Assembly (NCBI GenBank): GCA_036268235.1 | Contig: DATAUN010000071.1 | Coordinates: 1-46,983 of the forward strand | DNA length: 46,983 nucleotides | From: Gaiellaceae bacterium | GTDB lineage: Bacteria > Actinomycetota > Thermoleophilia > Gaiellales > Gaiellaceae | Reading direction: 5' to 3' | Part shown: piece by piece, positions 1-46,983 of the stretch | Layout of the letters: the number at the start of each line of letters is the position of its first letter | How positions within the stretch are numbered: the stretch's first letter is position 1 | Notes under the pieces: model-generated | What the model was told of the DNA's origin: nothing | The model's input: only the letters and a program-made list of their open reading frames with translations | Databases searched by the model: none | Made by a program: the position numbers and the translations under genes

Positions 1-905
1 AGCTGCACCAGGTGGCGATGCTCGAGCGGCCCGACGAAGAGCGTCCGCTCCGGCGCGAGCTGTTCGAGTGTCGCGCGGTACGGGCCGAAGCCGACGACCA
101 CGAGCCGTGCCTCCACCCCCTGCATCGCCTCGAGCAGCACCTGCACGCCCTTCTGCTCGATCAGCTTGCCGAAGTACACGACCGTCGGCTCATCCCCTGC
201 GAGGAACGACGCGAGCCGTGCCGCGTTCGCGTCGTCCGGGAGACGCTCCTCCGCGTTGCCGGGATTCGACGCGTCACGATGCGCTTCCTCGATCAGCGCT
301 GCGAGCGCCTCGTCGCGCGGCCGCAGCGTGAACTCGTCGACGTCGACGCCGGGCGGAACCTCGTGCACGTGGTCGACATGACCGACGACCTCCTGCAACA
401 CGGTGCGGATGTGCTCCGAGCCGACGTACGTCGCCTCTGCGGCGGCAAGGACATGCGCGCCCCAGCGCTCGAGCTCCGGCCGCCCGCGCAGCGAGTACTC
501 GAGCTCCGAGCCGTGCGCCTTGACGCGGAACGGGGCGCCACTCCGTTCGCCGACCGCGCCGCCCATCAGCACGTGGTTCGCGAACACGAGGTCGGCGGGA
601 AGGAGCTCGCGGAGCACCGCGGCGTTCGCCTCGACGTACGCGCCCTTCTCGCTGGCGCTGAAGTCCTGGAGGAGCTTCGGCTCGAGCCCGGCGTAGCGGT
701 CCATGACGAAGACCGGCAACAGCCCGCCGGGCAGCTCGGGCACGACGACCGTCGCGCCACCCAGGTCGTACTGCTCGGCGGCGCGCTCCTGGCAGACGAC
801 CACCACCTCGTGCCCGGCACGCGACCACTCCCGCGCAAGCGCCCGTGTGTAGACGTTCGACCCCGTGCCGCCGAGCAGATAGCCGTGCCAGAGCAGGATC
901 CGCAT
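1..905 (-). CDS. Glycosyltransferase, GT-B fold / family 4-like (N-terminal ~300 aa; C-terminus runs off the window)
   Basis: Not in the ORF track because it has no stop in the window. Reverse translation from the ATG at 903-905 gives MRILLWHGYLLGGTGSNVYTRALAREWSRAGHEVVVVCQE..., a typical GT4 N-terminal Rossmann half with a Gly-rich loop. High GC3. The + strand ORF 12..1445 is an Arg-rich shadow. Confidence 0.7.
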   Translation of the reverse strand, partial: MRILLWHGYLLGGTGSNVYTRALAREWSRAGHEVVVVCQERAAEQYDLGGATVVVPELPGGLLPVFVMDRYAGLEPKLLQDFSASEKGAYVEANAAVLRELLPADLVFANHVLMGGAVGERSGAPFRVKAHGSELEYSLRGRPELERWGAHVLAAAEATYVGSEHIRTVLQEVVGHVDHVHEVPPGVDVDEFTLRPRDEALAALIEEAHRDASNPGNAEERLPDDANAARLASFLAGDEPTVVYFGKLIEQKGVQVLLEAMQGVEARLVVVGFGPYRATLEQLAPERTLFVGPLEHRHLVQ

Positions 906-920
906 CGCTGCGGAGGCTAC

Positions 921-1571
921 TTACGCGAGGTGGAAATACAGCGCGTGGAGCAGCTCCACGGCCGGGTTCGACGTATGCACGGTCACGTCGCCCGGGACGT
1001 CGAGGAGCGCTTCCGAGTAGTTGAAGATGATGCGCACGCCGGCGTCAACGAGGTCGTCGCACACCTTCTGCGCCGACGTTGCCGGCACCGCGAGCACCCC
1101 GACGACGATGTTCTTGTCGCGCACCGCGTCCTTCAGCCGGCGCTCGTCGTCGACAGTGATGCCGCCGATGTCGGCGCCGATCGCCGTCGGGCTCGAGTCG
1201 AACACCGCGGCGATGTTGATCCCGTGCTCCGCGAAGATCGGCGAGCTTGCGATCGCCTGGCCGAGCCGCCCCGCGCCGACGAGCGCGATGTTGTGCTGGC
1301 CCTGCGTACGAAGGATCTTCCGGATCTCCGAGAGCAGCGAATCGATCGAGTAGCCGACGCCGCGCTTGCCGAACTTCCCGAAGTTCGAGAGGTCGCGGCG
1401 GATCTGGGTCGCGTTGATGTTCGTGTAGTCGGCGATCTCCTGTGACGAGATGCGCTCCTTGCCCATCTTCTTCGCCTGCGTCAGCACCTGGAGGTACCGC
1501 GACAGGCGGGCGGCGACGCCGACGGTGAGGCGGTCGGGAGCGCCGGCAGGGACCTGACTTTGCAACATCAC
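921..1571 (-). CDS. rex: Redox-sensing transcriptional repressor Rex
   Basis: Winged-helix segment RISSQEIADYTNINATQIRRDLSNFGKFGKRGVGY followed by the NADH Rossmann motif ALVGAGRLGQAI. Length 216 aa. GTG start. Confidence 0.9.
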   Translation of the reverse strand: MMLQSQVPAGAPDRLTVGVAARLSRYLQVLTQAKKMGKERISSQEIADYTNINATQIRRDLSNFGKFGKRGVGYSIDSLLSEIRKILRTQGQHNIALVGAGRLGQAIASSPIFAEHGINIAAVFDSSPTAIGADIGGITVDDERRLKDAVRDKNIVVGVLAVPATSAQKVCDDLVDAGVRIIFNYSEALLDVPGDVTVHTSNPAVELLHALYFHLA

Positions 1572-1609
1572 GAACCCATTGTGCCGAAGGCTCGCACCCT
1601 ACTGTTCAG

Positions 1610-1637
1610 TTGTCACAAAGCCTTAGCCTTGTGACAA
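1610..1637. promoter_or_regulatory. Inverted repeat TTGTCACAA-N10-TTGTGACAA just upstream of rex, spanning the stop codon of the glutaredoxin-like gene. Candidate operator or hairpin.
   Basis: 9-nt arms read directly in the sequence. The half-sites resemble the TTGTGA/TCACAA halves of Rex operators, but the spacing and orientation differ from the TTGTGAA-N4-TTCACAA consensus. Confidence 0.3.
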
Positions 1638-1859
1638 CGTTCGGCGGAGGGCCGCCTCGTCCACGAAGTAGACGAACGCGCGCCGGCCGTCGATCTCCAC
1701 GACCGGCAGCCACTCGCGGTAGGCCGCTTCCAGCTCCTCGTCGCCCGTGATGTCGACCGTCTCGTAGGGCGCGCCGACCCGGTCGAGCACGCCGCGCGCC
1801 CGCTCGCAGAGCGAGCAGTCCTGCGCGTGGAAGAGGACGAGCCTAGGGGTAGAGGCCAC
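1623..1859 (-). CDS. Glutaredoxin-like small thioredoxin-fold protein (DUF836-like)
   Basis: 78 aa with a CSLC (CxxC) motif near the N-terminus (LVLFHAQDCSLCERA) and the LPVVEIDG pattern typical of glutaredoxin 2/DUF836 proteins. Overlaps the gdh stop by 17 nt. Confidence 0.7.
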   Translation of the reverse strand: MASTPRLVLFHAQDCSLCERARGVLDRVGAPYETVDITGDEELEAAYREWLPVVEIDGRRAFVYFVDEAALRRTLSQG

Positions 1860-3111
1860 GCGTCACCGTGGCTTCGGCGACGCGCTGGACGGCGAGACCG
1901 TAGGCGGCCATGCGCATCGAGGTCCCGCGCTCCTCGCGCGTCGCCCACGTCTCGTCGAACGCGCGCGTGACGATCTCGTTCAGCCGCGCGTTGACCTCGT
2001 CTTCCTTCCAGAAGTACTCCTGGAGGCCCTGCACCCACTCGAAATACGAGACGACGACACCGCCCGCGTTCGCGAGCACATCGGGCAGGATCAGCACGCC
2101 GTTCGCCTCGAGGATGTCGTCGGCCGCGGGTGTGACGGGGCCGTTTGCACCTTCGACGATGATCTTGGCCCGCACCGCGTCGGCGTTCGCCTCGGTCACG
2201 ACCTGCTCGAGCGCGCACGGCGCGAACGCGTCGCAGTCGAGCGTGACGAGCTCCTCGTTCGTGATCGGATCGCCGCCTTTCAGCTCGACGAGCGAGCCGC
2301 CGTCCTGCTTGTGCGCGAAGGCCGCCGCGACGTCGATGCCGTTCGCGTTGTAGAGGCCGCCGCGCGAGTCGGACACAGCGACGACGACCGCGCCGCGCTC
2401 GGCGGCGAACTTCGCGAAGAACGACCCGACGTTGCCGAACCCCTGGACGGCGACGCGCAAGCCTTCCATCGAGCGACCGGTCTTCAGCACGGCGGACTCG
2501 AGGCAGAAGAGCGAGCTGCGCGCCGTCGCCTCGACGCGCCCGAGCGAGCCACCGATCGTCAGCGGCTTGCCGGTGACGACGCCGAGCACCGAGTGGCCCT
2601 TGTTCATCGAGTACGTGTCGAAGATCCACGCCATCACCGCCGCGTTCGTGCCGACGTCCGGCGCGGGGATGTCCTTCTCCGGACCGATCTCGTTGATGAT
2701 CTCCGAGGTGAAGCGGCGCGTCATGCGCTCGAGCTCGCGCCGCGACATCGATTTCGGATCGCAGATGACGCCGCCCTTGGCGCCGCCGAACGGCAGCCCC
2801 ATCAGCGCGCACTTCCAGGTCATCCACATCGCGAGCGCCTTGACCTCGTCCAGCGTGACGTCGGGGTGGTAGCGGATGCCTCCCTTCGACGGGCCGCGCG
2901 ACACGTTGTGCGTCACGCGGTAGCCGGTGTACGCGACGACCGACCCGTCGTCGAGCGAGGTCGGGATCGAGACCTCGACGGCCTTCTTGCACTCCTGCAT
3001 GACGTTGACGAGGCGGTCGTCGATGCCAAAGACGTCGGCGACGCTGCGCAGCTGCTGTTGCGCGATCCGAAACGGGTTCTCGCGCAGATGAGACTCGGTG
3101 GCCGTAGCCAT
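1843..3111 (-). CDS. gdhA: Glutamate dehydrogenase (Glu/Leu/Phe/Val dehydrogenase family)
   Basis: Motifs SRGPSKGGIRYHP and LPFGGAKGG, and the NAD(P) Rossmann VAVQGFGNVG. 422 aa. Confidence 0.95.
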   Translation of the reverse strand: MATATESHLRENPFRIAQQQLRSVADVFGIDDRLVNVMQECKKAVEVSIPTSLDDGSVVAYTGYRVTHNVSRGPSKGGIRYHPDVTLDEVKALAMWMTWKCALMGLPFGGAKGGVICDPKSMSRRELERMTRRFTSEIINEIGPEKDIPAPDVGTNAAVMAWIFDTYSMNKGHSVLGVVTGKPLTIGGSLGRVEATARSSLFCLESAVLKTGRSMEGLRVAVQGFGNVGSFFAKFAAERGAVVVAVSDSRGGLYNANGIDVAAAFAHKQDGGSLVELKGGDPITNEELVTLDCDAFAPCALEQVVTEANADAVRAKIIVEGANGPVTPAADDILEANGVLILPDVLANAGGVVVSYFEWVQGLQEYFWKEDEVNARLNEIVTRAFDETWATREERGTSMRMAAYGLAVQRVAEATVTRGLYP

Positions 3112-3123
3112 CGAAACCTGAAT

Positions 3124-5655
3124 CTACTCGATCCGGAACGAGACCTGCGTGCGGGTCGGCTTCGCGGCGAGCGGCAGCGTCGGCCAGGCCGCGAGCCGCA
3201 GCTGGTAGCCGCCCGGCGGCAGGCGCACGCTCGTCGGGCCGCGACCGGTGATCCCGAAGCTGTACGAGCCGGGCAGCAGATCGCGCAGGCGCGCCATCAC
3301 GCCGAGGTACTCGCCCGCGCTCGAGTAGAGCAGGATGTCGAGCCGACGCACCGGCAGGATCTGCACGCCGCTGTCGCGCACCACGGCGCCGGCCTGCACC
3401 GACAGGATCGAGGGGTCGGTGTCGGACGCGGCGAACGACGTCTTGCTGAGCGACACCTTCCCGAGCAGGCTGCCGGCCGGCTGCTTGAAGAGGAGCGCCC
3501 ACGGAACGCGCAGCGTCTCGCTGCCCGAGGCGGCGACGCGGATCGCACCCGTGAGCATCCGCACGCGGGGCGCCGCCGCTGCGAGAACCGAGATCTGCAC
3601 TTGCCTCGCACGGCCGACGCCGAGCACGAACGACGCCGGCTCGACTCGGAAGCGCAGCGCTTCCGAGTCGCCGTCGATCGCTGCCGTGAGCGACACGACG
3701 AGCCGCCGCGTCGAGACGTTGCGCACCGTCAGCGTGCGCGTCGCATGCCAGTGCGCGCCCTGCCAGAGCCCGAAGCCGAGGCTCATCGGCGTGGACGCGA
3801 GCTCGCCGACGGCCGACGCGCCCAGATCGAGGTCGCCGTCACCGACAGCCGTCGCCGGCGCGGGATCGGGCTGCGCATAGCCCGCGAGCAGGCTGTCGAG
3901 CGCAGGCCCGTCGAGCGCGGGCCGCAGCTCCGCGAGCAGCGCCGCGGCGCCCGCGACCGTCGCCGCGGCAGCACTCGTGCCATTCACCGTCCCGTACAGC
4001 GCGGAGCCGTCGGTCGCCTGACCGGGCTCGGAGGTCGCGATCGAGACGCCGGGCGCGGCAACGTTCGGCTTCACGCCGCTGTCGTAGGCGAGGCCGCGCG
4101 ACGAGAAGCCGGCGACGAGCCCGCGATCGTCGTTGGCGGTCGTATGTGTGTTGCCGATCGCGATCCCGACGTCAATGCCGGCGCGCCGCGCCGCGAGCAG
4201 CTCTGCCGCGGCAGCTGTCGGGACGACGACCGTCGGTGCGGTGGCGTCGTCGGAGAGCCGCAGCCCGCCGGGCGGGAGCGCGTTGCCGTAGAGAACGACC
4301 GCAGCGGCGCCCGCCTGCGAGGCCGCGACCACCGTCGCCTCGGGGTCGGCGCCGACCGGCACGACGACCGCACGCCCGGCGACGTCGCTGTAGCCGCGCG
4401 CGTTGAAGAACGTGTTCGCCGGGCCCGTCGCCGCGACCTGGAGCGTCAGAACGTGCGCCGGCGTCGCCGCGCCGAGCAGCGGCTGCGTGCGATCGAGGAT
4501 CACGTCGAGCCCGCGGCGAAGCACCACACGTACCTCCGGCAGCTGCGCGCGCGAGTCGGTCGCTGCAACGGCGAGGGCCGCGGGCGCGCCGGCGGGGCCG
4601 GCGACGGAGCCGAACGACGGACCGGCAGCGCCGTCGTTGCCGGCCGGCGTGACGACGATCGTGTTCAGGTCGAGCGCGCCCTGCACTGCCTGAGCCTCGG
4701 GGCCGTCCGCAAAGGCGGCGTACGGCTCGGCGACGCCGAGGAGCGCGATGCGCACTGCGTCGTGCGCATCGCCGTCGCCGTTCGGGTCGACCGCCCGGTC
4801 GAGCCCGGCGATCAGCTGGTCGCTGCGCGCATACACGGCGTCCTTCCCGCTCGTCGCCGGCTGCCAGCCGGCGACGCGGATCGGCAAGACCGTCGCACCC
4901 GGTGCGACGCCGTGCAGTCCGCCCGGGCCGCCGGAGCCGACGAGGATTCCCGCAAGCTCGGTCCCGTGCTGCTCGAGCTGCGACGGGTTCTGCGGGTCGG
5001 CCTGCGCGGTTGCATCGTCGCCGTGACCGACTTCGTCGATGCCGGGCAGCACATGACCGCGGAGGTACGGCTGCGCCTCGTCGACCCCGGTGTCGAGGAG
5101 GGCGATCGTCACGCCGCCTCCGTCGACACCCGGTAGCTCAGCCGACGGCCGGTGCCCGGAAAGCGCCGAGTAGGCCTTCGACGCGAGCACGTGCTCCGAG
5201 ACCGACGCGGGATACGCAGCGCGCACCGGATAGATCCCGGTCACCTCCGGCATCTCGTCGAGCAACGAGACGGCGCGCGGGTCGAGCTGCGCCGAGAACC
5301 CGTCGAGCACGCGGTAGTAGCTGTAGTCCGGCTTCACCGTGATGCCGAGCGCCGACAGCTGAAGCAGCACTTCGTTCTGCGCGGCGGCCGCGGACGCGTA
5401 CCACGTCTTCTCCTGCACCTCCGTCGCGAACCCGTCCTGCTGCTTCACGCGCTCGGCAACCGACGGCGTCTTGAGGACGACGATCATCCGGCCCGCAAGC
5501 GGCACCGCTGCACGCGCGCCGCCGACGAGCCCGAGCCAGCTGACCGGCGGCAGCGGCGGGCTGGTGTCGCGGCCCGGCGCGACGACGACCGCCGCGAGCG
5601 CGATCGTCACACCCGCGACGCCGAGGAGCAGCGCGCTACGCGGTTGGACGCGCAT
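3124..5655 (-). CDS. Secreted subtilisin-like serine protease (peptidase S8) with a long C-terminal extension
   Basis: N-terminal signal/TM segment (SALLLGVAGVTIALAAVVVA). Catalytic triad contexts VTIALLDTGVD (Asp), HGTELAGILVG (His) and NGTSAAAATVAGAAALL (Ser), with oxyanion Asn in PAGNDG. The start overlaps the tsaD 3' end by 20 nt. Confidence 0.9.
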   Translation of the reverse strand: MRVQPRSALLLGVAGVTIALAAVVVAPGRDTSPPLPPVSWLGLVGGARAAVPLAGRMIVVLKTPSVAERVKQQDGFATEVQEKTWYASAAAAQNEVLLQLSALGITVKPDYSYYRVLDGFSAQLDPRAVSLLDEMPEVTGIYPVRAAYPASVSEHVLASKAYSALSGHRPSAELPGVDGGGVTIALLDTGVDEAQPYLRGHVLPGIDEVGHGDDATAQADPQNPSQLEQHGTELAGILVGSGGPGGLHGVAPGATVLPIRVAGWQPATSGKDAVYARSDQLIAGLDRAVDPNGDGDAHDAVRIALLGVAEPYAAFADGPEAQAVQGALDLNTIVVTPAGNDGAAGPSFGSVAGPAGAPAALAVAATDSRAQLPEVRVVLRRGLDVILDRTQPLLGAATPAHVLTLQVAATGPANTFFNARGYSDVAGRAVVVPVGADPEATVVAASQAGAAAVVLYGNALPPGGLRLSDDATAPTVVVPTAAAAELLAARRAGIDVGIAIGNTHTTANDDRGLVAGFSSRGLAYDSGVKPNVAAPGVSIATSEPGQATDGSALYGTVNGTSAAAATVAGAAALLAELRPALDGPALDSLLAGYAQPDPAPATAVGDGDLDLGASAVGELASTPMSLGFGLWQGAHWHATRTLTVRNVSTRRLVVSLTAAIDGDSEALRFRVEPASFVLGVGRARQVQISVLAAAAPRVRMLTGAIRVAASGSETLRVPWALLFKQPAGSLLGKVSLSKTSFAASDTDPSILSVQAGAVVRDSGVQILPVRRLDILLYSSAGEYLGVMARLRDLLPGSYSFGITGRGPTSVRLPPGGYQLRLAAWPTLPLAAKPTRTQVSFRIE

Positions 5656-6571
5656 CGAGCGAAAGGTACTCCGGATACGGGACGGCCTCGGTGTAGCGCC
5701 CCGCCGAGGCGATCATCGCGGCGTTGTCGGTACAGAGGGCCAGGGGAGCGAGCGCTGCGCCGGGCAGCGCCGCGCGCAGTTCGGAGTTGGCGGCGACGCC
5801 GCCGACGACCGCGATCCGCTCGGCTCCCGTCGCCTCGATCCGCTCGACGAGCGCGCGCACGATCGCGCGCTGGTAGCTCGCGGCGAGATCTGCCTTGCGC
5901 GCCTCGAGCTCCGCCGGCGGGAGGTCGCGCACCTTGTAGAGCAAGGCCGTCTTCAGGCCCGAGAAGGAAAAGTCGAGCCCGGGCACGCGCGCGACCGGAA
6001 AGTCGTACGCGGTCGGGTCACCTTGCTTCGCGAGCGCGTCGATCTCCTTGCCGCCCGGATAGCCCAAGCCGAGCAGGCGGGCTCCCTTGTCGAACGCCTC
6101 GCCCGCCGCATCGTCGAGGGTCGTGCCGAGCACGCGATACCCGCCGCGGTCCTCCACGTCGAGCAGCATCGTGTGGCCGCCGCTCGCAAGCAGGCACGTG
6201 AACGGTGGCTGAAGGTCGAGCGGCTTCAGGTAGAGCGACGCGACGTGGCCGTGGAGATGGTTGACGGCAATGAGCGGCAGCCGCCGCGACCAGGCGAGTG
6301 CCTTGGCGGCGGACACGCCGACGAGAAGCGCGCCGATCAGCCCCGGGTGCGACGTGACGGCGATCGCGTCGATCGCATGCCCGTCCATCGCCTCGGAGAT
6401 GACCGGCGCGATCAGCTCCAAGTGCCTCCGGCTCGCAACCTCAGGCACGACACCGCCGAAGCGCGCGTGCAGCTCGTCCTGCGACGCAACCACGTTTGAT
6501 GCAATTTCGCCGTCGTGGGTAACGACCGCAGCTGCGGTCTCGTCGCAGCTCGTTTCGATGCCGAGGATCAC
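5636..6571 (-). CDS. tsaD: tRNA N6-adenosine threonylcarbamoyltransferase TsaD (Kae1/Gcp family)
   Basis: ILGIETSCDETAAAVV at the N-terminus, HxxGH-type LHGHV, and GGVAANSELR. The ORF track extends to 6703. I prefer the GTG at 6571 directly before ILGIETS, and the alternative ATG at 6658 cannot be excluded. Confidence 0.88.
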   Translation of the reverse strand: MILGIETSCDETAAAVVTHDGEIASNVVASQDELHARFGGVVPEVASRRHLELIAPVISEAMDGHAIDAIAVTSHPGLIGALLVGVSAAKALAWSRRLPLIAVNHLHGHVASLYLKPLDLQPPFTCLLASGGHTMLLDVEDRGGYRVLGTTLDDAAGEAFDKGARLLGLGYPGGKEIDALAKQGDPTAYDFPVARVPGLDFSFSGLKTALLYKVRDLPPAELEARKADLAASYQRAIVRALVERIEATGAERIAVVGGVAANSELRAALPGAALAPLALCTDNAAMIASAGRYTEAVPYPEYLSLDARPTA

Positions 6572-6656
6572 CCTAGGCTCCGGCGAAATCGCTAGTTGCG
6601 AGAGTTGTTGCTGGTTCGACACACGCACGCGGGCCTCGGCGCGCGACGCTACTCGC

Positions 6657-7283
6657 ATGCAGATCGTGGTCGACGTGCACGAGCCGAAGCCGATGGAGCG
6701 CACGCTTCGTGCCCTGGGGCTCGACGTTCTCGTGATGAGCTTGCGCGCGGGTGATTACATGATCGATGACGTCGCGGTCGTCGAGCGAAAGACAGTGCGC
6801 GATCTCCACCTTTCGGTTATACAGGGACGCCTTTGGCGACAGCTGAGCCTCATCCGCCGTCGCGCACCCTGGCGATACCTGCTCATCGAGGGACAGTCGA
6901 TGTACGACGGCCCTGTCTCGAGCGAAGCGATCAGGGGACTCGTAATCGCGGTCGACGAGCTTGGCGTTTGCGTTGTGCACTCGCGGGATCTCCAAGACTC
7001 GGCCGCGTGGCTCACACGGATTGCCCGTCGCCGCCTTGGCGAGCACCGAACGATCGATCGGCCGGTCTACGCGCAACGACCAAAGCGCGAGCCTGGCGTC
7101 TCGCCGCCGGAGCAAGCGCTCTCCGCCGCTGCAGGGATCTCGACGGTCACAGCACGAACGCTCCTCGGGCGATTCGGCTCTCTTCTGGAAGTACTGAGCG
7201 CTCCCCCGGAGGAGCTGCAGCGTGTCCCGGGTGTCGGCGCCAACCGCGCCCATGCGATTCATAGCCTCGCGCAGAGCAACTAG
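6657..7283 (+). CDS. ERCC4/XPF-Mus81-type nuclease domain protein with a C-terminal (HhH)2 domain
   Basis: Signature AGDYMIDDVAVVERKTVRDL (GDx(n)ERKxxxD). C-terminal GISTVTARTLLGRFGSLLEVLSAPPEELQRVPGVGANRAHAI (tandem helix-hairpin-helix). 208 aa from the ATG at 6657. Sampled stretches are 57-58% GC against about 77% in neighbours. Confidence 0.8.
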   Translation: MQIVVDVHEPKPMERTLRALGLDVLVMSLRAGDYMIDDVAVVERKTVRDLHLSVIQGRLWRQLSLIRRRAPWRYLLIEGQSMYDGPVSSEAIRGLVIAVDELGVCVVHSRDLQDSAAWLTRIARRRLGEHRTIDRPVYAQRPKREPGVSPPEQALSAAAGISTVTARTLLGRFGSLLEVLSAPPEELQRVPGVGANRAHAIHSLAQSN

Positions 7284-7308
7284 CGATTCCGGCGTCAGCC
7301 GGAATCGC
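7283..7308. terminator. Perfect 11-bp stem / 4-nt loop hairpin (GCGATTCCGGC-GTCA-GCCGGAATCGC) bridging the convergent stop codons of the ERCC4 gene and rimI
   Basis: Read directly. The left arm starts at the last base of the ERCC4 TAG. The loop contains the rimI stop (TCA on +). The right arm is the last rimI codons (GDSG). Confidence 0.55.
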
Positions 7309-7756
7309 CAGACTCTCTCCACATGATCAACGCGTCTTCTCGATTGTCCGTGTAGTAGCCGCGCCTGACGCCGCGTGGCTCGAAGCCCAGCTGCTCGTAC
7401 AACCGGATCGCCCCTTCGTTCGAGACGCGCACCTCGAGTGTGTAGCCGCGCCGTTCGTCGTCCTGCGTCAGCTCGAACAGCCGCTCGAGCAGCGCGGTCG
7501 CGATGCCGCGGCGCGCGCGGTCCGGATCGACGGCGACGTTCATCACGTGCCATGCGTCGACGTAGCGCGAGTTGATCACGTACCCGGCAAGCTCGTCGCC
7601 TTCGAACGCGCCGAGGCAGATCGACGTCGGCTTTGCGAGCTCGGACGCGAACATCGAGCGCGACCACGGCGTCGGATATGCGCGCTGCTCGATCGACTCG
7701 ATCGCGCCGAGATCGCCGAGCTCGAGCACACGGATGTTGACGGCGACCGCGGTCAT
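7295..7756 (-). CDS. rimI: Ribosomal-protein-alanine N-acetyltransferase RimI (GNAT)
   Basis: IESIEQRAYPTPWS, the acetyl-CoA motif RRGIATALL, and the GYYTDNREDALIMW C-terminus. ATG at 7756 overlaps the tsaB stop (ATGA). The upstream part of track ORF 7295..7978 is Arg-rich shadow. Confidence 0.85.
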   Translation of the reverse strand: MTAVAVNIRVLELGDLGAIESIEQRAYPTPWSRSMFASELAKPTSICLGAFEGDELAGYVINSRYVDAWHVMNVAVDPDRARRGIATALLERLFELTQDDERRGYTLEVRVSNEGAIRLYEQLGFEPRGVRRGYYTDNREDALIMWRESGDSG

Positions 7757-8301
7757 TGCTGCGGCTTCGCGTCGGGCTCGCGCACGTACAGCGGCTCGAC
7801 GAGCTCGGCCGGCCCGAACGAGCCGGCGCGTTCCAGGAGCAGCAGCGGATCGGGGCGGTGCGCCGCGTCGTCGTCCGCCGGGATCGTCGCGCCGGCCGCC
7901 TCGAACACCTCGCGGTAGCGAATCGCGCCGTCGCCGACGAGCGTCAGCCCGTCGACGTCGAGCTCCTCGGGCCGGCACACGCGCGGGCCGGGCGAGAACA
8001 CCTCGCCGCGCCGAGCGTCGATCACCGGCGTTCCCTCGGCATACGCGTCGAGCGTCGACGCGCCGGCGACCGGCACATCGAGCGACAACGAGAGGGCGCG
8101 CGCCGCGGCAAGCCCGATGCGGATGCTCGTGAAGCTGCCGGGGCCGCGTCCGACGACGATCCCTTCGAGCGCACGTGGGTCGTCGACGAGCTCGTCGACG
8201 GCGGCGAGCAGGTCGCCGGCGCGTTCGGCGCGAGCGCGGGCGCCGGTCGAGACGCCGCAGACCGCGCCGAACGAGGTGGCGGTGTCAAAGGCCAAGATCA
8301 C
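7753..8301 (-). CDS. tsaB: tRNA threonylcarbamoyladenosine biosynthesis protein TsaB (YeaZ)
   Basis: MILAFDTAT... and GRGPGSFTSIRIGLAAARAL. Position between tsaE and rimI. Confidence 0.85.
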   Translation of the reverse strand: MILAFDTATSFGAVCGVSTGARARAERAGDLLAAVDELVDDPRALEGIVVGRGPGSFTSIRIGLAAARALSLSLDVPVAGASTLDAYAEGTPVIDARRGEVFSPGPRVCRPEELDVDGLTLVGDGAIRYREVFEAAGATIPADDDAAHRPDPLLLLERAGSFGPAELVEPLYVREPDAKPQQ

Positions 8302-8704
8302 TGTCGATCCTCACGCTCCGGTGCGACTCGTCGACGTGCCCGAGCCTAACGACGCTGCGCGCCCGCGGGAGCCAGTCCCCACCGTGCTCGGGCCATTCGA
8401 CGAAGGCAACCGTGCCGTCGAAGTACGGCTCCAGGTCGCCCCACTCCTCGGGATCGAGGCCGGCAATGCGGTACAGGTCGAGGTGCGCGACCGGGATCGG
8501 AGCCTCGTACCGGTGGCCGATCGTGAACGTCGGGCTCGAGACGGGGCCGGTCACGCCGAGCGCCCGGGCGGCGCCGCGCACGAAGGTCGTCTTGCCCGCG
8601 CCGAGCTCACCCGAGACCGCGACGACGTCGCCCGCGCGCAGCGACCGCGCCAGGTCGGCCGCAAGGGCTTCGGTCTCCGCGGGAGAGCTTGTGACCACCT
8701 CCAC
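8285..8704 (-). CDS. tsaE: tRNA t6A ATPase TsaE (YjeE)
   Basis: P-loop GELGAGKTTFVRG, SPTFTI, and HLDLYR motifs. 139 aa. Confidence 0.85.
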   Translation of the reverse strand: MEVVTSSPAETEALAADLARSLRAGDVVAVSGELGAGKTTFVRGAARALGVTGPVSSPTFTIGHRYEAPIPVAHLDLYRIAGLDPEEWGDLEPYFDGTVAFVEWPEHGGDWLPRARSVVRLGHVDESHRSVRIDSDLGL

Positions 8705-8713
8705 CCCGGGAGG

Positions 8714-9361
8714 CTAGAACAGGCCGAGCTGGACCGGCTGTTCCGGAGCCGCGTCGACCACGGGCTCCGGCTCGGGCGGCGGAGCAACGGCGATGCCGAG
8801 CAGCTCCGGGATGCGCGCAAAATCCTCCTGGAGCACCTGGAGCATCCGCGGCGTGTACAGCGCGGCAGCGGGATGGAAGATCGGATAGAGCGTCACCGGG
8901 TTGCCGCCGAGCACGACGTCCTGCCGGCGGCCGTGCACCTGCGTGATCCCGTTCGGGCGGCCCGACAGGAGCTTCGTCGCGAAGTTGCCGAGCGTGCAGA
9001 TGAGCTTCGGCTGGATCAGCTCGATCTGCCGCCAGAGATGCGGCTCGCAGGACTCGATCTCCTCCGGCAGCGGGTCGCGATTGCCGGGCGGGCGGCACTT
9101 CAAGACGTTGGCGATGTAGACGTCGTCGCGGCTGAGGCCGATCCCGTCGAGGAGCTTCGAGAGCAGCTGCCCGGCCGCGCCGACGAACGGCACGCCCTGC
9201 TTGTCCTCGTGGAAGCCGGGCGCCTCGCCGACGAACATCAGGTCGGCGTCGGGCGAGCCCGAGCCGAAGACCACCTGCGTGCGTCCCTCCGCGAGGGCGC
9301 ATTTCGTGCAGCCGGCGACGACGTCGCCGTACGCGAGGAGCGAGAGGTCAGCAGCAGCCAC
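8714..9361 (-). CDS. Uracil-DNA glycosylase, family 4 (Fe-S type)
   Basis: Motif A FVGEAPGFHEDKQGVPFVG, motif B HPAAAL, and Cys ligand contexts CTKC, VLKCRPP and CEPHL. Confidence 0.9.
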   Translation of the reverse strand: MAAADLSLLAYGDVVAGCTKCALAEGRTQVVFGSGSPDADLMFVGEAPGFHEDKQGVPFVGAAGQLLSKLLDGIGLSRDDVYIANVLKCRPPGNRDPLPEEIESCEPHLWRQIELIQPKLICTLGNFATKLLSGRPNGITQVHGRRQDVVLGGNPVTLYPIFHPAAALYTPRMLQVLQEDFARIPELLGIAVAPPPEPEPVVDAAPEQPVQLGLF

Positions 9362-9554
9362 AGGAACCGCCGCAACAGCCGCCGCTACCGAAGCTGGGCT
9401 GCCCGGAGGTGCCGTGTGCCGCGAACGAGGTGCTGAACTGCTTGGCGACCTTCTGGTTGCCGCAGTCCGGGCAGACCGGGTCGGGATCGGACATCCCGAC
9501 GAGCTCCTCGAAATGTGATTCGCAGCTCATGCAGACGTAGTCGTAGATCGGCAT
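9348..9554 (-). CDS. FmdB-family zinc-ribbon protein (CxxC_CxxC_SSSS) with a Gly/Cys-rich tail
   Basis: MPIYDYVCMSCESHFEELV...PVCPDCG, and the tail GSGGCCGGSCGCC. 68 aa from the ATG at 9554. The longer track ORF 9348..9944 has an implausible N-terminus. Confidence 0.8.
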   Translation of the reverse strand: MPIYDYVCMSCESHFEELVGMSDPDPVCPDCGNQKVAKQFSTSFAAHGTSGQPSFGSGGCCGGSCGCC

Positions 9555-9642
9555 GTGGGAAGACCCTAGCACCGGCATCTTGGCACTCAGGCCGGATAGA
9601 CTCCCCGGTGCCCGGTACCCGCGAGGGACTGGAGCATTCGAC

Positions 9643-10293
9643 ATGTTCGAAGACGTCACCGTCATCGGCGCCGGGCGCGCCGGCACGGCAATCGCCGCGC
9701 GATTGCGCGAGCGAGGCGTCCGCCTGCGCGACGGCGCCGAGCTCCGGCTGCTGTGCGTGCCCGACCGCGCGATCGCGGAGGTGGCGAGCGCGATCGAGCC
9801 CGGCCCGTGGGTTGCGCACGTCTCCGGAGCCACACCGCTTGCGGCGCTCGCTCCGCACACGAGGCGCTTCTCGGTCCATCCGCTACAGACGCTCGTCGCC
9901 TCGCGCGGGCCCGAGCAGCTCGACGGCGCCTTCGGCGGCGTCACCGCCGAGGACGACGACGCGCATGCCCGTGCGCTCTGGCTCGCCGAGACGCTCGGCC
10001 TGAAGCCGTTCGAGCTCGCGGACGATCGCCGCGTCCTCTACCACGCCGGCTGTGCGGTCGCCTCGAACTTCCTCGTGACGCTGTACCGCGTCGCCTCCGA
10101 GCTCGTCGCCCAGGCCGGCGCGCCACCGGAAGCGCTCGTGCCGCTGATGGAGCGCACGATCCAGAACGGGTTCGAGCTCACCGGCCCGATCGCGCGCGGC
10201 GACTGGGAAACGGTCGAGCGCCACCGCGAGGCGCTTCGCGGCAGCGACCTCGCGACGTTCTACGACTTCCTCGCCGGAGCGACGCGGCCGTGA
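9643..10293 (+). CDS. Rossmann-like / DUF2520 domain protein (commonly found upstream of panC in Actinobacteria)
   Basis: VTVIGAGRAGTAIA dinucleotide-binding motif. DUF2520-like YHAGCAVASNFLVTL and GPIARGD. GGAG lies 7-10 nt upstream of the ATG at 9643. Confidence 0.7.
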   Translation: MFEDVTVIGAGRAGTAIAARLRERGVRLRDGAELRLLCVPDRAIAEVASAIEPGPWVAHVSGATPLAALAPHTRRFSVHPLQTLVASRGPEQLDGAFGGVTAEDDDAHARALWLAETLGLKPFELADDRRVLYHAGCAVASNFLVTLYRVASELVAQAGAPPEALVPLMERTIQNGFELTGPIARGDWETVERHREALRGSDLATFYDFLAGATRP

Positions 10294-11051
10294 TCGTCGT
10301 CCGCTCGATCGCGGAGCTCGATCTGCCGCGCCACGGCGTCCTCGGGCTCGTGCCGACGATGGGCGCGATCCACGACGGGCACGCCGCGCTCTTCCGCGCC
10401 GCCCGCCCCGAGTGCGACGTGCTCGTCGCGAGCCTCTTCGTCAACCCCGCGCAGTTCGCCGAAGCGGCGGATCTCGACGCGTATCCGCGCGACTTCGACC
10501 GGGACGCGGAACGCGCGGCCGCGGAAGGCGTCGATGTGCTCTTCGCACCGCCGGCGGCCGAGATGTACCCGCCCGGCTTCGCAACCTGGGTCGACCCCGC
10601 GGGTGCAGCCGACGGGCTCGAGGGCGAGCATCGCCCCGGCCACTTCCGCGGCGTCGCGACGGTCTGCGTGAAGCTCTTCAACGTCGTCCGCCCGCAGGTT
10701 GCGTGGTTCGGCCGCAAGGACGCGCAGCAGGTCGCAGTCGTGAAGCAGCTCGTCCGCGACCTGAACATCCCGGTCGAGATCCGCGTCGTCGACACCGTGC
10801 GCGATCCGGACGGGCTCGCGCTCTCATCGCGCAACGCGCGGCTCTCGGCTGAAGAGCGCGCGCAGGCGCTCGCGATCCCGCGCGCACTCGCGACCCACGA
10901 CGCCGGGAGCGCGCGCGCCGTCCTTGCCGCCGCAGGCCTCGACCCCGACTACGTCGCCGTCGCCGACCTCGACGGCCCCACCCTCGCCATCGCAGCGCGC
11001 GTCGGCCCGACGCGCCTGATCGACAACGTTCTCCTGGAAGGAGCGTCATGA
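10290..11051 (+). CDS. panC: Pantoate--beta-alanine ligase
   Basis: LVPTMGAIHDGHAAL, FVNPAQF, RPGHFRGVATVV-like, and FGRKDAQQ. GTG at 10290 overlaps the upstream stop (GTGA). Confidence 0.9.
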   Translation: MIVVRSIAELDLPRHGVLGLVPTMGAIHDGHAALFRAARPECDVLVASLFVNPAQFAEAADLDAYPRDFDRDAERAAAEGVDVLFAPPAAEMYPPGFATWVDPAGAADGLEGEHRPGHFRGVATVCVKLFNVVRPQVAWFGRKDAQQVAVVKQLVRDLNIPVEIRVVDTVRDPDGLALSSRNARLSAEERAQALAIPRALATHDAGSARAVLAAAGLDPDYVAVADLDGPTLAIAARVGPTRLIDNVLLEGAS

Positions 11052-11935
11052 GCACCCGCCCGCGCACGCCCGCGCCTTCGACCCCCGCCCCCGGCAAGCT
11101 GCCGCTGCCGGAGCTCGCCGAGATGAAGAGCCGCGGCGACAAGATCGTGATGATCACCGCCTACGACGCACCGGCCGCTCGGATCGCGGACGAGTCGGGC
11201 GTCGAGCTGATCCTCGTCGGCGACACCGCGGCGATGGTGATGCTCGGCCACGAGTCGACGGTGCCGGTGACGCTCGACGAGATGATCTTTCTCACACGTG
11301 CGGTCACGCGCGCGGCCCGCCATCCGCTCGTCATCGGCGACCTGCCGTTCGGCACGTACGAGATCTCCGACGAGCAGGCCGTCGGCAGCGCGATTCGCAT
11401 GATCAAGGAAGGCGGCGCCGACGTCGTCAAGCTCGAAGGCGCGGGCCGCATGGTGGGCCGCGTGCGCGCAATCGCCGAATCGAACATCGGCGTCATGGGC
11501 CACATCGGGCTGACGCCCCAGTCGGCGACGAAGCTCGGCGGCTTCAAGGCGCAGGGTCGTACCTCCGACACGGCGAAGCGGCTCTACGACGACGCGCTCG
11601 CGCTGCAGGAGGCGGGCGCGTTCGCAGTCGTGCTCGAGGCCGTGCCGGCGCCGATCGCCGCGCGCATCTCGCAGGCGCTCACGATCCCGACGATCGGCAT
11701 CGGCGCCGGCGCGGGCACGGACGGGCAGGTGCTCGTGTGGCACGACATGCTCGGCATGTACGACGGCCGCACGCCGCGCTTCGTGAAGCGCTATGCCAAC
11801 ATCGCGCAGGAGATCGGCGACGCGGTCGCGCAGTACGCGCACGAGGTTCGCACCGGTGCGTTCCCGGAGGACCAGCACTGCTACTCGATCACGACTGCGG
11901 AGCTCGGCGAGTTCGAGAAGGCCGTGCGACACTGA
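11048..11935 (+). CDS. panB: 3-methyl-2-oxobutanoate hydroxymethyltransferase
   Basis: IVMITAYDAP, LVGDTAAMVMLGH, DLPFGTY, ADVVKLEG, GHIGLTPQS. ATGA overlap with panC. Confidence 0.95.
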   Translation: MSTRPRTPAPSTPAPGKLPLPELAEMKSRGDKIVMITAYDAPAARIADESGVELILVGDTAAMVMLGHESTVPVTLDEMIFLTRAVTRAARHPLVIGDLPFGTYEISDEQAVGSAIRMIKEGGADVVKLEGAGRMVGRVRAIAESNIGVMGHIGLTPQSATKLGGFKAQGRTSDTAKRLYDDALALQEAGAFAVVLEAVPAPIAARISQALTIPTIGIGAGAGTDGQVLVWHDMLGMYDGRTPRFVKRYANIAQEIGDAVAQYAHEVRTGAFPEDQHCYSITTAELGEFEKAVRH

Positions 11936-11939
11936 ACGC

Positions 11940-12719
11940 GTGCGCGTCGCAGCTCTCGGGCTCGTGCTGTGCTCGCTGCTCCTCGCCGCGTCGGCGAGCG
12001 CAGACGGTGACCCGGCGAGCGACTATCTGATCCAGCAGGACGTCTTCCTGCCCTACCCGCCGCCGCCGGCGAGTGCGTCGAAGCAGCTGAACGCGGCCGT
12101 CGCCACCGTTGCGGCGAAGGGCGACCGCGTGAAGGTTGCGGTGATCGCGACCGCGCAGGATCTCGGCTCGGTACCGGGCCTCTTCGGGCAACCGCAGGCC
12201 TACGCGAAGTTCCTCGGGACGGAGCTCGCGTTCGTCTACAAGGGGCCGCTGCTGATCGTCATGCCCGCCGGGCTCGGCTTCTACGACAACGGCGCCGCCG
12301 GGGCGACGCTCACGGGCGAGCACGTCTCAGGCCCGAGCGCCGCCGACCTGACGACGTCGGCGGCGACGGTCGTCGGCGCGCTCGAGCGTGCAGGGGCGCT
12401 CCACTACAAGGACACCTTCAAGCCGACCGCGTCGGTGACACCCGAGACCGGCACGGCCGGCAAAACGCTGCTCCTCCGCTACCAGGCCTGGGACGACAGC
12501 GGCAGCGTCCGCCTCACGCTCCAGGTCGACACCGCCGCGAACCGGCAGCTCGCCGCGTTCACGGTCCCGTTCCGCACCGTGCGCGAGGGCGCGTGGTACG
12601 GCGTGCCCTGGAAGATCCCGCAAAACGAGGCGCACAAGGCGCTCGTTCTCTGCGTCCGCGCCACCGACCACGCCGGGAATCGCAGCAACACAACCTGCGC
12701 GAAGCTCTCCGTGCTCTAA
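11940..12719 (+). CDS. Secreted protein of unknown function, paralog A (N-terminal domain shared with 15591..16217)
   Basis: GTG start 4 nt after the panB stop. Signal peptide ...LLLAASASA then DGDPASDYL. About 95-aa block alignable to the 15591 protein (DGDPASD, V.VA.I, DLGSV/DMGSV, PQ.YAKFLG/ARFLG, FVYK, L..VMP.G). High GC3. Confidence 0.65.
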   Translation: MRVAALGLVLCSLLLAASASADGDPASDYLIQQDVFLPYPPPPASASKQLNAAVATVAAKGDRVKVAVIATAQDLGSVPGLFGQPQAYAKFLGTELAFVYKGPLLIVMPAGLGFYDNGAAGATLTGEHVSGPSAADLTTSAATVVGALERAGALHYKDTFKPTASVTPETGTAGKTLLLRYQAWDDSGSVRLTLQVDTAANRQLAAFTVPFRTVREGAWYGVPWKIPQNEAHKALVLCVRATDHAGNRSNTTCAKLSVL

Positions 12720-12722
12720 CCT

Positions 12723-13313
12723 ATGAGCGTGCGCCCGCGCTCGAGCGGCCTACTTCTCGTCCCGGCGGCTGCGCTGGTCGTTCACCAGGCGCGCTACACG
12801 CTTGCCTACGGCTCACACGCGAACGCGGAGCTCGCCGCGCAGGGGCACTCGTACCTCAACTCGGTGATCCCGTGGACGATCCTCGCGCTCGGCCTCGGCG
12901 CCTCCGCGTTCCTGCACCGCCTCGCGCGGACCACGCGCACGGGCGACCACGGGCGGTTCAGCCGCGTCTCGGCTCCCGCACTGTGGCTGCTCACGACCGC
13001 CGGCTTGATCGCGATCTACTCGATCCAGGAAACGCTCGAGGGGATGATGATCTCCGGCCATCCCGGCGGCGTCGCCGGTGTCTTCGGCCACGGCGGCTGG
13101 TGGGCCGTTCCCGTCGCCGCACTCGTCTCGGTCGCGGTCGTCGCGCTCCTGCAGGTCGGACGCGCAATGCTGCGGCTCGCGGTCGGGCTCGCGCCGCCGC
13201 ACGCGCGCGAAACGCTCGCTCGCCTTCTCTTCCCGGTCGCCCCCATGCTGCTCGTGCCCGCGCCGCTCGCGCGCGCGGCCGCGGGCCGGGCGCCTCCGCA
13301 CGTTCGCAGCTGA
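12723..13313 (+). CDS. Integral membrane protein, unknown function (about 4 TM segments)
   Basis: Hydrophobic segments LLLVPAAALVV, IPWTILALGLGASAFL, ALWLLTTAGLIAIYSI, WWAVPVAALVSVAVVALL. 3-nt gap to the upstream gene. Confidence 0.6.
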   Translation: MSVRPRSSGLLLVPAAALVVHQARYTLAYGSHANAELAAQGHSYLNSVIPWTILALGLGASAFLHRLARTTRTGDHGRFSRVSAPALWLLTTAGLIAIYSIQETLEGMMISGHPGGVAGVFGHGGWWAVPVAALVSVAVVALLQVGRAMLRLAVGLAPPHARETLARLLFPVAPMLLVPAPLARAAAGRAPPHVRS

Positions 13314-13343
13314 CGTAGTTCCTGCGAACACCGAAGGAGGCTC

Positions 13344-14258
13344 GTGAAACGAGGCACGATCGTGCTGCTGCTCGCCTGCGTGACACTCGCGCTACCTGCG
13401 CGTGCGTCGGCGCACGCGCGCTCGGCGACGGTCGCCCTCGACTACCGCCTCGTGCTCGACCGGGAAACGCGTTCGCTGCCCGGTGTCACGGTCGGCATCC
13501 TCGACGGGGACCGCTCGCTGCACGTCGTGACGCACGGCTCGACGATCGTCGTCGACGGCGATCTCGGCGAGTCGATGCTGCGCATCGGCCCGGCGGGCGT
13601 CTGGGTCAACCAGGCGTCGGTGACCGCAGCGGCCGAGAAGCTCGCGACCGCCGGCCACGGCTGGAAGAAGCTCTCGTCGGCGACGGCGTACACATGGCAC
13701 GAGCACCGCCTCGCTCCGCCGCCCTGGCAGTCGCGCACCGGCGCCGTCGCGCAGTTCGCGATCGCCGCGAAGATCGACGGGAAGCGCGCGCAGATCGGAG
13801 GGACGTTCGTCCGCTACTCGCGTCCCGTGATGTGGCCCTGGCTCGGCGCCGCACTCGCATTCGCGGCGCTCGTTGTGCTCGCGCTCCGGCTCGGTCGGCC
13901 GTTGACAACCGCGCTCGGTGCGCTCGCCGGCCTCGCCGCGCTCGCGTCGCTCGTCGCCTTCTCGGTCGCGGACGCGCCGAACGGCCGCGTCGCGTGGGTG
14001 CAGATCGTGCTCGGAATCGGACTTGGCGCGGCGATGTACGGCGCGCTCGTCCGCGCGCACGGACCGCGGCGATCTGCGATCGCCGGCCTGCTCGGAGGCG
14101 CTGCGGCTGCCGTCAGCCTCGGCTCGCTCGGCGTCTTCCGCCACGGCGTCGTCATCTCGGCGCTGCCGGCGACAGCGAGTCGCATCCTCGTGGAGATCGC
14201 GTTCATCGCCGGCGTCGCCGCAGCCGCGACGAGTCTGCGCAGGGAGAGCCTCCGGTGA
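13344..14258 (+). CDS. Signal-peptide protein with a ~150-aa extracytoplasmic domain followed by a polytopic membrane domain. Predicted mature N-terminus is His.
   Basis: MKRGTIVLLLACVTLALPARASA|HARSATV. GAAGGAGG lies upstream of the GTG. The C-terminal half has at least 4 hydrophobic helices (WPWLGAALAFAALVVLAL, ALGALAGLAALASLVAF, WVQIVLGIGLGAAMYGAL, and others). Confidence 0.65.
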   Translation: MKRGTIVLLLACVTLALPARASAHARSATVALDYRLVLDRETRSLPGVTVGILDGDRSLHVVTHGSTIVVDGDLGESMLRIGPAGVWVNQASVTAAAEKLATAGHGWKKLSSATAYTWHEHRLAPPPWQSRTGAVAQFAIAAKIDGKRAQIGGTFVRYSRPVMWPWLGAALAFAALVVLALRLGRPLTTALGALAGLAALASLVAFSVADAPNGRVAWVQIVLGIGLGAAMYGALVRAHGPRRSAIAGLLGGAAAAVSLGSLGVFRHGVVISALPATASRILVEIAFIAGVAAAATSLRRESLR

Positions 14259-14746
14259 TCGCCTCGGCTCCCGGCCCCATCCATCCGTGGCCGATCGGCG
14301 TCGGCCCGCGCTACCAGCCCGCGGCGGCGAACGTCGCCGTGCTCGACGGCCGGCGCGTCGACGGGATGCAGTGCGCGAATGGAAAGCGGTTCGCGGTGCA
14401 CCTCGAGCTGTTCGCAAATCGCCGAGTCGCGATCGTGCCGCGCGGAGTCGGCGTCGCGCGCAGCGGGTGCCGCTACCCGCTCTCGACCAACGCTCCGACC
14501 GGCGTCGTCCAAGTGCTCGAGAGCCGCAACGCGACGCTCGCAGATGTGTTCCGCATCTGGGGCCGCGCGCTCTCGCCGGTGCAGCTGCTCTCGTTCCGCG
14601 GCCCCGTCTCCGTGTTCGTCGACGGCAAGCGCTTCACCGGGAAACCGGGGACGGTGCCGCTGACGAAACACGCGGAGATCGTCGTCGAGGTCGGCGGCCA
14701 CGTCGCCCCACACGTGAACTACCTCTTCCCGAAAGGAGTCGGATGA
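14255..14746 (+). CDS. Hypothetical protein (163 aa), no obvious signal peptide
   Basis: GTG at 14255 overlaps the upstream stop (GTGA). High GC3. Pattern FAVHLELFANRRVAIVPRGVGV...LADVFRIWG...VFVDGKRFTG recalls an uncharacterised family I cannot name. The start is uncertain. Confidence 0.5.
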   Translation: MIASAPGPIHPWPIGVGPRYQPAAANVAVLDGRRVDGMQCANGKRFAVHLELFANRRVAIVPRGVGVARSGCRYPLSTNAPTGVVQVLESRNATLADVFRIWGRALSPVQLLSFRGPVSVFVDGKRFTGKPGTVPLTKHAEIVVEVGGHVAPHVNYLFPKGVG

Positions 14747-15594
14747 CCCGGCGCTTGCTCGTCCTGTTCGTTCCGGCGCTGCTCCTGACAGCGTGCGGTG
14801 GCGGCTCGTCCCCGACGTCGGGCGGGCTGCCGACGATCGAGGCCGCAAAGCAGTTCACACTCACGCAGTTCACACCGTCGGCGGCCGTCGTCGCCGGGAA
14901 GCCGGTTCGCGTCTCGTTCGTGATCCAGCAGCCAAATGGCAAGCCGTTGACGCAGTTCAAGCGCGGCGCGGGGCCGCACACCGGCGTGCACCTGATCATC
15001 GTGCGCCGCGACCTCGCAACGATCATCCACACACACCCGCCGATCGCGCCCGACGGGACGATCGCGACGACGGTGACGTTCACGAAACCGGGCCCGTACC
15101 GCGTCGTCGTCGATGCGTATCCCAAGAACGCACTCGAGCCGAACTTCCAGCTGTTCACGTCGCTGCGCGTCGCCGGGACGTACACGCCGAAGAAGCTGCC
15201 GCCGTACTCGCCGAGCGACAAGGTCGACGGCTACACGATCACGCTGCTCGGGAAGCCGGACCTGCACGCGATCCAGGCCGACTACCTGCATGCGACGGTG
15301 ACTGCGCCGGACGGGAAGCCGGCGACGTTCACGCCGTGGTTCGGCGCTCTCGCGCACGCGATCTTCTTCCGTAACGGCTCGCTCGACTACTTCCACACGC
15401 ATATCTGCTCGCCGAGCGAGACCGCCTGCGCGGCGACGGTCGGCAGCACGCGCATCGCGGGCACCTCCTCGACGCCGGGGAAGCTGAAGATCGGCGTGCT
15501 CGTCCCCGAAGCCGGGACGTGGGAGCTGTTCCTCCAGTGCCGCGTCGACGGGCACATCCTCACCGCGCCCTTCACGCTGGACGTGAAGCCGTGA
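14743..15594 (+). CDS. Lipoprotein with two tandem His-motif beta-sandwich-like repeats (putative metal-binding)
   Basis: Lipobox LLLTAC. Repeat 1 is GVHLIIVRRDLATIIHTHPP...PGPYRVVVDAYP. Repeat 2 is AHAIFFRNGSLDYFHTHICSP...AGTWELFLQCRVDG. ATGA overlap with the upstream gene. Confidence 0.7.
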   Translation: MTRRLLVLFVPALLLTACGGGSSPTSGGLPTIEAAKQFTLTQFTPSAAVVAGKPVRVSFVIQQPNGKPLTQFKRGAGPHTGVHLIIVRRDLATIIHTHPPIAPDGTIATTVTFTKPGPYRVVVDAYPKNALEPNFQLFTSLRVAGTYTPKKLPPYSPSDKVDGYTITLLGKPDLHAIQADYLHATVTAPDGKPATFTPWFGALAHAIFFRNGSLDYFHTHICSPSETACAATVGSTRIAGTSSTPGKLKIGVLVPEAGTWELFLQCRVDGHILTAPFTLDVKP

Positions 15595-16217
15595 GGCTGA
15601 TTGCCGCCCTCCTCGTCGTCGCAGCGCTCGCCGTTCCGGCGGCGGCGCGCGCCGACGGCGATCCCGCGAGCGACTGGCTGCTCACGCAGGCGACGTTCGT
15701 GCCGCAGGACGACGGCGTCCCCACCGCGTATGCCCAGCAACTGCAGGCCGTGGTCGCCGATGCGAAGGCGCGCGGCTACGTCATCCGCGTCGCGCTGATC
15801 GGGACGGAGTACGACATGGGGTCTGTGTACTCGCGCTGGCGGCAGCCACAGCCGTACGCGCGCTTCCTCGGCCAGGAGCTCTACTTCGTCTACAAGAAGC
15901 GACTGCTCGTCGTGATGCCGAACGGACTCGCCGTCACCAACGGCGGCAAGGTCGACCCGACCGAGCAGGCTGTGGTCGACCGGATCCCGCCGCCGGTTGC
16001 GAATCACGCGGCGCTCGCGTCTGCCGCGACGAACGCGGTGATCAAGCTCGCCGCGAACGCGGGAATCGTCCTGACGACACCAACGCTCGGCAAGACGACT
16101 TCGGGAACCTCGGAGAACCAGGACCGGGTGGTGATCGCGGCGGTGGCACTCGTCGTTGCGGCATTGCTGGTTGCCGGCGGCTTCCTCCGCAAGCGACGAA
16201 AGGCGGCGGTCCGTTGA
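15591..16217 (+). CDS. Secreted/anchored protein of unknown function, paralog B (same N-terminal domain as 11940..12719, plus a C-terminal TM anchor)
   Basis: Signal ...AVPAAARA then DGDPASDWL. Conserved blocks as in paralog A. C-terminal VVIAAVALVVAALLVAGGFLRKRRK. GTGA overlap upstream and TTGA overlap with sco downstream. Confidence 0.65.
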   Translation: MRLIAALLVVAALAVPAAARADGDPASDWLLTQATFVPQDDGVPTAYAQQLQAVVADAKARGYVIRVALIGTEYDMGSVYSRWRQPQPYARFLGQELYFVYKKRLLVVMPNGLAVTNGGKVDPTEQAVVDRIPPPVANHAALASAATNAVIKLAANAGIVLTTPTLGKTTSGTSENQDRVVIAAVALVVAALLVAGGFLRKRRKAAVR

Positions 16218-16798
16218 AGAAGCTCCTGCTCATACTCGCGGCCGGGGCGCTCTGCGCAGGCTGCGGCAGCTCATCGCCCGCGTCTGTGACGACGCCGACG
16301 CACCCGCCCGCGCCGCAGAACGACGGCGCGATCATCCAGGCAGCACCCGCGCCGGCGTTCAGCCTGCGCGACCAGTCGGGACGGCTCGTCGGCCCGCAGC
16401 AGGACCGCGGCCACTGGACGATCGTCACGTTCCTCTACACGCATTGCCCCGACGTCTGCCCGCTCGTCACGAACCAGCTCGCGGCCGCGCAGCGCGTGAG
16501 CCCCGACCTGCGCGTGATCGCGGTCAGCGTCGACCCCAAGCGCGACACACCGGCGGCCGTCAAGCACTTCCTCGCCATCCACCACACCGGCCCGCGCTTC
16601 CGGTACGTGGTCGGCTCGACCGCAGCGCTCGAGCACGTGTGGGCGCTGTACCACGTCGCCTCCGTCGCCGGCCCAAACGGAACGGTCACGCACAGCACCT
16701 ACGAGATCCTCATCGACCCGAAGGGACGCGAGCGCGTCTTCTTCGACTCGAAGGTCGCCGCACACGACGTCACCTCGATGCTCAAGCGCCTCGCCTAA
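16214..16798 (+). CDS. SCO1/SenC-family copper chaperone / thiol-disulfide oxidoreductase lipoprotein
   Basis: Lipobox LCAGCG. FLYTHCPDVCP (CxxxC) and the downstream H of the Cu site (VTHST). SVDPKRDTP. Confidence 0.9.
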   Translation: MKKLLLILAAGALCAGCGSSSPASVTTPTHPPAPQNDGAIIQAAPAPAFSLRDQSGRLVGPQQDRGHWTIVTFLYTHCPDVCPLVTNQLAAAQRVSPDLRVIAVSVDPKRDTPAAVKHFLAIHHTGPRFRYVVGSTAALEHVWALYHVASVAGPNGTVTHSTYEILIDPKGRERVFFDSKVAAHDVTSMLKRLA

Positions 16799-16810
16799 AG
16801 GAGAAGCACC

Positions 16811-17410
16811 ATGCCCAGCCGCACCAGACTGATCGCCATCGCCGCCGTGTGCGGCATCGCACTCGCGCTCGCGAGCTCGGCGTTCGCGCATGCGCGTCTC
16901 AGCCCGCCTGTGTCTGTCTCCGGGCAGCTGCAGCTCTACAGCCTCGCCGTCCCGACGGAGAAGGCGAACCTGAAGACGACGAAGATCGTCCTGACCGTCC
17001 CGGCCGGCTTCGGCATCGACTCGTTCGTGCCGCCGCCCACGGGCTGGACGCAGCAGATCCAGCAGACGGGCTCCGGCGACAGCGCAGTCGTGCAAAAGGT
17101 GACCTGGACCGGCGGCAACGTGCCGACCGGCGAGGACTCGCTGTTCCAGTTCCTCGCGCAACCTGCGAAGTCGGGCACGTACACGTTTGACGTGCAGCAG
17201 ACCTACTCGGACGGCTCGATCGTCGACTGGAACCAGGCCGAGTCCGGCGCGAACCCGGCGCCGGCGATCCAGGCGAAGAGCTCGCTCGGCGGCGGCGGGA
17301 CACCGACGCTGACGATCGTCGCGCTCGTTCTCGGTGCGCTCGGGATCCTGATCGGCGGCGTCGCGCTGCTCGGCCGCGGTAGTGGTGGCGGAGGCCGGCA
17401 GCTCGCATGA
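16811..17410 (+). CDS. ycnI: YcnI-family (DUF1775) copper-binding protein with a C-terminal TM anchor
   Basis: Signal ...ASSAFA|HARLSP (N-terminal His after cleavage). Pattern VPTE..., W.G, Q.YSDGS.V.W. TM segment LTIVALVLGALGILIGGVALL. AAAGGAG RBS. Confidence 0.85.
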   Translation: MPSRTRLIAIAAVCGIALALASSAFAHARLSPPVSVSGQLQLYSLAVPTEKANLKTTKIVLTVPAGFGIDSFVPPPTGWTQQIQQTGSGDSAVVQKVTWTGGNVPTGEDSLFQFLAQPAKSGTYTFDVQQTYSDGSIVDWNQAESGANPAPAIQAKSSLGGGGTPTLTIVALVLGALGILIGGVALLGRGSGGGGRQLA

Positions 17411-19125
17411 GAATCCGGGGGCGGATTGCTGCAGCAACGCTCGTCGTTGGGGTCGGGCTCGCCCTGCCCGCGGTCGCGTCGGCGCATGCCTACCTGACCA
17501 AGACCGTCCCGGCGGCAAGCGTCCAGCTGAGCAGTCCGCCCCCGAACATCCAGCTCACCTACGACGAGGCGGTCGAGCCTCGCTTCGCGGTGATCTCCGT
17601 CACCGATGTGAACGCGCACTCGGTGACGAGCGGCACCGTGACGCGCTCGCCGTCGAACCCCGACACGCTCATCATCCCGCTCAAGCGCATCCCCGAGGGC
17701 TGGTACCTCGTCTACTGGCGCGCGATCTCGGTCGACGGGCACCCGGTGCAGGGAGCGTTCACCTTCGCCGTCGGCCCGAACGCGGGTCCTGCGCCGCAAT
17801 TCGTGGTCCCGCACATCGCGCAGACGGCGACGTCGACGCCGCTTCTGATCGCGCGCTGGCTCTCGTTCCTCACCGTGATGACGGCGATCGGGCTCTTCAT
17901 CCTGCGCACACTCATTGCGCGGCCGCTCGTCGGTCGCGTGCCCGGAACGACGCTGCGCGGCGTCTCGGTCGCGTTCTTCGTCTCGGCGGCACTCGCGATC
18001 GTCGCGATCCCCGCCTACCTCGAGGAGTCGACGGCGATCGACTCGCTGCGCTCGTTCTTCTCGTTCGGCGCGCTCGTGCCACTCTGGCGGACGACGGCGT
18101 TCGGGCGCGGCTGGTTCGACCTGTGGATCTGTTTCCTGCTGTTCGTCTTCGCGGGCGCCGTCGCGCTCGCCGTCGACCGGCCCGAGCTGCCGCGGCGCAC
18201 GATCGCGTCCCTGCTCGCGCTCCCCGGCGCGCTCGCGGCGGCGGCAGCGGTGCTCGTCCTGCCGGGCGCAAGCGGCCACGCCGGCCAGACGTCGCCCCGG
18301 GGCCTCGCGGTGCTGTTGGACTGGCTGCACCTCGTCTCCGGGTCGGTGTGGCTCGGTGGACTGATCGGCCTGCTCGTGCTCTGGCGCAGCCTGCCGGCCG
18401 CGAAGCGCGTCGCCGGCCTCGTCGTCTGCGTGCCGCGCTTCTCGAACGTCGCGTTCGTCTCGGTGCTCGTGCTGCTCGGGAGCGGCGTGTGGGCGTCGAT
18501 CCTGCACCTGCCCGTGCTCGACGCGCTGTGGCTCACGAGCTACGGCAAGGTGATCCTGATCAAGGCGGCGATCCTGCTCGCGACGCTGCCGCTTGCTGCA
18601 GGCAACCTGCTCCGGAACAAGCCGCAACTCGGACGCGCCGAGCTGAGCGAGCGTGCCACGAAGCGGCTGCGCGCATTCGTCGCCGGTGAGGCGTTCCTCG
18701 TCGCCGGCGCAGTGTTCGCAGCCGCGCTGCTCTCGAGCCTCGCGCCGCCGCCGCCCGCCTTCGCGAAGGAGGGATCGGCACTCGCCAAGGTCGGGCCCGG
18801 CCGCGTCTCGTCGGTGTCGCACGTCGACGGCTACACGTTGAAGCTGCTCGTCAGCCCGAATCGCGCGATCGCCGAGAACGCCTTCGCGCTCGAGCTGAGC
18901 AGAGGCGGCAAGCCCGTGCGCGGCGCGACGGTCACGGCTGCGTTCAACCAGCTGGACATGGTGATGCCCCAGCAGGAGTACAGCCTCGTCGAGACGCAGC
19001 CCGGCCTCTACACGCGCAGGGCGGCGCCGCTCGTCATGGTCGGAACCTGGGGCCTCACGTTCGACGTCACACCGAAGCAGGGAACGCCGTTCGAGGCCAC
19101 GATCGTCGACCGGGCAAACGGATGA
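17407..19125 (+). CDS. CopC-CopD fusion protein (YcnJ-like) with a C-terminal YtkA/FixH-like domain
   Basis: Signal ...AVASA|HAYLTKTVP and W.A.S.DGHP.QG (CopC). At least 8 TM helices (CopD). C-terminal soluble domain GYTLKLLVSP...MVMPQQEYSL...GTWGLTFDV. ATGA overlap with ycnI. Confidence 0.9.
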   Translation: MRIRGRIAAATLVVGVGLALPAVASAHAYLTKTVPAASVQLSSPPPNIQLTYDEAVEPRFAVISVTDVNAHSVTSGTVTRSPSNPDTLIIPLKRIPEGWYLVYWRAISVDGHPVQGAFTFAVGPNAGPAPQFVVPHIAQTATSTPLLIARWLSFLTVMTAIGLFILRTLIARPLVGRVPGTTLRGVSVAFFVSAALAIVAIPAYLEESTAIDSLRSFFSFGALVPLWRTTAFGRGWFDLWICFLLFVFAGAVALAVDRPELPRRTIASLLALPGALAAAAAVLVLPGASGHAGQTSPRGLAVLLDWLHLVSGSVWLGGLIGLLVLWRSLPAAKRVAGLVVCVPRFSNVAFVSVLVLLGSGVWASILHLPVLDALWLTSYGKVILIKAAILLATLPLAAGNLLRNKPQLGRAELSERATKRLRAFVAGEAFLVAGAVFAAALLSSLAPPPPAFAKEGSALAKVGPGRVSSVSHVDGYTLKLLVSPNRAIAENAFALELSRGGKPVRGATVTAAFNQLDMVMPQQEYSLVETQPGLYTRRAAPLVMVGTWGLTFDVTPKQGTPFEATIVDRANG

Positions 19126-19229
19126 GAAACCTCCCACCCCAGCTGCTGCTCGCACTCTCGTTCGCGGCGCTCGCCGCAGGCGCGGTCGCCGTGATCCTCG
19201 CGGTGCTGATCCTGCGGACCGTGCTCTAG
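19122..19229 (+). CDS. Candidate 35-aa single-TM micro-protein translationally coupled to copCD
   Basis: ATG overlaps the copCD TGA (ATGA). Translation is MRNLPPQLLLALSFAALAAGAVAVILAVLILRTVL*. Below the ORF-track size cutoff. High GC3. Confidence 0.35.
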   Translation: MRNLPPQLLLALSFAALAAGAVAVILAVLILRTVL

Positions 19230-19232
19230 CGC

Positions 19233-19670
19233 CTACAACTGCGAGGGATGAGGCGGAACGACCGGCCTCGGGAAGATCGGCTCTGGAACCCAGTAGCCGC
19301 GGTAGTGGCCCCACTCCTCGGTCAACGCGCCGCCGGGCGAGAAGCAGAACTTGACGGCGTCGGTTTCCGGCGCGACGTTGAGCCGCAGGTTTGTTTTGTC
19401 GATCCGGTACACCAAGCAGTTTCCTTGTCTTTGTGTCGGCTGCCCGAGGGTGCTCCTCACTCCGTTGACATCGCAGAGATGCGCCGTTCCGAGCACGCAC
19501 GCGGAGCTTCGGGCGTCGGGAAGGATCGCCGGCCGAGCCACCTTCCCGACCGAGTGAAGTTTGGGTGAGTGCGACCTCACGAGTAGCGCCCCCGCCACGA
19601 ACGCGGCCGCGAGCCCGAGACAGATTCCCATCCCTGCCACGAGCCGTCGCCGGTTTTCGCCGAGTGCCAT
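19233..19670 (-). CDS. Membrane-anchored Cys-containing protein, unknown function
   Basis: 145 aa from the ATG at 19670 (MALGENRRRLVAGMGICLGLAAAFVAGALLV = N-terminal TM), with 4 Cys in the ectodomain. Sampled stretches are 57-60% GC. The upstream part of track ORF 19233..20270 is shadow of the Yip1 gene. Confidence 0.5.
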   Translation of the reverse strand: MALGENRRRLVAGMGICLGLAAAFVAGALLVRSHSPKLHSVGKVARPAILPDARSSACVLGTAHLCDVNGVRSTLGQPTQRQGNCLVYRIDKTNLRLNVAPETDAVKFCFSPGGALTEEWGHYRGYWVPEPIFPRPVVPPHPSQL

Positions 19671-19672
19671 GG

Positions 19673-20296
19673 CTAGAGCGAGACGAGCACTGCGACGGCG
19701 ATCGGCGCCGCGACCGCGAGCAGCGTCGCCGCCAGCGCGCGCTGCCGCGTCCAGCCGTGCACCGAGCGCACGCCGATCACGAGCAGCACGAGCGCCCAGA
19801 CGAAAAACCCGTACGTGAGCAGGTCGAACACGCCACCGCCGAGCCCCGTGTCGCGGCCGCCTGTGTGGAACCAGTCGCTCCCGTAGAGCGAGAGCTTCAC
19901 CGGCCAGAGGACGAGCGAGAGCGCCATCGGGACGCACGCGAACGCGAGCACGTGCCGCGAGCGGCGATAGCTGCCCTGCGAGCCGAACAGCTTGACGCTG
20001 CCGTGCAGCAGCGCGCCGATCGCGAAGTAGCCGAACGCGCCGTAGATCAGCCCGAAGAGGAACGCCCAGATCGCGGTGAGCGTCGCGTCGAACGTGCCGT
20101 CGTCCATCAGGTGCGCGGCCGTGCCGGTCGTGAGCACGGCGGCGATCCCCGCGAGGATCACGACCAGGAGGATCGGCTCGGCGCGGTCGGCGGACGACTC
20201 CTTGCTGTCGTTGCGCAGCGCGACGAACACCGGGCGCGGCCGCTGCAGCACGAGCAGCGTGCGGAGCCACCAGTCGTGGACGCCGTCGGCGTCCAC
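19673..20296 (-). CDS. Yip1-family integral membrane protein
   Basis: Five hydrophobic helices with a Yip1-like layout (ILLVVILAGIAAVL, AIWAFLFGLIYGAFGYFAIGALL, VLAFACVPMALSLVLWPV, FDLLTYGFFVWALVLLVIG, LAATLLAVAAPIAVAVLV). GTG at 20296 chosen because the upstream gene stops at 20301. Confidence 0.6.
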   Translation of the reverse strand: MDADGVHDWWLRTLLVLQRPRPVFVALRNDSKESSADRAEPILLVVILAGIAAVLTTGTAAHLMDDGTFDATLTAIWAFLFGLIYGAFGYFAIGALLHGSVKLFGSQGSYRRSRHVLAFACVPMALSLVLWPVKLSLYGSDWFHTGGRDTGLGGGVFDLLTYGFFVWALVLLVIGVRSVHGWTRQRALAATLLAVAAPIAVAVLVSL

Positions 20297-20300
20297 GGGC

Positions 20301-20509
20301 TCAGTCCGAGACGGTGATGACGCTGCCGTCATGACACTTGTAGTCGACTGTTCCGAGCATGTCGGAGCGCTGAGAGACCGGCGGCTTTCCATCCTTGCAG
20401 AGCGTGTGATCACGGTTGTGCCACGCCGCGGCCATGCCGCCCGCAAAGAGCACGACGCACACGCCGGCGAGGGCAAGCAGGACGGTGCGCCGACTCGTCC
20501 AGTTCCGGT

Positions 20510-20513
<4 letters not shown>
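20301..20513 (-). CDS. Small (70 aa) N-terminally anchored Cys-containing protein, coupled to the uvrA stop
   Basis: GTG overlaps the uvrA TGA (GTGA). TM segment [20 protein letters not shown], then CKDG...[12 protein letters not shown] sampled 60-nt stretch is about 57% GC. Confidence 0.5.
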
Positions 20514-23347
<2,834 letters not shown>

Positions 23348-23367
23348 GGGACGGCCATTGTACCGCG

Positions 23368-23381
23368 CGAACGTGTGTTCG
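23368..23381. promoter_or_regulatory. LexA (SOS/Cheo-type) box CGAACGTGTGTTCG, 21-34 nt upstream of the uvrA ATG in the divergent intergenic region
   Basis: Perfect match to the core CGAAC-N4-GTTCG of the actinobacterial/Gram-positive consensus TCGAAC-N4-GTTCGA. uvrA is a canonical SOS gene. Confidence 0.65.
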
Positions 23382-23411
23382 TACAGGGGTGATCTCTATT
23401 CTCCCGAGGGC

Positions 23412-23798
23412 GTGGGCTCGCCGGACTTCGACCTCGTTGCTGCTTCGCTGCGCGCCGACCGCGGCGACCTCGAAGCCTTCGTCGAGGCGCTCGCCGTGAA
23501 GCTCGAGGGCGCCTTGCCCGGGGCGGCGAGAGTGAGCCGCGGGGGCGGCCGGCTCTTCGGCGGGGGCACGAAGCGCGTCGAGCGAATCGCGGTGCAGCTC
23601 GGCCCCGACGAGTACGAGCTGGAGCACGGACGAGGAGCGCTCGATTGCCGCCGGCGGACCGTCGTGCGCGGCATCGCGCTCAAGAACGAGACTCTGTCGG
23701 TGGACGAGTGGATCGACGCGGTCTCGCGCGCGCTCGTCGCCGAAGCCGACGAGAGCGAGCATGCGCGCATCGCGCTCGAGAGGCTGCTCGACGCATGA
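23412..23798 (+). CDS. Hypothetical protein (~128 aa), first gene of the operon divergent from uvrA
   Basis: High GC3. C-terminal region ...SVDEWIDAVSRALVAEADESEHARIALERLL. The stop overlaps the next ATG (ATGA). The start is uncertain. The GTG at 23412 is proposed, the in-frame GTG at 23373 lies inside the SOS box, and the track start at 23211 is inside uvrA. Confidence 0.5.
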   Translation: MGSPDFDLVAASLRADRGDLEAFVEALAVKLEGALPGAARVSRGGGRLFGGGTKRVERIAVQLGPDEYELEHGRGALDCRRRTVVRGIALKNETLSVDEWIDAVSRALVAEADESEHARIALERLLDA

Positions 23799-24682
23799 CC
23801 GACGAGCGCAGCGCCCGCGATCTCGCGTCGATCGAGGCGGGCGGCATCCCGCTCGCGGCGCAGGAGCGCCTCGACGCGGTCAAGGCGCGCGGCGGACGAT
23901 TCTTCACGAGCGACCTGTCGACGAACGAGTTTCTCCTGACGCGGCAGGCGGGCTTCCAGCCGATCACGCAGGTGATGGGCTCGAGCGTCTACCACGTCGG
24001 CTGGCAGCAGATGCCTTGGGCGTCGTCGTGGTCGTTCCCGGACGGCGGCTCGACCGAGCTCGACGTGATCACCAACGCCTGGAACGAGGCGCGCGGCCGC
24101 GCGCTCGGGCGGCTCGCCGAGGAGGCCAAGCGCGCGGGCGCGGACGCGGTCGTCGGTGTCAGGCTCGCGCGCGGCGGCTTCGAGTGGATGGGCGACCTCG
24201 TCGAGTTCACCTCGTTCGGAACGGCGATGCGCTCGACGCGCTACGCCATCGAGGACGCCCCCGTGCTCTCGAACCTGTCCGGCCAGGACTTCGCGAAGCT
24301 CTATCTGAACGGCTACTGGCCGGTCGGCCTCGTCGCGGCGACGAGCGTGACCTACATCGTGTCGAGCTGGTCGACGCAGCGCGCCCAGCGCGGCTTCGCA
24401 GCGCGGATGCAGAACCAGGAGCTGACCGACTACACCCAAGGGCTCTACGACGCGCGCACCCGCGCGATCATGCGCCTCCAGCGGCAAGCGCACGAGGCCG
24501 GCGCGCACGGCGTCGTCGGCGTCGAGATCGAGCAGCACCACGCGGAGCGCGAGGTCGAGCAAAACGGCTCGCGCACGGATTTGATCGTCACGTTGCACGT
24601 CGTAGGAACCGCAATCGTCGAGCTCGCGACCGATGAGCTCCCGCCCACGTACATCGCCCTATCCCTGAAGGAGAACGCATGA
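23795..24682 (+). CDS. Protein with two tandem YbjQ/UPF0145 (DUF74, so-called heavy-metal-binding) domains
   Basis: Domain 1 is FFTSDLSTNEFLL...EARGRALGRLAEEAKRAGADAVVGVRL...FTSFGTAM. Domain 2 is LSGQDFAKL...DARTRAIMRLQRQAHEAGAHGVVGVEI...LHVVGTAI. 295 aa from the ATG at 23795. Confidence 0.8.
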   Translation: MTDERSARDLASIEAGGIPLAAQERLDAVKARGGRFFTSDLSTNEFLLTRQAGFQPITQVMGSSVYHVGWQQMPWASSWSFPDGGSTELDVITNAWNEARGRALGRLAEEAKRAGADAVVGVRLARGGFEWMGDLVEFTSFGTAMRSTRYAIEDAPVLSNLSGQDFAKLYLNGYWPVGLVAATSVTYIVSSWSTQRAQRGFAARMQNQELTDYTQGLYDARTRAIMRLQRQAHEAGAHGVVGVEIEQHHAEREVEQNGSRTDLIVTLHVVGTAIVELATDELPPTYIALSLKENA

Positions 24683-25542
24683 GCGACGACCTCCAAGAGC
24701 AGGAGCAGTACGAGGCCGGATCGACGGTCGGCATCCCCGAGCACGGCCGCGAGCGGCTCGCGAAGATGAAGGGCCACGGCTTCTTCACGAGCGACCTCTC
24801 CGTGAACGAGTTCCTGCTCGTCAAGGAGGCCGGCTTCGATCCGCTCGGGCTCGTCGTCGGCAGCTCGATCTACCACATCGGCTTCCAGGCGGGGCAGTGG
24901 AACCAGAGCCAGGAGATGGACGTCCTGACGCAGGCGATGTACCACGCGCGCGAGCTCGCGATGACGCGGATGGAGGAGGAGGCCGACCAGCTCGGCGCGG
25001 ACGGGGTCGTCGGCGTGCGGCTCGACGTGTCGCGGTACGAATGGGGCGGCGAGCTTGCGGAGTTCATCGCGATCGGCACCGCGGTGCGCCATCGCGAAGG
25101 CGTCCTGCATCGCGCGCCCAACGGTCGCCCGTTCACGAGCGACCTCACCGGCCAGGACTTCTGGACGCTCCTCTCCGCCGGCTACCGGCCGGTCGGGATG
25201 GTCATGGGCACGTGCGTCTACCACGTCGCGCACCAGGGCCTCAGCGGCTGGTTCAAGCGCGTCGGCCGCAACACGGAGATGCCGAACTACACGCAGGCGC
25301 TCTACGACGCGCGCGAGCTGGCGATGGAGCGGATGCAGACGGAGGCGGAAGCGCTCGGCGCGGAGGGCATCGTCGGCGTGCAGCTGCACGAGGGCTCGCA
25401 CGGCTGGAGCTCGCACGTGATCGAGTACTTCGCCGTCGGCACGGCGATCGTCCCGACCTCGGACGACCACACGATCCCGACGCCGTCCCTGGTGCTCACT
25501 CTGAACGACGGCCCGCGGCAGGACCGGCTCAGCGGCTTCTAG
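24679..25542 (+). CDS. Paralogous protein with two tandem YbjQ/UPF0145 domains
   Basis: FFTSDLSVNEFLL...HARELAMTRMEEEADQLGADGVVGVRL...FIAIGTAV, then LTGQDFWTL...DARELAMERMQTEAEALGAEGIVGVQL...YFAVGTAI. ATGA overlap with the upstream paralog. Confidence 0.8.
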   Translation: MSDDLQEQEQYEAGSTVGIPEHGRERLAKMKGHGFFTSDLSVNEFLLVKEAGFDPLGLVVGSSIYHIGFQAGQWNQSQEMDVLTQAMYHARELAMTRMEEEADQLGADGVVGVRLDVSRYEWGGELAEFIAIGTAVRHREGVLHRAPNGRPFTSDLTGQDFWTLLSAGYRPVGMVMGTCVYHVAHQGLSGWFKRVGRNTEMPNYTQALYDARELAMERMQTEAEALGAEGIVGVQLHEGSHGWSSHVIEYFAVGTAIVPTSDDHTIPTPSLVLTLNDGPRQDRLSGF

Positions 25543-25576
25543 GTTCACGTCACGCGCCGCGGGGAATGTCCGCGCG

Positions 25577-26632
25577 ATGACCGGGACCGCCAAACGCGTC
25601 GCGATCGCCACGCTCGTCGCCGGCGGGATCGTCGTCGTCGGCCTCGCGCTCTGGAAGCTCCGCCTGGTGGTCGGGCTCCTGTTCGCGGCGATGATCATCG
25701 CCGCCGCGCTGCGCCCGAGCGTCGAGTGGCTCGTGCGCCGCCGGACGCCGAAGGTGGCCGCGGTGCTGATCCACTACGTCGTGCTCTTCGGGATGATCGG
25801 CGTCGCTCTCGCCTACGCCGGGCCCGCGGCGAAGCACCAGGTCGACCATGCGTTGAGCCCGAGCGGCAAGGCGGCGATCGCGCACGCGGCGAAGCACTCG
25901 ACCGGCGTCAAGCATCAGCTGCTCGTTGCGCTGCAGAAGCGGCTGAATCACCTGCCGTCGAAATCGCAGCTGATCAAGCCCGCTGCGCAGATTGGCCTGA
26001 AGGCGTTCGAGGTCCTGATCGGCGTCTTCTTCACGTTCGCGGCGGCGGCGTACTGGATCTTCGAGCGCGACAAGGCAGTGGACGTCGTGTGCTCGTTGCT
26101 CGAGCGACCGAAGCGCAAAAAGGTGCGCGACACGTGGACGCTGATCGACCTTCGCCTCGGCGCGTTCGTGCGCGGTCAGGTGCTGTTGATCTGCGCGGTC
26201 GGCACCGCGCTCTCGCTCGCGTTCTGGGCGATCGGCGAGCCGTACTGGATCCTCGTCGGCAGCTTCGCCGGGCTCGTCGAGATGATCCCCGTGATCGGGC
26301 CGCTCTCCGCGGGTGTGCTCGCAGTCGCGGTTGGGTTCACGGCGTCGGTGACGGTGGCGATCGCCGCGGCGATTTGCGTGCTCGCGGTGCGCCTGCTGGA
26401 GGACTACGCGGTCATGCCGAAGGTGCTCGGCGACGCCGTGGGGCTCTCGCCGCTCCTCGTGCTCGTGTCGGTGACGGCCGTCGGGATCCTCTTCAGCGGC
26501 TGGGCGGTGCTGTTCGCGGTGCCGATCGCCGCGGTCGCGATGACGCTGTTCGACGTGGTGCTGCGCGACGTCGACCCCGCCGAGGAAGACGTTCCGGCGG
26601 TGATCTTCTCACCGAAGGAGGCGGAGGCTTAG
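25577..26632 (+). CDS. AI-2E family transporter (PerM/UPF0118)
   Basis: 351 aa, about 8 TM helices, and a conserved C-terminal block [20 protein letters not shown] typical of the family. Confidence 0.85.
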
Positions 26633-27129
26633 GCGAGCGCCGCTGCGAACGCGTTGTACGCCTCGTCGTTGAAGAGCACGAAGCGCACGAGGTCGAGGTC
26701 GTGGCCGTGCGCGCGCACGGTCTCGACGGCGATCGCGGCAGCCTGCGCGACGGGGTAGCCGTAGACACCGCACGAAATCGCAGGAAACGCGACCTTCCGC
26801 ACGCCGAGCTCGCGCGCGACGTCGAGCGAACGCCGGTGCGCGGATGCGAGCAGCTCCGGCTCGCCGTGGTCGCCGCCGTGCCAGACCGGGCCGACCGTGT
26901 GGATCACGTAGCGGGCGGCGAGCCGGCCGCCGTGCGTCGCCTTCGCATCGCCGGCGTTGCAGCCGCCGAGCAGGCGGCACTCCTCGAGCAGCTCGGGGCC
27001 GGCCGCGCGATGGATCGCCCCGTCCACCCCGCCCCCGCCGAGCAGCGTCGCGTTCGCAGCGTTGACGATCGCATCGACGTCCTGCGCCGTGATGTCGCCG
27101 CGGACAATGTCGATGGCGGCCACGTCCAT
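26629..27129 (-). CDS. Macro-domain protein (O-acetyl-ADP-ribose deacetylase / YmdB-like)
   Basis: [43 protein letters not shown], and [13 protein letters not shown]. Confidence 0.9.
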
Positions 27130-27133
27130 GTGC

Positions 27134-27148
27134 GTAACAGTCTGTTAC
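27134..27148. promoter_or_regulatory. 15-bp palindrome GTAACAGTCTGTTAC, copy 1 (5 nt upstream of the macro-domain start codon)
   Basis: Read directly. Perfect 7-1-7 palindrome, AT-rich in a >70% GC context. The identical copy is 65 bp away. Confidence 0.5.
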
Positions 27149-27198
27149 AAGCTCGGCTCGAGGCGCGGCGGCTCCACGCGTTGCGCGCTTCGAAGCTT

Positions 27199-27213
27199 GT
27201 AACAGTCTGTTAC
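27199..27213. promoter_or_regulatory. 15-bp palindrome GTAACAGTCTGTTAC, copy 2
   Basis: Identical to copy 1. The flanks also mirror each other (..TTACAAGCT / AGCTTGTAA..), giving 20-nt arms separated by 40 nt. Confidence 0.5.
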
Positions 27214-27233
27214 TAGCTCGGGATGCGGGACGC

Positions 27234-27476
27234 TCAGGCCTTGCGCCAGCGGCCGAAGATCAGGCCGCCGATCGTGAAGCCGAGGCCGAACGTGCCGAAG
27301 GCGAAGCCGCCGATCGCGATGCCCTTGCGCCACGTCGACAGGCGCTGCCAGCGGCCGAGCGCCTCGCGCTCGTCGGCCGTCAGCGGCTCGCCGCGACGCT
27401 GCTTACGGAGCGCACCGCCTGCGCGCAAGCCGAGATAAAGGTCATCGAAGATCTCCGTCGACTGTTCGTCGGCCAT
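27234..27476 (-). CDS. Small (80 aa) membrane protein, unknown function
   Basis: ATG at 27476. Gly-rich TM segment GIAIGGFAFGTFGLGFTIGGLIFG at the C-terminus. The rest of track ORF 27234..27839 is shadow of the phosphoesterase gene. Confidence 0.5.
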   Translation of the reverse strand: MADEQSTEIFDDLYLGLRAGGALRKQRRGEPLTADEREALGRWQRLSTWRKGIAIGGFAFGTFGLGFTIGGLIFGRWRKA

Positions 27477-27504
27477 CTCGCTCACTGTATAGCCTGCTTC
27501 GCCG

Positions 27505-28299
27505 GTGACTACGCGCATCCTGCACGTATCGGATCTCCACGTCGGGTCGCGGGACGATCCGATCGTGGAGGCTGCGCTCGGGGCGATGGTGGAGCAGGCG
27601 CGGCCGGAGCTCGTGGTCGCAACCGGGGATCTGAGCCACCGTGGGCGCCGCGACGAGCACGAACGCGCGGCGTCGCTGCTCCGCTCGCTCGGCCCGCCGG
27701 TCGTCGCGATTCCCGGGAACCACGACATCCCGTTCGCCTTCCCGGCCCGGTTCACGTCCCCGTGGCGCGAGTTCGAGCGGCAGTGGGAGACGACCGAGCC
27801 GCTCTTCGCGACGCCGGCGCTCCACGTCGTCGGAATCAACTCGGTCCGGCCGTGGCGGCATCAGTCGGGCGGCGTCCGCGACGACCAGCTCGACCGCGTC
27901 GTCGAGCGGCTCGCGCAGGCGGCACCCGGCGCACTGCGCATCGTCGCCCTGCACCACCAGCTGATCGGTGCGCCCTGGCGGACGCGGAAGCGTCCCGTCG
28001 CCCGGCGCGACCACGTGCTCGCCCGCGTCGTCGACTCCGGAGCCGACCTGATCGTCGGCGGGCACATCCACCAGGCCGCGGTGTCGGAACGCCACGAGTT
28101 CGAGATCGTCGCCGATGGAGCGCGGACGGCCGTCGTCTCGATCGCGCCCGGTGCGGGACAGCCGCGCCCACATCGCCACGGCGAGGCGCGCGGCTGCATG
28201 GTGTACGTCGCAGACGACGACGTGCTGACGGTCGAGACGTGGATCTGGGTCGGCGGCGCGTGGTCGCAGACCGCGACGCGCCGGTTCGCGCGGGCCTAG
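27505..28299 (+). CDS. Metallophosphoesterase (calcineurin-like)
   Basis: Motifs HVSDLH, TGDLSHRG, PGNHD, ALHH, and GGHIH in canonical order. Confidence 0.85.
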   Translation: MTTRILHVSDLHVGSRDDPIVEAALGAMVEQARPELVVATGDLSHRGRRDEHERAASLLRSLGPPVVAIPGNHDIPFAFPARFTSPWREFERQWETTEPLFATPALHVVGINSVRPWRHQSGGVRDDQLDRVVERLAQAAPGALRIVALHHQLIGAPWRTRKRPVARRDHVLARVVDSGADLIVGGHIHQAAVSERHEFEIVADGARTAVVSIAPGAGQPRPHRHGEARGCMVYVADDDVLTVETWIWVGGAWSQTATRRFARA

Positions 28300-28775
28300 G
28301 AGGGCTTGGTCTCGAGCTGCTCGCGCTTGGCCGCCAGCTCGTCGTCGTCGAGCAGCCCCGCGCGGTGGAGCTCCTGCAGCATCGCTTCGAGCCGCGCGTG
28401 CTGGAGGTGCTGGGGATCCGGCCGGAGGTTGTCGGGATCGATGCCGAGCTTGCGCAGCTTCTCGCGCTGCTCGGTGACACCGACCCCCCGCTCCGGGAAC
28501 GCGAGCGCGCCGGGACCGATGATCGGACGCCGCTGGATGAAGTGCCGGTACGACGCGACGAGCGCGATCGCGATCCCGAACGAGAGGAACGAGACCACAT
28601 AGCCGTTGTCGCCGGCGATCGCGTCGCCGACAACGGCGCCGATGATCGATCCGACGAGGCCGATCGCGACCGTGAGCCAGATCGGCATCGGGTCGGGCCC
28701 CGGAATCGCGAGCCGCGCCAGGCCGCCGGTGATGAACCCGGACACGAGGATCGCGAGCACGAAGCCGAGGCTCAT
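28296..28775 (-). CDS. GlsB/YeaQ/YmgE-type membrane protein fused to a C-terminal SHOCT-like domain, coupled to the uvrB stop
   Basis: [22 protein letters not shown]...[16 protein letters not shown] (Gly-zipper TM helices). C-terminal [25 protein letters not shown] at 28775 overlaps the uvrB stop (ATGA). Confidence 0.65.
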
Positions 28776-30781
28776 GCCGTCGCCACCTCGGCAATCGCGT
28801 TCAGGTCGCGGCGGATCTCCTTGATCTCGTCGCGGAGCTTCGCGGCGTACTCGAAGCGCAGCTCTTCGGCGGCGGTGAACATCTCTTCCTCGAGCGTCAC
28901 GAGCAGCCGCTCGAGCTCCTCGCGACTCAAGCCCTCGGCCTTGTCGCCACGGCGCCGGCGCGACTTCGGCACGTGCGGCTGCTCGAGCTGCAGGAACTCC
29001 GCGATGTCCGAGACGCCCTTCGTGATCGAGATCGGCTTCGTGCCGTGCTCCTCGTTGTACGCGAGCTGAATCGCGCGGCGCCGGTTCGTCTCGTCGAGCG
29101 CGGACTTGATCGCCTCCGTCTGCTTGTCGGCGTACATCAGCACCTTGCCCTCGACGTGCCGCGCCGCGCGGCCGATCGTCTGGATGAGCGCGGTATTGCC
29201 GCGCAGGAAACCTTCCTTGTCGGCGTCGAGGATCGCGACGAGCGACACCTCGGGCAGATCGAGTCCCTCGCGGAGCAGGTTCACGCCGACGAGCACGTCG
29301 TAGTCGCCGAGCCGGAGCTCGCGGATGATCTGGATGCGCTCGAGCGTGTCGACCTCGGAATGGAGATAGCGCGTCTTGACGCCCGCCTCGAGGAGGTAGT
29401 CGGTCAGGTCCTCCGACATCTTCTTGGTGAGCGTCGTGACGAGCACGCGCTCGCCCTTCTCCTCGCGCTTGCGGATCTCGTTGAGGAGGTCGTCGATCTG
29501 GTTCCTCGTCGGCCGCAGCTCGACGACAGGGTCGATGAGGAACGTCGGCCTGATGAGCTGTTCTGCGATGCGCGTCGACTGGCGCAGCTCCCACGCGCCC
29601 GGCGTGGCCGACACGAACACCATCTGCCCGACCTTCTCGAGGTACTCGTCGAAGCGGAGCGGGCGGTTGTCGAGCGCGCTCGGCAAGCGGAAGCCGAAAT
29701 CGACAAGCGTCTGCTTGCGCGAGCGGTCGCCTTCGTACATGCCCCCGATCTGCGGAACCGTCTGGTGCGACTCGTCGACGAAGACGACGAAGTCGGACGG
29801 GAAGTAGTCGAGCAGCGTGTGCGGCGCCGAGCCGGGCGGGCGGCCGTCGAGGATGCGGGAGTAGTTCTCGATCCCGTTGCAGAAGCCGAGCTCTTTCATC
29901 ATCTCGAGGTCGTACTCGGTGCGCTGCCGGATGCGGTGCGCCTCGAGCATCATCCCCTTCGACTCGAAGAGCTTGACCTGCTCCTCGAGCTCGTGGCGGA
30001 TCTCGCCGAGCGCGCGGTCGATCGTCGGCTTCGACGTGACGTACTGCGTCGCCGGGAAGACGGTGATCGAATCGAGCTTCGACAGGACCTCGCCGGTGAG
30101 CGGGTCGAAGTGCGTGATCTGCTCGACCTCGTCACCGAAGAACGAGACTCGATACGCGGTCTCCGCGTGCGACGGTTGGATCTCGATCACGTCGCCCTTG
30201 ACGCGGAAGCGGCCGCGTCCGAGCAGCGTGTCGTTGCGCGCGTACTGGATGTCGATCAGCTTGCGCAGCACGAGATCGCGGTCGGTCTCCTCGCCGACGT
30301 TCAGGAAGACGATGCGCTTCTCGTACTCCTCGGGTGAGCCGAGACCGTAGATGCACGAGACCGACGCGACGATGATCGTGTCGCGGCGGGACAGCAAGCT
30401 CGAGGTCGCCGCGTGGCGGAGCCGGTCGATGTCGTCGTTGCGCGAGCTGTCCTTCTCGATGTAGAGGTCGGCCTGCGGGACGTACGCCTCCGGCTGGTAG
30501 TAGTCGTAATAGGAGACGAAGTACTCGACCGCGTTGTCGGGAAAGAACTCGCGGAACTCGTTGCAGAGCTGCGCTGCGAGCGTCTTGTTGTGGGCGATCA
30601 CGAGCGCGGGGCGCTGCACCTGCTCGATGATCCAGGCCATCGTTGCGGTCTTGCCCGTGCCGGTCGCGCCGAGCAGCGTCTGACAGCGCTCGCCCGCGCG
30701 GATCCCGTCCGAGAGGGTCGCGATCGCCCCGGGCTGGTCGCCCGTCGGCGCGTACGCAGTCGATGTTTTGAGGGGCGGCAC
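28772..30781 (-). CDS. uvrB: Excinuclease ABC subunit B
   Basis: PTGDQPGAI, Walker [13 protein letters not shown] box (FVDESHQT), and C-terminal UVR domain ([17 protein letters not shown]). Confidence 0.97.
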
Positions 30782-30802
30782 GGCAGGGACAGGGTAACCC
30801 GC

Positions 30803-31276
30803 ATGGCTCAGCAGACGAACGCGCCGCCGTACGGCGCCTACGCGGGGATCATGGCCACCTTTGTAGGCGGCCTCGCCACGGCGGGCGCGCTCGCCCGGCT
30901 GCTCGACCGCGACCCGCGCGACTACGACGCGCTCGACCTGGTCGTCCTCGGGCTCGCCACCTACAAGGCGTCGCGCACGATCGCACGTGACGAGGTGACG
31001 AGCTTCCTGCGCGAGCCGTTCGTCGAGGGCACCGCAAAGGAAGGCGCCGAGGATCCGGTCGAGACCGGCGATCTCCGCCAGGCGGTCGGCGAGCTCGTCA
31101 CCTGCTCACGCTGCATCGGAACCTGGGTCGCAGCGGGGCTCTCGATGACGCAGATCATCGCCCCGCAGTTCGGCCGCCTGCTCACGTGGACCCTCGCCAC
31201 CGCCGGCGCGAACGACTGGCTGCAAGCCGGCTTCGCCGCGCTCACCGCGAAGGCGAACGAGCTCGAACGCTCGTAG
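30803..31276 (+). CDS. DUF1360-domain membrane protein
   Basis: [25 protein letters not shown] ... [17 protein letters not shown] matches the DUF1360 pattern. ATG at 30803, 22 nt from the uvrB start. Confidence 0.7.
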
Positions 31277-31282
31277 AGGGTG

Positions 31283-31702
31283 CTAGTCGCCCCAGTCGAA
31301 GTCGCGAGAGCGCGACCAGAGGTTCTCGTCCGACGGCTGCTCCGGGTCGAGCGCTTCCGGCGGCAGCGCTTCCTCAGTCGCCTCCAGGACCGGCGCGGGC
31401 TCGGTGGCCGCAGGCGCCGGCGCGGGCGTGTCGATGAAGGTGTCCTCGGTGGTCGGCCAGTCGAGGGAGGTCTCCTCCGCTTCGATGCCGGTAACCCCGT
31501 CCATCGTGTCCTCGATCCGCGCCTGCTCCTCCGTCTTGAAGAGCGGGTGGTTCTCGAACGGATCGTCCGTCAGGTACCGCTCGAGGGGCATCTCGTGCTC
31601 AAGCGCCGAGTTGCGCCGCTTCAACTCGAGATGGTCCTGGATCACCTGCGCGAACATCGACGGGGTTTCGACCGCCATGAACTCCTCCTGCTCGGACGCC
31701 AT
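31283..31702 (-). CDS. Acidic hypothetical protein (139 aa)
   Basis: Clean ORF with high GC3 and a strongly acidic composition. No motif recognised. Confidence 0.5.
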   Translation of the reverse strand: MASEQEEFMAVETPSMFAQVIQDHLELKRRNSALEHEMPLERYLTDDPFENHPLFKTEEQARIEDTMDGVTGIEAEETSLDWPTTEDTFIDTPAPAPAATEPAPVLEATEEALPPEALDPEQPSDENLWSRSRDFDWGD

Positions 31703-31720
31703 TTCTCTCCCAGCCGGATT

Positions 31721-33451
31721 TTAGACCATCTTCTCCGAGGCCGATTCGGCCGCCCGGGCGACCCTGTTCTTGCCGCTTCGCTTGGCTTCGTAGAGCGCCG
31801 AATCGGCCGCCGCAAGCAGTTCGCCGGCCTCGCTCCAGTCGGGGCAGCAGGCGACGCCGAAGCTGGCGGTGACCGTCACCTCACTCCCGTCGGGGAGGCG
31901 AACGGAGCGCGCTTCGAGCGCGACTCGGGCGCGCTCGGCGAGGCGCGCGCCACCGTCGGCGTCAGTGCCGGTGAGAATCAGCGCGAACTCCTCGCCGCCC
32001 CAGCGGCCTGCGGTGTCGCTTTCGCGCACGGTCTCGCGCAGGGTCGCCGCGAACGCGATGAGCACTTCGTCGCCGGCCGCGTGGCCCCACCTGTCGTTGA
32101 CGCGCTTGAAGTCGTCGAGGTCGGCGAGGACGAGGCACATCGAGCCGCCGAAACGTGACGATCGTGCGATCTCGGACCGCAGCGTCTCCTCGAGGCTGCG
32201 CCGGTTCGCAAGCCCGGTGAGGCTGTCGACGAGCGCCTGCCGCTCGACGATGCGATGCAGGCGCGCGTTCTCGAGTGCGACGACGACCTGCGCAGCGAGT
32301 GACGTCGCGGCTTCGACCTGGCCGGCGTCGAACCCGTCGCCGGTCAGGACGAGCAATCCGAAGTCCGAGTTGCCGACGCGTAGAGGCAGCGCGATCCGCT
32401 CAGCACCTGCATCGGGATCCCCTGCGCGCGCAAGCTCGCCATCCGGCCCGAGAACGACGCCGCCGACGGCGCCCGTCGTCTCGACGGCGGACTCGACGAC
32501 GACGCGCACGAGCTGGCCGACGTCGTGGGTCGCGGCGAGCGCCTCGCCGAACCGCGAGACCGCCTCCTGCACGCGCACCCGCTCGAGGTCGAGCTCGCCG
32601 AGACGCTGCTCGAGTTGCGCCGCCATGCCGTTGAACGCGCGCGCCAGGTGCGCGAACTCGTCATTGCCGCGAACGTCGACACGTTCGGAAAGGCTGCCGC
32701 TCGCGATCGCATCCGCCGCTTCCGAGAGCCGTCGCAGCGTGCGCACGATCGAGCGGCCGAGCAGGTAGGTCACGAGTGCGAAGAGCATGAGCGACGCGAT
32801 GAGCGCCGCGGCGATCCGCTTCTCCGCGGCGTGGGCGCCGGCGTCGATCTCGGACTGCGGAGTCAGCGCCGCGAGCTCGAGCCCGGGCGGGTCGGAGAGC
32901 CCCGTCGTGAGCAGGCCGCGGTAGGACCGGCCGGCGAACCGAACGCGCGCCGCGGTCCCGGGAACGAGCTCGAGCAGCTTGCCCGCGCCGGAGCCGCCGA
33001 TCACCCGTCCGTATCGCACTGCGAGCAGCAGGTCGCCGGACGGCAGACCGCTGTCGAGCGAGGCGAGCAGCGTCGGCGTCACCGGGACATAGACGGAGAC
33101 GTTCCCGAGAACGCGGCCGTCCGCGACGACGGAGACCGTCTCCACACCCGCGGGGCCCGACGGGCGAGCCGGGAGCAGCGTCGCGAGCGCGGCGCGGTCG
33201 TCGGTGCGGAGCGCCTCCTGGACACGGGGCTTCGCTGCGAGCCGGCGCGCGCGCGTCGTCGCGTGGTCGAGGCGAGTGGCGTAGCCCGCGGCCGCCGCCC
33301 GCAGCCCTGCCTGGATCGACGCGTCCGCCCGCCTCGTCTCGCTGCGCACGGCGAGCGTGTCGTAGCCGTAGAACGCAACGGCAAGCGGCAGCAGCGCGAG
33401 CAGCGCGAACCAGACGACCAGCTTGACTTTGAAGCTCCCCATCAGATTCAA
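31721..33451 (-). CDS. Membrane sensor diguanylate cyclase (periplasmic sensor-HAMP-GAF-GGDEF)
   Basis: Two TM helices flanking a ~170-aa loop. HAMP-like SIVRTLRRLSEAADAIASGSL. GAF-like middle. Active site RWGGEEFALIL with the I-site RESD five residues upstream. Confidence 0.9.
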   Translation of the reverse strand: MNLMGSFKVKLVVWFALLALLPLAVAFYGYDTLAVRSETRRADASIQAGLRAAAAGYATRLDHATTRARRLAAKPRVQEALRTDDRAALATLLPARPSGPAGVETVSVVADGRVLGNVSVYVPVTPTLLASLDSGLPSGDLLLAVRYGRVIGGSGAGKLLELVPGTAARVRFAGRSYRGLLTTGLSDPPGLELAALTPQSEIDAGAHAAEKRIAAALIASLMLFALVTYLLGRSIVRTLRRLSEAADAIASGSLSERVDVRGNDEFAHLARAFNGMAAQLEQRLGELDLERVRVQEAVSRFGEALAATHDVGQLVRVVVESAVETTGAVGGVVLGPDGELARAGDPDAGAERIALPLRVGNSDFGLLVLTGDGFDAGQVEAATSLAAQVVVALENARLHRIVERQALVDSLTGLANRRSLEETLRSEIARSSRFGGSMCLVLADLDDFKRVNDRWGHAAGDEVLIAFAATLRETVRESDTAGRWGGEEFALILTGTDADGGARLAERARVALEARSVRLPDGSEVTVTASFGVACCPDWSEAGELLAAADSALYEAKRSGKNRVARAAESASEKMV

Positions 33452-33514
33452 GGAATCCGGTACCCCTGCCGATAGCCTTACCGATAGTCGTTGTCGGCCT
33501 GTAAAGGGGGAACC

Positions 33515-34177
33515 ATGAGGTTTTCATGGAACCAGGCGGCGACGGGGGCACTGATAGCGGCAGCCGTGGCGGGGCTGCTCATTCTTCCCGGGCGTCTGCT
33601 CGGGCCCGATTCGGCCGGCCAGGACGCGATCCCGCTGCCCGCAGCGGCTGCGTCCACGCCCGTCGAGGCAGCTCCCGTGGCACCTGCGCACCACATCGTC
33701 CGGCGCCACGCGCCGGCGAAGGCGGCCGTGACCCAGGCCGCGGCGTTCCACGCCGTGCCGGTCGTGAACCGGATCGTGCCCGCTGCGACACCGGTCGCGA
33801 AGGTCGTGCACCACGTCACGAAGGCCGCGGCGGCAGCCGCCGGCAGGCCGTCGGCGCGCCGGACGCGACACGAGATCGCGCCTGACCCGCCCGCAGCCGT
33901 GGCGACGCCGACCGTGAGGCCCCCGCCCGACCCGCCCGCGACGGCGCCTGCTCCGACTGCCGCACCGGCGGCAACGCCGACTGCAGCGGCCGCCGTCCCC
34001 CCGGCGGCCACGACGCCGACGCCGGCGACCGTCATCCCGCTCGTCGCCGGCGTGATCCAGACGACGGCTCCGTCGTCAAGCAACGACGACCAGCACGACA
34101 ACGGTCACGGCCACGACGACCACAACGGCCACAACGACGGCTCGGGAACTGGGCACGGCCACGGGCACGGCAAGTAG
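33515..34177 (+). CDS. N-terminally anchored Ala/Pro-rich protein with a His/Gly/Asp-rich C-terminal tail
   Basis: GGGGGA RBS before the ATG at 33515. TM segment GALIAAAVAGLLIL. Low-complexity A/P/T region. Tail DDQHDNGHGHDDHNGHNDGSGTGHGHGHGK. Confidence 0.5.
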   Translation: MRFSWNQAATGALIAAAVAGLLILPGRLLGPDSAGQDAIPLPAAAASTPVEAAPVAPAHHIVRRHAPAKAAVTQAAAFHAVPVVNRIVPAATPVAKVVHHVTKAAAAAAGRPSARRTRHEIAPDPPAAVATPTVRPPPDPPATAPAPTAAPAATPTAAAAVPPAATTPTPATVIPLVAGVIQTTAPSSSNDDQHDNGHGHDDHNGHNDGSGTGHGHGHGK

Positions 34178-34190
34178 GCACAATGCGCGC

Positions 34191-34373
34191 ATGCCGCGCC
34201 CGAAGCTCAGCCGCCGCGCAGGTCCCACCGCGGCGGCGATGTTCACGCTCTACGACGTCTGGCGGCGCCTCCCGCCGGCCCAGCGGCGCTGGGTGATGAA
34301 GCAGGCGCGCACCCACGGGCCGCGCCTCGCGAAGCAGGCGCTCGCCGCCCGCCGCAACCGGCCGCCGCGCTAG
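34191..34373 (+). CDS. Small basic hypothetical protein (60 aa)
   Basis: ORF with high GC3 in the only gap between the neighbouring genes. The stop overlaps the sucA stop (CTAG). No motif recognised. Confidence 0.35.
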   Translation: MPRPKLSRRAGPTAAAMFTLYDVWRRLPPAQRRWVMKQARTHGPRLAKQALAARRNRPPR

Positions 34374-37201
34374 AGCGTCAGCGCGTCACGCGCGATGCGG
34401 TCCTGCTCGATCAGGTGCGCCGTCGGGTAGCCCTCGGACGGGCTCGCGCGCCACGGGCGGCCGAGGTAGCGCAGCTTCACGCCGTTTGCCGCCTCCTCGA
34501 GGCGGTGGCGAATCGAGCGCCACGGCCCCATGTTCTGCGGCTCTTCCTGCGCCCACACGACCTCTTCGAGCGACGGATACGACGCGACGAGCTGGTGCGT
34601 CGCCTCGATCGGAAACGGATACAGCTGCTCGATGCGCGCGACCGCGATCGCGTCGGCGCCGGCGGCGCGCGCCTCGTGCCCGACGATGTCGTAATAGACC
34701 TTGCCGCTGCAGAGGACGAGGCGGCGCACGGCGCTCTTGTCCTCGCGCGAATCGTCGAGCACCGGCTGGAACGCGCCCTGGCTGAGGTCGTCGAGCGTCG
34801 AGGCTGCCTCCTTCAGGCGCAGTAGGCCCTTCGGCGTGACGACGACGAGCGGGCGCGCCTGCGCGTCGAGTGCCTGGCGGCGCAGCAGGTGGAAGTACTG
34901 CGCGGCGGTCGTACAGTTCGCGATCCGGATGTTCTCCTGCGCACCGAGCTGCAGGAACCGCTCGAGACGCGCACTCGAGTGCTCGGGGCCGTTGCCCTCG
35001 TAGCCGTGCGGCAGCAGCAGCGTCAGGCGCGACGTCTCGCGCCACTTCGACAGCGCCGACGAGATGAACTGGTCGATGATGATCTGCGCGCCGTTCGCGA
35101 AGTCGCCGTACTGCGCCTCCCAGAGGATGAGCGCCTCGGGCGCGGCGGCCGAGTAGCCGTACTCGAAACCGAGGCATGCGTACTCGGAGAGCGGCGAGTT
35201 GTAGACCTCGAACGACGCGGTCGCTTCGTCGAGGTGCTGCATCGGCGTGTACGTCTCGTTCGTGTGCACGTCGTGCAGCACGAGATGACGCTGCGCGAAC
35301 GTGCCGCGCTGCACGTCCTGTCCGGTGAGCCGCACCGGGATGCCGTCGACGAGGAGCGAGGCGTACGCGAGCGACTCCGCGTGCCCCCACTCGATGCCGC
35401 CCTCGCTGAGCGCGGTGCGCCGGCGGTCGAGCTGCTTCGCGAGCTTGGGATGCACGGTGAACTCGTCCGGCCAGTGCAGGAGCTCCTCGTTGAGCCCGGC
35501 GAGCGTGTCGGCTGCGACCGCGGTGACGACCTCGGCGGTCGTCGACGGCGGGATCGTGCCGTCGTGCTCGACCTTGCCGCCGTCGCCGAACGATGCCTTC
35601 AGCCGGTCGTGCGCCGCGCGGAGCATCTGCTCGACCTCCGAGACGAAACCGTCGGCCTCCTCCTGCGTCAGCACGCCCTCTTCGATCAGGCGCTCCTGGT
35701 AGAGCTCGCGAACGCTTCGGTGCGCATTGATCTGCTCGACCATCAGCGGCTGCGTGTACGCGGCCTCGTCCTGCTCGTTGTGGCCGAAGCGCCGGTAGCC
35801 GACGAGATCGACGACGACGTCCTGTGCGAAGCGGCGGCGGTATGCCATGGCGAGCCGCACGGCCGCGATCGACGCCTCGGGATCGTCCGCGTTCACGTGG
35901 ACGATCGGGCAGTCGAAGCCTTTCGCGAGGTCGGACGAGTAGCGCGTTGAACGGCCCTCGTTCGGATCGGTCGTGAACCCGATCTGGTTGTTCGTGATCA
36001 GATGAAGGGTGCCGCCGGTCGAGTAGCCCGCGAGCCCGTGCAGATTGAACGTCTCCGCGACGATCCCCTGACCCGCGAACGCGGCGTCTCCGTGCAGCAG
36101 CACTGCGAGCGCGACGGACGGGTCGTGCGCACCGTTCTTCGTCGAGCGGTCGGTCTGCTCGGCGCGCGTGCGCCCTTCGACGACGGGGTTCACGGCCTCG
36201 AGATGGCTCGGGTTCGCGACGAGGCGCACGCCGACCTTCCCGTTCGTCGTCGTGCGAGTGCCGGCGGCGGAGAGGTGGTACTTCACGTCGCCGGTGCCGC
36301 CCTCGGGATCGGACGCGACGGCGTCGATCGTCCGCTCGCCTTCGAACTCGCGCAGGATGTACTCGTACGGCATGCCGATCGTGTGCGCGAGCACGTTGAG
36401 GCGGCCGCGGTGCGCCATGCCCATGACGACGTCGTGCGCGCCGGCCTCGGCCGCGAGCTCAATCGTCTCGTCGAGCATCGGGATCATCACGTCGAGCCCC
36501 TCGACCGAGAACTGCTTCTGCCCGAGGAACCGCTTGCGCAGGAAGCGCTCCATCCCCTCGACCTCGCAGAGACGGCGGAAGAGCGCGACCTTCTCGTCGC
36601 GGCTGAGCTCCTGCCGGTAGCGGCCGGACTCGATCGCCTGACGCAGCCACACACGCTGCTGATGATCGGAGAGGTGCTCGAGCTCGTACGCGATCGTGCT
36701 GCAGTAGGTCTCCGCGAGCTGCGGCAGGACGTCGGCCAGTGTCTCGCCCGGCACGTGCACGCGCAGCACGGAGGCGGGGATGCGCGCCTGGAGCTCAGGG
36801 GTCAGCTTCGGCTCGAGGCGCAGCGGCTCGAGCGACGGATCGCCGACCGGCTCGGAGCCGAGCGGGTCGAGGCGCGCCGCGAGGTGACCGTGCGTTCGGT
36901 GCGCCTTGACGAGCGCCATTGCCGCCGCGACGCCGCCGAGGAGCTGCGCGTCGGGCGCCGCGGCAGGCGCGGGCTCCGCGACCGCGGGTGCCGGCGCAGC
37001 GGCATGGCCGTTTCCGCTCCCGTTGTGCGGCAGCTGCTCAAGCAGCCGAGCGATGCCGGGGTGCGTCGCGACGAGCGCGGAATCACCGCTCTCGAAGAGC
37101 GCGCGCCACTCCGACGGGACCGCTTCCGGATTCTCGAGGTACTCGTCGAGCAGGGCGCGCGCGTAGCCGGCATTCAGGCCGTCGACGTCGTGCGTGCTCA
37201 C
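34370..37201 (-). CDS. sucA: 2-oxoglutarate dehydrogenase E1 component
   Basis: 943 aa. N-terminal NAGYARALLDEYLENP, ThDP region GMAHRGRLNVLAH...LHGDAAFAGQG, and a transketolase-like C-terminal half. Confidence 0.95.
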   Translation of the reverse strand: MSTHDVDGLNAGYARALLDEYLENPEAVPSEWRALFESGDSALVATHPGIARLLEQLPHNGSGNGHAAAPAPAVAEPAPAAAPDAQLLGGVAAAMALVKAHRTHGHLAARLDPLGSEPVGDPSLEPLRLEPKLTPELQARIPASVLRVHVPGETLADVLPQLAETYCSTIAYELEHLSDHQQRVWLRQAIESGRYRQELSRDEKVALFRRLCEVEGMERFLRKRFLGQKQFSVEGLDVMIPMLDETIELAAEAGAHDVVMGMAHRGRLNVLAHTIGMPYEYILREFEGERTIDAVASDPEGGTGDVKYHLSAAGTRTTTNGKVGVRLVANPSHLEAVNPVVEGRTRAEQTDRSTKNGAHDPSVALAVLLHGDAAFAGQGIVAETFNLHGLAGYSTGGTLHLITNNQIGFTTDPNEGRSTRYSSDLAKGFDCPIVHVNADDPEASIAAVRLAMAYRRRFAQDVVVDLVGYRRFGHNEQDEAAYTQPLMVEQINAHRSVRELYQERLIEEGVLTQEEADGFVSEVEQMLRAAHDRLKASFGDGGKVEHDGTIPPSTTAEVVTAVAADTLAGLNEELLHWPDEFTVHPKLAKQLDRRRTALSEGGIEWGHAESLAYASLLVDGIPVRLTGQDVQRGTFAQRHLVLHDVHTNETYTPMQHLDEATASFEVYNSPLSEYACLGFEYGYSAAAPEALILWEAQYGDFANGAQIIIDQFISSALSKWRETSRLTLLLPHGYEGNGPEHSSARLERFLQLGAQENIRIANCTTAAQYFHLLRRQALDAQARPLVVVTPKGLLRLKEAASTLDDLSQGAFQPVLDDSREDKSAVRRLVLCSGKVYYDIVGHEARAAGADAIAVARIEQLYPFPIEATHQLVASYPSLEEVVWAQEEPQNMGPWRSIRHRLEEAANGVKLRYLGRPWRASPSEGYPTAHLIEQDRIARDALTL

Positions 37202-37253
37202 CCCTCTAGTTGTACCAGGGGCGATGCAGTTGTCCTCTCCCCTAGACGAGGGG

Positions 37254-37514
37254 CTAGTAGAGCGGGTGATGCGTGAGGATCTGGATCGCGGCGCCGACGA
37301 CGAAGCAGACGCTGACGATGGCGAACCCGACCCGGACGATGCGCTGCTCGGGGCCGCTCATGACGGTCGCGATCAGGAGCAGGATCACCGCGGCGGGCGC
37401 CATGCGGAACGGGCGGTAGAAGAGCTCCATCGCGCCGAGGAAGCACGCGCCTGCGGCGATGATTCCCGCAACGGCTTCGCTCGGCTTGATCGGTTCGCGC
37501 GCGGTCTGCGTCAC
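37254..37514 (-). CDS. Small (86 aa) 3-TM membrane protein, unknown function
   Basis: Hydrophobic segments VAGIIAAGACFLGAM, APAAVILLLIATVM, VGFAIVSVCFVVGAAIQIL. Its ATG overlaps the stop of the gene upstream (ATGA). Confidence 0.5.
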   Translation of the reverse strand: MTQTAREPIKPSEAVAGIIAAGACFLGAMELFYRPFRMAPAAVILLLIATVMSGPEQRIVRVGFAIVSVCFVVGAAIQILTHHPLY

Positions 37515-37756
37515 GACGCGACTCTATCGCGCCGGGCATGACGAGCCCGGGCGGAGTCGCGCGTGCCGTGCGGGCCGCCGCGGCGCGGACGCGGGCCGGT
37601 GGTCTTGCGCCACGGCCGCCAGATCGAATAGTCGCCGGGATCGACGCCCGGCTCGGGCTCCGCCTTGATCGCGTACCAGACGACGACGCCCAGGTAGACG
37701 ATCGGGATCTTCAGTACGAAGAACAGGAAGACAAAGCCCCACGCTTGGCCCGACAT
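37511..37756 (-). CDS. Small (81 aa) single-TM protein with a basic tail, unknown function
   Basis: ATG at 37756 (MSGQAWGFVFLFFVLKIPIVYLGVVVWYAI). The longer track version would overlap the MMPL promoter region. Confidence 0.45.
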   Translation of the reverse strand: MSGQAWGFVFLFFVLKIPIVYLGVVVWYAIKAEPEPGVDPGDYSIWRPWRKTTGPRPRRGGPHGTRDSARARHARRDRVAS

Positions 37757-37836
37757 TGAGTCAAAGTGTACGAGATCCGTTCCGCTTCCGGATTGCCTCC
37801 GGTCTGACCCCGGGGCCGCAGGTACAGTCGCCACGG

Positions 37837-39987
37837 ATGACGCGTCTGGCACATGTCGTCCTGCGGCACCGCAAGCTCGTCGTGGGCGTGTGGCTCGCGT
37901 TGACGCTCTTCGGGGCCTTCTCGGCGAGCCAGGTGTCGAAGCGCTGGTACCAGTCGTTCTCGATCCCCGGCTACTCGGCGTACGAGGCGAACCAGCGGAC
38001 GCTCAAGGCGTACGGCAGCGGCGAGGCGCCGCCGCTCGAGGCGATCGTCACCGTTCCCGGCGACGTCACGAAGACGGCGGGCGTCAAGCAGGCGCTTGCT
38101 GCAGCGGCGAAGGCGAGCCCGGACTCGCGCTCCAGTTCGTACTTCACGACGGGCAGCTCGTTGTACGTGTCAAAGGACCACCACACGACGTACGAGCAGG
38201 TGTTCCCGTCCGGTAACCCGGGCTTCAGCTCGTCGGTCGGAGACGACCCCATTCGCAAGGCGCTCTTCGCTGCGCTGCCACCGGGCGCCACCGGGCATGT
38301 GACGGGCTACGACGCGCTCGCCGAAGCGGCAACCAAAGGTGGTGGCAACGGCAGCCCGTCGGTGCTCGGCGAGACGCTGATCGGCGGCATCGGTGCACTC
38401 GTCATCCTGCTCTTCGTCTTCGGCACGCTGCCCGCGGTCGCGATGCCGTTGGCCACCGCGATCGCCGCGATCCTCAACACGTTCACGCTCGTGTGGCTGC
38501 TGACGTACATCACGAACGTGTCGATCATCGTGCAGTTCCTGATCGCCCTCGTCGGGCTCGGTGTCGCGATCGACTACGCGCTGTTGATCATCTTCCGCTT
38601 CCGCGAGGAGCTCCGTCACGGGCAATCGGTCGACGACGCGGTCGTCACGACGATGCGCCACGCAGGACGCTCCGTGATCGTCTCCGGCTCGACGGTCGCC
38701 GTCGGATTGCTCAGCATGGTCTTCCTGCCGCTGCCGTTCATCCGCTCGATCGGAATCGGCGGCCTGTTGATTCCCACGGTGTCAGTGATCGCGTCGATCA
38801 CGCTGCTGCCGGCGATGCTCGCGCTGCTCGGCACGCGCATCAACCGCGGCCGCGTGATGCCGAAGCGGATCGTCGAAGGCACCGACGCCGAAGCCGGCTT
38901 CTGGAACTGGTGGGCGAACGTCGTGCGCCGGCGCGCGCCGGTCACTGCGGCGATCGGCGTCGTCATCGTCGCCGCGCTGTTGATTCCCGGCGTGCAGCTC
39001 AATCCGAGCCAGGCACAGGCGAAGGACCTGCCGGGCGGCGGTGACGCGATCGCCGGCCGCACCGCGCTGACGAACGCCGGCTTCTCCGCAGGCGTCTACA
39101 CGCCGTACGAGGTGCTGCTCGAAGGGAACGTGACGAAGGCGAAGATCGCGCGCGTGACGGCGGACGTCGCGAAGGCAGACGGCGTCGACGGCGCGGTCGC
39201 GCCGAGCGCCTGGGCGCGTCAAGGAAAGGCGATCGTCGAGGCGGTGCCGAACGCCGACGGATCGTCGGGGACCACGAAGCGGGCGATCTCGCGCCTGCAG
39301 CACACGGTGCTGCCGGCCGCGGCCGCGGCAACCGGGCTGCGCGTCACGCTCGGCGGCGTCGCGGCGGAGAACGAGGACTTCGTGCACGCGGTCTACGGCA
39401 ACTTCCCGTACGTGCTCCTCTTCGTCGTGCTGCTGACGTACATCCTGCTCGCGCGCGCGTTCCGCTCGCTGCTGCTGCCGCTGAAGGCGGTCGTGCTGAA
39501 TCTCGTGTCGCTCGGCGCCGCCTACGGCATCGTCGTCTTCATCTTCCAGTGGGGGCACGGCTCGGAGGCGATCTGGAACGTGCCTGGGACAGGCGCGATC
39601 ATCTCGTGGATCCCACTGATGATCTTCGCGTTCCTGTACGGCCTCTCGATGGACTACGAGGTCTTCATGCTGACCCGGATGCGCGAGGCGTACGACGAGT
39701 CGGGCGACACGTCGAAGGCAATCGCGTACGGCCTGTCGCGCACCGGCAAGCTCGTGACGAGCGCGGCACTCGTGCTGTGCCTCGCGTTCTTCGTCCTCTC
39801 GACGAGCCCCGGTACGGACATCAAGCAGTTCGGGATCGGCCTCTCGGCGGGCGTCATCTTCGACGCGACGATCATCCGCGCGCTGCTCGTGCCGTCGATC
39901 ATGCAGCTGCTCGGTCGCTGGAACTGGTACTTCCCGCGGCCGGTGGCGCGCATCCTGCTCGCCGAGCCCGCGCTCGACCCGCAGTAG
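37837..39987 (+). CDS. MMPL/RND-superfamily transporter
   Basis: ATG at 37837 (MTRLAHVVLRHRKLVVGVWLAL). Two 6-TM bundles with two large extracytoplasmic loops. GLGVAIDYALLIIFRFREEL and GLSMDYEVFMLTRMREA motifs. Confidence 0.9.
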   Translation: MTRLAHVVLRHRKLVVGVWLALTLFGAFSASQVSKRWYQSFSIPGYSAYEANQRTLKAYGSGEAPPLEAIVTVPGDVTKTAGVKQALAAAAKASPDSRSSSYFTTGSSLYVSKDHHTTYEQVFPSGNPGFSSSVGDDPIRKALFAALPPGATGHVTGYDALAEAATKGGGNGSPSVLGETLIGGIGALVILLFVFGTLPAVAMPLATAIAAILNTFTLVWLLTYITNVSIIVQFLIALVGLGVAIDYALLIIFRFREELRHGQSVDDAVVTTMRHAGRSVIVSGSTVAVGLLSMVFLPLPFIRSIGIGGLLIPTVSVIASITLLPAMLALLGTRINRGRVMPKRIVEGTDAEAGFWNWWANVVRRRAPVTAAIGVVIVAALLIPGVQLNPSQAQAKDLPGGGDAIAGRTALTNAGFSAGVYTPYEVLLEGNVTKAKIARVTADVAKADGVDGAVAPSAWARQGKAIVEAVPNADGSSGTTKRAISRLQHTVLPAAAAATGLRVTLGGVAAENEDFVHAVYGNFPYVLLFVVLLTYILLARAFRSLLLPLKAVVLNLVSLGAAYGIVVFIFQWGHGSEAIWNVPGTGAIISWIPLMIFAFLYGLSMDYEVFMLTRMREAYDESGDTSKAIAYGLSRTGKLVTSAALVLCLAFFVLSTSPGTDIKQFGIGLSAGVIFDATIIRALLVPSIMQLLGRWNWYFPRPVARILLAEPALDPQ

Positions 39988-39992
39988 CTCGC

Positions 39993-40805
39993 TCAGAAGA
40001 GCAGGTAGCCGGACGGCGCCAGCGCCGACGGCGCCGCCGCGTCACGCGAGCAGAGCAGCAGCCCCGGAACGGCACCGAGCCGCAGCTGCGCGCGCAGCGC
40101 GACCTCGACGAGCTCAGGCGCCGAGCCGAAGACGCGGACGCGCACCGGGCCCGTCGCGCGCGCGAGCTCGGCGGCGAGCGCCAGCGCAGCGGCAGCCGGG
40201 GTCGCGCCGACGACCGGGCCGATGTCGCCACTCGGGAACGCGTACGAGTACGCATCGCCCCACGTCGTGCGGCGCGCCACCTGCGACCAGAGCGCGTGGT
40301 CGAGTACGCGATCGAAGCCGTACGCCGCCTCGTCAAGGGCGAGGATGTCGGCGTCTGCTTCGTCGAGCGCCGGCGCGTCGATGCCCGGCGTACCGGTGAA
40401 CGTGAGCACCGGCGTCGTCGGGATCAGCCCGCGGCGCGCGTAGAGCACGTTCGAGACGGGCTGGATCGCGTCGGTGATCGTACGCCGCCGCCGCGCGTCG
40501 CCCCAGACGGCGTCGAGCAGCGCCGGGCCCACGCCGCTCCCCTGCGCCGACGGAGCAACGAAGAGCGACGCGAGGAACCAGTCGTCGCCGCGCGTCCACG
40601 ACGTGCCGTACCCGATCAAGGCGCCATCGTCCTCGGCGGCGCACGAGACACCGGTAAGCAGCAGGTGCCCTTGTTGGCTGGAAAATGCCTCGAGGCTCGG
40701 AGTCGGCGGCTCGAAGCAGTGCCGGCGGAAGAGCTCGCCGGTCGCGACCAGGAAGATCGCGTGCATCGCGGGGAAGTCGGCGTCGGTCGTGGGACGAAGC
40801 TCCAC
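39993..40805 (-). CDS. GNAT-family N-acetyltransferase with a C-terminal extension
   Basis: LFVAPSAQGSGVGPALLDAV (Q/RxxGxG acetyl-CoA motif). 270 aa. Confidence 0.7.
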   Translation of the reverse strand: MELRPTTDADFPAMHAIFLVATGELFRRHCFEPPTPSLEAFSSQQGHLLLTGVSCAAEDDGALIGYGTSWTRGDDWFLASLFVAPSAQGSGVGPALLDAVWGDARRRRTITDAIQPVSNVLYARRGLIPTTPVLTFTGTPGIDAPALDEADADILALDEAAYGFDRVLDHALWSQVARRTTWGDAYSYAFPSGDIGPVVGATPAAAALALAAELARATGPVRVRVFGSAPELVEVALRAQLRLGAVPGLLLCSRDAAAPSALAPSGYLLF

Positions 40806-40823
40806 GACCGCGACGATAGATCA

Positions 40824-40907
40824 ACCCATCTGGAACTTGACGAGCAGGTACAGCGCGATCCCGAGCGCAACGCACACCGCGAGCGCGCTGATGAGCCGGC
40901 GTGGCAT
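40824..40907 (-). CDS. Candidate 27-aa TM micro-protein
   Basis: The ATG directly follows the TAG of the upstream gene (TAGATG on the - strand). Translation is MPRRLISALAVCVALGIALYLLVKFQMG*. It could be chance. Confidence 0.25.
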
Positions 40908-41336
40908 CTAGCCGGGACTGATCGTGAGCGTCAGCACGTCGGTGTTCGAGATCGGTGCCGTCCAGACCACCCAGAGCGCGTGCGCCTCGATCGTGGCCCA
41001 ACCGGACCCGACGCCGCCTCCCGACACCCACGCGGGCCCGGGCGAGCAGCTGATGAGGCCGTTGACGTCGCAGCCGTGCGCGGCGATCGAGAGGCTCGTG
41101 ATGATCCCGTTCACCTTGCAGTAGTTCACGACGACGTAGTGGTTGATGCTGACGAGGAACGCGACACTGGCCGAGTGGTTCGCCCGCTGCTGCGTGCAGC
41201 CGGTCCATCCGCTCGACCCGCCGTTACAGGTCGGGCCGCAGGCGACATGCGGGCTGGGCGGCGTCGTGGTGGCACCGGCCACACTTGCGCCGGCGAGCGC
41301 CGCGACGATCGCAACCAGCAGAAGCACTTTGCGCAC
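40908..41336 (-). CDS. Secreted Cys-rich protein, unknown function
   Basis: GGAGAG RBS plus GTG. Signal MRKVLLLVAIVAALAGASVAGA. 6 Cys in a ~120-aa mature part. Confidence 0.6.
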   Translation of the reverse strand: MRKVLLLVAIVAALAGASVAGATTTPPSPHVACGPTCNGGSSGWTGCTQQRANHSASVAFLVSINHYVVVNYCKVNGIITSLSIAAHGCDVNGLISCSPGPAWVSGGGVGSGWATIEAHALWVVWTAPISNTDVLTLTISPG

Positions 41337-41426
41337 GTGACTCTCCTTTCGTTGCCGTTTTAGGCAACGATACGTGGAGAGCGGTTACGTGTCTGCGCAG
41401 ACTTCGTGTCGAAAGCGTGAAATGCG

Positions 41427-41960
41427 TCAGTGGGCGTGGCGCGCGCGGTACGCGCTCACCTTGGCCCGGTTGCCGCAGCTCTCCATCGAGCACCAGGCGC
41501 GCGAGCGGTTCTTCGCCGTGTCGAGAAACGCCCAGCGGCAGTCGTCGGCGCGGCAGGCCTTCATACGCTCCCAGGTCCCGTCGCTCATCGCACGCGCGAC
41601 GTCGGCGAGGATCTGCCCGACCGCGCCGCGAGCGCCGCCGACGCCGGGGACGAGACGCATCTCACAGTCGACGAACCGCAGCGCGAGCTTCGCACGGCAA
41701 ATCGCGTCGTCGAGCTCGGCGCCGGCGGGCGCGATGTCGACGGCGATCTCGTTCTGCTCCGCGAGCAGGTCGCGGAGTGCCTCGCGCACGCGCTTCGCCT
41801 CCTCGAGGTCGGCAGTGCTCACGCGCGAGCCGGGCTCCAGCAACCCCCGGTCGACGAGCCAGTCGCCGAGGGCGCGCGGGGTTTCGAGCGTCTCCTGGTA
41901 GGGACGCAGGTCAACCGTGTTCACGAAATCGAGGATCAATTGATGGTCGTTTGTCACCAT
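41427..41960 (-). CDS. CGNR zinc-finger protein (ABATE N-terminal domain plus zf-CGNR), putative stress-responsive regulator
   Basis: N-terminal LDFVNT. C-terminal C...C(RW)F.D....R.WCSM..CGNRAK..AYR motif present verbatim (CRWAFLDTAKNRSRAWCSMESCGNRAKVSAYRAR). Confidence 0.9.
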   Translation of the reverse strand: MVTNDHQLILDFVNTVDLRPYQETLETPRALGDWLVDRGLLEPGSRVSTADLEEAKRVREALRDLLAEQNEIAVDIAPAGAELDDAICRAKLALRFVDCEMRLVPGVGGARGAVGQILADVARAMSDGTWERMKACRADDCRWAFLDTAKNRSRAWCSMESCGNRAKVSAYRARHAH

Positions 41961-41976
41961 TAACCTTGCTTCAGGG

Positions 41977-41986
41977 GTTACGTAAC
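41977..41986. promoter_or_regulatory. Perfect 10-bp palindrome GTTACGTAAC in the AT-rich divergent region between the CGNR gene and 42035..42415
   Basis: Read directly. A GGTTAC half-site recurs at 42005-42010, and GGTTACGT recurs at 41382-41389 downstream of the CGNR gene. Confidence 0.3.
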
Positions 41987-42034
41987 TGCTATCATCGTAT
42001 CACTGGTTACACGAATGGCAAAGGGAGGCAGGAC

Positions 42035-42415
42035 ATGCAGGACTACGAGATGCGGCGAATGTTCACACAGGATCGGATCGAGACCCTTCGGCGCGCTGCA
42101 GCCCGGCCGCTCGTGGCCCCGGCTCGGCGCATCGAGACGTCCGAGATCGAGCTTCGGCTCTGCAAGCCCTCCGACGACCCCGCGCTCGACGACCTGGCCG
42201 AACTCTCCGAGGAGCCCGTGCCGGACGGCAGGCTCGTCGTCGCACTCGTCGACGGCCGCCTCGTCGCTGCACTGCCGCTCGCCGGCGGGTGCGCGCTGCG
42301 CGACCCGTTCGTGCGGACGGCGCACCTGACGAGGCTGCTCGAGCTCCGCGCCAAGCAGCTCCGTGAGCCGGTGACGCAGCCCCGCGCGCTGCGGCTGCTC
42401 CGGCGGCATGCGTAA
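42035..42415 (+). CDS. Hypothetical protein (126 aa), divergent from the CGNR gene
   Basis: GGGAGG RBS 7 nt before the ATG. Pattern LVVALVDGRLVAALPLAGGCALRDPF.RTAHL..LLELRAKQL resembles small conserved actinobacterial proteins of unknown function. Confidence 0.6.
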   Translation: MQDYEMRRMFTQDRIETLRRAAARPLVAPARRIETSEIELRLCKPSDDPALDDLAELSEEPVPDGRLVVALVDGRLVAALPLAGGCALRDPFVRTAHLTRLLELRAKQLREPVTQPRALRLLRRHA

Positions 42416-42445
42416 CGCTCGGCTTCGCCGGTTATAGAACGACTC

Positions 42446-42709
42446 GTGCCCGAGACAATCACGGTCGACGTGCCCCGGCAGGGGATCGGCGACGAGCTGA
42501 CGACCGCGCTTGCGGCGCACGGGCTCGACGCCGAGGTGTTGGAGGAGGACGGCCGCTGTGCGCTCCGAATCCGGTTCGCCGCCAACGAGCTCGATCGCCT
42601 GCTCGACCACACCGTGCACGCGATCGAGCTCTACCTCTCCGATCGCATGCTGCCGCTCGTCGTGCAGCGCGCGAACGGCGGCGCGGTCGTGCGGCCGCCC
42701 GGAGACTAG
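42446..42709 (+). CDS. Hypothetical protein (87 aa)
   Basis: GTG start, high GC3, acidic. No motif recognised. Confidence 0.5.
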   Translation: MPETITVDVPRQGIGDELTTALAAHGLDAEVLEEDGRCALRIRFAANELDRLLDHTVHAIELYLSDRMLPLVVQRANGGAVVRPPGD

Positions 42710-43251
42710 AACAGCGAAAGCCCCGTGGAGGGGCTTTCGTCGATGGACCCAGGCGGGCTCGAACCGCCGACCTCCTGCGTGCCACGCAGGCGCTCTCCCA
42801 GCTGAGCTATGGGCCCCCGGAACCTCGCAAGTGTAGCCCCGAACTCATATTCATGAGCCCAGTTGATGAGCTTCTGCTGGTTGTTCCGTGACGGGGCCAA
42901 CCGAAGTTGCACGAGTGCACGGCCGACCGACATCTCGGGCGGAAGCAGATAGCACTGACGCAGCTCAGCGCAGTACGCAGCGATCACATCGATCTCGCCC
43001 TGCTTGTAATTGCGGTGGATCAACCCCTCCGGTCCGCGCCGACACCGACGCGTCCTGACCAGGACGACATCGCCGTGCTTCGCGGCCCACTTGCATTGAA
43101 CGCGCACGAGCTCCGGCCGCAAGTCGAGGATCAGGTCGTACCGCTCGTCGCCGAGCGGTTGGAACACTCCCAGGCCGTAGTGCAGCGCTTCGAAGACAAT
43201 TGCCTGCTCAGCAAGTACACCCTTCTGATCCGTCGTCAGCACCGACAACAA
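42706..43251 (-). CDS. PD-(D/E)XK endonuclease-like protein (group I intron-associated PDDEXK_5-like). The ORF continues in frame through tRNA-Ala.
   Basis: N-terminal TTDQKGVLAEQAIVFEALHYGLGVFQPLGDERYDLILD...LVRVQCK matches the G..AE...G..V..P.gd..yDLi.d...rvQvK pattern. Codon 146 starts exactly at tRNA nucleotide 1, and residues 146-181 (GPIAQLGERLRGTQEVGGSSPPGS...) are tRNA and terminator sequence. Sampled stretches are 52-63% GC. Confidence 0.55.
   Translation of the reverse strand: MLSVLTTDQKGVLAEQAIVFEALHYGLGVFQPLGDERYDLILDLRPELVRVQCKWAAKHGDVVLVRTRRCRRGPEGLIHRNYKQGEIDVIAAYCAELRQCYLLPPEMSVGRALVQLRLAPSRNNQQKLINWAHEYEFGATLARFRGPIAQLGERLRGTQEVGGSSPPGSIDESPSTGLSLF
42716..42738. terminator. 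Hairpin GAAAGCCCC-GTGGA-GGGGCTTTC (9-bp stem) between the 42446 gene and the tRNA 3' end. Bidirectional terminator candidate.
   Basis: Read directly. A GC-rich stem flanked by A/T runs in the stem base. Confidence 0.6.
42744..42816 (-). tRNA. tRNA-Ala (anticodon GGC), no encoded CCA
   Basis: The reverse complement GGGCCCATAGCTCAGCTGGGAGAGCGCCTGCGTGGCACGCAGGAGGTCGGCGGTTCGAGCCCGCCTGGGTCCA folds as a cloverleaf. It has a 7-bp acceptor stem with the G3:U70 Ala identity pair, D arm GCTC/GAGC, anticodon stem CCTGC/GCAGG with loop GTGGCAC, and a T arm GGCGG-TTCGAGC-CCGCC. Confidence 0.9.
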
Positions 43252-43287
43252 GGCTAGCGCCGCGACGAACGTCTGTCTGCTGGCTCT

Positions 43288-43644
43288 TTAAGCCGTGGCT
43301 GCTCCGACCGCTTCGTGCGGGACGTCGTCCCACAGCTCTTCGAGGCGGTAGTACTCGCGCGCGTCCGGAGTGAAGACGTGCAGGACGACGTCGATGTAGT
43401 CGGCGACGATCCAGCTCGCCTCCCGCTCGCCGTCGGCGCTCCGCGGGAGCAGGCCGTGATCGCGCTTCATCAGCGCGTGCACCTCGTCCCAGATCGACTT
43501 CGTCTGGCGCGGGTTGCCGCCCGTGGCCACGACGAAGTAGTCCGTGTAGGCACAGACGGGCTGCATGTCGAGGATGACGACGTCGCGGGCGAGCTTGTCC
43601 TGGGCAATTGCCGCGATTCGGCGTGCTTGTTCGAGAGGGCTCAA
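43288..43644 (-). CDS. rsfS: Ribosomal silencing factor RsfS (iojap)
   Basis: DVVILDMQPVCAYTDYFVVATGGNPRQTKSI and WIVADYIDVVLHVF. Follows nadD as usual. Confidence 0.9.
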   Translation of the reverse strand: MSPLEQARRIAAIAQDKLARDVVILDMQPVCAYTDYFVVATGGNPRQTKSIWDEVHALMKRDHGLLPRSADGEREASWIVADYIDVVLHVFTPDAREYYRLEELWDDVPHEAVGAATA

Positions 43645-43665
43645 GCGGTTCCAGTGTAGCCGTCG

Positions 43666-44205
43666 TCAGTGCGCATAGAGATGCTCGCGCCTGATGATCT
43701 CCGCGACGGCGGACGGCACGTCCTCGTCCGCGAAGGTGTCGCGGAGCTCGCGCGAGGCGACCGGGGTCGGCGCGATCTCGAAGAAGCGGACACGTTCGGG
43801 CTGGTCGAGCTGCGCGAGGACCGACTCGAGCTGTTCGCGCGGGAAGCCGGGTCGCGTCGCCACGCCGAGGAACGCGCGTGCGAGGACCTCGTTGGGCTCC
43901 TTCCACGAGAGGAAGTCGCAGAACTCGTCAGCGCCGACGAGGAAGATCGCGTCCTGCCACTCGGCGTGGTCGCGCAGCAGGTCGATCGTGCGCGCGTGGT
44001 CGTCGAGGACGACCTCGTCGTCGGGGAACGCCGCACGCGCGAGCTCGAGCCGCGTCTCCGCCGGCGTCGTCACGCGCTTGTGGCCCGGGTCCTTGGCCAC
44101 GAGGACGAGCAGCTGCGGCACGCCGAACTCTTCCTTCGCGCGGCGCGCCAGCTCGACGTGACCGCGATGTGGCGGGTCGAACGCGCCCCCAAAGAGCCCG
44201 GTCAT
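43666..44205 (-). CDS. nadD: Nicotinate-nucleotide adenylyltransferase
   Basis: GLFGGAFDPPHRGH (GxFxPxHxGH) and the ISST-like region. ATG at 44205 overlaps the obg stop (ATGA). Confidence 0.9.
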   Translation of the reverse strand: MTGLFGGAFDPPHRGHVELARRAKEEFGVPQLLVLVAKDPGHKRVTTPAETRLELARAAFPDDEVVLDDHARTIDLLRDHAEWQDAIFLVGADEFCDFLSWKEPNEVLARAFLGVATRPGFPREQLESVLAQLDQPERVRFFEIAPTPVASRELRDTFADEDVPSAVAEIIRREHLYAH

Positions 44206-45380
44206 GCGAGCTCGAACTCCTCGTCCCCCACCTCGACCGACGCGCCCTTCCGCGCGCCCGCCGCCTTGAGCGCGCGCTCGAGCTCCTCCTCCGGCGGCGG
44301 CGTGCCGAGCACGCGAAAGCCGCGCTCGACGCGCAGCAGCCGCCAGGTGCGCGCCTTCGGCTCCGGGCGGTAGACGAGGTAGTCGGCAAGCTCGTCCGCG
44401 CGCTCCTCCACCTCCGGCTCGGGAACGAGCGCGAAGAGGCGCTTGCGGAACTCGTCGATGCCCTCCCCGGTCGCGCACGAGAGCTTGAAGACGGCGATCA
44501 CGCGCGGATCGTCGATCGTGAAGACAGGATCGGGCTCGAGATCGATCTTGTTCAGCACGACGATCTGCGGCCGCTCATCGAGGCCGGCTCCGTACGCGCC
44601 GAGCTCGGCGTCGATCGTGCGCCACTGATCGTCGGGCGGCTGCGAAGCGTCGATCACGTGGACGAGCGTGCGCGCGCGTTCGAGATGCGCCAGGAACTCA
44701 TGACCGAGCCCGATGCCTTCGCTTGCTCCCTCGATCAGCCCCGGCACATCGGCGACGACCATCTGCCGGCCGTCCGGCGCCTCGACCGTGCCGAGCACCG
44801 GCTGCAGCGTCGTGAACGGATACTCGGCGACCTTCGGTCGCGCGTTCGAGATACGGGCGATCAACGACGACTTGCCGGCGTTCGGCAACCCGACGAGCGC
44901 CGCGTCCGCGAGCAGCTTCAGGTGCAGTTCGACGTCGAGCTCGTCCCCCGGCGGGCCGACCTCGGAGAAGCGGGGCACCTGCCGCGTCGACGACACGAAG
45001 CGCGCGTTGCCGCGCCCGCCCTGGCCGCCGCGCGCGAGCACGACGCGCGCCTGCGGATGCGCGAGATCGGCGACGAGGTCGCCGTCTTCCGAGAAGACCT
45101 GCGTCCCGACCGGCACGCGAACCTCGACGTCGTCACCGTCGGCGCCGTGCTTGCGCGCACCGCCGCCGTTCCCGCCGCGGCCGGCCTTGATCAGGCGCCG
45201 CCGCTGCAACGCGGACAGATCGCGGAGCGACGGGTCGGCGCGCAGCACGACGTCACCGCCGCGGCCGCCGTCGCCGCCGTCCGGGCCGCCCTTCGGCACG
45301 TACTTCTCGCGCCGAAACGACAGGCCGCCGTCGCCGCCCTTCCCGGCCTGGAGGTGAATCCGGGCCCGGTCGCTGAACAT
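44202..45380 (-). CDS. obg: GTPase Obg/CgtA
   Basis: Gly-rich Obg fold GKGGDGGLSFRREKYVPKGGPDGGDGGRGGDV. G1 GLPNAGKSSL, G3 DVPGLIEGA, G4 NKID. Confidence 0.95.
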   Translation of the reverse strand: MFSDRARIHLQAGKGGDGGLSFRREKYVPKGGPDGGDGGRGGDVVLRADPSLRDLSALQRRRLIKAGRGGNGGGARKHGADGDDVEVRVPVGTQVFSEDGDLVADLAHPQARVVLARGGQGGRGNARFVSSTRQVPRFSEVGPPGDELDVELHLKLLADAALVGLPNAGKSSLIARISNARPKVAEYPFTTLQPVLGTVEAPDGRQMVVADVPGLIEGASEGIGLGHEFLAHLERARTLVHVIDASQPPDDQWRTIDAELGAYGAGLDERPQIVVLNKIDLEPDPVFTIDDPRVIAVFKLSCATGEGIDEFRKRLFALVPEPEVEERADELADYLVYRPEPKARTWRLLRVERGFRVLGTPPPEEELERALKAAGARKGASVEVGDEEFELA

Positions 45381-45386
45381 CAGCGG

Positions 45387-45644
45387 CTAGGCCTGGGGCT
45401 CTTGCACCGACACGAAACGGCGCTCGCCGCTCGTGCGGAACTCGATCGTGCCTGCGCGCACGGCGAAGATCGTGTCGTCGCGGCCGATCTGCGTGCCGGG
45501 GCCGGGCCGGAACTTCGTGCCGCGCTGGCGGACGATGATGTTCCCGGGCACCGCTGCCTGGCCGCCGAACATCTTCACCCCGAGGTACTGGGGATTCGAG
45601 TCGCGACCGTTCTTCGAGGAGCCGAGTCCTTTTTTATGTGCCAT
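45387..45644 (-). CDS. rpmA: 50S ribosomal protein L27
   Basis: [24 protein letters not shown]...[14 protein letters not shown]. 85 aa from the ATG at 45644. Confidence 0.95.
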
Positions 45645-45649
45645 GCGGT

Positions 45650-46192
45650 CTAGGCCTCCTTCGCCTTCAGCGCCGACTGCAGCGCCGCGATCGCGCCCTT
45701 GCGCGCGGCGTGCGCCTGCTCGTAGGCGAGTGCCGCCTCGAGCATCGGCCGGTTCCAGGTCTTCGCGCCCTCGCCGATCTGCGCGACGGTCAGCTCCTCG
45801 AAGCCGTGCGGCATGCCCTTGACGTGCTCTTCGGAGGGCGCCGCCTCGACCTTCGCTGCGGCTTCGACCTGCGGCGCGGCTTCGGCCTTCGGCGCGGCCG
45901 CAGCCTTCTTCGGCGCCGCCTTCTTCGCGCCGCCGAGCGAGATCTCGATGCGCGTCTGCGCGGCGCGGAACCCGTTGTGGCGCTTGTAGCCGGTGCGCTT
46001 CTTGTACTTGCCGATGCGAATCTTCGGCCCGCGCAGGTGCGCAAGCACGGTCGCCGTGACGGCGCCGTCGCCGAGCAGGACGTCTGGGCTGAGGGTCTTG
46101 CCCTCGTCGGCCTTGAGGCGGTCCACGACGAGAGTCTCGCCTTCGCGGACGCGGTACTGCTTTCCACCGAGACGGATGATCGCGTATTCCAT
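45650..46192 (-). CDS. rplU: 50S ribosomal protein L21 with a ~80-aa C-terminal extension
   Basis: [19 protein letters not shown]...[23 protein letters not shown] is the L21 core (~100 aa). It is followed by an Ala/Lys/Pro linker and a helical segment [41 protein letters not shown]. Confidence 0.9.
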
Positions 46193-46237
46193 GAGAAAGG
46201 CGCGGGCGGGGCCCGCGAGCGGTCGCCAGTGTAGCGA

Positions 46238-46983
46238 CTAGCGCTCTCTGTCGTCCAACCCCCACTCGCTCATCGGCGTGTAGCCCCAGTCCTCGTCGCC
46301 GTTCGCGGACGGCTCTGCGGGCTGTGCGGGCCCTGCGGGCCCTGCGGGCTCGGGCGCTTCGGGCTCGGGCGCCTCGGTCTCCTCGACTTCGAGAGCCTCC
46401 GGCTCGACCAGCTCGTCCTCGACCTCGGGTGCGTCGGCCTCGACGGTCGCCGTGGCCGCGCCCGCGGGCTTCTTGCGGCGGTTCTTGCCACCGCGGGAGC
46501 CGCGACGGGTGCGTTTCTTCGGCGGAGCGGTGCCGTCGCCGTTTTCCTCGGCGCCGAGCTCGCGATCCGGAAGGTGGATCACCGGCCCCTCGGTGGGCTC
46601 GGGCTCTTCGGCGGTGTCTGACACCGTCTCGGTGTCTGACACCGGTTCGGCCTCAACGGCGCCGTTCGCTGCCGCGGCGACCGCCGGCTTCTTCCTGCGG
46701 TTCTTACCGCCGCGCGAGCCGCGCCGCGTCTTCTTCTTCACCGGCGTGGCGGCCGTCTCGTCGCCGGCGGCGGCGACGTCATCCTCGGCCTCCTCGGCTT
46801 CGACTTCGTCTTCGTCCTCGACGAGCTCGTCCTCGGCCACCTCGGCCTCGGGCGTCCCCGGCTTCTTCGCCGGTGCGCGCTTGGCGCGCGTCGGCCGCTC
46901 GGCCTCGGCCTCGGCAGTGAGCGGCTCGTCGACCTGCTCGACCGGCGAGAGGAGCTCGGCCCAGGCGATCGCCTCGGCGACCG
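46238..46983 (-). CDS. C-terminal acidic/Arg-rich tail of a larger protein, probably RNase E/G (the N-terminus lies off the window)
   Basis: The ORF stays open to the window edge (frame continues upstream of M at 46840). Alternating poly-acidic and [19 protein letters not shown] segments are typical of actinobacterial RNase E scaffolding regions. The position upstream of rplU-rpmA-obg matches the conserved rne-rplU-rpmA-obg order. The catalytic domain is not visible. Confidence 0.5.
46463..46738 (-). repeat. Direct in-frame duplication of a 19-aa Arg/Lys-rich segment (46682..46738 and 46463..46519)
   Basis: [19 protein letters not shown] and [19 protein letters not shown], separated by an acidic spacer that itself contains the SDTETVSDT mini-repeat (GGTGTCTGACACC twice at about 46605-46635). 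Confidence 0.8.

What the first reader, a model, noticed from the sequence alone, without database searches (positions are those of the whole stretch)
6572..7308. Low-GC ERCC4/XPF-type nuclease gene inserted on the opposite strand inside the t6A operon
In Actinobacteria tsaE-tsaB-rimI-tsaD are normally contiguous and co-directional, for example Rv3422c-Rv3419c in M. tuberculosis. Here a 208-aa ERCC4 nuclease sits between rimI and tsaD on the other strand. It has the complete GDY...VVERKTVRD active-site signature and a tandem HhH domain.

Two sampled 60-nt stretches of the gene are 57-58% GC, against about 77% in a tsaB stretch. Its codons are visibly less GC3-biased (gat tac atg atc gat, tat aca, gta atc). 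That points to horizontal acquisition. Stand-alone XPF/Mus81-like nucleases are characteristic of archaea and eukaryotes, and their role in bacteria is not defined. No partner gene (helicase, PCNA-like, immunity or modification gene) is adjacent.
Basis: partly seen in the sequence, partly recalled or inferred. Interest (0 to 1): 0.65.

Follow-up and report, generated by a model that had tools for sequence, protein, structure and literature searches.

The report
Bacterial XPF-type nuclease cassette splitting t6A operon
A soil actinobacterium carries an intact archaeal-style XPF/Hef DNA-cutting enzyme gene wedged backwards between two normally overlapping housekeeping genes; the insertion is old, sits at the same spot in many related lineages, and is missing from about three quarters of them.

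Summary
Window 6657-7283 (+) encodes a 208-aa ERCC4 + tandem helix-hairpin-helix nuclease with every XPF catalytic residue. The predicted fold matches A. pernix XPF and the Hef nuclease domain. The gene lies between rimI (7295-7756, -) and tsaD (5636-6571, -). Its GC3 is 0.74, against 0.86-0.93 for neighbours.

The reading "low GC, therefore recent horizontal arrival" is not supported. The gene occupies the same site and orientation in at least 19 Gaiellaceae/Thermoleophilia lineages (TsaD 68-96% identical). Its tree broadly tracks the flanking genes. dN/dS is 0.15-0.21. The GC3 deficit of 12-27 points appears in all 11 orthologous loci measured.

The gene is nevertheless an insertion and accessory. 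Nine of 12 relatives sampled through TsaD, and all outgroups, have rimI and tsaD adjacent with no nuclease gene; most show a clean rimI-stop/tsaD-start overlap.

Best reading: an ancient, site-fixed, dispensable short-XPF homodimeric endonuclease acting on branched DNA, probably weakly expressed. Relatives at 25-34% identity occur in archaea, on Pseudomonas megaplasmids and in integrative elements.

Two features are unexplained. Terminal inverted repeats bound the cassette. An antisense open frame runs from the rimI stop to the tsaD start.

The parts
6657..7283 (+). Gene for a 208-aa short XPF/Hef-type nuclease: ERCC4 domain (residues 1-126), conserved linker DRPVYAQRP, tandem HhH (about residues 150-206)
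   Evidence: Pfam ERCC4 3.5e-16, HHH_5 5.7e-07. NCBIfam Hef model positions 572-777 of 781, 8.7e-37. Family profile against A. pernix XPF 2bhn/2bgw over the full length, 7e-45. AF2 pLDDT 92.3; Foldseek top hits XPF and Hef.
5636..6571 (-). tsaD (311 aa), start GTG at 6571-6569. The ancestral GTGA stop/start tetranucleotide is still present
   Evidence: Pfam TsaD 2.7e-80; translation; junction comparison.
6572..6656 (.). 85-nt divergent spacer between the tsaD start and the ERCC4 start. No sigma-70 consensus was found
   Evidence: Spacer lengths in orthologous loci are 62, 65, 80, 86, 89 and 92 (all equal to 2 mod 3). The exceptions are 85 (window and L001), 88 and 93 (for the 62-nt case).
6581..6599 (.). 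tsaD-proximal arm of the terminal inverted repeat (CGGCGAAATCGCTAGTTGC)
   Evidence: the repeat finder I1: 19 nt, 89% complementary to 7276-7294, the top inverted repeat of the region. 0 of 300 shuffles reach the score. The motif occurs only at the cassette ends plus one weak site in the 47-kb window.
7276..7294 (.). rimI-proximal arm of the terminal inverted repeat. It overlaps the ERCC4 stop codon (TAG 7281-7283)
7268..7322 (.). Strong hairpin (arms 7273-7293 and 7298-7318) between the convergent ERCC4 and rimI genes, with the rimI stop codon (7295-7297) in its loop. It looks like a bidirectional terminator and has no U-tract
   Evidence: strand folding: -27.5 kcal/mol (z -5.0) on the + strand and -39.0 kcal/mol (z -7.7) on the - strand. 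An equivalent hairpin of different sequence is present in every occupied locus.
7295..7756 (-). rimI (153 aa). Its last codons form the outer arm of the hairpin
   Evidence: Pfam Acetyltransf_1 6.3e-18; translation.
6573..7322 (-). Antisense open frame (249 codons from GTG 7322; the full ORF is 6573..7667). It spans the whole cassette on the operon strand and stops at TAG 6575-6573, one nucleotide before the tsaD GTG. This is the candidate 'bridge' ORF
   Evidence: A cassette-spanning antisense frame is open in 11 of 17 occupied loci, and in 8 of them it ends on the TGA of the GTGA overlap.
7753..9361 (-). Upstream operon genes: tsaB (7753-8301), tsaE (8285-8704) and a family-4-type uracil-DNA glycosylase (8714-9361). 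They are syntenic in occupied loci, empty loci and some outgroup loci

Best explanation
The gene encodes an intact short XPF/Hef-type structure-specific endonuclease: an ERCC4 nuclease domain followed by (HhH)2. By homology it acts as a homodimer that binds duplex DNA through the HhH pairs and cuts one strand next to a branch point, such as a 3' flap, a fork or a nicked junction.

It sits in a roughly 725-bp cassette. That cassette was inserted once, long ago, exactly into the overlapping rimI-stop/tsaD-start (GTGA) of the t6A operon, in an ancestor of a Gaiellaceae-level clade of Thermoleophilia.

Since then it has been inherited mostly vertically. It evolves about three to four times faster than its neighbours but remains under purifying selection. 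It has been lost, or replaced by the empty allele, repeatedly, so only about a quarter of sampled relatives keep it. It is therefore a dispensable accessory repair/recombination nuclease rather than a core gene or a fresh arrival.

I attribute its lower GC3 to weak selection on synonymous sites. The gene is probably weakly expressed, being convergent with and antisense to the operon. Mutation would then pull such sites towards A/T.

Shown: identity, motif integrity, fold, site fidelity, patchy distribution, selection regime, persistent GC3 deficit. Inferred: dimer, substrates, cellular role, single origin, cause of the low GC3.
For: Identity. Pfam, NCBIfam and PDB profile matches. The catalytic columns D6, E9, D33, E43, R44, K45 and D49 are conserved across bacterial, archaeal and PDB sequences. 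The model has pLDDT 92.3. Its best structural matches are A. pernix XPF and the Hef nuclease domain (TM 0.89, rmsd 1.5 A).

Site fidelity. The order tsaD <- | ERCC4 -> | <- rimI-tsaB-tsaE-UDG is found in L001, L002, L004/L010, L007-L009, L011-L014, L023, L062, L067, L088, L090, L095, L170/L171 and the contig carrying P0186.

Vertical descent. The ERCC4 NJ tree recovers the same two major clades and most subclades as the flank trees.

Selection. dN/dS is 0.21, 0.18 and 0.16 against L001, L002 and L062. Both dN and dS are above those of all six flanking genes in each comparison, by about 2-5 fold against the t6A and UDG genes.

Composition. ERCC4 GC3 is 0.66-0.84, against 0.85-0.99 for neighbours, in all 11 loci measured.

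Accessory status. In sampling through TsaD, which is blind to ERCC4, 3 loci are occupied (L088, L090, L095) and 9 are empty (L087, L089, L172, L173, L091-L094, L099). All outgroup loci with both rimI and tsaD on the contig (TsaD 53-61%; L098, L100-L105, L107-L109) lack the nuclease.

Soil-metagenome contigs cover tsaD and rimI at depths of mostly tens to hundreds (bins from about 6 to over 2,000). Depth falls to 0-25 over the cassette.
Against: No biochemical or expression data exist, and no RNA run holds the region.

Most empty alleles show the same clean junction, with the rimI stop and the tsaD start sharing a (G/T)TGA in L087, L089, L093, L094 and L099 (L092 has a TAA stop and L091 a 124-nt spacer). 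Independent deletions would not be expected to recreate this. Yet L087 and L089 sit inside the occupied clade A in the flank trees. Simple repeated loss is therefore mechanistically awkward. Allele replacement by homologous recombination, or precise excision, must be invoked.

Clade A is a near-star radiation (TsaD 82-90% for all pairs), so gain and loss counts are soft. L170 carries an ERCC4 that groups with more basal lineages than its flanks do. The crenarchaeal short XPF needs PCNA, which bacteria lack, and no clamp-binding motif is evident. The terminal inverted repeats are not explained by this account.
Confidence: 0.6

Rival explanations
1. Recent horizontal insertion. The gene arrived lately from a lower-GC donor (archaeon, phage or plasmid), and the low GC/GC3 is the un-ameliorated donor signature.
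For: GC3 is 0.74 against 0.86-0.93 for neighbours. Empty sites exist in relatives with 89-91% identical TsaD. The protein type is archaeal or plasmid-like.
Against: The same site and orientation are found in at least 19 lineages, down to 68-72% TsaD identity. ERCC4 alleles are only 42-84% identical to each other and broadly co-diverge with the flanks. The GC3 deficit is present in all 11 orthologous loci measured. The closest non-clade relatives are only 25-34% identical. There is no phage match.
Confidence: 0.04
2. Selfish site-specific cassette. The nuclease gene, bounded by inverted repeats, is or was a mobile or homing-type element. It targets the ultra-conserved rimI/tsaD junction, and the nuclease promotes its own insertion, retention or precise excision. 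On this view it does not serve host repair.
For: One fixed site lies next to the invariant tsaD 5' coding sequence (GIETSCDET). Presence is patchy and the empty alleles are clean.

The terminal inverted repeat is 17/19 in the window. It is significant in 10-11 of 16 loci against shuffles.

L097 has no ERCC4 but carries a 306-nt insert at the same junction. That insert has 21-nt, 95% complementary terminal repeats that share the core CGGC[A/G]AAATCGC with the window's repeat.

The gene evolves fast and has a lower GC3. Homologues sit on Pseudomonas megaplasmids and in an element with integrase, ParA and SSB genes. XPF enzymes cut hairpin and branch junctions, which is the kind of structure the repeats can form.
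Against: The ERCC4 tree is largely congruent with the flanks. There is no second copy of the repeat motif or the gene in the 47-kb window. Only one clade member was found at another site (L005, next to dnaX). No target-site duplication is visible by inspection. The repeat sequence drifts between lineages while the two arms stay complementary, which is more typical of a nucleic-acid structure than of a protein recognition site. The catalytic residues are intact in every aligned homologue that covers the motif, and no clearly decayed copy is seen, unlike a classical homing cycle. No XPF-family homing enzyme or transposase is known (my own knowledge).
Confidence: 0.14
3. Single-gene anti-phage or anti-plasmid defence nuclease kept as a presence/absence polymorphism by fluctuating selection.
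For: Patchy distribution among close relatives, fast protein evolution and atypical composition.
Against: No PADLOC family matches, even at E <= 1. There is no partner, sensor or immunity gene, and no defence-island context. The site is inside a housekeeping operon. dN/dS of 0.15-0.21 shows no sign of diversifying selection overall.
Confidence: 0.05
4. Ancestral core gene of the clade with nothing unusual.
For: Conserved position over deep divergence, and purifying selection.
Against: 9 of 12 TsaD-sampled relatives and all outgroups lack it. Composition is never native.
Confidence: 0.02

Closest known systems
Crenarchaeal short XPF (Aeropyrum pernix XPF, PDB 2BGW/2BHN; Sulfolobus XPF)
   Same: Same length class (about 210-235 aa) and the same two-domain layout. 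The family profile aligns residues 3-209 with 3-209 of the chain at E 7e-45. The GDXnERKX3D and D-x-x-E catalytic residues are identical. It is the best Foldseek match.
   Different: Only about 27-28% identity. The score is below the NCBIfam Arch_Xpf cut-off (56 against 300 bits). There is no C-terminal PCNA-interaction tail: the protein ends ...AIHSLAQSN, and tails vary among homologues. The host has no PCNA. The Arg of the D-x-R-E motif is His in most of the bacterial clade. The linker motif DRPVYAQRP is conserved.
Euryarchaeal Hef, C-terminal nuclease + HhH2 module (P. furiosus Hef, PDB 1J22-1J25, 1X2I)
   Same: Best NCBIfam hit: positions 572-777 of 781, 8.7e-37. The nuclease domain superposes at rmsd 1.5 A, with TM 0.89 normalised to the target.
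   Different: It lacks the whole N-terminal helicase (127 bits against a 610-bit cut-off). It is a stand-alone protein.
'ERCC4 domain-containing protein' of Pseudomonas megaplasmids and other proteobacterial elements (e.g. WP_024764837.1 on pPniHBP1_1)
   Same: Same architecture and size, and the same catalytic columns. It is bacterial and uncharacterised. On pPniHBP1_1 it is also a lone gene on the opposite strand to most of its neighbours.
   Different: 31-34% identity and a separate clade in the family tree. It is carried on plasmids or integrative elements among hypothetical genes, not fixed inside a chromosomal housekeeping operon.
Free-standing homing endonuclease genes (e.g. phage T4 seg/mob genes). 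This is a comparison of behaviour only, from my own knowledge
   Same: A lone nuclease gene inserted between conserved genes at one site. Presence among relatives is sporadic, empty alleles are clean, and composition is atypical.
   Different: The nuclease family is different. The host is a cell rather than a phage. The phylogeny is largely congruent with the host locus. No evidence of target cleavage exists.

Membership tests
XPF/Mus81/Hef nuclease family (Pfam ERCC4, PF02732) | ERCC4 domain model matched above the curated threshold | tested here: met
   59.8 bits against a cut-off of 24, residues 6-121.
XPF/Mus81/Hef nuclease family (Pfam ERCC4, PF02732) | Catalytic signature GDXnERKX3D plus the N-terminal acidic pair (human XPF D676/E679/D704/E714/R715/K716/D720, recalled from my own knowledge) | tested here: met
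   D6, E9, G32-D33-Y34, E43-R44-K45 and D49 are present. D33, Y34, E43, R44 and K45 are invariant in 30 homologues, and the columns are shared with ApXPF and PfuHef. The Arg after the first Asp is His8.
XPF/Mus81/Hef nuclease family (Pfam ERCC4, PF02732) | C-terminal tandem helix-hairpin-helix domain | tested here: met
   HHH_5 30.4 bits (cut-off 27). HHH_2 25.9 bits, just below its cut-off of 27. The profile aligns through residue 209 of ApXPF. The model shows five helices between residues 150 and 206.
XPF/Mus81/Hef nuclease family (Pfam ERCC4, PF02732) | Restriction-endonuclease-like nuclease fold | tested here: met
   pLDDT 92.3. Foldseek probability is 1.00 to 2bhn/2bgw, and TM 0.88-0.89 (normalised to the target), rmsd 1.5-1.6 A to 1j22/1j24.
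XPF/Mus81/Hef nuclease family (Pfam ERCC4, PF02732) | Dimerisation and cleavage of branched DNA | not testable with these tools
   Needs protein biochemistry or a multimer prediction.
Crenarchaeal short XPF (NCBIfam NF040956) | Equivalog model score at or above the cut-off | tested here: not met
   56.2 bits against 300.
Crenarchaeal short XPF (NCBIfam NF040956) | C-terminal PCNA-interacting motif on which activity depends (my own knowledge of the Sulfolobus and Aeropyrum enzymes) | tested here: not met
   The C-terminus ...RAHAIHSLAQSN has no Qxx[LIM]xx[FY][FY]-type motif. Tails are variable or basic (…YRSRRSRE) in homologues.
Hef (NCBIfam NF010337) | Helicase domain fused to the nuclease, and a full-length model score | tested here: not met
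   Only model positions 572-777 match; 126.6 bits against 610.
Free-standing homing endonuclease gene | Sporadic presence at one conserved site, with intact empty alleles in relatives | tested here: met
   At least 19 occupied loci at one site. 9 of 12 TsaD-sampled relatives are empty, most with the stop/start overlap intact.
Free-standing homing endonuclease gene | Gene phylogeny discordant with the host locus (horizontal spread) | tested here: inconclusive
   The trees are largely congruent. One mild discordance is seen (L170). Transfer limited to close relatives would not be visible at this sampling.
Free-standing homing endonuclease gene | The enzyme cleaves the empty target site | not testable with these tools
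   Biochemical assay needed.
IS/MITE-type transposable element | Terminal inverted repeats | tested here: met
   6581-6599 against 7276-7294, 17/19. Significant in 10-11 of 16 loci. L097 has 21-nt repeats at 95%.
IS/MITE-type transposable element | Target-site duplication, multiple genomic copies, and a recognisable transposase | tested here: not met
   No flanking direct duplication is seen by inspection. The motif is absent elsewhere in the 47-kb window apart from one weak site. The only domains are ERCC4 and HhH. Whole genomes were not searched.
Known anti-phage defence systems (PADLOC-DB 2.0) | Match to any defence-protein model | tested here: not met
   0 families at E <= 1.

The most novel reading that the evidence does not exclude
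The operon tolerates a backward-facing foreign gene inside an essential, translationally coupled gene pair. It does so because the operon strand keeps a 'bridge'. This is an open reading frame fully antisense to the nuclease gene. It starts at or near the rimI stop and ends on, or 1 nt before, the tsaD start. It is framed by terminal inverted repeats that abut both codons. Ribosomes, and hence Rho-protected transcription, would be carried across about 700 nt of antisense sequence to tsaD. On this reading the nuclease gene is entirely overlapped by a translated antisense ORF whose sequence is irrelevant and whose only function is to stay open.

Support:
- The frame is open in 11 of 17 occupied loci and ends exactly on the ancestral GTGA in 8 of them.
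- Spacer lengths of 62, 65, 80, 86, 89 and 92 nt all keep phase.
- The four loci with a broken frame form one subclade that shares a promoter-like cctgcc-N13-GATACT motif upstream of tsaD.
- L097 has no nuclease gene, yet it keeps a 306-nt structured insert with a 102-codon ORF running from TAG|ATG to GTGA.

Caveats:
- Shadow ORFs are common in GC-rich DNA.
- The depletion of CTA/TCA/TTA codons is no stronger than the genome-wide avoidance of those codons.
- The loci are phylogenetically related, so they are not independent observations.
Probability: 0.3. Interest if true: 0.75.

Novelty: new member of a known kind. Interest (0 to 1): 0.5.

Why it matters
XPF/Mus81/Hef nucleases are textbook archaeal and eukaryotic repair enzymes. 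A 2012 survey of PD-(D/E)XK nucleases still listed the ERCC4 family as 'Archaea & Eukaryota, no HGT observed' (PMC3424549). I found no paper in the searchable library that characterises a bacterial member.

This locus belongs to a coherent bacterial clade of roughly 85 clusters at 50% identity. Its catalytic site is intact and it is under long-term purifying selection. It therefore offers a natural test of what a PCNA-less short XPF does in a bacterium.

The genomic behaviour is also unusual: one fixed site inside an essential operon, about 25% occupancy, clean empty alleles, inverted-repeat ends and an antisense spanning frame. This makes the locus a compact system for two questions. How does an operon absorb an opposite-strand insertion? 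And is the nuclease a host tool or a selfish passenger?

The finding also cautions against reading low GC3 as evidence of recent transfer.

Tried and rejected
1. Long-range RNA pairing of the two terminal repeats in a read-through rimI-tsaD transcript. MFE folds of 17 cassettes keep the local hairpins in most loci. They use the long-range stem clearly only in L012 and L067. In L097 the terminal stem does close the insert. This idea is not supported as a general rule.

2. RNAduplex energies of cognate against non-cognate ends. These were too noisy in GC-rich sequence to be informative. I replaced them with an ungapped complementarity score.

3. Selection against antisense stop codons in ERCC4. 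The raw test looked striking, with 11 observed against 93 expected. But flanking genes avoid CTA, TCA and TTA to the same relative degree. The rescaled expectation is 12-20, so the result is not robust.

4. Recombinant origin of the empty alleles L087 and L089 from clade-B empties. Sliding-window identities show no foreign tract at the junction.

5. ERCC4 remnants in the L097, L091 and L101 inserts. The best hmmsearch E-value is 0.15, which is not significant.

6. REP-like genome-wide palindrome family. The boundary motif is not repeated across the window.

7. Consensus promoters and terminators in 6300-7600. None were found.

8. RNA-seq evidence. No RNA run holds the region. Soil DNA contigs show only a depth drop over the cassette and no clean excision joint.

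9. My crude GC3-based gene caller picked shadow ORFs and was discarded.

10. The first genome-contig scan, using the 30-sequence alignment, failed for lack of a conserved stretch. It was repeated with 10 sequences. That scan only sees proteins with the motif [VI]ERK[TS]VRDL, so its taxonomic picture is biased.
Full report
**1. What is in the sequence**

Between 5.6 and 9.4 kb the minus strand carries, in transcription order:
- a family-4-type uracil-DNA glycosylase (8714-9361)
- tsaE (8285-8704)
- tsaB (7753-8301)
- rimI (7295-7756)
- tsaD (5636-6571)
- an S8 peptidase (3124-5655)

.

On the plus strand, between rimI and tsaD, lies a 627-nt ORF at 6657-7283. Its 208-aa product matches Pfam ERCC4 (59.8 bits, cut-off 24) and the HhH models. 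The best NCBIfam match is the C-terminal nuclease + HhH2 part of archaeal Hef: model positions 572-777 of 781, E 8.7e-37. No PADLOC defence model matches.

A profile of 30 homologues aligns end to end with A. pernix XPF (2BHN/2BGW, residues 3-209, E 7e-45). It also matches the Hef nuclease domain 1J22 at E 2e-36.

The catalytic positions D6, E9, D33, E43, R44, K45 and D49 are all present. They line up with the same columns in ApXPF, PfuHef, thaumarchaeal proteins and proteobacterial proteins. The only clade-specific change is His for Arg at position 8.

An AlphaFold2 model has mean pLDDT 92.3. Foldseek ranks A. pernix XPF first. The Hef nuclease domain superposes at rmsd 1.5 A with TM 0.89.

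**2. Composition**

The gene is 64.6% GC, against 69.8% for the window. Its GC3 is 0.737, against 0.86-0.93 for seven neighbours. GC1 and GC2 are ordinary. It is the longest stretch of the window in which no frame reaches 0.80 GC3. The direction is right.

**3. Not a recent insertion**

Protein and locus searches place the window in Gaiellaceae-like Thermoleophilia from soil.

The order tsaD <- | ERCC4 -> | <- rimI recurs in L001, L002, L004/L010, L007-L009, L011-L014, L023, L062, L067, L088, L090, L095, L170/L171 and the contig of P0186. That is at least 19 distinct loci.

Only one member of this protein clade was found elsewhere: L005, next to dnaX-ybaB-recR.

NJ trees of ERCC4 and of the flanks recover the same two major clades and most subclades.

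dN/dS is 0.21, 0.18 and 0.16 against L001, L002 and L062. The gene is therefore functional, but both dN and dS exceed those of all six flanking genes in each comparison, by about 2-5 fold against the t6A and UDG genes.

ERCC4 GC3 is 12-27 points below its neighbours in all 11 loci measured. A deficit that persists over this depth of divergence cannot be a donor signature. I read it as weak constraint on synonymous sites, with mutation pulling them towards A/T. This is an inference, consistent with the raised pS.

**4. Still an insertion, and dispensable**

A TsaD search is blind to ERCC4. It returned more than 120 clusters at 87-92% identity. Of five of these with long contigs:
- L087, L089, L172 and L173 have rimI and tsaD adjacent with no ERCC4 gene between them (a 4-nt overlap is called in L089, L172 and L173; ERCC4 absence was checked by tblastn in L087 and L089).
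- L088 is occupied. Its ERCC4 gene had simply not been called.

.

A TsaD-based metagenome scan added occupied L090 and L095 and empty L091-L094 and L099. All outgroup loci with both rimI and tsaD on the contig (L098, L100-L105, L107-L109; TsaD 53-61%) lack the nuclease. Unbiased occupancy is thus 3 of 12.

Five empty alleles (L087, L089, L093, L094, L099) share the same junction...(G/T)TGATCCTCGG..., where the rimI stop and the tsaD start overlap; L092 has a TAA stop at that position and L091 a 124-nt spacer. The occupied alleles still carry that GTGATCC at the tsaD start.

Soil metagenome contigs cover tsaD and rimI at depths of mostly tens to hundreds (individual bins run from about 6 to over 2,000). 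Depth falls to 0-25 across the cassette.

The awkward point is that L087 and L089 nest within the occupied clade A and show no foreign tract at the junction. Loss must therefore have been precise, or must have occurred by replacement with a closely related empty allele. Clade A is nearly a star radiation, so the number of events is uncertain.

**5. Origin and relatives**

A motif-restricted scan of species-representative genomes found bacterial hits only in Thermoleophilia/Gaiellaceae-type MAGs plus one Planctomycetota. The next hits were archaeal short XPFs at 24-33% identity.

A profile search also found 27-34% identical proteins of the same architecture in Thiobacillus, Acidovorax and Pseudomonas. 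tblastn found them on 145 plasmids, 131 of them Pseudomonas megaplasmids, and on no phage. One lies in an element with integrase, ParA and SSB genes.

In a family tree the Gaiellaceae-type, proteobacterial and archaeal groups form three separate clades. Their branching order is unresolved.

An exhaustive HMMER search gives 631 representatives at E <= 1e-30. About 85 short proteins rank above the first Hef-length proteins. The donor therefore remains unresolved: archaeal-type or element-borne.

**6. How it most likely works**

By homology, and not shown here: a homodimer in which each (HhH)2 binds duplex DNA and one ERCC4 active site cuts near a branch point. The crenarchaeal enzymes need PCNA through a C-terminal motif. 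That motif is absent here, and bacteria have no PCNA. Activity must therefore be clamp-independent or use another partner. The nearly invariant, low-pLDDT linker motif DRPVYAQRP is a candidate contact, but this is speculative.

The role is non-essential, given the many empty relatives.

**7. Cassette ends and the antisense frame (unexplained; partly followed up)**

In every occupied locus a strong hairpin covers the rimI stop and the ERCC4 stop. In the window it spans 7268-7322, with -39 kcal/mol and z -7.7 on the operon strand.

A second element mirrors its inner arm just upstream of the tsaD start. In the window, 6581-6599 is 17/19 complementary to 7276-7294, the best inverted repeat of the region. 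Such terminal repeats beat all or nearly all shuffles in 10-11 of 16 loci. Their sequence differs between lineages while the two ends stay matched. The motif is not a genome-wide repeat.

On the operon strand, the frame antisense to ERCC4 is open across the whole cassette in 11 of 17 loci:
- In 8 it ends on the TGA of the ancestral GTGA.
- In the window and L001 it ends at a TAG 1 nt before the tsaD GTG (6573-7322, 249 codons).
- In L014 it ends at TAG -26.

.

Spacer lengths of 62, 65, 80, 86, 89 and 92 nt all preserve that phase. The four loci with a broken frame are one subclade. They share a promoter-like cctgcc-N13-GATACT motif 57-62 nt upstream of tsaD.

L097 has no nuclease gene but carries a 306-nt insert at the same junction. 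The insert has these features:
- 21-nt, 95% complementary terminal repeats that share a 12-nt core with the window's repeat
- a fold closed by that terminal stem (z -8.8)
- a 102-codon ORF running from TAG|ATG to GTGA

.

Two readings remain open. The first is a bridge that keeps ribosomes and transcription flowing to tsaD. The second is that the repeats are relics or working ends of a mobile cassette.

Three points weigh against over-reading this:
- Shadow ORFs are common in GC-rich DNA.
- The apparent avoidance of antisense stop codons disappears once genome-wide codon avoidance is taken into account.
- The loci are not independent.

**8. Comparison with what is known, and verdict**

The protein passes every testable criterion for the XPF/Mus81/Hef family. 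It fails the equivalog thresholds for crenarchaeal Xpf and for Hef. It is a new, uncharacterised bacterial member of a known family.

A 2012 survey listed the family as archaeal and eukaryotic only. My literature searches found no study of a bacterial member or of this locus.

However, the insertion is ancient rather than recent, and low GC is not evidence for recency.

Interest is moderate (0.5). It is raised by the fixed-site presence/absence pattern and the unexplained cassette architecture. It is limited by the absence of any functional data.

Noticed in passing
window 6581-6599 and 7276-7294; equivalent ends in L001, L002, L008, L012, L011, L007, L010, L013, L067: The nuclease cassette is bounded by terminal inverted repeats. 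Each abuts a CTAG/ATAG, and on the rimI side this is the ERCC4 stop codon. The repeat sequence differs between lineages, but the two ends of each cassette stay complementary.
   Followed up: partly
window 6573-7667 (-); spanning frames in L001, L002, L062, L088, L011, L007, L010, L013, L014, L095: An open frame antisense to the nuclease gene runs from the 3' end of rimI to the tsaD start codon. In 8 loci it ends on the ancestral GTGA. Four loci with a broken frame share a promoter-like GATACT motif upstream of tsaD.
   Followed up: partly
L097:391-702: A lineage without the nuclease gene has a 306-nt, highly structured insert at the same rimI/tsaD junction (MFE z -8.8). It has 21-nt terminal inverted repeats and a 102-codon ORF that starts directly after the rimI TAG and ends on the tsaD GTGA. 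It may be a decayed or non-autonomous relative of the cassette.
   Followed up: partly
L101:2640-3010; L091:2880-3000; L102:760-830: Other lineages carry different short inserts at the same junction. L101 has a 365-nt insert with a small same-strand ORF rich in RFDKVDA repeats. L091 and L102 have hairpin-rich spacers of 124 and about 80 nt. The rimI/tsaD junction appears to be a permissive or preferred insertion point.
   Followed up: no
window 3124-9361 compared with L001: Synonymous divergence between the window and its closest relative differs on the two sides of the cassette. pS is 0.12-0.15 for rimI, tsaB, tsaE and UDG, but 0.24-0.25 for tsaD and the S8 peptidase. This suggests a recombination breakpoint at or near the cassette.
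   Followed up: no
L174 (Pseudomonas nitroreducens pPniHBP1_1, 389685-390386) and 144 other plasmids: A 31-34% identical ERCC4-HhH2 gene is carried by 131 Pseudomonas megaplasmids. In pPniHBP1_1 it is also a lone gene on the opposite strand to most of its neighbours, which are hypothetical genes.
   Followed up: partly
L006:4617-5261: A distant homologue (28% identity) lies in what looks like an integrative element, with SSB, M48 peptidase, phage-type integrase, DUF4942 and ParA genes.
   Followed up: no
L005:5746-5860 and 6546-6575: This is the one clade member found at another site, divergent from dnaX-ybaB-recR. It has two copies of a ~34-nt element spaced 76 nt apart (gccat[ct]tctctcccgttggtcg[ta]gagatgg...) upstream. 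It also has the same 'TAG + hairpin' arrangement at its 3' end.
   Followed up: no
L067:6001-6407; L023:6001-6476: In L067 the ERCC4 match is split over two reading frames; in L023 it is also split into two pieces (frames not checked). These may be pseudogenes or long-read assembly errors. L023 also has frameshifts in neighbouring genes, whereas L067 does not.
   Followed up: no
window 37198-37852 and 41978-42619: Other stretches with depressed third-position GC hold ORFs with no Pfam match. Nearby are an ABATE/zf-CGNR regulator (41427-41960), tRNA-Ala(GGC) at 42744-42816 and rsfS (43288-43644).
   Followed up: partly

Follow-up and report, generated by a model that had tools for sequence, protein, structure and literature searches.

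What do six unnamed envelope proteins do when their genes are joined in one unit to three recognisable copper proteins? This question is raised by a ten-gene operon in a stretch of 46,983 nucleotides from a Gaiellaceae bacterium, which was analysed as a whole and is referred to here as the window. We suggest that the operon encodes an extracytoplasmic system for copper capture, import and cuproenzyme loading, in which a known core works together with lineage-specific partners, and we regard this reading as probable though far from certain.

Operon anatomy and gene content

All ten open reading frames lie on the + strand between 11940 and 19229 and are in frame at the coordinates given by an earlier, sequence-only reading, whose junctions were likewise recovered exactly. 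The first gene, g1, follows panB after a gap of 4 nt and is separated from g2 by 3 nt. The sole sizeable intergenic gap is located between g2 and g3, has a length of 30 nt and contains the Shine-Dalgarno-like GAAGGAGG (13333..13340, +) 5' of g3. Six overlaps of 4 nt connect g3 to g4 (GTGA), g4 to g5 (ATGA), g5 to g6 (GTGA), g6 to sco (TTGA), ycnI to copCD (ATGA) and copCD to g10 (ATGA), while sco and ycnI are 12 nt apart. A GC3-based gene caller built for this analysis returned the same gene set, with an internal start for g3 at 13362, and all ORFs in the operon have coding GC3. The operon is chromosomal and situated amid housekeeping genes; by Pfam, the 20 flanking genes have housekeeping functions only.

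Seven uncharacterised envelope proteins (g1 to g6 and g10) accompany three known copper-handling proteins (Sco, YcnI and CopC-CopD-YtkA) in this operon. None of the seven has a significant Pfam match, and profile searches against Pfam, NCBIfam and PDB assigned no family to g1 to g6. Thus, the original statement that the six upstream proteins match nothing that can be named stands with respect to curated families; it does not extend to distant relatives, because g5 appears remotely YtkA-like and g4 has remote homologs outside the lineage. As the sequence-only reading had noted, neither an efflux set nor a gene for PCuAC or an oxidase is nearby: no P-type ATPase, HMA, CuA or COX1 motif was detected in any called gene in the window, and Pfam, which was also run on the flanks, found no PCuAC (DUF461) domain.

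The known copper proteins have intact ligand residues

Pfam confirmed the identities proposed for the three copper proteins, and their ligand residues are intact. The first (16214..16798, +) is a Sco1/SenC-type copper chaperone with a CPDVCP motif (SCO1-SenC, E 1.9e-24) and is probably a lipoprotein (…LCAG/C). Sco-family genes with CxxxCP adjoin the module in 33/80 related loci (34/81 with the window) and come in two subtypes, CPDVCP and CRx[LFY]CP (mostly CRN/CRD), the latter usually on the opposite strand. The second (16811..17410, +; DUF1775, E 7.5e-16) is a Cu(II)-binding protein of the YcnI/DUF1775 type, with a TM helix at its C-terminus. Its H27 (first residue of the mature protein, after AFA), E50 and W140 do not vary in the homolog alignment, and they match the mono-histidine-brace ligands His27 and Glu50 together with Trp137 in Bacillus subtilis YcnI (PMC8424229). 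The third (17407..19125, +; CopC 4e-19, CopD 1e-14, YtkA 1e-7) is a CopC-CopD-YtkA fusion and putative YcnJ-like copper importer, with invariant H27, D110 and H112 in CopC, H291 and H308 in CopD, and M518 and M520 in YtkA.

The tenth ORF, g10 (19122..19229, +), encodes a single-TM micro-protein of 35 aa. A hydrophobic ORF of 32-41 aa, likewise overlapping the copCD stop, follows 35 of the 60 copCD genes in related loci, with the consensus R(L)LAALLALAAGAAAV…LLxRSVLG; g10 is a real conserved micro-protein.

The gene set is conserved as a module in Thermoleophilia

To follow the neighbourhood of these genes, every gene at most 10 kb from g5 was clustered in 80 species-level Thermoleophilia genomes, giving 81 loci with the window. 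The eight most widespread families around g5 are exactly those of the window: g5 (81/81 loci), g1/g6 (74), g3 (62), ycnI (62), copCD (60), g4 (52; 70/80 by tblastn), sco (37) and g2 (33, plus 25 divergent g2-like genes, such that 58/81 loci have a g2-like gene). The next family is present in 16/81 loci. The g5 homolog is flanked by 8 kb or more on both sides in 53 related loci, and in 50 of them ycnI, copCD or sco is at most 8 kb from it. Over the 81 loci, module genes on the same strand are separated by a median of -4 nt. Gene order varies, for instance g2-g3-g4-g5-ycnI-copCD-g6-sco or ycnI-copCD-g3-g4-g5-g6, and the module has been kept through several internal rearrangements and strand inversions while the flanking genes are not conserved. 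The expected co-occurrence of the unnamed genes with ycnI, copCD and sco was therefore found in 80 species-level genomes with changing flanks and order; by contrast, the junction with panB, which had been pointed out earlier, is incidental, as panB is next to the module in 3/80 loci.

The 80 loci all belong to a single class, so common descent could account for part of the linkage. This fact, and the finding of g1/g6, g2 and g3 relatives in this class only, are what would be expected if the six ORFs were clade-specific fillers, or partly not genes, that ended up 5' of a copper operon by phylogenetic inertia or chance. However, flanks that are not conserved around a module that survives rearrangement and inversion, coding GC3 in every ORF, invariant residues in homologs down to ~20-30% identity, and the homologs of g3, g4 and g5, the three proteins searched, which number from hundreds to thousands, all argue against it. 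We strongly disfavour this explanation and assign it a very small probability. The linkage of the unnamed genes with copper genes is far beyond chance, and the six upstream proteins are a real module.

The window encodes no P-type ATPase, multicopper oxidase, CsoR/CopY or RND pump, and none is conserved beside the module at the 80 loci. The same applies to cuproenzymes and copper-responsive regulators in the window and at the related loci; the absence of these enzymes and regulators was counted against enzyme loading.

g5 is a tandem lipoprotein with two histidine triads

The g5 protein (14743..15594, +) is a lipoprotein (lipobox LTA/C18) whose two Ig-like domains are homologous to each other; both contain an invariant His triad (H83/H96/H98 and H205/H218/H220). 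The triads are retained down to ~31% identity, while H79 and the pair C222/C229 are confined to this lineage. In hhalign, domain 1 matches domain 2 (97.6%, E 4e-12), and domain 2 matches the YtkA domain of the operon's own CopCD (91.7%, E 8e-7). The AlphaFold2 model consists of two beta-sandwiches (mean pLDDT 85.8), for which Foldseek returned only generic tandem Ig/Fn3 proteins. A Streptomyces homolog exceeds the Pfam YtkA cut-off; the window protein is below it (14.7 vs 25.9 bits) and lacks the Met residues of the operon's YtkA domain, two features that we counted against enzyme loading. Judged by its sequence, g5 is best described as a tandem, remotely YtkA/CtaK-like Ig-fold lipoprotein of a multi-phylum family. 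More than 5000 homologs were found, every one annotated as hypothetical, and a separate search gave 2173 cluster representatives at E<1e-3.

In four other phyla, g5 relatives adjoin HMA/CopZ, P-ATPase, CsoR-type regulators, cupredoxin and CuMMO genes. Outside the lineage, they are mostly next to efflux-type copA, copZ and csoR, as in the copZ-X-copA(-csoR) loci of Streptomyces, Rhodococcus and Pseudonocardia, which we also counted against enzyme loading. A Hymenobacter relative is near a cupredoxin, a P-ATPase, DUF305 and an RND system, and in Mycobacterium dioxanotrophicus the context is sigC … copper membrane monooxygenase; SigC offsets copper starvation in M. tuberculosis (PMC7924339). The copZ/copA-adjacent proteins form an unnamed two-domain family, annotated as hypothetical and with no characterised member (e.g. 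WP_016881567.1 from pDK1 of Rhodococcus sp. DK17 and Streptomyces WP_193317979.1), to which g5 aligns over its full length with 31-37% identity. Architecture and both His triads (HL…HxHP) are shared; in contrast to g5, these proteins are encoded in efflux/resistance loci where g1 to g4 homologs are absent, often have His-rich N-terminal linkers and lack C222/C229.

These neighbourhoods appear as compatible with detoxification as with metallation, and they bear on a reading in which the operon serves envelope copper tolerance or sequestration. [quoted passage not shown] The occurrence of g5 relatives in copZ-copA-csoR and RND/DUF305/cupredoxin resistance islands, many of them plasmid-borne, fits this reading, as do a g4 relative that a Mycolicibacterium plasmid carries within a metal-resistance island and one published model in which YcnI sequesters Cu(II) and limits its entry (PMC12362106). 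On the other hand, none of the efflux genes sought is conserved at the 80 loci, the operon is chromosomal amid housekeeping genes, and the characterised YcnJ, YcnI, Sco and CtaK matter at copper limitation and in oxidase assembly (PMC13344008, PMC9145763). We consider tolerance rather unlikely. The sequence-only contention that the module serves uptake or metallation and not resistance holds in that the window has no efflux genes; because the g5 family is usually found beside copZ, copA and csoR, it is weaker for g5 than implied.

g3 has a candidate copper-binding ectodomain

The g3 protein (13344..14258, +; 304 aa) has the signal peptide and polytopic domain originally noticed, and AlphaFold2 adds a beta-sandwich ectodomain (pLDDT mostly >90) followed by five TM helices (164-183, 188-209, 218-237, 241-259 and 276-302). 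The predicted mature N-terminus is His24 (ASA/HARS), and mature g3, YcnI and CopC, all from one operon, start alike with the dipeptide HA. Among 45 homologs, A21, A23, H24, D54, G55, W107, W118, H119, R122 and R280 are invariant and H267 nearly so. The beta-sandwich, the invariant N-terminal His and a second invariant His flanked by Trp (H119) resemble His-brace copper proteins (CopC, LPMOs, X325 and PmoF PCuAC domains) and the mono-His brace of YcnI; an N-terminal and a second His are the sequence prerequisites for a brace, at least as outlined in PMC10952591 and PMC8424229. However, g3 has no significant sequence or structure similarity to these proteins: Foldseek against PDB gave nothing significant (best E 0.09; the LaX325 copper protein E 0.26), and without its signal peptide g3 has no profile similarity to YcnI, CopC or YtkA. 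The lack of His-brace homology was counted against enzyme loading. Moreover, fusion to five TM helices is an architecture undescribed for brace proteins. We infer that g3 is a candidate copper-binding ectodomain with brace-like residues.

Conserved residues and relatives of g1/g6, g2 and g4

The two secreted proteins g1 (11940..12719, +; 259 aa) and g6 (15591..16217, +; 208 aa) cluster in one family, as expected for the paralogs they had been taken to be. This family is the commonest partner of g5, and D[GA]DPASD is found in 87/90 members. g1 has a signal peptide, the mature N-terminus DGDPASD, an N-terminal domain of ~150 aa and, at its C-terminus, an Ig-like domain in which two Cys take the place of a membrane anchor; this extra copy is missing from the closest relative. 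g6 is anchored in the membrane by a TM helix at its C-terminus, with an R/K cluster after the helix. Pfam matches are weak for g1 (Big_12, E 0.023) and sub-threshold for g6 (Rv1476 in 7/49 members, best E 8.7e-4), and searches of PDB and plasmids found no g6 homolog. g2 (12723..13313, +; 196 aa) is a small polytopic membrane protein, with four TM helices by the earlier count, and has no Pfam, PDB or plasmid match. H21, Y25, H42, Y44, Q102, E103, E106, R189, P191 and P192 are invariant and form the motifs H..Y, GHxYL, QExLE and RxPP, which the divergent subfamilies c8 and c14 share with g2. On sequence grounds, g1/g6 and g2 appear lineage-specific.

g4 (14255..14746, +; 163 aa) has invariant H49, E51, C72 and H153 and no Pfam or PDB match. 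Its HMM matches exported proteins of Paraburkholderia (E 1e-42, two tandem domains), Acidovorax (3e-22) and Mycolicibacterium chubuense (1e-17), in which HxHxH and LHTHDxSG motifs are present that g4 has lost. g4 belongs, in degenerate form, to a broader family of exported domains that has no name. Divergent Thermoleophilia copies have a signal peptide or lipobox; the absence of a signal peptide in this clade and the loss of most family His motifs were counted against enzyme loading.

His triads and His/Glu/Cys sets are not specific to copper, and the unnamed genes could serve another envelope process (Zn, Ni or Fe, or disulfide or lipoprotein maturation) and be merely co-located with copper genes. 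Consistently, g5 adjoins DsbA-like and VKOR genes in Solirubrobacterales-like loci, the contexts of g4 relatives are mixed, and eight loci retain g2-g3-g4-g5-g6-sco with ycnI and copCD not nearby. However, Sco is retained in all eight, a copper gene is close to g5 in nearly all complete loci (50/53), g5 relatives in four other phyla adjoin copper-type genes, and the N-terminal His of g3 agrees with the copper sites of the proteins encoded beside it. We regard such a process as distinctly improbable.

A model for copper acquisition and enzyme loading

In the copper capture, import and loading model that we favour, three elements are inferred: that g3, g5, g4 and g2 bind metal, which way copper flows and which enzyme is the target. 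Copper would be swapped among the extracytoplasmic proteins of the operon and then handed to CopD for import, while Sco and the YtkA-type domains would load copper onto extracytoplasmic or membrane cuproenzymes, the likeliest target being the CuA site of a heme-copper oxidase encoded elsewhere. g5 may fill a CtaK/PCuAC-equivalent role alongside Sco, and a CtaK-type substitute for the missing PCuAC is plausible by analogy. g2, the 5-TM part of g3 and g10 would be membrane partners acting as a scaffold or extra conduit, and g1/g6 and g4 may be tethered or associated accessory subunits.

The pcuABCDE operon of Bradyrhizobium japonicum and the sco operon of Streptomyces lividans reportedly combine Sco or PCuAC with a YcnI homolog and/or CopC-CopD and provide copper to oxidases. 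The window differs in having no PCuAC, for which g5 is the proposed analogue, and in its extra membrane and secreted components. The YcnI homolog in pcuABCDE is PcuD (PMC8424229), and the S. lividans Sco operon includes two further copper genes, as far as outlined in PMC3603459.

In B. subtilis, YcnI and the CopC domain of YcnJ exchange Cu(II), and both aid growth at copper limitation (PMC12362106). [quoted passage not shown] CuA assembly at low copper generally needs Sco and a PCuAC- or CtaK-type protein (PMC9145763). The window shares with the B. subtilis ycnKJI, Sco and CtaK system the YcnI mono-His-brace residues (PMC8424229), a CopC-CopD-YtkA fusion of the YcnJ type in which the CopC and CopD histidines are kept (PMC12362106, PMC13344008), a Sco with CxxxC and a lipoprotein of YtkA-related domains, here g5. 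By contrast, the window has no YcnK-type repressor, its Sco is inside the operon, g5 is a two-domain tandem with His triads, no conserved Met and a sub-cut-off YtkA score, and six further conserved genes (g1/g6, g2, g3, g4 and g10) have no Bacillus counterpart. Because this soil Gaiellaceae-like actinobacterium shares the set with ~80 related species, its members are new candidates for components with which bacteria acquire copper and load it into enzymes.

A known copper core and proteins without a curated family form one operon

The operon (11940-19229, + strand) has the order g1-g2-g3-g4-g5-g6-sco-ycnI-copCD-g10. Translation yielded ten in-frame ORFs on the plus strand and reproduced the unit and all junctions proposed in the sequence-only reading, including six 4-nt start/stop overlaps, and a GC3-based gene caller recovered the same genes. 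GAAGGAGG lies at 13333-13340, inside the only sizeable gap of the operon. Scans for promoter and terminator consensus sequences returned nothing and are uninformative at the GC content of the window (~70%). The operon is flanked by housekeeping genes, i.e. tsaBDE, UDG, panC and panB upstream and the genes for a Yip1 protein, uvrA and uvrB downstream. Approximately 4.5 kb downstream of the operon, two tandem paralogs, each with duplicated YbjQ_1 ("putative heavy-metal-binding") domains, precede an AI-2E family transporter (23795-25542 and 25577-26632 for the whole group).

Pfam and NCBIfam searches confirmed SCO1/SenC, DUF1775 (YcnI) and CopC, CopD and YtkA domains, while the six upstream proteins and the 35-aa product of the tenth ORF had no significant match in either database. 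Thus, the three assignments previously made by eye hold, with Pfam scores above the cut-offs and intact ligand residues. Sco (16214-16798; PF02630, E 1.9e-24, 86.6 bits against a cut-off of 22.8) contains CPDVCP, representing the CxxxC copper-binding motif, after a lipoprotein-like N-terminus (…ALCAG↓C). YcnI (16811-17410; PF07987, E 7.5e-16, 59.3 bits against a cut-off of 25) ends in a hydrophobic segment (TM helix), and its residues H27 (the predicted mature N-terminus, after AFA), E50 and W140 do not vary among 39 homologs. These residues correspond to His27, Glu50 and the adjacent Trp137 of the mono-histidine brace in Bacillus subtilis YcnI (PMC8424229), and, as judged from sequence, the window protein has the His, Glu and Trp residues expected for such a brace. 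The YcnJ-type CopC-CopD-YtkA fusion (17407-19125) scores above the cut-off in each domain (CopC 69.9, CopD 55.2 and YtkA 32.8 bits) and has invariant residues in all three, i.e. the N-terminal H27 and D110-x-H112 in CopC, H291 and H308 in CopD, and M518 and M520 in YtkA.

[quoted passage not shown] Moreover, YcnJ supports both heme-copper oxidases, and CuA is served by Sco together with the lipoprotein CtaK (=YtkA), which is partly redundant with the YtkA domain of YcnJ (PMC13344008). At low copper, CuA assembly generally requires Sco together with a PCuAC- or CtaK-type protein (PMC9145763). None of the ten operon proteins matched PCuAC (PF04314, DUF461) at E<=1 and the PCuAC-type motif H(M)x10Mx21HxM is absent from all window genes, in agreement with the earlier impression that PCuAC is missing. 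A motif scan of every called gene in the window found no P-type ATPase, HMA, CuA or COX1 signature.

Two Sco subtypes accompany the module across related loci. In the second, which adjoins the module in many loci, CRx[LFY]CP (mostly CRN/CRD) replaces CPDVCP, and its gene is on the opposite strand in 13 of 16 cases; loci with sco on the minus strand are L004, L022, L024, L026, L029, L030, L064, L066, L075 and L077.

The module is kept together by selection

Scanning one genome per GTDB species for g5 gave 555 loci, and the best 80, all from Thermoleophilia-type MAGs and with 55-75% identity to the window g5, were taken with 10-kb flanks. In these 80 loci, tblastn detected g1/g6 in 74, g4 in 70, ycnI in 65, copCD in 63, g3 in 61, g2 in 40 and sco in 36. 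When all 1629 genes of these loci were called and clustered without reference to the window, the eight commonest families were the eight of the window, with the runner-up family present in 16 loci. Two further families (c8 and c14) are divergent g2 homologs, bringing g2-like genes to 58 of 81 loci. For 53 loci, 8 kb or more was available on either side of g5; in 50 of these, ycnI, copCD or sco is at most 8 kb away from g5. Thus, homologs of the uncharacterized genes co-occur with sco, ycnI and copCD in other genomes, which is the neighborhood check that the sequence-only reading had proposed.

The genes of the module are separated by a median intergenic gap of -4 nt. Their order is most commonly g2-g3-g4-g5-ycnI-copCD-g6-sco and varies by clade, with ycnI-copCD-g3-g4-g5-g6, an inverted g4 and a convergent sco also found; in eight loci, g2-g6 and sco are retained and ycnI/copCD are missing nearby. 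The families recurring in the flanks are unrelated housekeeping genes (NUDIX, dUTPase, HflX, FMN dehydrogenase, AAA ATPase, M20 peptidase, PstB-like ABC ATPase and aminotransferase, among others). Because the families are conserved, their order is shuffled and the flanks are unrelated, selection rather than residual synteny holds the set together. That the genes are linked by chance is, therefore, hardly credible.

A conserved cytochrome oxidase or regulator beside the module was considered and rejected, the recurrent flank families being those just listed. Similarly, the adjacency to panB across a 4-nt gap, to which the earlier reading had drawn attention, is incidental, and we reject a panB linkage: by tblastn, panB/panC adjoin the module in just 3 of the 80 loci. 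In the closest relative (L001), the g1 copy with the Ig-like C-terminus (11940-12719 in the window) is missing between panB and g2, and no ycnI-copCD follows sco, so that the content of the module differs even between closely related loci.

g3 is a candidate N-terminal-His copper site on a polytopic membrane domain

The signal-peptidase site of g3 (13344-14258), AxA↓H24, which is predicted only by the -3/-1 rule, is invariant across 45 homologs, as are D54, G55, W107, W118-H119 and R122. The predicted mature chains of YcnI, CopC and g3 all begin with HA. AlphaFold2 confidently modeled the ectodomain as a beta-sandwich and gave five TM helices, with the C-terminus placed inside by charge distribution; the model is of the precursor and has low confidence at residues 14-31. 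In comparisons of the mature ectodomain with YcnI, CopC and YtkA, hhalign probabilities were at most 1.7%, and the best Foldseek match in the PDB had an E-value of 0.09 (X325, 0.26), leaving no significant structural or profile relationship to YcnI, CopC, YtkA, LPMO or X325. An initial hhalign match of 91.7%, from which g3 would have been a divergent YcnI, covered the signal peptide and first strand only and disappeared with the mature domains; this assignment was rejected. The sequence prerequisites of a histidine brace, a fold without detectable relatives and a fused polytopic domain are together suggestive, and g3 is a candidate for a new membrane-integral N-terminal-His copper site.

g5 belongs to a broad, unnamed, copper-linked family

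All of the more than 5000 homologs of g5 (14743-15594) carry the annotation "hypothetical", and most come from Gaiellaceae/Thermoleophilia; an exhaustive search gave 2173 representative clusters at 50% identity. A lipobox is present in 62 of 81 members, and C18 is invariant. The AlphaFold2 model (pLDDT 86) has two Ig-like sandwiches, for which Foldseek returned generic tandem Ig/Fn3 proteins only. hhalign identified the two domains as homologs of each other (97.6%, E 4e-12), with their invariant His triads in register (H83/H96/H98 with H205/H218/H220); no conserved Met was seen. Domain 2 matches the YtkA domain of the operon's own CopCD at 91.7% (E 7.8e-7) over only 46 columns, whereas the match of domain 1 to YtkA is not significant. 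The window protein is below the gathering score of YtkA (PF13115; 14.7 against 25.9 bits), and only 3 of 20 diverse family members have a YtkA Pfam match, while a Streptomyces homolog with 37% identity passes the cut-off at 28 bits. In approximately 42% of loci, Sco is adjacent or close by. For the CtaK/PCuAC-type role beside Sco, g5 is the most plausible candidate in this operon.

Full-length relatives of g5 were found by tblastn on 119 plasmids from Actinomycetota, Bacteroidota, Cyanobacteria, Bacillota and haloarchaea. Both His triads are kept down to ~31% identity; C222/C229 are lineage-specific. The g5-like gene (X) lies in copZ-X-copA with DUF4396 in Streptomyces, in copZ-X-copA-csoR on Rhodococcus pDK1 and in X-copA in Pseudonocardia. 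In Hymenobacter, it neighbors a cupredoxin, a P-ATPase, DUF305 and an RND system, and on a plasmid of Mycobacterium dioxanotrophicus it lies in sigC-X-…-anti-sigma-copper monooxygenase CAB. In M. tuberculosis, SigC acts against copper starvation (PMC7924339). HMMs for g1-g4 found nothing in the fetched copZ/copA-type and M. dioxanotrophicus loci. Based on these wide homologs and repeated copper contexts, g5 belongs to a broad, unnamed, copper-linked family. Two-domain His-triad genes like g5 at loci of remoter relatives (L081-L083 and L089-L092) are part of a large unnamed family annotated "hypothetical" everywhere.

The efflux genes that lie beside g5 relatives elsewhere give some weight to a role of the module in copper tolerance or sequestration. 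However, a search of the window and of the families that recur around the module in the 80 loci turned up no P1B-ATPase, HMA chaperone, copper repressor or multicopper oxidase, so that the absence of a CopA/CsoR/CopZ efflux set, as read from the sequence alone, extends to the related loci, and we consider this role unlikely.

In Solirubrobacterales-type loci, g5 adjoins genes for a DsbA-like thioredoxin and a VKOR homolog (L049 10001-12257, L071 10001-11762 and L063/L074/L080). These neighbors hint at a disulfide requirement, g5 having an invariant C222/C229 pair in its lineage.

Some cluster representatives (P0410, P0458, P0482, P0378, P0476, P0475 and P0484) appear to be fusions, with g5-YcnI(-CopC), g4-g5(-YcnI), g3…g5 and DUF4396-g5 arrangements. 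They were set aside as singletons from metagenome assemblies, some of which end mid-domain. Because one indel in a 4-nt overlap would suffice to join two genes, most are probably indel-merged gene calls from these assemblies; DUF4396-g5 may be a true fusion, as DUF4396 also neighbors the g5-like gene in Streptomyces. The apparent fusions do show that module adjacency is still present at 35-40% identity.

The remaining proteins are conserved and mostly lineage-specific

g4 (14255-14746; alignment A4) starts at a conserved PWPIG motif, overlaps the g3 stop and has the conserved residues H49, E51, C72 and H153. Copies in the clade of the window have no signal peptide; in other copies from Thermoleophilia, a signal peptide or a lipobox is present. 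A g4 HMM finds exported proteins in Paraburkholderia, where two domains stand in tandem, in Acidovorax, next to DUF305, and in a metal-resistance island of Mycolicibacterium; these remote homologs in Proteobacteria and mycobacteria (L086-L088) are His-rich and carry HxHxH and LHTHDxSG motifs, both of which g4 has lost. The wider domain has no Pfam model.

The paralogs g1 (11940-12719) and g6 (15591-16217) share a mature N-terminus, DGDPASD, that is nearly invariant (87 of 90); the C-terminus is a TM anchor in g6-type copies but an Ig-like domain in those of the g1 type. Their sole family signal consists of sub-threshold Rv1476 matches, and a TPM-like domain was rejected as it had no PDB profile support. 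g2 (12723-13313) shares the motifs H..Y, GHxYL, QExLE and RxPP with c8 and c14. Plasmid searches for g2, g3 and g6 gave no match, and PDB sequence profile searches for g2, g3, g4, g5 and g1/g6 gave nothing meaningful.

g10 (19122-19229) is a real gene encoding a conserved single-TM micro-protein of 35 aa: an ATGA-coupled ORF for a hydrophobic TM protein of 32-41 aa follows 35 of 60 copCD genes (among L005-L078), with the consensus R(L)LAALLALAAGAAAV…LLxRSVLG.

Discussion

Based on the data reported here, some form of copper handling by the module is very likely; a role outside copper biology appears quite improbable. The best-supported reading, and a probable one, is an operon for copper capture, import and cuproenzyme loading. 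In this model, Cu(II) would be bound at the membrane surface by the N-terminal-His proteins and then imported by CopD, while Sco and the YtkA-type domains of g5 and the CopCD C-terminus would load CuA or other sites, with the lineage-specific membrane and tethered proteins acting as accessory partners.

In a bolder and rather doubtful reading, g2-g6 and g10 would constitute a previously unrecognized membrane-associated copper relay. Here, g3 would represent a new class of N-terminal-His (brace-type) Cu(II) receptor on a 5-TM domain and would form, with the His/Glu-bearing g2, a copper route distinct from CopD, and g5 would represent a multi-phylum unnamed family of extracytoplasmic copper chaperones partnering CopA-type exporters or Sco/YcnI/CopCD depending on the lineage.

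Copper acquisition by bacteria and the loading of copper onto exported and membrane enzymes are poorly understood. To our knowledge, the YcnI/YcnJ/CtaK/Sco pathway has been worked out only between 2020 and 2026 and only in Bacillus. The core described here is already known; its lineage-specific extension was not described in the literature searched and is new as far as that literature shows. In the Gaiellales/Thermoleophilia, a large, abundant and mostly uncultured soil lineage, this core is accompanied by seven conserved proteins without a curated family. Two of the families involved reach beyond the lineage, and both are unnamed: the g5 family, which is repeatedly wedged in copZ-copA loci and yet unstudied, and the g4 domain family, which is also present in Proteobacteria and mycobacteria. 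If confirmed, these proteins would add new components to models of copper import, copper export and CuA/CuB assembly.

Follow-up and report, generated by a model that had tools for sequence, protein, structure and literature searches.

A predicted LexA operator of uvrA in a Gaiellaceae genome that probably also represses a divergent module of unk128 and tandem YbjQ genes

We analyzed a 46,983-nucleotide stretch of DNA from a Gaiellaceae bacterium (hereafter the window) and found that the 64-bp gap separating uvrA from a divergent gene module contains one palindrome that is very probably the LexA operator of uvrA. The module consists of a gene for an uncharacterized 128-aa protein (unk128) and two genes for tandem YbjQ-domain proteins, and it is probably co-repressed through the same site. 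We put the probability of this combined explanation at about 0.62. Any SOS control of the module is predicted to be positional and specific to one lineage. The features discussed below are listed in Table 1.

Table 1 Coordinates of the features in the window and the evidence on which each is placed.
Feature	Position	Strand	Evidence
LexA operator (SOS box), predicted	23368-23381		Exact and unique core; box with 0-1 mismatch kept in 13 Thermoleophilia and 7 own-clade uvrA loci
Predicted uvrA -10 hexamer TACAAT	23357-23362	-	5 nt separate it from the box and 9 nt from the ATG; read from the sequence and the alignment
uvrA, 945 aa, ATG start	20510-23347	-	Translation; UvrA Pfam domains in orthologues
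70-aa ORF with a hydrophobic segment	20301-20513	-	GTGA start/stop overlap with uvrA (20510-20513); tblastn matches in L081-L085
Yip1-domain membrane protein (PF04893)	19673-20296	-	Start candidate GTG 20296, 4 nt after the 70-aa ORF
Predicted module -10 hexamer TATTCT	23397-23402	+	15 nt from the box, 9 nt before GTG 23412 (leaderless)
unk128, 128 aa, GTG start, first module gene	23412-23798	+	No Pfam family; homologue alignment
Tandem YbjQ_1 protein A, 295 aa	23795-24682	+	PF01906, two stretches, 65.1 bits; ATGA overlap with unk128
Tandem YbjQ_1 protein B, 287 aa	24679-25542	+	PF01906, two stretches, 91.3 bits, E 7e-26; ATGA overlap with protein A
AI-2E family transporter (PF01594)	25577-26632	+	34-nt gap after the module, GGGGA Shine-Dalgarno-like element
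uvrB	28772-30781	-	Present in the window

The palindrome reads CGAACGTGTGTTCG and matches the core CGAAC-N4-GTTCG at 14 of 14 positions. The original prediction of a Gram-positive/actinobacterial LexA core with no mismatch was therefore confirmed by reading the sequence, with the qualification that the two outer bases differ: against the 16-bp actinobacterial consensus tCGAAC-N4-GTTCGa, the flanks here are g and t, which gives 14/16 overall. As had also been proposed, the box lies 21-34 nt upstream of the uvrA ATG, and it is the only one in the uvrA-unk128 gap (23348-23411). A search of both strands found no further exact CGAAC-N4-GTTCG in the window (G+C content 69.8%), making CGAACGTGTGTTCG the sole exact copy, and the 500 bp upstream of uvrB (30782-31282) contain no GAAC-N4-GTTC core with fewer than two mismatches; both results agree with the earlier statement, made by eye, that there was no second full box and none upstream of uvrB. 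Most boxes with one mismatch fall within ORFs predicted to be coding; the ones at 7047, 7474 and 19151 are located in unannotated gaps, and no box of this kind stands 5' of a recognized SOS gene. The window itself carries no lexA, recA or other core SOS gene.

Taken alone, the exact match is weak evidence, since 15 of 100 dinucleotide-preserving shuffles of the window contained at least one (chance expectation 0.16 per window). Scaled arithmetically from the window expectation to the 64-bp gap upstream of uvrA, the expectation is ~2e-4. A LexA-like site with two mismatches at 9509-9522 (minus-strand frame) was also considered; it lies inside an apparent coding sequence and is probably meaningless. 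The minus strand read from ATG 9554 (~9490-9554) gives MPIYDYVCMSCESHFEELV..., which we take to resemble the N-terminus of an FmdB-type zinc-ribbon protein.

The evidence for a functional site comes from related genomes. The region upstream of uvrA was scanned in 80 uvrA loci from species-representative genomes, and in all 13 Thermoleophilia loci among them (L001-L008, L010, L011, L013, L015 and L018) the uvrA start is preceded, at a distance of 27-46 nt, by a box with 0-1 mismatch. The same is true of seven further uvrA loci of the window's own clade, bringing the total to 20/20 Thermoleophilia loci with a box at -27 to -46. Across the 13 loci, the N4 and the flanking bases of the box are variable and the surrounding sequence has diverged. 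The scan also found GAAC-N4-GTTC-type boxes 5' of uvrA in loci of Coriobacteriia, Chloroflexia and Clostridia, and no such match in its alphaproteobacterial uvrA loci. Presence in these Gram-positive and Chloroflexi lineages and absence in the alphaproteobacterial loci fit the known distribution of the LexA motif, which serves as the LexA operator in Mycobacterium, Corynebacterium and Bacillus as well.

The aligned Thermoleophilia upstream regions share one order of elements: the box, 5-6 nt, a TAnAnT hexamer, 6-9 nt, and the ATG or GTG start. TAnAnT occurs 6-9 nt before the start in 14/14 aligned uvrA upstream regions, in forms such as TACAAT, TAGAAT, TAGACT and TACACT, and on the uvrA side a box-to-hexamer distance of 15-17 nt was recorded in L001, L004 and L005. 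The alignment showed no Shine-Dalgarno sequence and nothing else conserved beyond the box and the hexamer. A generic sigma-70 scan of 22900-24000 predicted no promoter because neither promoter has a recognizable -35, and the -10 elements in Table 1 were obtained from the comparative alignment. We read the uvrA mRNA as leaderless or near-leaderless, with the operator in the spacer/-35 region of a promoter inferred from conservation. The position of the site relative to the -10 and the start is kept while its surroundings diverge, which supports the view that it behaves as a genuine, selected uvrA operator.

Two other explanations for the palindrome itself were weighed against these data. That it is a chance palindrome without function could be suggested by the shuffles that contained an exact match, but such a match would not be expected to recur by position in 20/20 related uvrA promoters with diverging flanks, where the background of boxes with 0-1 mismatch is only ~0.007 per 60 nt; the conservation data effectively refute this reading. 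It also appears very unlikely that a regulator other than LexA binds the conserved palindrome in this deep-branching class. Our literature search turned up no paper on the SOS response in Thermoleophilia, which leaves some space for such a regulator, yet the motif is identical to the Streptomyces LexA operator, it precedes a classical SOS gene, and the same motif type stands 5' of uvrA in other Gram-positive and Chloroflexi lineages. We infer LexA as the binding protein from the identity of the motif with that of other Actinobacteria.

A LexA dimer at the box, about -17 to -30 relative to the uvrA start, would occlude the spacer/-35 region of the uvrA promoter. DNA damage would then lead to RecA-stimulated self-cleavage of LexA and to the release of uvrA together with two coupled downstream genes for small membrane proteins. 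The first of these, the 70-aa ORF, is probably co-transcribed with uvrA, and the Yip1 gene is probably the third gene of the operon. A gene of 59-70 aa is called at the same place after uvrA in L081-L085, where the whole uvrA/small ORF/Yip1 trio was found, and a Yip1 homologue is also present downstream of uvrA in L001-L005. Both small membrane-protein genes are thus probably passengers of the uvrA SOS operator. Among the matches listed for the UvrA N-terminus, the closest are 86-89% identical and come from Gaiellaceae and other Actinomycetota metagenome-assembled genomes (MAGs), followed at ~75% by Solirubrobacterales; this places the source of the window among Gaiellales-like Thermoleophilia.

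On the other side of the gap, unk128 belongs to a family of at least 1301 unnamed homologues. Nearly all of them are 125-128 aa long and align over the full length, which fixes GTG 23412 as the start. The family has invariant motifs (AASLRAD, VEALA.KLE, VVRGI.LK and W.D..S), and the confident AlphaFold2 model of unk128 (pLDDT 86.7) is of the alpha/beta type, with a five-stranded sheet that follows two helices at the N-terminus and precedes two at the C-terminus. No match to the protein was found in Pfam or PADLOC, and its model has no PDB fold match at E <= 0.001. The two following proteins both score above the Pfam gathering cut-off of 23 bits for YbjQ_1 (PF01906/UPF0145). The original prediction had described two YbjQ-domain proteins in the divergent operon (23412-25542), and we found two YbjQ_1 stretches in each of them, with starts set at ATG 23795 and ATG 24679. 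No title or abstract in the YbjQ/UPF0145 literature links the family to DNA damage.

In the contexts examined, unk128 is almost always followed by tandem-YbjQ genes. An IS110-family transposase gene was seen inserted between the two YbjQ genes in one metagenomic contig (L089, 5205-6419). No terminator was detected between the module and the AI-2E transporter gene, which may or may not be a fourth gene of the module's transcription unit.

The module carries a promoter signature of its own. A TAnnnT hexamer (TAGGAT, TAGAGT, TACGAT and similar forms) lies 6-10 nt before the unk128 start in 40 of the 64 distinct contexts away from uvrA, against a background of 0.5%, and members of the window's clade have TAnnnT 8-10 nt before this start. 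This family-wide signal and the TATTCT of the window place the promoter of the divergent operon in the ~65-bp region that had been proposed as its promoter space. The hexamer is present in L087 even though the preceding gene ends only ~30 nt away. In L089, L091, L117 and L126, unk128 overlaps or abuts the stop of the upstream gene, and the hexamer is absent. On this comparative evidence, unk128-YbjQ-YbjQ is a portable module with its own predicted leaderless promoter.

Read along the plus strand, the gap thus contains the uvrA -10, 5 nt, the box, 15 nt, and the module -10. With transcription starts near 23350 (minus strand) and 23410 (plus strand), the box would cover about -31 to -44 on the module side, in addition to its position in the uvrA promoter, and the two nominal -35 positions would abut (23381-23386 and 23375-23380). 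One bound LexA dimer should therefore hinder RNA polymerase at both promoters, where competition between the two polymerases is probable as well. The module would have come to lie back-to-back with the uvrA promoter in the ancestor of one clade. This geometry makes it probable that LexA represses the module along with uvrA and that the two are induced together.

The distance from the box to the module hexamer (15 nt in the window) is 13-16 nt in six of the seven other clade loci. The exception is L084 (3946-4000), where it is 27 nt. The ~11 extra nt amount to roughly one helical turn and leave the box upstream of the -35 position, so spacing on the module side is not strictly maintained. This locus provides a natural variant for asking whether the distance of the box relieves repression.

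To place the module in its genomic contexts, we combined exact-protein look-ups with a metagenome sample. A first genome scan had suggested that the module is never found beside uvrA; this was a sampling artefact, as the look-ups revealed the adjacency in the window's clade. The unk128 homologues at 80, 79, 73, 67 and 63% identity (L081-L086) come from loci in which uvrA is divergent from unk128-YbjQ-YbjQ. The gap between uvrA and the module is 62-75 bp in all clade members, and each of the L081-L086 gaps contains a box with 0-1 mismatch. In L087-L089 (59% and 64% identity), the module immediately follows a phosphoesterase or an acyl-CoA dehydrogenase gene, and no box was found anywhere in these 8-kb loci.

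The metagenome sample yielded 80 further module loci at 47-63% identity. Only one of them, L142, has the module adjacent to uvrA (64-bp gap), and it is also the sole one of the 80 with a box. Overall, no box with 0-1 mismatch was found in the 250 nt upstream of ~75 module copies that are not beside uvrA, their best sites (at least two mismatches) being at background level. All five exact boxes in the 365 kb of module-bearing loci fall in uvrA-unk128 gaps; the same 365 kb contain 37 boxes with one mismatch. Away from uvrA, the module has a mixed set of neighbors with no repair genes among them. Nothing but its own genes recurs widely; a phosphoesterase gene was counted in 10 loci.

On the UvrA tree, the genomes with the module beside uvrA form one shallow clade, with UvrA 90-93% identical to that of the window over 500 aa, and Gaiellales-like genomes lacking the module (82-84%) branch outside it. 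Monophyly was taken from this tree, as the unk128 tree was too short and without support values. Three of the module-lacking relatives, L002 (2442-3569), L003 (2815-3882) and L005 (~1416-2399), encode an AI-2E homologue upstream of uvrA on the opposite strand and in divergent orientation, nearest to uvrA in L003 and further off in L002 and L005. In the clade, the AI-2E gene follows the module in L083-L086 and comes after two inserted genes in L081. The module therefore sits exactly between genes that are neighbors elsewhere, which means either that the window's clade gained it by insertion or that the others lost it. A single insertion in the ancestor of the clade would be enough to explain the pairing of uvrA with the module.

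The original prediction went further and had LexA controlling both directions, with the module in the DNA-damage regulon. The first part is favored by the geometry, as a box that covers the module promoter from about -31 to -44 argues for co-repression, and from position alone we consider it rather probable that the module is measurably repressed by LexA. Membership in the regulon is less well served, as the module lacks the box in ~75 other contexts, shows no linkage to repair genes elsewhere, and stands beside uvrA in one shallow clade only. The copies outside the clade, which have no box, give no sign of selection for SOS control.

These observations bear on another explanation, in which the box is the operator of uvrA alone, the module is LexA-independent (constitutive or responding to another signal), and their adjacency is an accident of insertion. 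It would account well for the box-free copies outside the clade, for the heterogeneous neighbors without repair genes, and for the monophyletic and shallow position of the uvrA-adjacent genomes on the UvrA tree. The module has the same -10 hexamer whether or not it lies beside uvrA, and E. coli ssb, which shares the uvrA box yet responds weakly, offers a precedent. However, no LexA-free promoter fits into the 64-bp gap. The box is separated from the start codon by 30 nt, and with a leaderless promoter a polymerase initiating at or before 23412 must touch the DNA covered by LexA, at about -31 to -44. The box-to-hexamer distance can be read both ways, being 11 nt longer in L084 but kept at 13-16 nt in the other six clade loci despite diverged intervening sequence. 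On balance, we find a module free of LexA control somewhat unlikely. It is a good deal more doubtful that the clade recruited the module, possibly together with the AI-2E transporter gene, into its SOS regulon by insertion and kept this wiring because the module aids survival of DNA damage or an associated stress; if true, such recruitment would be the first functional lead on the unk128 family and a case of regulon growth by promoter capture.

Co-repression of a divergent pair from a short shared gap has known counterparts. In Bacillus subtilis lexA-yneA, Mycobacterium tuberculosis lexA-Rv2719c and Corynebacterium glutamicum lexA-divS, LexA boxes in a short gap repress the divergent genes on both sides; the partner of lexA is a cell-division inhibitor, and its SOS control is conserved and functional. 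The window has the same arrangement of divergent genes, LexA box of the Gram-positive type and short intergenic region, but its partner has no association with an SOS box outside one clade. Mycobacterial uvrA is damage-induced mainly through the PafBC activator motif of a RecA-independent promoter rather than through LexA, whereas the Thermoleophilia design for this other actinobacterial uvrA is based on a LexA box. Reading the uvrA upstream region for the PafBC/RecA-independent motif (in the form TGTCGGTG-N8-TAnnnT) gave no match, and this motif was rejected as the controlling element.

The closest experimental parallel for the uvrA side comes from the same phylum. ChIP-seq in Streptomyces venezuelae gave the LexA motif tCGAAC-N4-GNNCGa, and the lexA-2 operator of this species reads TCGAACGTGTGTTT (PMC9380542). 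[quoted passage not shown] The window shares with S. venezuelae the same LexA motif at uvrA. Unlike the S. venezuelae uvrA box, the core in the window is perfect, and no shared divergent module was reported in that study (PMC9380542).

The arrangement as a whole is best compared with E. coli uvrA-ssb, a divergent pair with a single SOS box overlapping the uvrA -35 (Brandsma et al. 1983, as cited in PMC9505508). In both cases, uvrA is one partner and one intergenic box overlaps its promoter, placed to act both ways. The motifs differ (Gram-positive CGAAC-N4-GTTCG in the window, CTGT-N8-ACAG in E. coli), and so do the partners, ssb being a gene of DNA metabolism and the module being uncharacterized and without independent SOS association. 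The E. coli box lies 170 nt from ssb, controls one of three ssb promoters, and has a heterology index of 6.98, a poor match to the consensus (PMC9505508). Induction of ssb has been disputed for decades and is weak or modest and conditional, which has been attributed to this distance and to the control of only one of the three promoters (PMC9505508). In contrast, the window combines a perfect core with a 64-bp gap and two apparently leaderless promoters. This tighter geometry and better core make a stronger effect of LexA on the partner plausible by analogy.

Beyond the module, a Macro-domain O-acetyl-ADP-ribose deacetylase gene and a metallophosphoesterase gene occupy 26629-28299, between the AI-2E gene and uvrB. 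The position of the Macro gene is kept in L081-L086, and in L082 the Metallophos gene and uvrB come next. Shortly past the end of the uvrA operon lies a copper-homeostasis cluster (16799-19125), with a DUF1775 (YcnI-like) gene and, after it, a gene for a CopC-CopD fusion. This cluster has no relation to the box and is mentioned solely because Pfam labels YbjQ as 'putative heavy-metal-binding'. The sole RNA gene detected in the window by Rfam and ARAGORN is a tRNA-Ala (GGC) on the minus strand (42744-42816).

A LexA box at uvrA is ordinary and what a specialist would expect. The finding adds uvrA of the deep-branching and mostly uncultured Thermoleophilia to the genes that carry a canonical Gram-positive LexA operator, and the compact, conserved design, with the predicted operator 5-6 nt from the -10 of a leaderless uvrA, helps the annotation of SOS regulons in MAGs. 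For the module, the reading we prefer, co-repression through the uvrA operator, predicts that a set of genes with >1300 homologues is damage-inducible in this clade and not in the relatives that carry it elsewhere. The contrast between the clade and these relatives offers a natural experiment on regulon membership gained through position. Should the module not be induced, it would be another warning, like E. coli ssb, against inferring regulon membership from a shared box.

Follow-up and report, generated by a model that had tools for sequence, protein, structure and literature searches.

What does a nuclease gene gain or lose by having no stop codon of its own, when its reading frame runs on through a neighboring tRNA gene? 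The question is raised by an open reading frame (ORF) of 181 residues at 42706..43251 on the minus strand of the window, by which is meant the whole stretch of 46,983 nucleotides that was analyzed. The host is a soil actinobacterium, and the window derives from soil metagenomes.

The reading frame and its run through the tRNA gene

In the ORF list, the frame overlaps tRNA-Ala(GGC) on the same strand. ARAGORN and Rfam agree in placing this tRNA at 42744..42816(-). Codon 146 (GGG) begins on nucleotide 1 of the tRNA at 42816, the tRNA is translated in sense as GPIAQLGERLRGTQEVGGSSPPGS, and the frame remains open across a hairpin at 42717..42737 until TAG 42706..42708. The initial annotation had described an ORF reading in sense through the entire tRNA to a stop at 42706, which was confirmed by the ORF list, ARAGORN and Rfam. 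Its start, TTG 43251, was revised. GTG 43242 is likely the true start, as the aligned position holds ATG or GTG in 83 of 113 homologous copies.

The segment missing from empty sites is called the cassette hereafter. The features of the locus are the following.

43288..43644, minus strand: rsfS (ribosome silencing factor), from the ORF list, the conserved left flank and the alignment with empty sites
43243..43287, minus strand: 5' region of the cassette, about 45 nt, missing from empty sites and conserved among occupied ones
42841..43242, minus strand: cassette-derived coding part, the nuclease core, from the likely start GTG 43242 to F137 (42841..42843, ...EYEF)
42817..42840, minus strand: host-derived stretch read as GATLARFR, matching empty-site loci
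42830..42835, minus strand: -10-like TACACT
42817..42829, minus strand: 13-nt spacer/leader
42744..42816, minus strand: tRNA-Ala(GGC) with G3:U70 (ARAGORN; Rfam RF00005, 60.9 bits)
42774..42790, minus strand: anticodon stem-loop DNA, tRNA nt 27-43, CCTGCGTGGCACGCAGG, a perfect 17-bp odd palindrome
42717..42737, minus strand: terminator-like hairpin AAAGCCCC-TCCAC-GGGGCTTT, read from sequence, 3' of the tRNA and translated in the ORF frame
42706..42708, minus strand: TAG, the first in-frame stop, 36 nt beyond the tRNA 3' end

The neighbors of the cassette in the window are rsfS, nadD and obg. The hairpin at 42717..42737 was not called by a simple terminator scan; many related loci have a similar hairpin 3' of the tRNA. 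Measured over 200-nt segments, the ORF has a GC content of 0.60-0.645 and its flanks one of about 0.68-0.75; the GC3 of the ORF is 0.76 compared with 0.87 for rsfS. The foreign composition initially claimed holds as far as the lower GC is concerned, but no 200-nt segment at 52% GC was found inside the gene. By our own estimate, 36 codons stay open by chance with a probability of about 0.4 in DNA of roughly 65-70% GC. Openness of the frame alone is thus not rare at this composition, and the part beyond chance is the conservation of the arrangement.

Family and predicted fold of the protein

The protein matches PF11645 (PDDEXK_5) over model positions 3-137 of 138, with E=1.5e-29 and 103.2 bits against a curated cut-off of 26.1. 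A profile match was also obtained to PDB 2OST, the homing endonuclease I-Ssp6803I (E=3e-18). In the AF2 model, the core has a pLDDT of about 85-97, and the tRNA-encoded tail is predicted to be disordered (pLDDT <50). Foldseek ranks 1-4 are chains of 2OST, with TM up to 0.73, followed by Hjc resolvases and SPARDA nuclease domains. The PADLOC model 'HEase' matches the nuclease at 3e-15, and an NCBIfam search of the nuclease gave no match.

All 22 of the 22 aligned homologues have D39, Q52, C53 and K54, which correspond to YD..QVK of 2OST; every invariant residue is retained in the window copy. By comparison with I-Ssp6803I, D39...Q52-C53-K54 would be the catalytic D...(D/E/Q)-x-K residues. Judged by profile matches and predicted structure, the protein is an I-Ssp6803I-type PD-(D/E)XK nuclease with a restriction-endonuclease-like fold. 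The median dN/dS of the ORF is 0.12, a value indicating that purifying selection acts on the nuclease and that its function is kept.

Association with the tRNA and absence of a stop codon in homologues

The initial annotation had asked whether homologues elsewhere also abut tRNA genes. In each of the 80 genome loci with a homologue, all from Thermoleophilia/Gaiellaceae MAGs, the protein match is followed within 0-35 nt by this same tRNA. Of 113 intact copies, 112 reach the tRNA without meeting a stop, and the lone early stop falls within the 8 codons preceding the tRNA. The same tRNA-derived peptide was found in 120/120 close homologues, and tRNA-derived ends, in all three frames, in at least 94 of the 150 representatives of 50% clusters. 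The initial annotation had named, as the contrary outcome, homologues that stop normally and are not associated with a tRNA; the opposite was found. As far as sequence comparison goes, the stop-less arrangement is the norm of the family and not a one-off.

Across all junction types, termination falls within the tRNA or beyond it. U8-A9-G10 of the tRNA provides a TAG in one frame and the other two frames stop inside or after the tRNA; many copies end three codons into it. The frame that meets TAG at nt 8-10, and so has the shortest tail, is not favored. Spacers of 10, 13 or 16 nt, which keep frame 1, are favored in occupied loci (87/113), whereas the lengths in empty loci are unimodal around 13. 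The tRNA-encoded tail is most likely a tolerated, disordered appendage.

Insertion site and putative promoters

Comparison with close relatives carrying an empty site places the end of the insert at ...EYEF. The Pfam PF11645 domain ends there too, at residue 137 (F, 42841..42843). A domain of 145 residues up to the tRNA had been annotated: codon 146 does start at 42816, but the domain ends at residue 137, and residues 138-145 (GATLARFR), the last 8 codons before the tRNA, correspond to the host tRNA promoter (-10 TACACT) and leader. Indeed, GGGCTACACTG followed by 9-14 nt also precedes the tRNA in empty-site loci. The putative -10 element of the tRNA is thus embedded in the 3' end of the nuclease ORF. 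On the other side, rsfS precedes the cassette in the majority of 160 related loci, its stop codon forming the left edge of the insertion site. The junction is identical among loci: rsfS stop, cassette, GGGGCTACACT.

An E. coli-type promoter scan found none, and the putative promoters rest on TAnnnT conservation. All loci (153/153) have a TAnnnT ahead of the tRNA, at a distance of 9-23 nt (mode 13) from its nt 1; at 11-16 nt from the tRNA it is present in 88% of loci against 4% of shuffles. The 5' region of the cassette contains a -10-like TAGCCT (43251..43256), 8 nt before the GTG start, and TAnnnT stands 5-10 nt upstream of the aligned start in 88/113 copies. This conservation suggests that TAGCCT is the cassette's own promoter, which would give a leaderless or near-leaderless mRNA.

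No integrase and no flanking or terminal repeats around the cassette were found in the window, nor was a second copy of the tRNA 3' 22-mer at up to 3 mismatches. The earlier remark that the window holds neither an integrase nor a tRNA 3' duplicate is borne out by these repeat and 22-mer searches. Rfam detected only the intact 73-nt tRNA, with no group I or II intron, and the tRNA is uninterrupted according to ARAGORN.

Metatranscriptome contigs comprise the mature tRNA, ending at nt 1, and one low-depth contig over 42981..43209 of the ORF. A transcript spanning the ORF-tRNA junction was not present among these contigs, the RNA runs holding few words of the window. Co-transcription of the nuclease ORF with the tRNA, as initially suggested, is plausible from the sequence because there is no terminator between them.

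Presence, absence and replacement of alleles

Among loci whose RsfS is 75-92% identical to that of the window, 46 are occupied, 28 are empty and several hold remnants, these and all other counts and p-values being descriptive as the loci are phylogenetically non-independent. This is the comparison of orthologous loci that the initial annotation had proposed. The closest RsfS relatives of the window have an empty site. Truncated or interrupted nuclease copies number 11 across all loci, and some empty sites keep the last bases of the ORF (..ttcgg) before the -10 box. The left flanks of empty and occupied alleles are 93-99% identical.

In close-host pairs, RsfS is 94-99% identical while the ORF products share 45-47% of their amino acids. 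The DNA flanks are 85-98% identical on both sides and the ORF segment between them about 50-60%. At 4-fold sites, the divergence of the ORF is 0.54-0.65 where that of rsfS is 0.05-0.2. These sequences indicate a presence/absence polymorphism at one precise site, with a history incongruent with that of the flanking host genes, and a replacement of anciently diverged nuclease alleles between close hosts. No pair was found to combine an ORF of clearly lower divergence with a more diverged flank, so that very recent exchange between distant hosts left no direct trace in these loci. The allele replacement could be ordinary homologous recombination at a variable locus, and strong purifying selection with class-wide persistence also fits a nuclease beneficial to the host.

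Palindrome and co-variation of the anticodon stem

The anticodon stem-loop 17-mer is perfectly palindromic in 145 of 151 alleles, which comprise 44 distinct 17-mers. The palindrome around the anticodon extends to 13-nt arms at 85% complementarity. The anticodon stem is the hypervariable part of the tRNA, with 32 variants against 10 for the T-stem and 6 for the acceptor; it reads CCTGC/GCAGG in the window and TTTGG/CCAAA in the empty-site allele of locus L081. The divergent tract reaches to about tRNA nt 44-50, and the anticodon stem differs with the ORF allele: close-host pairs share the stem in 72% of cases when their ORFs are 80% identical or more, and in 6% when they are less than 60% identical. 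Stem diversity is lower in empty loci (permutation p=0.0008, descriptive). By analogy with I-Ssp6803I, which targets a tRNA gene at its pseudo-palindromic anticodon region, the anticodon stem-loop DNA is a likely candidate for the nuclease target. The co-variation of stem and ORF may reflect physical linkage only.

Proposed homing mechanism

We consider it reasonably probable that the ORF is an allele of a free-standing cassette of homing-endonuclease type, situated at the tRNA-Ala(GGC) promoter and likely to target the tRNA gene. A selfish endonuclease lodged just upstream of the tRNA was among the initial proposals, and it is well supported by the presence/absence pattern, the allele replacement and the remnants at one fixed site. 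The cassette, of about 450 bp, consists of a 5' region with its own putative -10 and a nuclease gene of the I-Ssp6803I family. In Thermoleophilia, its fixed site is bounded on one side by the rsfS stop codon and on the other by the putative -10 box of tRNA-Ala(GGC). The stop-less frame continues over the host -10 (TACACT, read A-T-L), the leader and the tRNA to the first stop. As the insert ends before any stop, the cassette borrows one from inside or beyond the tRNA.

The nuclease would introduce a double-strand break in tRNA-Ala(GGC) alleles that are cassette-less or non-cognate, probably at the palindromic anticodon stem-loop. Repair from a cassette-bearing donor would then transfer the cassette and, with it, the tRNA 5' half, in a form of intronless homing, and the linked anticodon-stem variant would confer self-immunity. 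Cleavage of the read-through transcript by RNase P would leave a nuclease mRNA without a stop and may keep expression low. A wider and more tentative proposal, possible rather than probable in our judgment, is a chromosomal arms race between the nuclease and an essential tRNA gene: the nuclease would recognize the palindromic anticodon stem-loop DNA, each cassette would be accompanied by a resistant stem allele, compensatory evolution of the stem would be unusually fast, and nuclease output would be tied to tRNA processing and ribosome rescue.

Relation to known systems

I-Ssp6803I (2OST), from the group I intron of Synechocystis tRNA-fMet, shares PF11645, the fold and the D...QxK motif with the cassette nuclease, and likewise lives in a tRNA transcription unit. 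Unlike it, the cassette gene is not intronic; it flanks an intact tRNA-Ala(GGC) on the 5' side, occurs in Actinomycetota and not cyanobacteria, and has no stop codon of its own. The tRNA would be released by RNase P in the case of the cassette, as opposed to self-splicing in that of I-Ssp6803I.

The free-standing homing endonuclease genes of T4-like phages (seg/mob) resemble the cassette in being intergenic between conserved genes, with presence/absence among relatives, and in that the promoter of an essential downstream gene overlaps the nuclease ORF. SegB of T4-like phages lies between tRNA genes and cuts there. In these phages the donor is protected by target polymorphism and the flanks are co-converted; the cassette pattern is compatible with this, and linkage also explains it. 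The phage enzymes have a GIY-YIG or HNH fold and normal stops, whereas the cassette encodes a PD-(D/E)XK enzyme, resides in a bacterial chromosome and is stop-less. Cleavage and biased inheritance are established for seg/mob, while the cassette is known here from sequence. Integrative islands also place foreign-looking DNA beside a tRNA gene, with an integrase and an att repeat of the tRNA 3' end. The cassette differs by its location on the 5' side at the promoter, its size of only about 450 bp, and the lack of an integrase or tRNA-end duplicate.

According to a 2012 review, the PD-(D/E)XK homing-endonuclease family is essentially cyanobacterial and intron-borne. The present loci extend it to soil Actinomycetota, where the cassettes are free-standing, chromosomal and numerous; no paper on them was found in the literature. 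They also provide a natural, conserved protein gene without its own stop, the termination of which depends on an essential tRNA gene of the same strand. With such a gene, the way in which translation, RNase P processing and trans-translation interact can be put to a direct test. In annotation, pipelines in which tRNAs are masked first will cut these nuclease genes short, overlook them or label them as pseudogenes. If the anticodon stem is truly the target, dozens of natural nuclease/palindrome pairs would constitute a ready-made specificity series for enzyme engineering, and the locus would be a rare case of a selfish element shaping a tRNA sequence.

Alternative explanations

The missing stop could be an adaptive limiter: RNase P or 3' processing would yield a non-stop mRNA and a product tagged by tmRNA and degraded, with protein made from unprocessed precursors only. 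With the stop located within the tRNA or beyond it, an RNase P cut would remove it in every junction type, and a stop has evolved within the 8 codons before the tRNA in just one of the 113 intact copies. There is a precedent in ArfA, whose mature mRNA lacks a stop after RNA processing and whose protein level depends on trans-translation (PMC10107115); the ArfA processing is not tRNA-linked, and for the cassette it is the gene layout that suggests non-stop regulation. Transcript processing has also been proposed to damp the T4 seg genes. However, the missing stop may be neutral in a GC-rich frame and the tail harmless, the tRNA has its own putative promoter, which makes the processed share of the ORF transcript uncertain, and the frame with the shortest tail is not preferred. 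The limiter seems rather doubtful to us; it is complementary to the homing cassette. We find it far less credible, indeed very improbable, that translation through the tRNA gene is selected for a functional tail or as a linker to a downstream domain. The preference for frame 1 in occupied spacers would fit, as would an ORF in Thermoleophilaceae that crosses the tRNA in frame and continues as a Phd/YefM-like mini-domain, a canonical start between the two parts being missing in 2 of 3 DNA loci. Yet the spacer pattern may be phylogenetic inertia, and the predicted disorder, the use of all three frames and the many copies stopping three codons into the tRNA speak against a functional tail. The Phd-like gene, moreover, was mostly found by database search as a separate protein of 41-74 aa with its own ATG or GTG.

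That the nuclease serves the host (in defense, restriction or repair) at a variable hot spot, its diversity being due to diversifying or balancing selection and ordinary recombination and not to homing, appears unlikely, though less so than a functional tail. It would account for the dN/dS of about 0.12, the persistence of the gene across Thermoleophilia, the match to a PADLOC model, and the lack of a detected very recent transfer between lineages. The site also takes other cargo, a LuxR-type ORF in one locus (L159) and hairpin elements in some empty sites. On the other hand, no partner gene (methylase, sensor) is present in the window, the nuclease is absent from 28 of 74 close relatives and remnants occur, its closest solved relative is a bona fide homing enzyme, and the co-varying palindromic tRNA stem is left unexplained. 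The last of the initial proposals, a decaying pseudogene that lost its stop in this copy, or else a gene-calling artifact, draws on the frequency of long open frames at about 70% GC. It is refuted by the family-wide stop-less arrangement, the intact invariant residues and the strong purifying selection, and we give it next to no credence.

Other candidates were rejected: a group I intron context, as Rfam shows the tRNA alone; an integrative island, for want of an integrase, att-like repeat or terminal repeats; and a toxin-antitoxin pair with a Phd/YefM antitoxin, as no antitoxin gene is adjacent in the window. A tRNA-spanning fusion to the Phd-like domain was downgraded on account of the separate start of most Phd-like genes. 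A mini Phd-like gene after the tRNA is confined to relatives in Thermoleophilaceae/Solirubrobacterales.

Nuclease frame at tRNA-Ala(GGC)

The initial annotation reported an endonuclease ORF with no stop codon before tRNA-Ala(GGC), and the frame was indeed found to read through the whole tRNA, down to the TAG at 42706..42708. The features of the locus are:

42706..43251, minus strand: ORF, 181 aa by mechanical listing
42744..42816, minus strand, as the ORF: intact 73-nt tRNA-Ala(GGC) with G3:U70 (ARAGORN and Rfam)
42717..42737, minus strand: hairpin inside the open frame (sequence reading)
42706..42708, minus strand: TAG at which the ORF frame ends (sequence reading)
42830..42835, minus strand: TACACT hexamer, within 24 nt of host sequence and followed by a 13-nt spacer
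43251..43256, minus strand: TAGCCT, −10-like, 8 nt before GTG 43242

By sequence reading, nucleotide 1 of the tRNA is the first base of ORF codon 146 (GGG); translated in this frame the tRNA gives GPIAQLGERLRGTQEVGGSSPPGS, and the frame stays open across both tRNA and hairpin. The genes obg, nadD and rsfS lie upstream on the same strand. The lower GC noted initially is less marked than reported there, at about 0.60–0.645 in the ORF versus 0.68–0.75 in the flanks, with no 52% stretch inside the ORF; GC3 is 0.76 versus 0.87 in rsfS. A divergent intergenic region of low GC (0.525) at 41930-42035, resembling an ordinary promoter region, separates a minus-strand CGNR zinc-finger gene (assigned by eye; 41427..41960) from small plus-strand ORFs (42036..42415 and 42446..42709) that converge on the tRNA terminator.

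Sequence, fold and motif place the ORF product in the I-Ssp6803I family. Its N-terminal part matches Pfam PF11645 (PDDEXK_5) with E=1.5e-29; the match stops at residue 137, and not at residue 145 where the domain had been annotated to end. One solved structure, I-Ssp6803I (2OST), was matched by the domain profile (E=3e-18), and the PADLOC 'HEase' model also recognizes the protein. In the AlphaFold model the core is predicted with confidence, and pLDDT is below 50 in the tail (residues 149–181). The top Foldseek ranks went to the four chains of 2OST, with TM up to 0.73, ahead of Hjc resolvases and SPARDA nuclease domains. Residues D39 and Q52-C53-K54 are invariant and aligned with YD...QVK of I-Ssp6803I. 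No intron was detected at the locus by Rfam, the tRNA being the sole match.

Conservation of the junction

A database search returned 2602 homologues, the tail ends of which were examined in the best 120 (62–84% identity). All 120 have tRNA-derived ends, 117 in the read-through frame of the window and three with a stop at 'GP*'. Species-representative genomes were scanned with a domain-only alignment, so that the tRNA could not bias the result. At 80 of the 80 loci retrieved, nearly all from Gaiellaceae/Thermoleophilia MAGs, tRNA-Ala(GGC) lies on the same strand 0–35 nt past the end of the protein match; homologues thus do abut tRNA genes, a point initially left for comparison. A stop precedes the tRNA in one of 113 intact copies. 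The frame terminates at the TAG made by tRNA U8-A9-G10 in 23, at other stops within the tRNA in 14 and beyond the tRNA in 71, and leaves the contig end before any stop in four. When cluster representatives at 50% identity were searched exhaustively, 2801 family members were found; tRNA-Ala-derived ends, in all three frames, are present in at least 94 of the best 150, and most of the others are fragments. One MAG (MFD10043.bin.2.35) apparently carries the same ORF–tRNA locus on two contigs (L044 and L070), which may reflect duplication, strain mixture or binning redundancy.

A decaying pseudogene that lost its stop, as initially considered, was rejected because the stop-less junction recurs across the family (112 of 113 intact copies). 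The nuclease gene of I-Ssp6803I type appears conserved and functional from these comparisons, and the median dN/dS between moderately diverged ORFs was 0.12 (94 pairs). Relatives in Thermoleophilaceae and Solirubrobacterales have a longer open frame, which extends past the tRNA and takes in a Phd/YefM-like domain of 40 aa. A search with this domain gave 341 matches, nearly all of 41–74 aa, mostly called as separate genes with their own ATG or GTG directly past the tRNA, and the fusion is therefore treated as mostly a gene-calling effect. That translation through the tRNA is functional and selected seems unlikely. Spacer lengths at occupied loci (those with the ORF between rsfS and the tRNA) do favour the read-through frame, but this preference may be inherited, and disorder is predicted for the tail.

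A mini Phd/YefM-like gene at most about 25 nt past tRNA-Ala(GGC) was seen in these relatives (L161 1322-1522, L051 3517-3699, L076 3508-3654), where nuclease, tRNA and Phd-like protein make up a three-part module. Its core of about 40 aa reads VGAHEFRNRFGWYMERAAAGEE..VTRRGKP.., and it is often open backwards into the tRNA.

Boundaries of the insert and promoters

When metagenomes were scanned with the RsfS protein encoded next to the ORF, 80 loci were obtained, with RsfS 75–92% identical to that of the window. Orthologous tRNA-Ala(GGC) loci, the comparison proposed initially, differ in the presence of the ORF: 46 are occupied, several by truncated or interrupted copies, versus 28 empty, with the tRNA directly after rsfS (22–167 nt apart); six were too short for a call. 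One empty locus with other cargo has an rsfS–tRNA distance of 824 nt. The nearest RsfS relatives of the window (91–92% identity) are empty.

Empty loci have GGGCTACACTG plus 9–14 nt upstream of the tRNA, and in the shortest ones GGGCTACACTG begins immediately past the rsfS stop. Alignment of occupied with empty loci delimits a single insert, the cassette, consisting of a 5' region of about 45 nt and the ORF to ...gag ttc. These last codons encode E-F, residue 137, where the Pfam model ends. The 24 nt between insert and tRNA, read as GATLARFR, are host sequence. The cassette consequently lacks a stop of its own, and its frame crosses host DNA, namely the promoter and leader of the tRNA gene and the tRNA itself; there are three junction frames because spacer lengths differ.

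TAnnnT is found 9–23 nt (mode 13) upstream of tRNA nucleotide 1 at 153 of 153 loci, occupied and empty, as TACACT, TAGACT, TACAAT or TAAACT; at 11–16 nt it is present in 88% of loci versus 4% of shuffles. Actinobacterial −10 boxes have this pattern, and a promoter function is presumed. The insertion point at this putative promoter is fixed throughout the aligned loci. The cassette also seems to bring its own promoter, as 88 of 113 copies have TAnnnT 5–10 nt upstream of the aligned ATG/GTG start. The TAGCCT of the window would produce an mRNA of leaderless type, and GTG 43242 would be the true ORF start. A 13-nt direct repeat of 85% identity (42873-42885 / 43276-43288, minus strand AACAACCAGCAGA / AAGAGCCAGCAGA), with one copy directly past the rsfS stop at the left end of the cassette and the other within the ORF NNQQK codons, is probably due to chance.

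Exchange at the site

ORF identity correlates weakly with RsfS identity (Spearman 0.31). ORFs are 45–47% identical in pairs with RsfS 94–99% identical; DNA identity in these pairs is 85–98% in both flanks and drops sharply to about 50–60% in the stretch that begins with the ORF and ends at about tRNA nucleotide 44–50. Four-fold degenerate sites differ by 0.54–0.65 between ORFs versus 0.05–0.2 in adjacent rsfS, so that the ORF alleles are old rather than fast-evolving, in agreement with the low dN/dS. Left flanks are 93–99% identical between empty and occupied alleles, 11 ORF copies are truncated or interrupted, and at some empty loci the −10 box is still preceded by the terminal bases of the ORF (..ttcgg). 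No ORF clearly younger than its own flank was found, leaving very recent long-range transfer undocumented among the loci compared.

These comparisons show that the cassette is patchily distributed and that its alleles are replaced. A homing-endonuclease cassette would be expected to go through such a course of invasion, decay, loss and replacement. The initial suggestion of a selfish endonuclease upstream of a tRNA is well supported, since presence/absence, replacement and remnants occur at one site. A tRNA-integrating island was rejected, as no integrase, tRNA-end duplicate or flanking repeats were found in the window, in line with the first impression that integrase and att-like duplicate were lacking. 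The cassette behaves like free-standing homing endonucleases of T4-type phages, unlike an intron-borne element. T4 SegB sits among tRNA genes, as the cassette adjoins one, and promoters of essential downstream genes overlap seg/mob-type ORFs in T4. No account of such cassettes, or of a link between them and tRNA-Ala(GGC), came up in literature searches.

Variation of the anticodon stem

The stems of tRNA-Ala(GGC) alone were compared at 153 phylogenetically non-independent loci. The 5'-strand of the anticodon stem has 32 variants, the T stem 10 and the acceptor stem six. In pairs with RsfS at least 90% and ORFs less than 60% identical, positions 27–32 and 38–43 differ in 19–71% of pairs, mostly 42–71%, versus 10–29% for the T stem and no mismatch in the acceptor and D stems. 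Among close hosts, the anticodon stem is identical in 72% of pairs with ORFs at least 80% identical and in 6% with ORFs below 60%. The ORF allele thus co-varies with the tRNA stem in these alignments, which physical linkage alone could produce.

In 145 of 151 alleles, the 17 bp of DNA that encode the anticodon stem-loop form a perfect odd palindrome, with 44 different 17-mers. The symmetry involves U33/A37, G34/C36 and Watson-Crick pairing of 32 with 38; the palindrome of the window extends to arms of 13 nt. The anticodon region of a tRNA is the target of I-Ssp6803I, and dimeric or tetrameric PD-(D/E)XK enzymes prefer palindromes. For these two reasons the palindrome is proposed as a candidate nuclease target, and the linked stem variant may provide self-protection. 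With loci non-independent, empty sites have fewer stem variants (8 in 29 versus 15 in 32, permutation p=0.0008) and are enriched in TTTGG-CTGGCAG-CCAAA (12/29 versus 3/32, Fisher p=0.006). Positions 32 and 38 (window 42778 and 42784) are Watson-Crick in nearly all alleles (C-G, A-U, G-C) and co-vary, completing the palindrome in the window and related loci; pairing between 32 and 38 is known to tune tRNA-Ala(GGC) in bacteria.

Proposed mechanism

The nuclease would cleave cassette-less or non-cognate alleles, and repair from the donor would result in intronless homing. Transcription is presumed to proceed from the cassette's own promoter, across the tRNA, to the hairpin. RNase P cleavage at tRNA nucleotide 1 would then deprive the nuclease mRNA of its stop codon, creating a non-stop message, for which ArfA is a precedent (PMC10107115). 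Among metatranscriptome contigs, the locus was represented only by the mature tRNA and by a single contig of low depth that covers part of the ORF; in a contig from a relative, rsfS is joined directly to the tRNA, which is an empty site. A nuclease–tRNA arms race with stop-less expression control would be an interesting, testable extension.

Rearrangements around the site

In a few lineages the ORF–tRNA pair is inverted relative to rsfS or relocated, yet unbroken. The pair is inverted relative to obg-nadD-rsfS at L021, L043, L058, L060, L062, L063 and L078. In one clade (L038, L044, L056, L061, L067, L069, L070, L075, L077, L080; ~2560-2916) the inversion affects rsfS alone, which lies between nadD and the nuclease ORF. 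ORF and tRNA remain together in all these loci.

At some 'empty' sites (L084/L156, L098/L099, L136, L143), the rsfS stop is separated from the −10 box of the tRNA by 30–130 nt that consist of strong inverted repeats, such as gaacctggttcggcggagccgaaccaggtt and ggtgtctgacacgacaggtgtcagacacc. These may represent small palindromic elements, or else footprints of repair, at the insertion point of the cassette. At L159 (1508-2330), different cargo, an ORF of LuxR-type HTH by eye, lies between the rsfS stop and GGGCTACACT, which suggests that the site is a general insertion hot spot. Hosts with rsfS 92–99% identical often have unrelated DNA on the 3' side of the tRNA (for example L081 versus the window, or L145 versus L153), so that this side is also a boundary of recombination or rearrangement.
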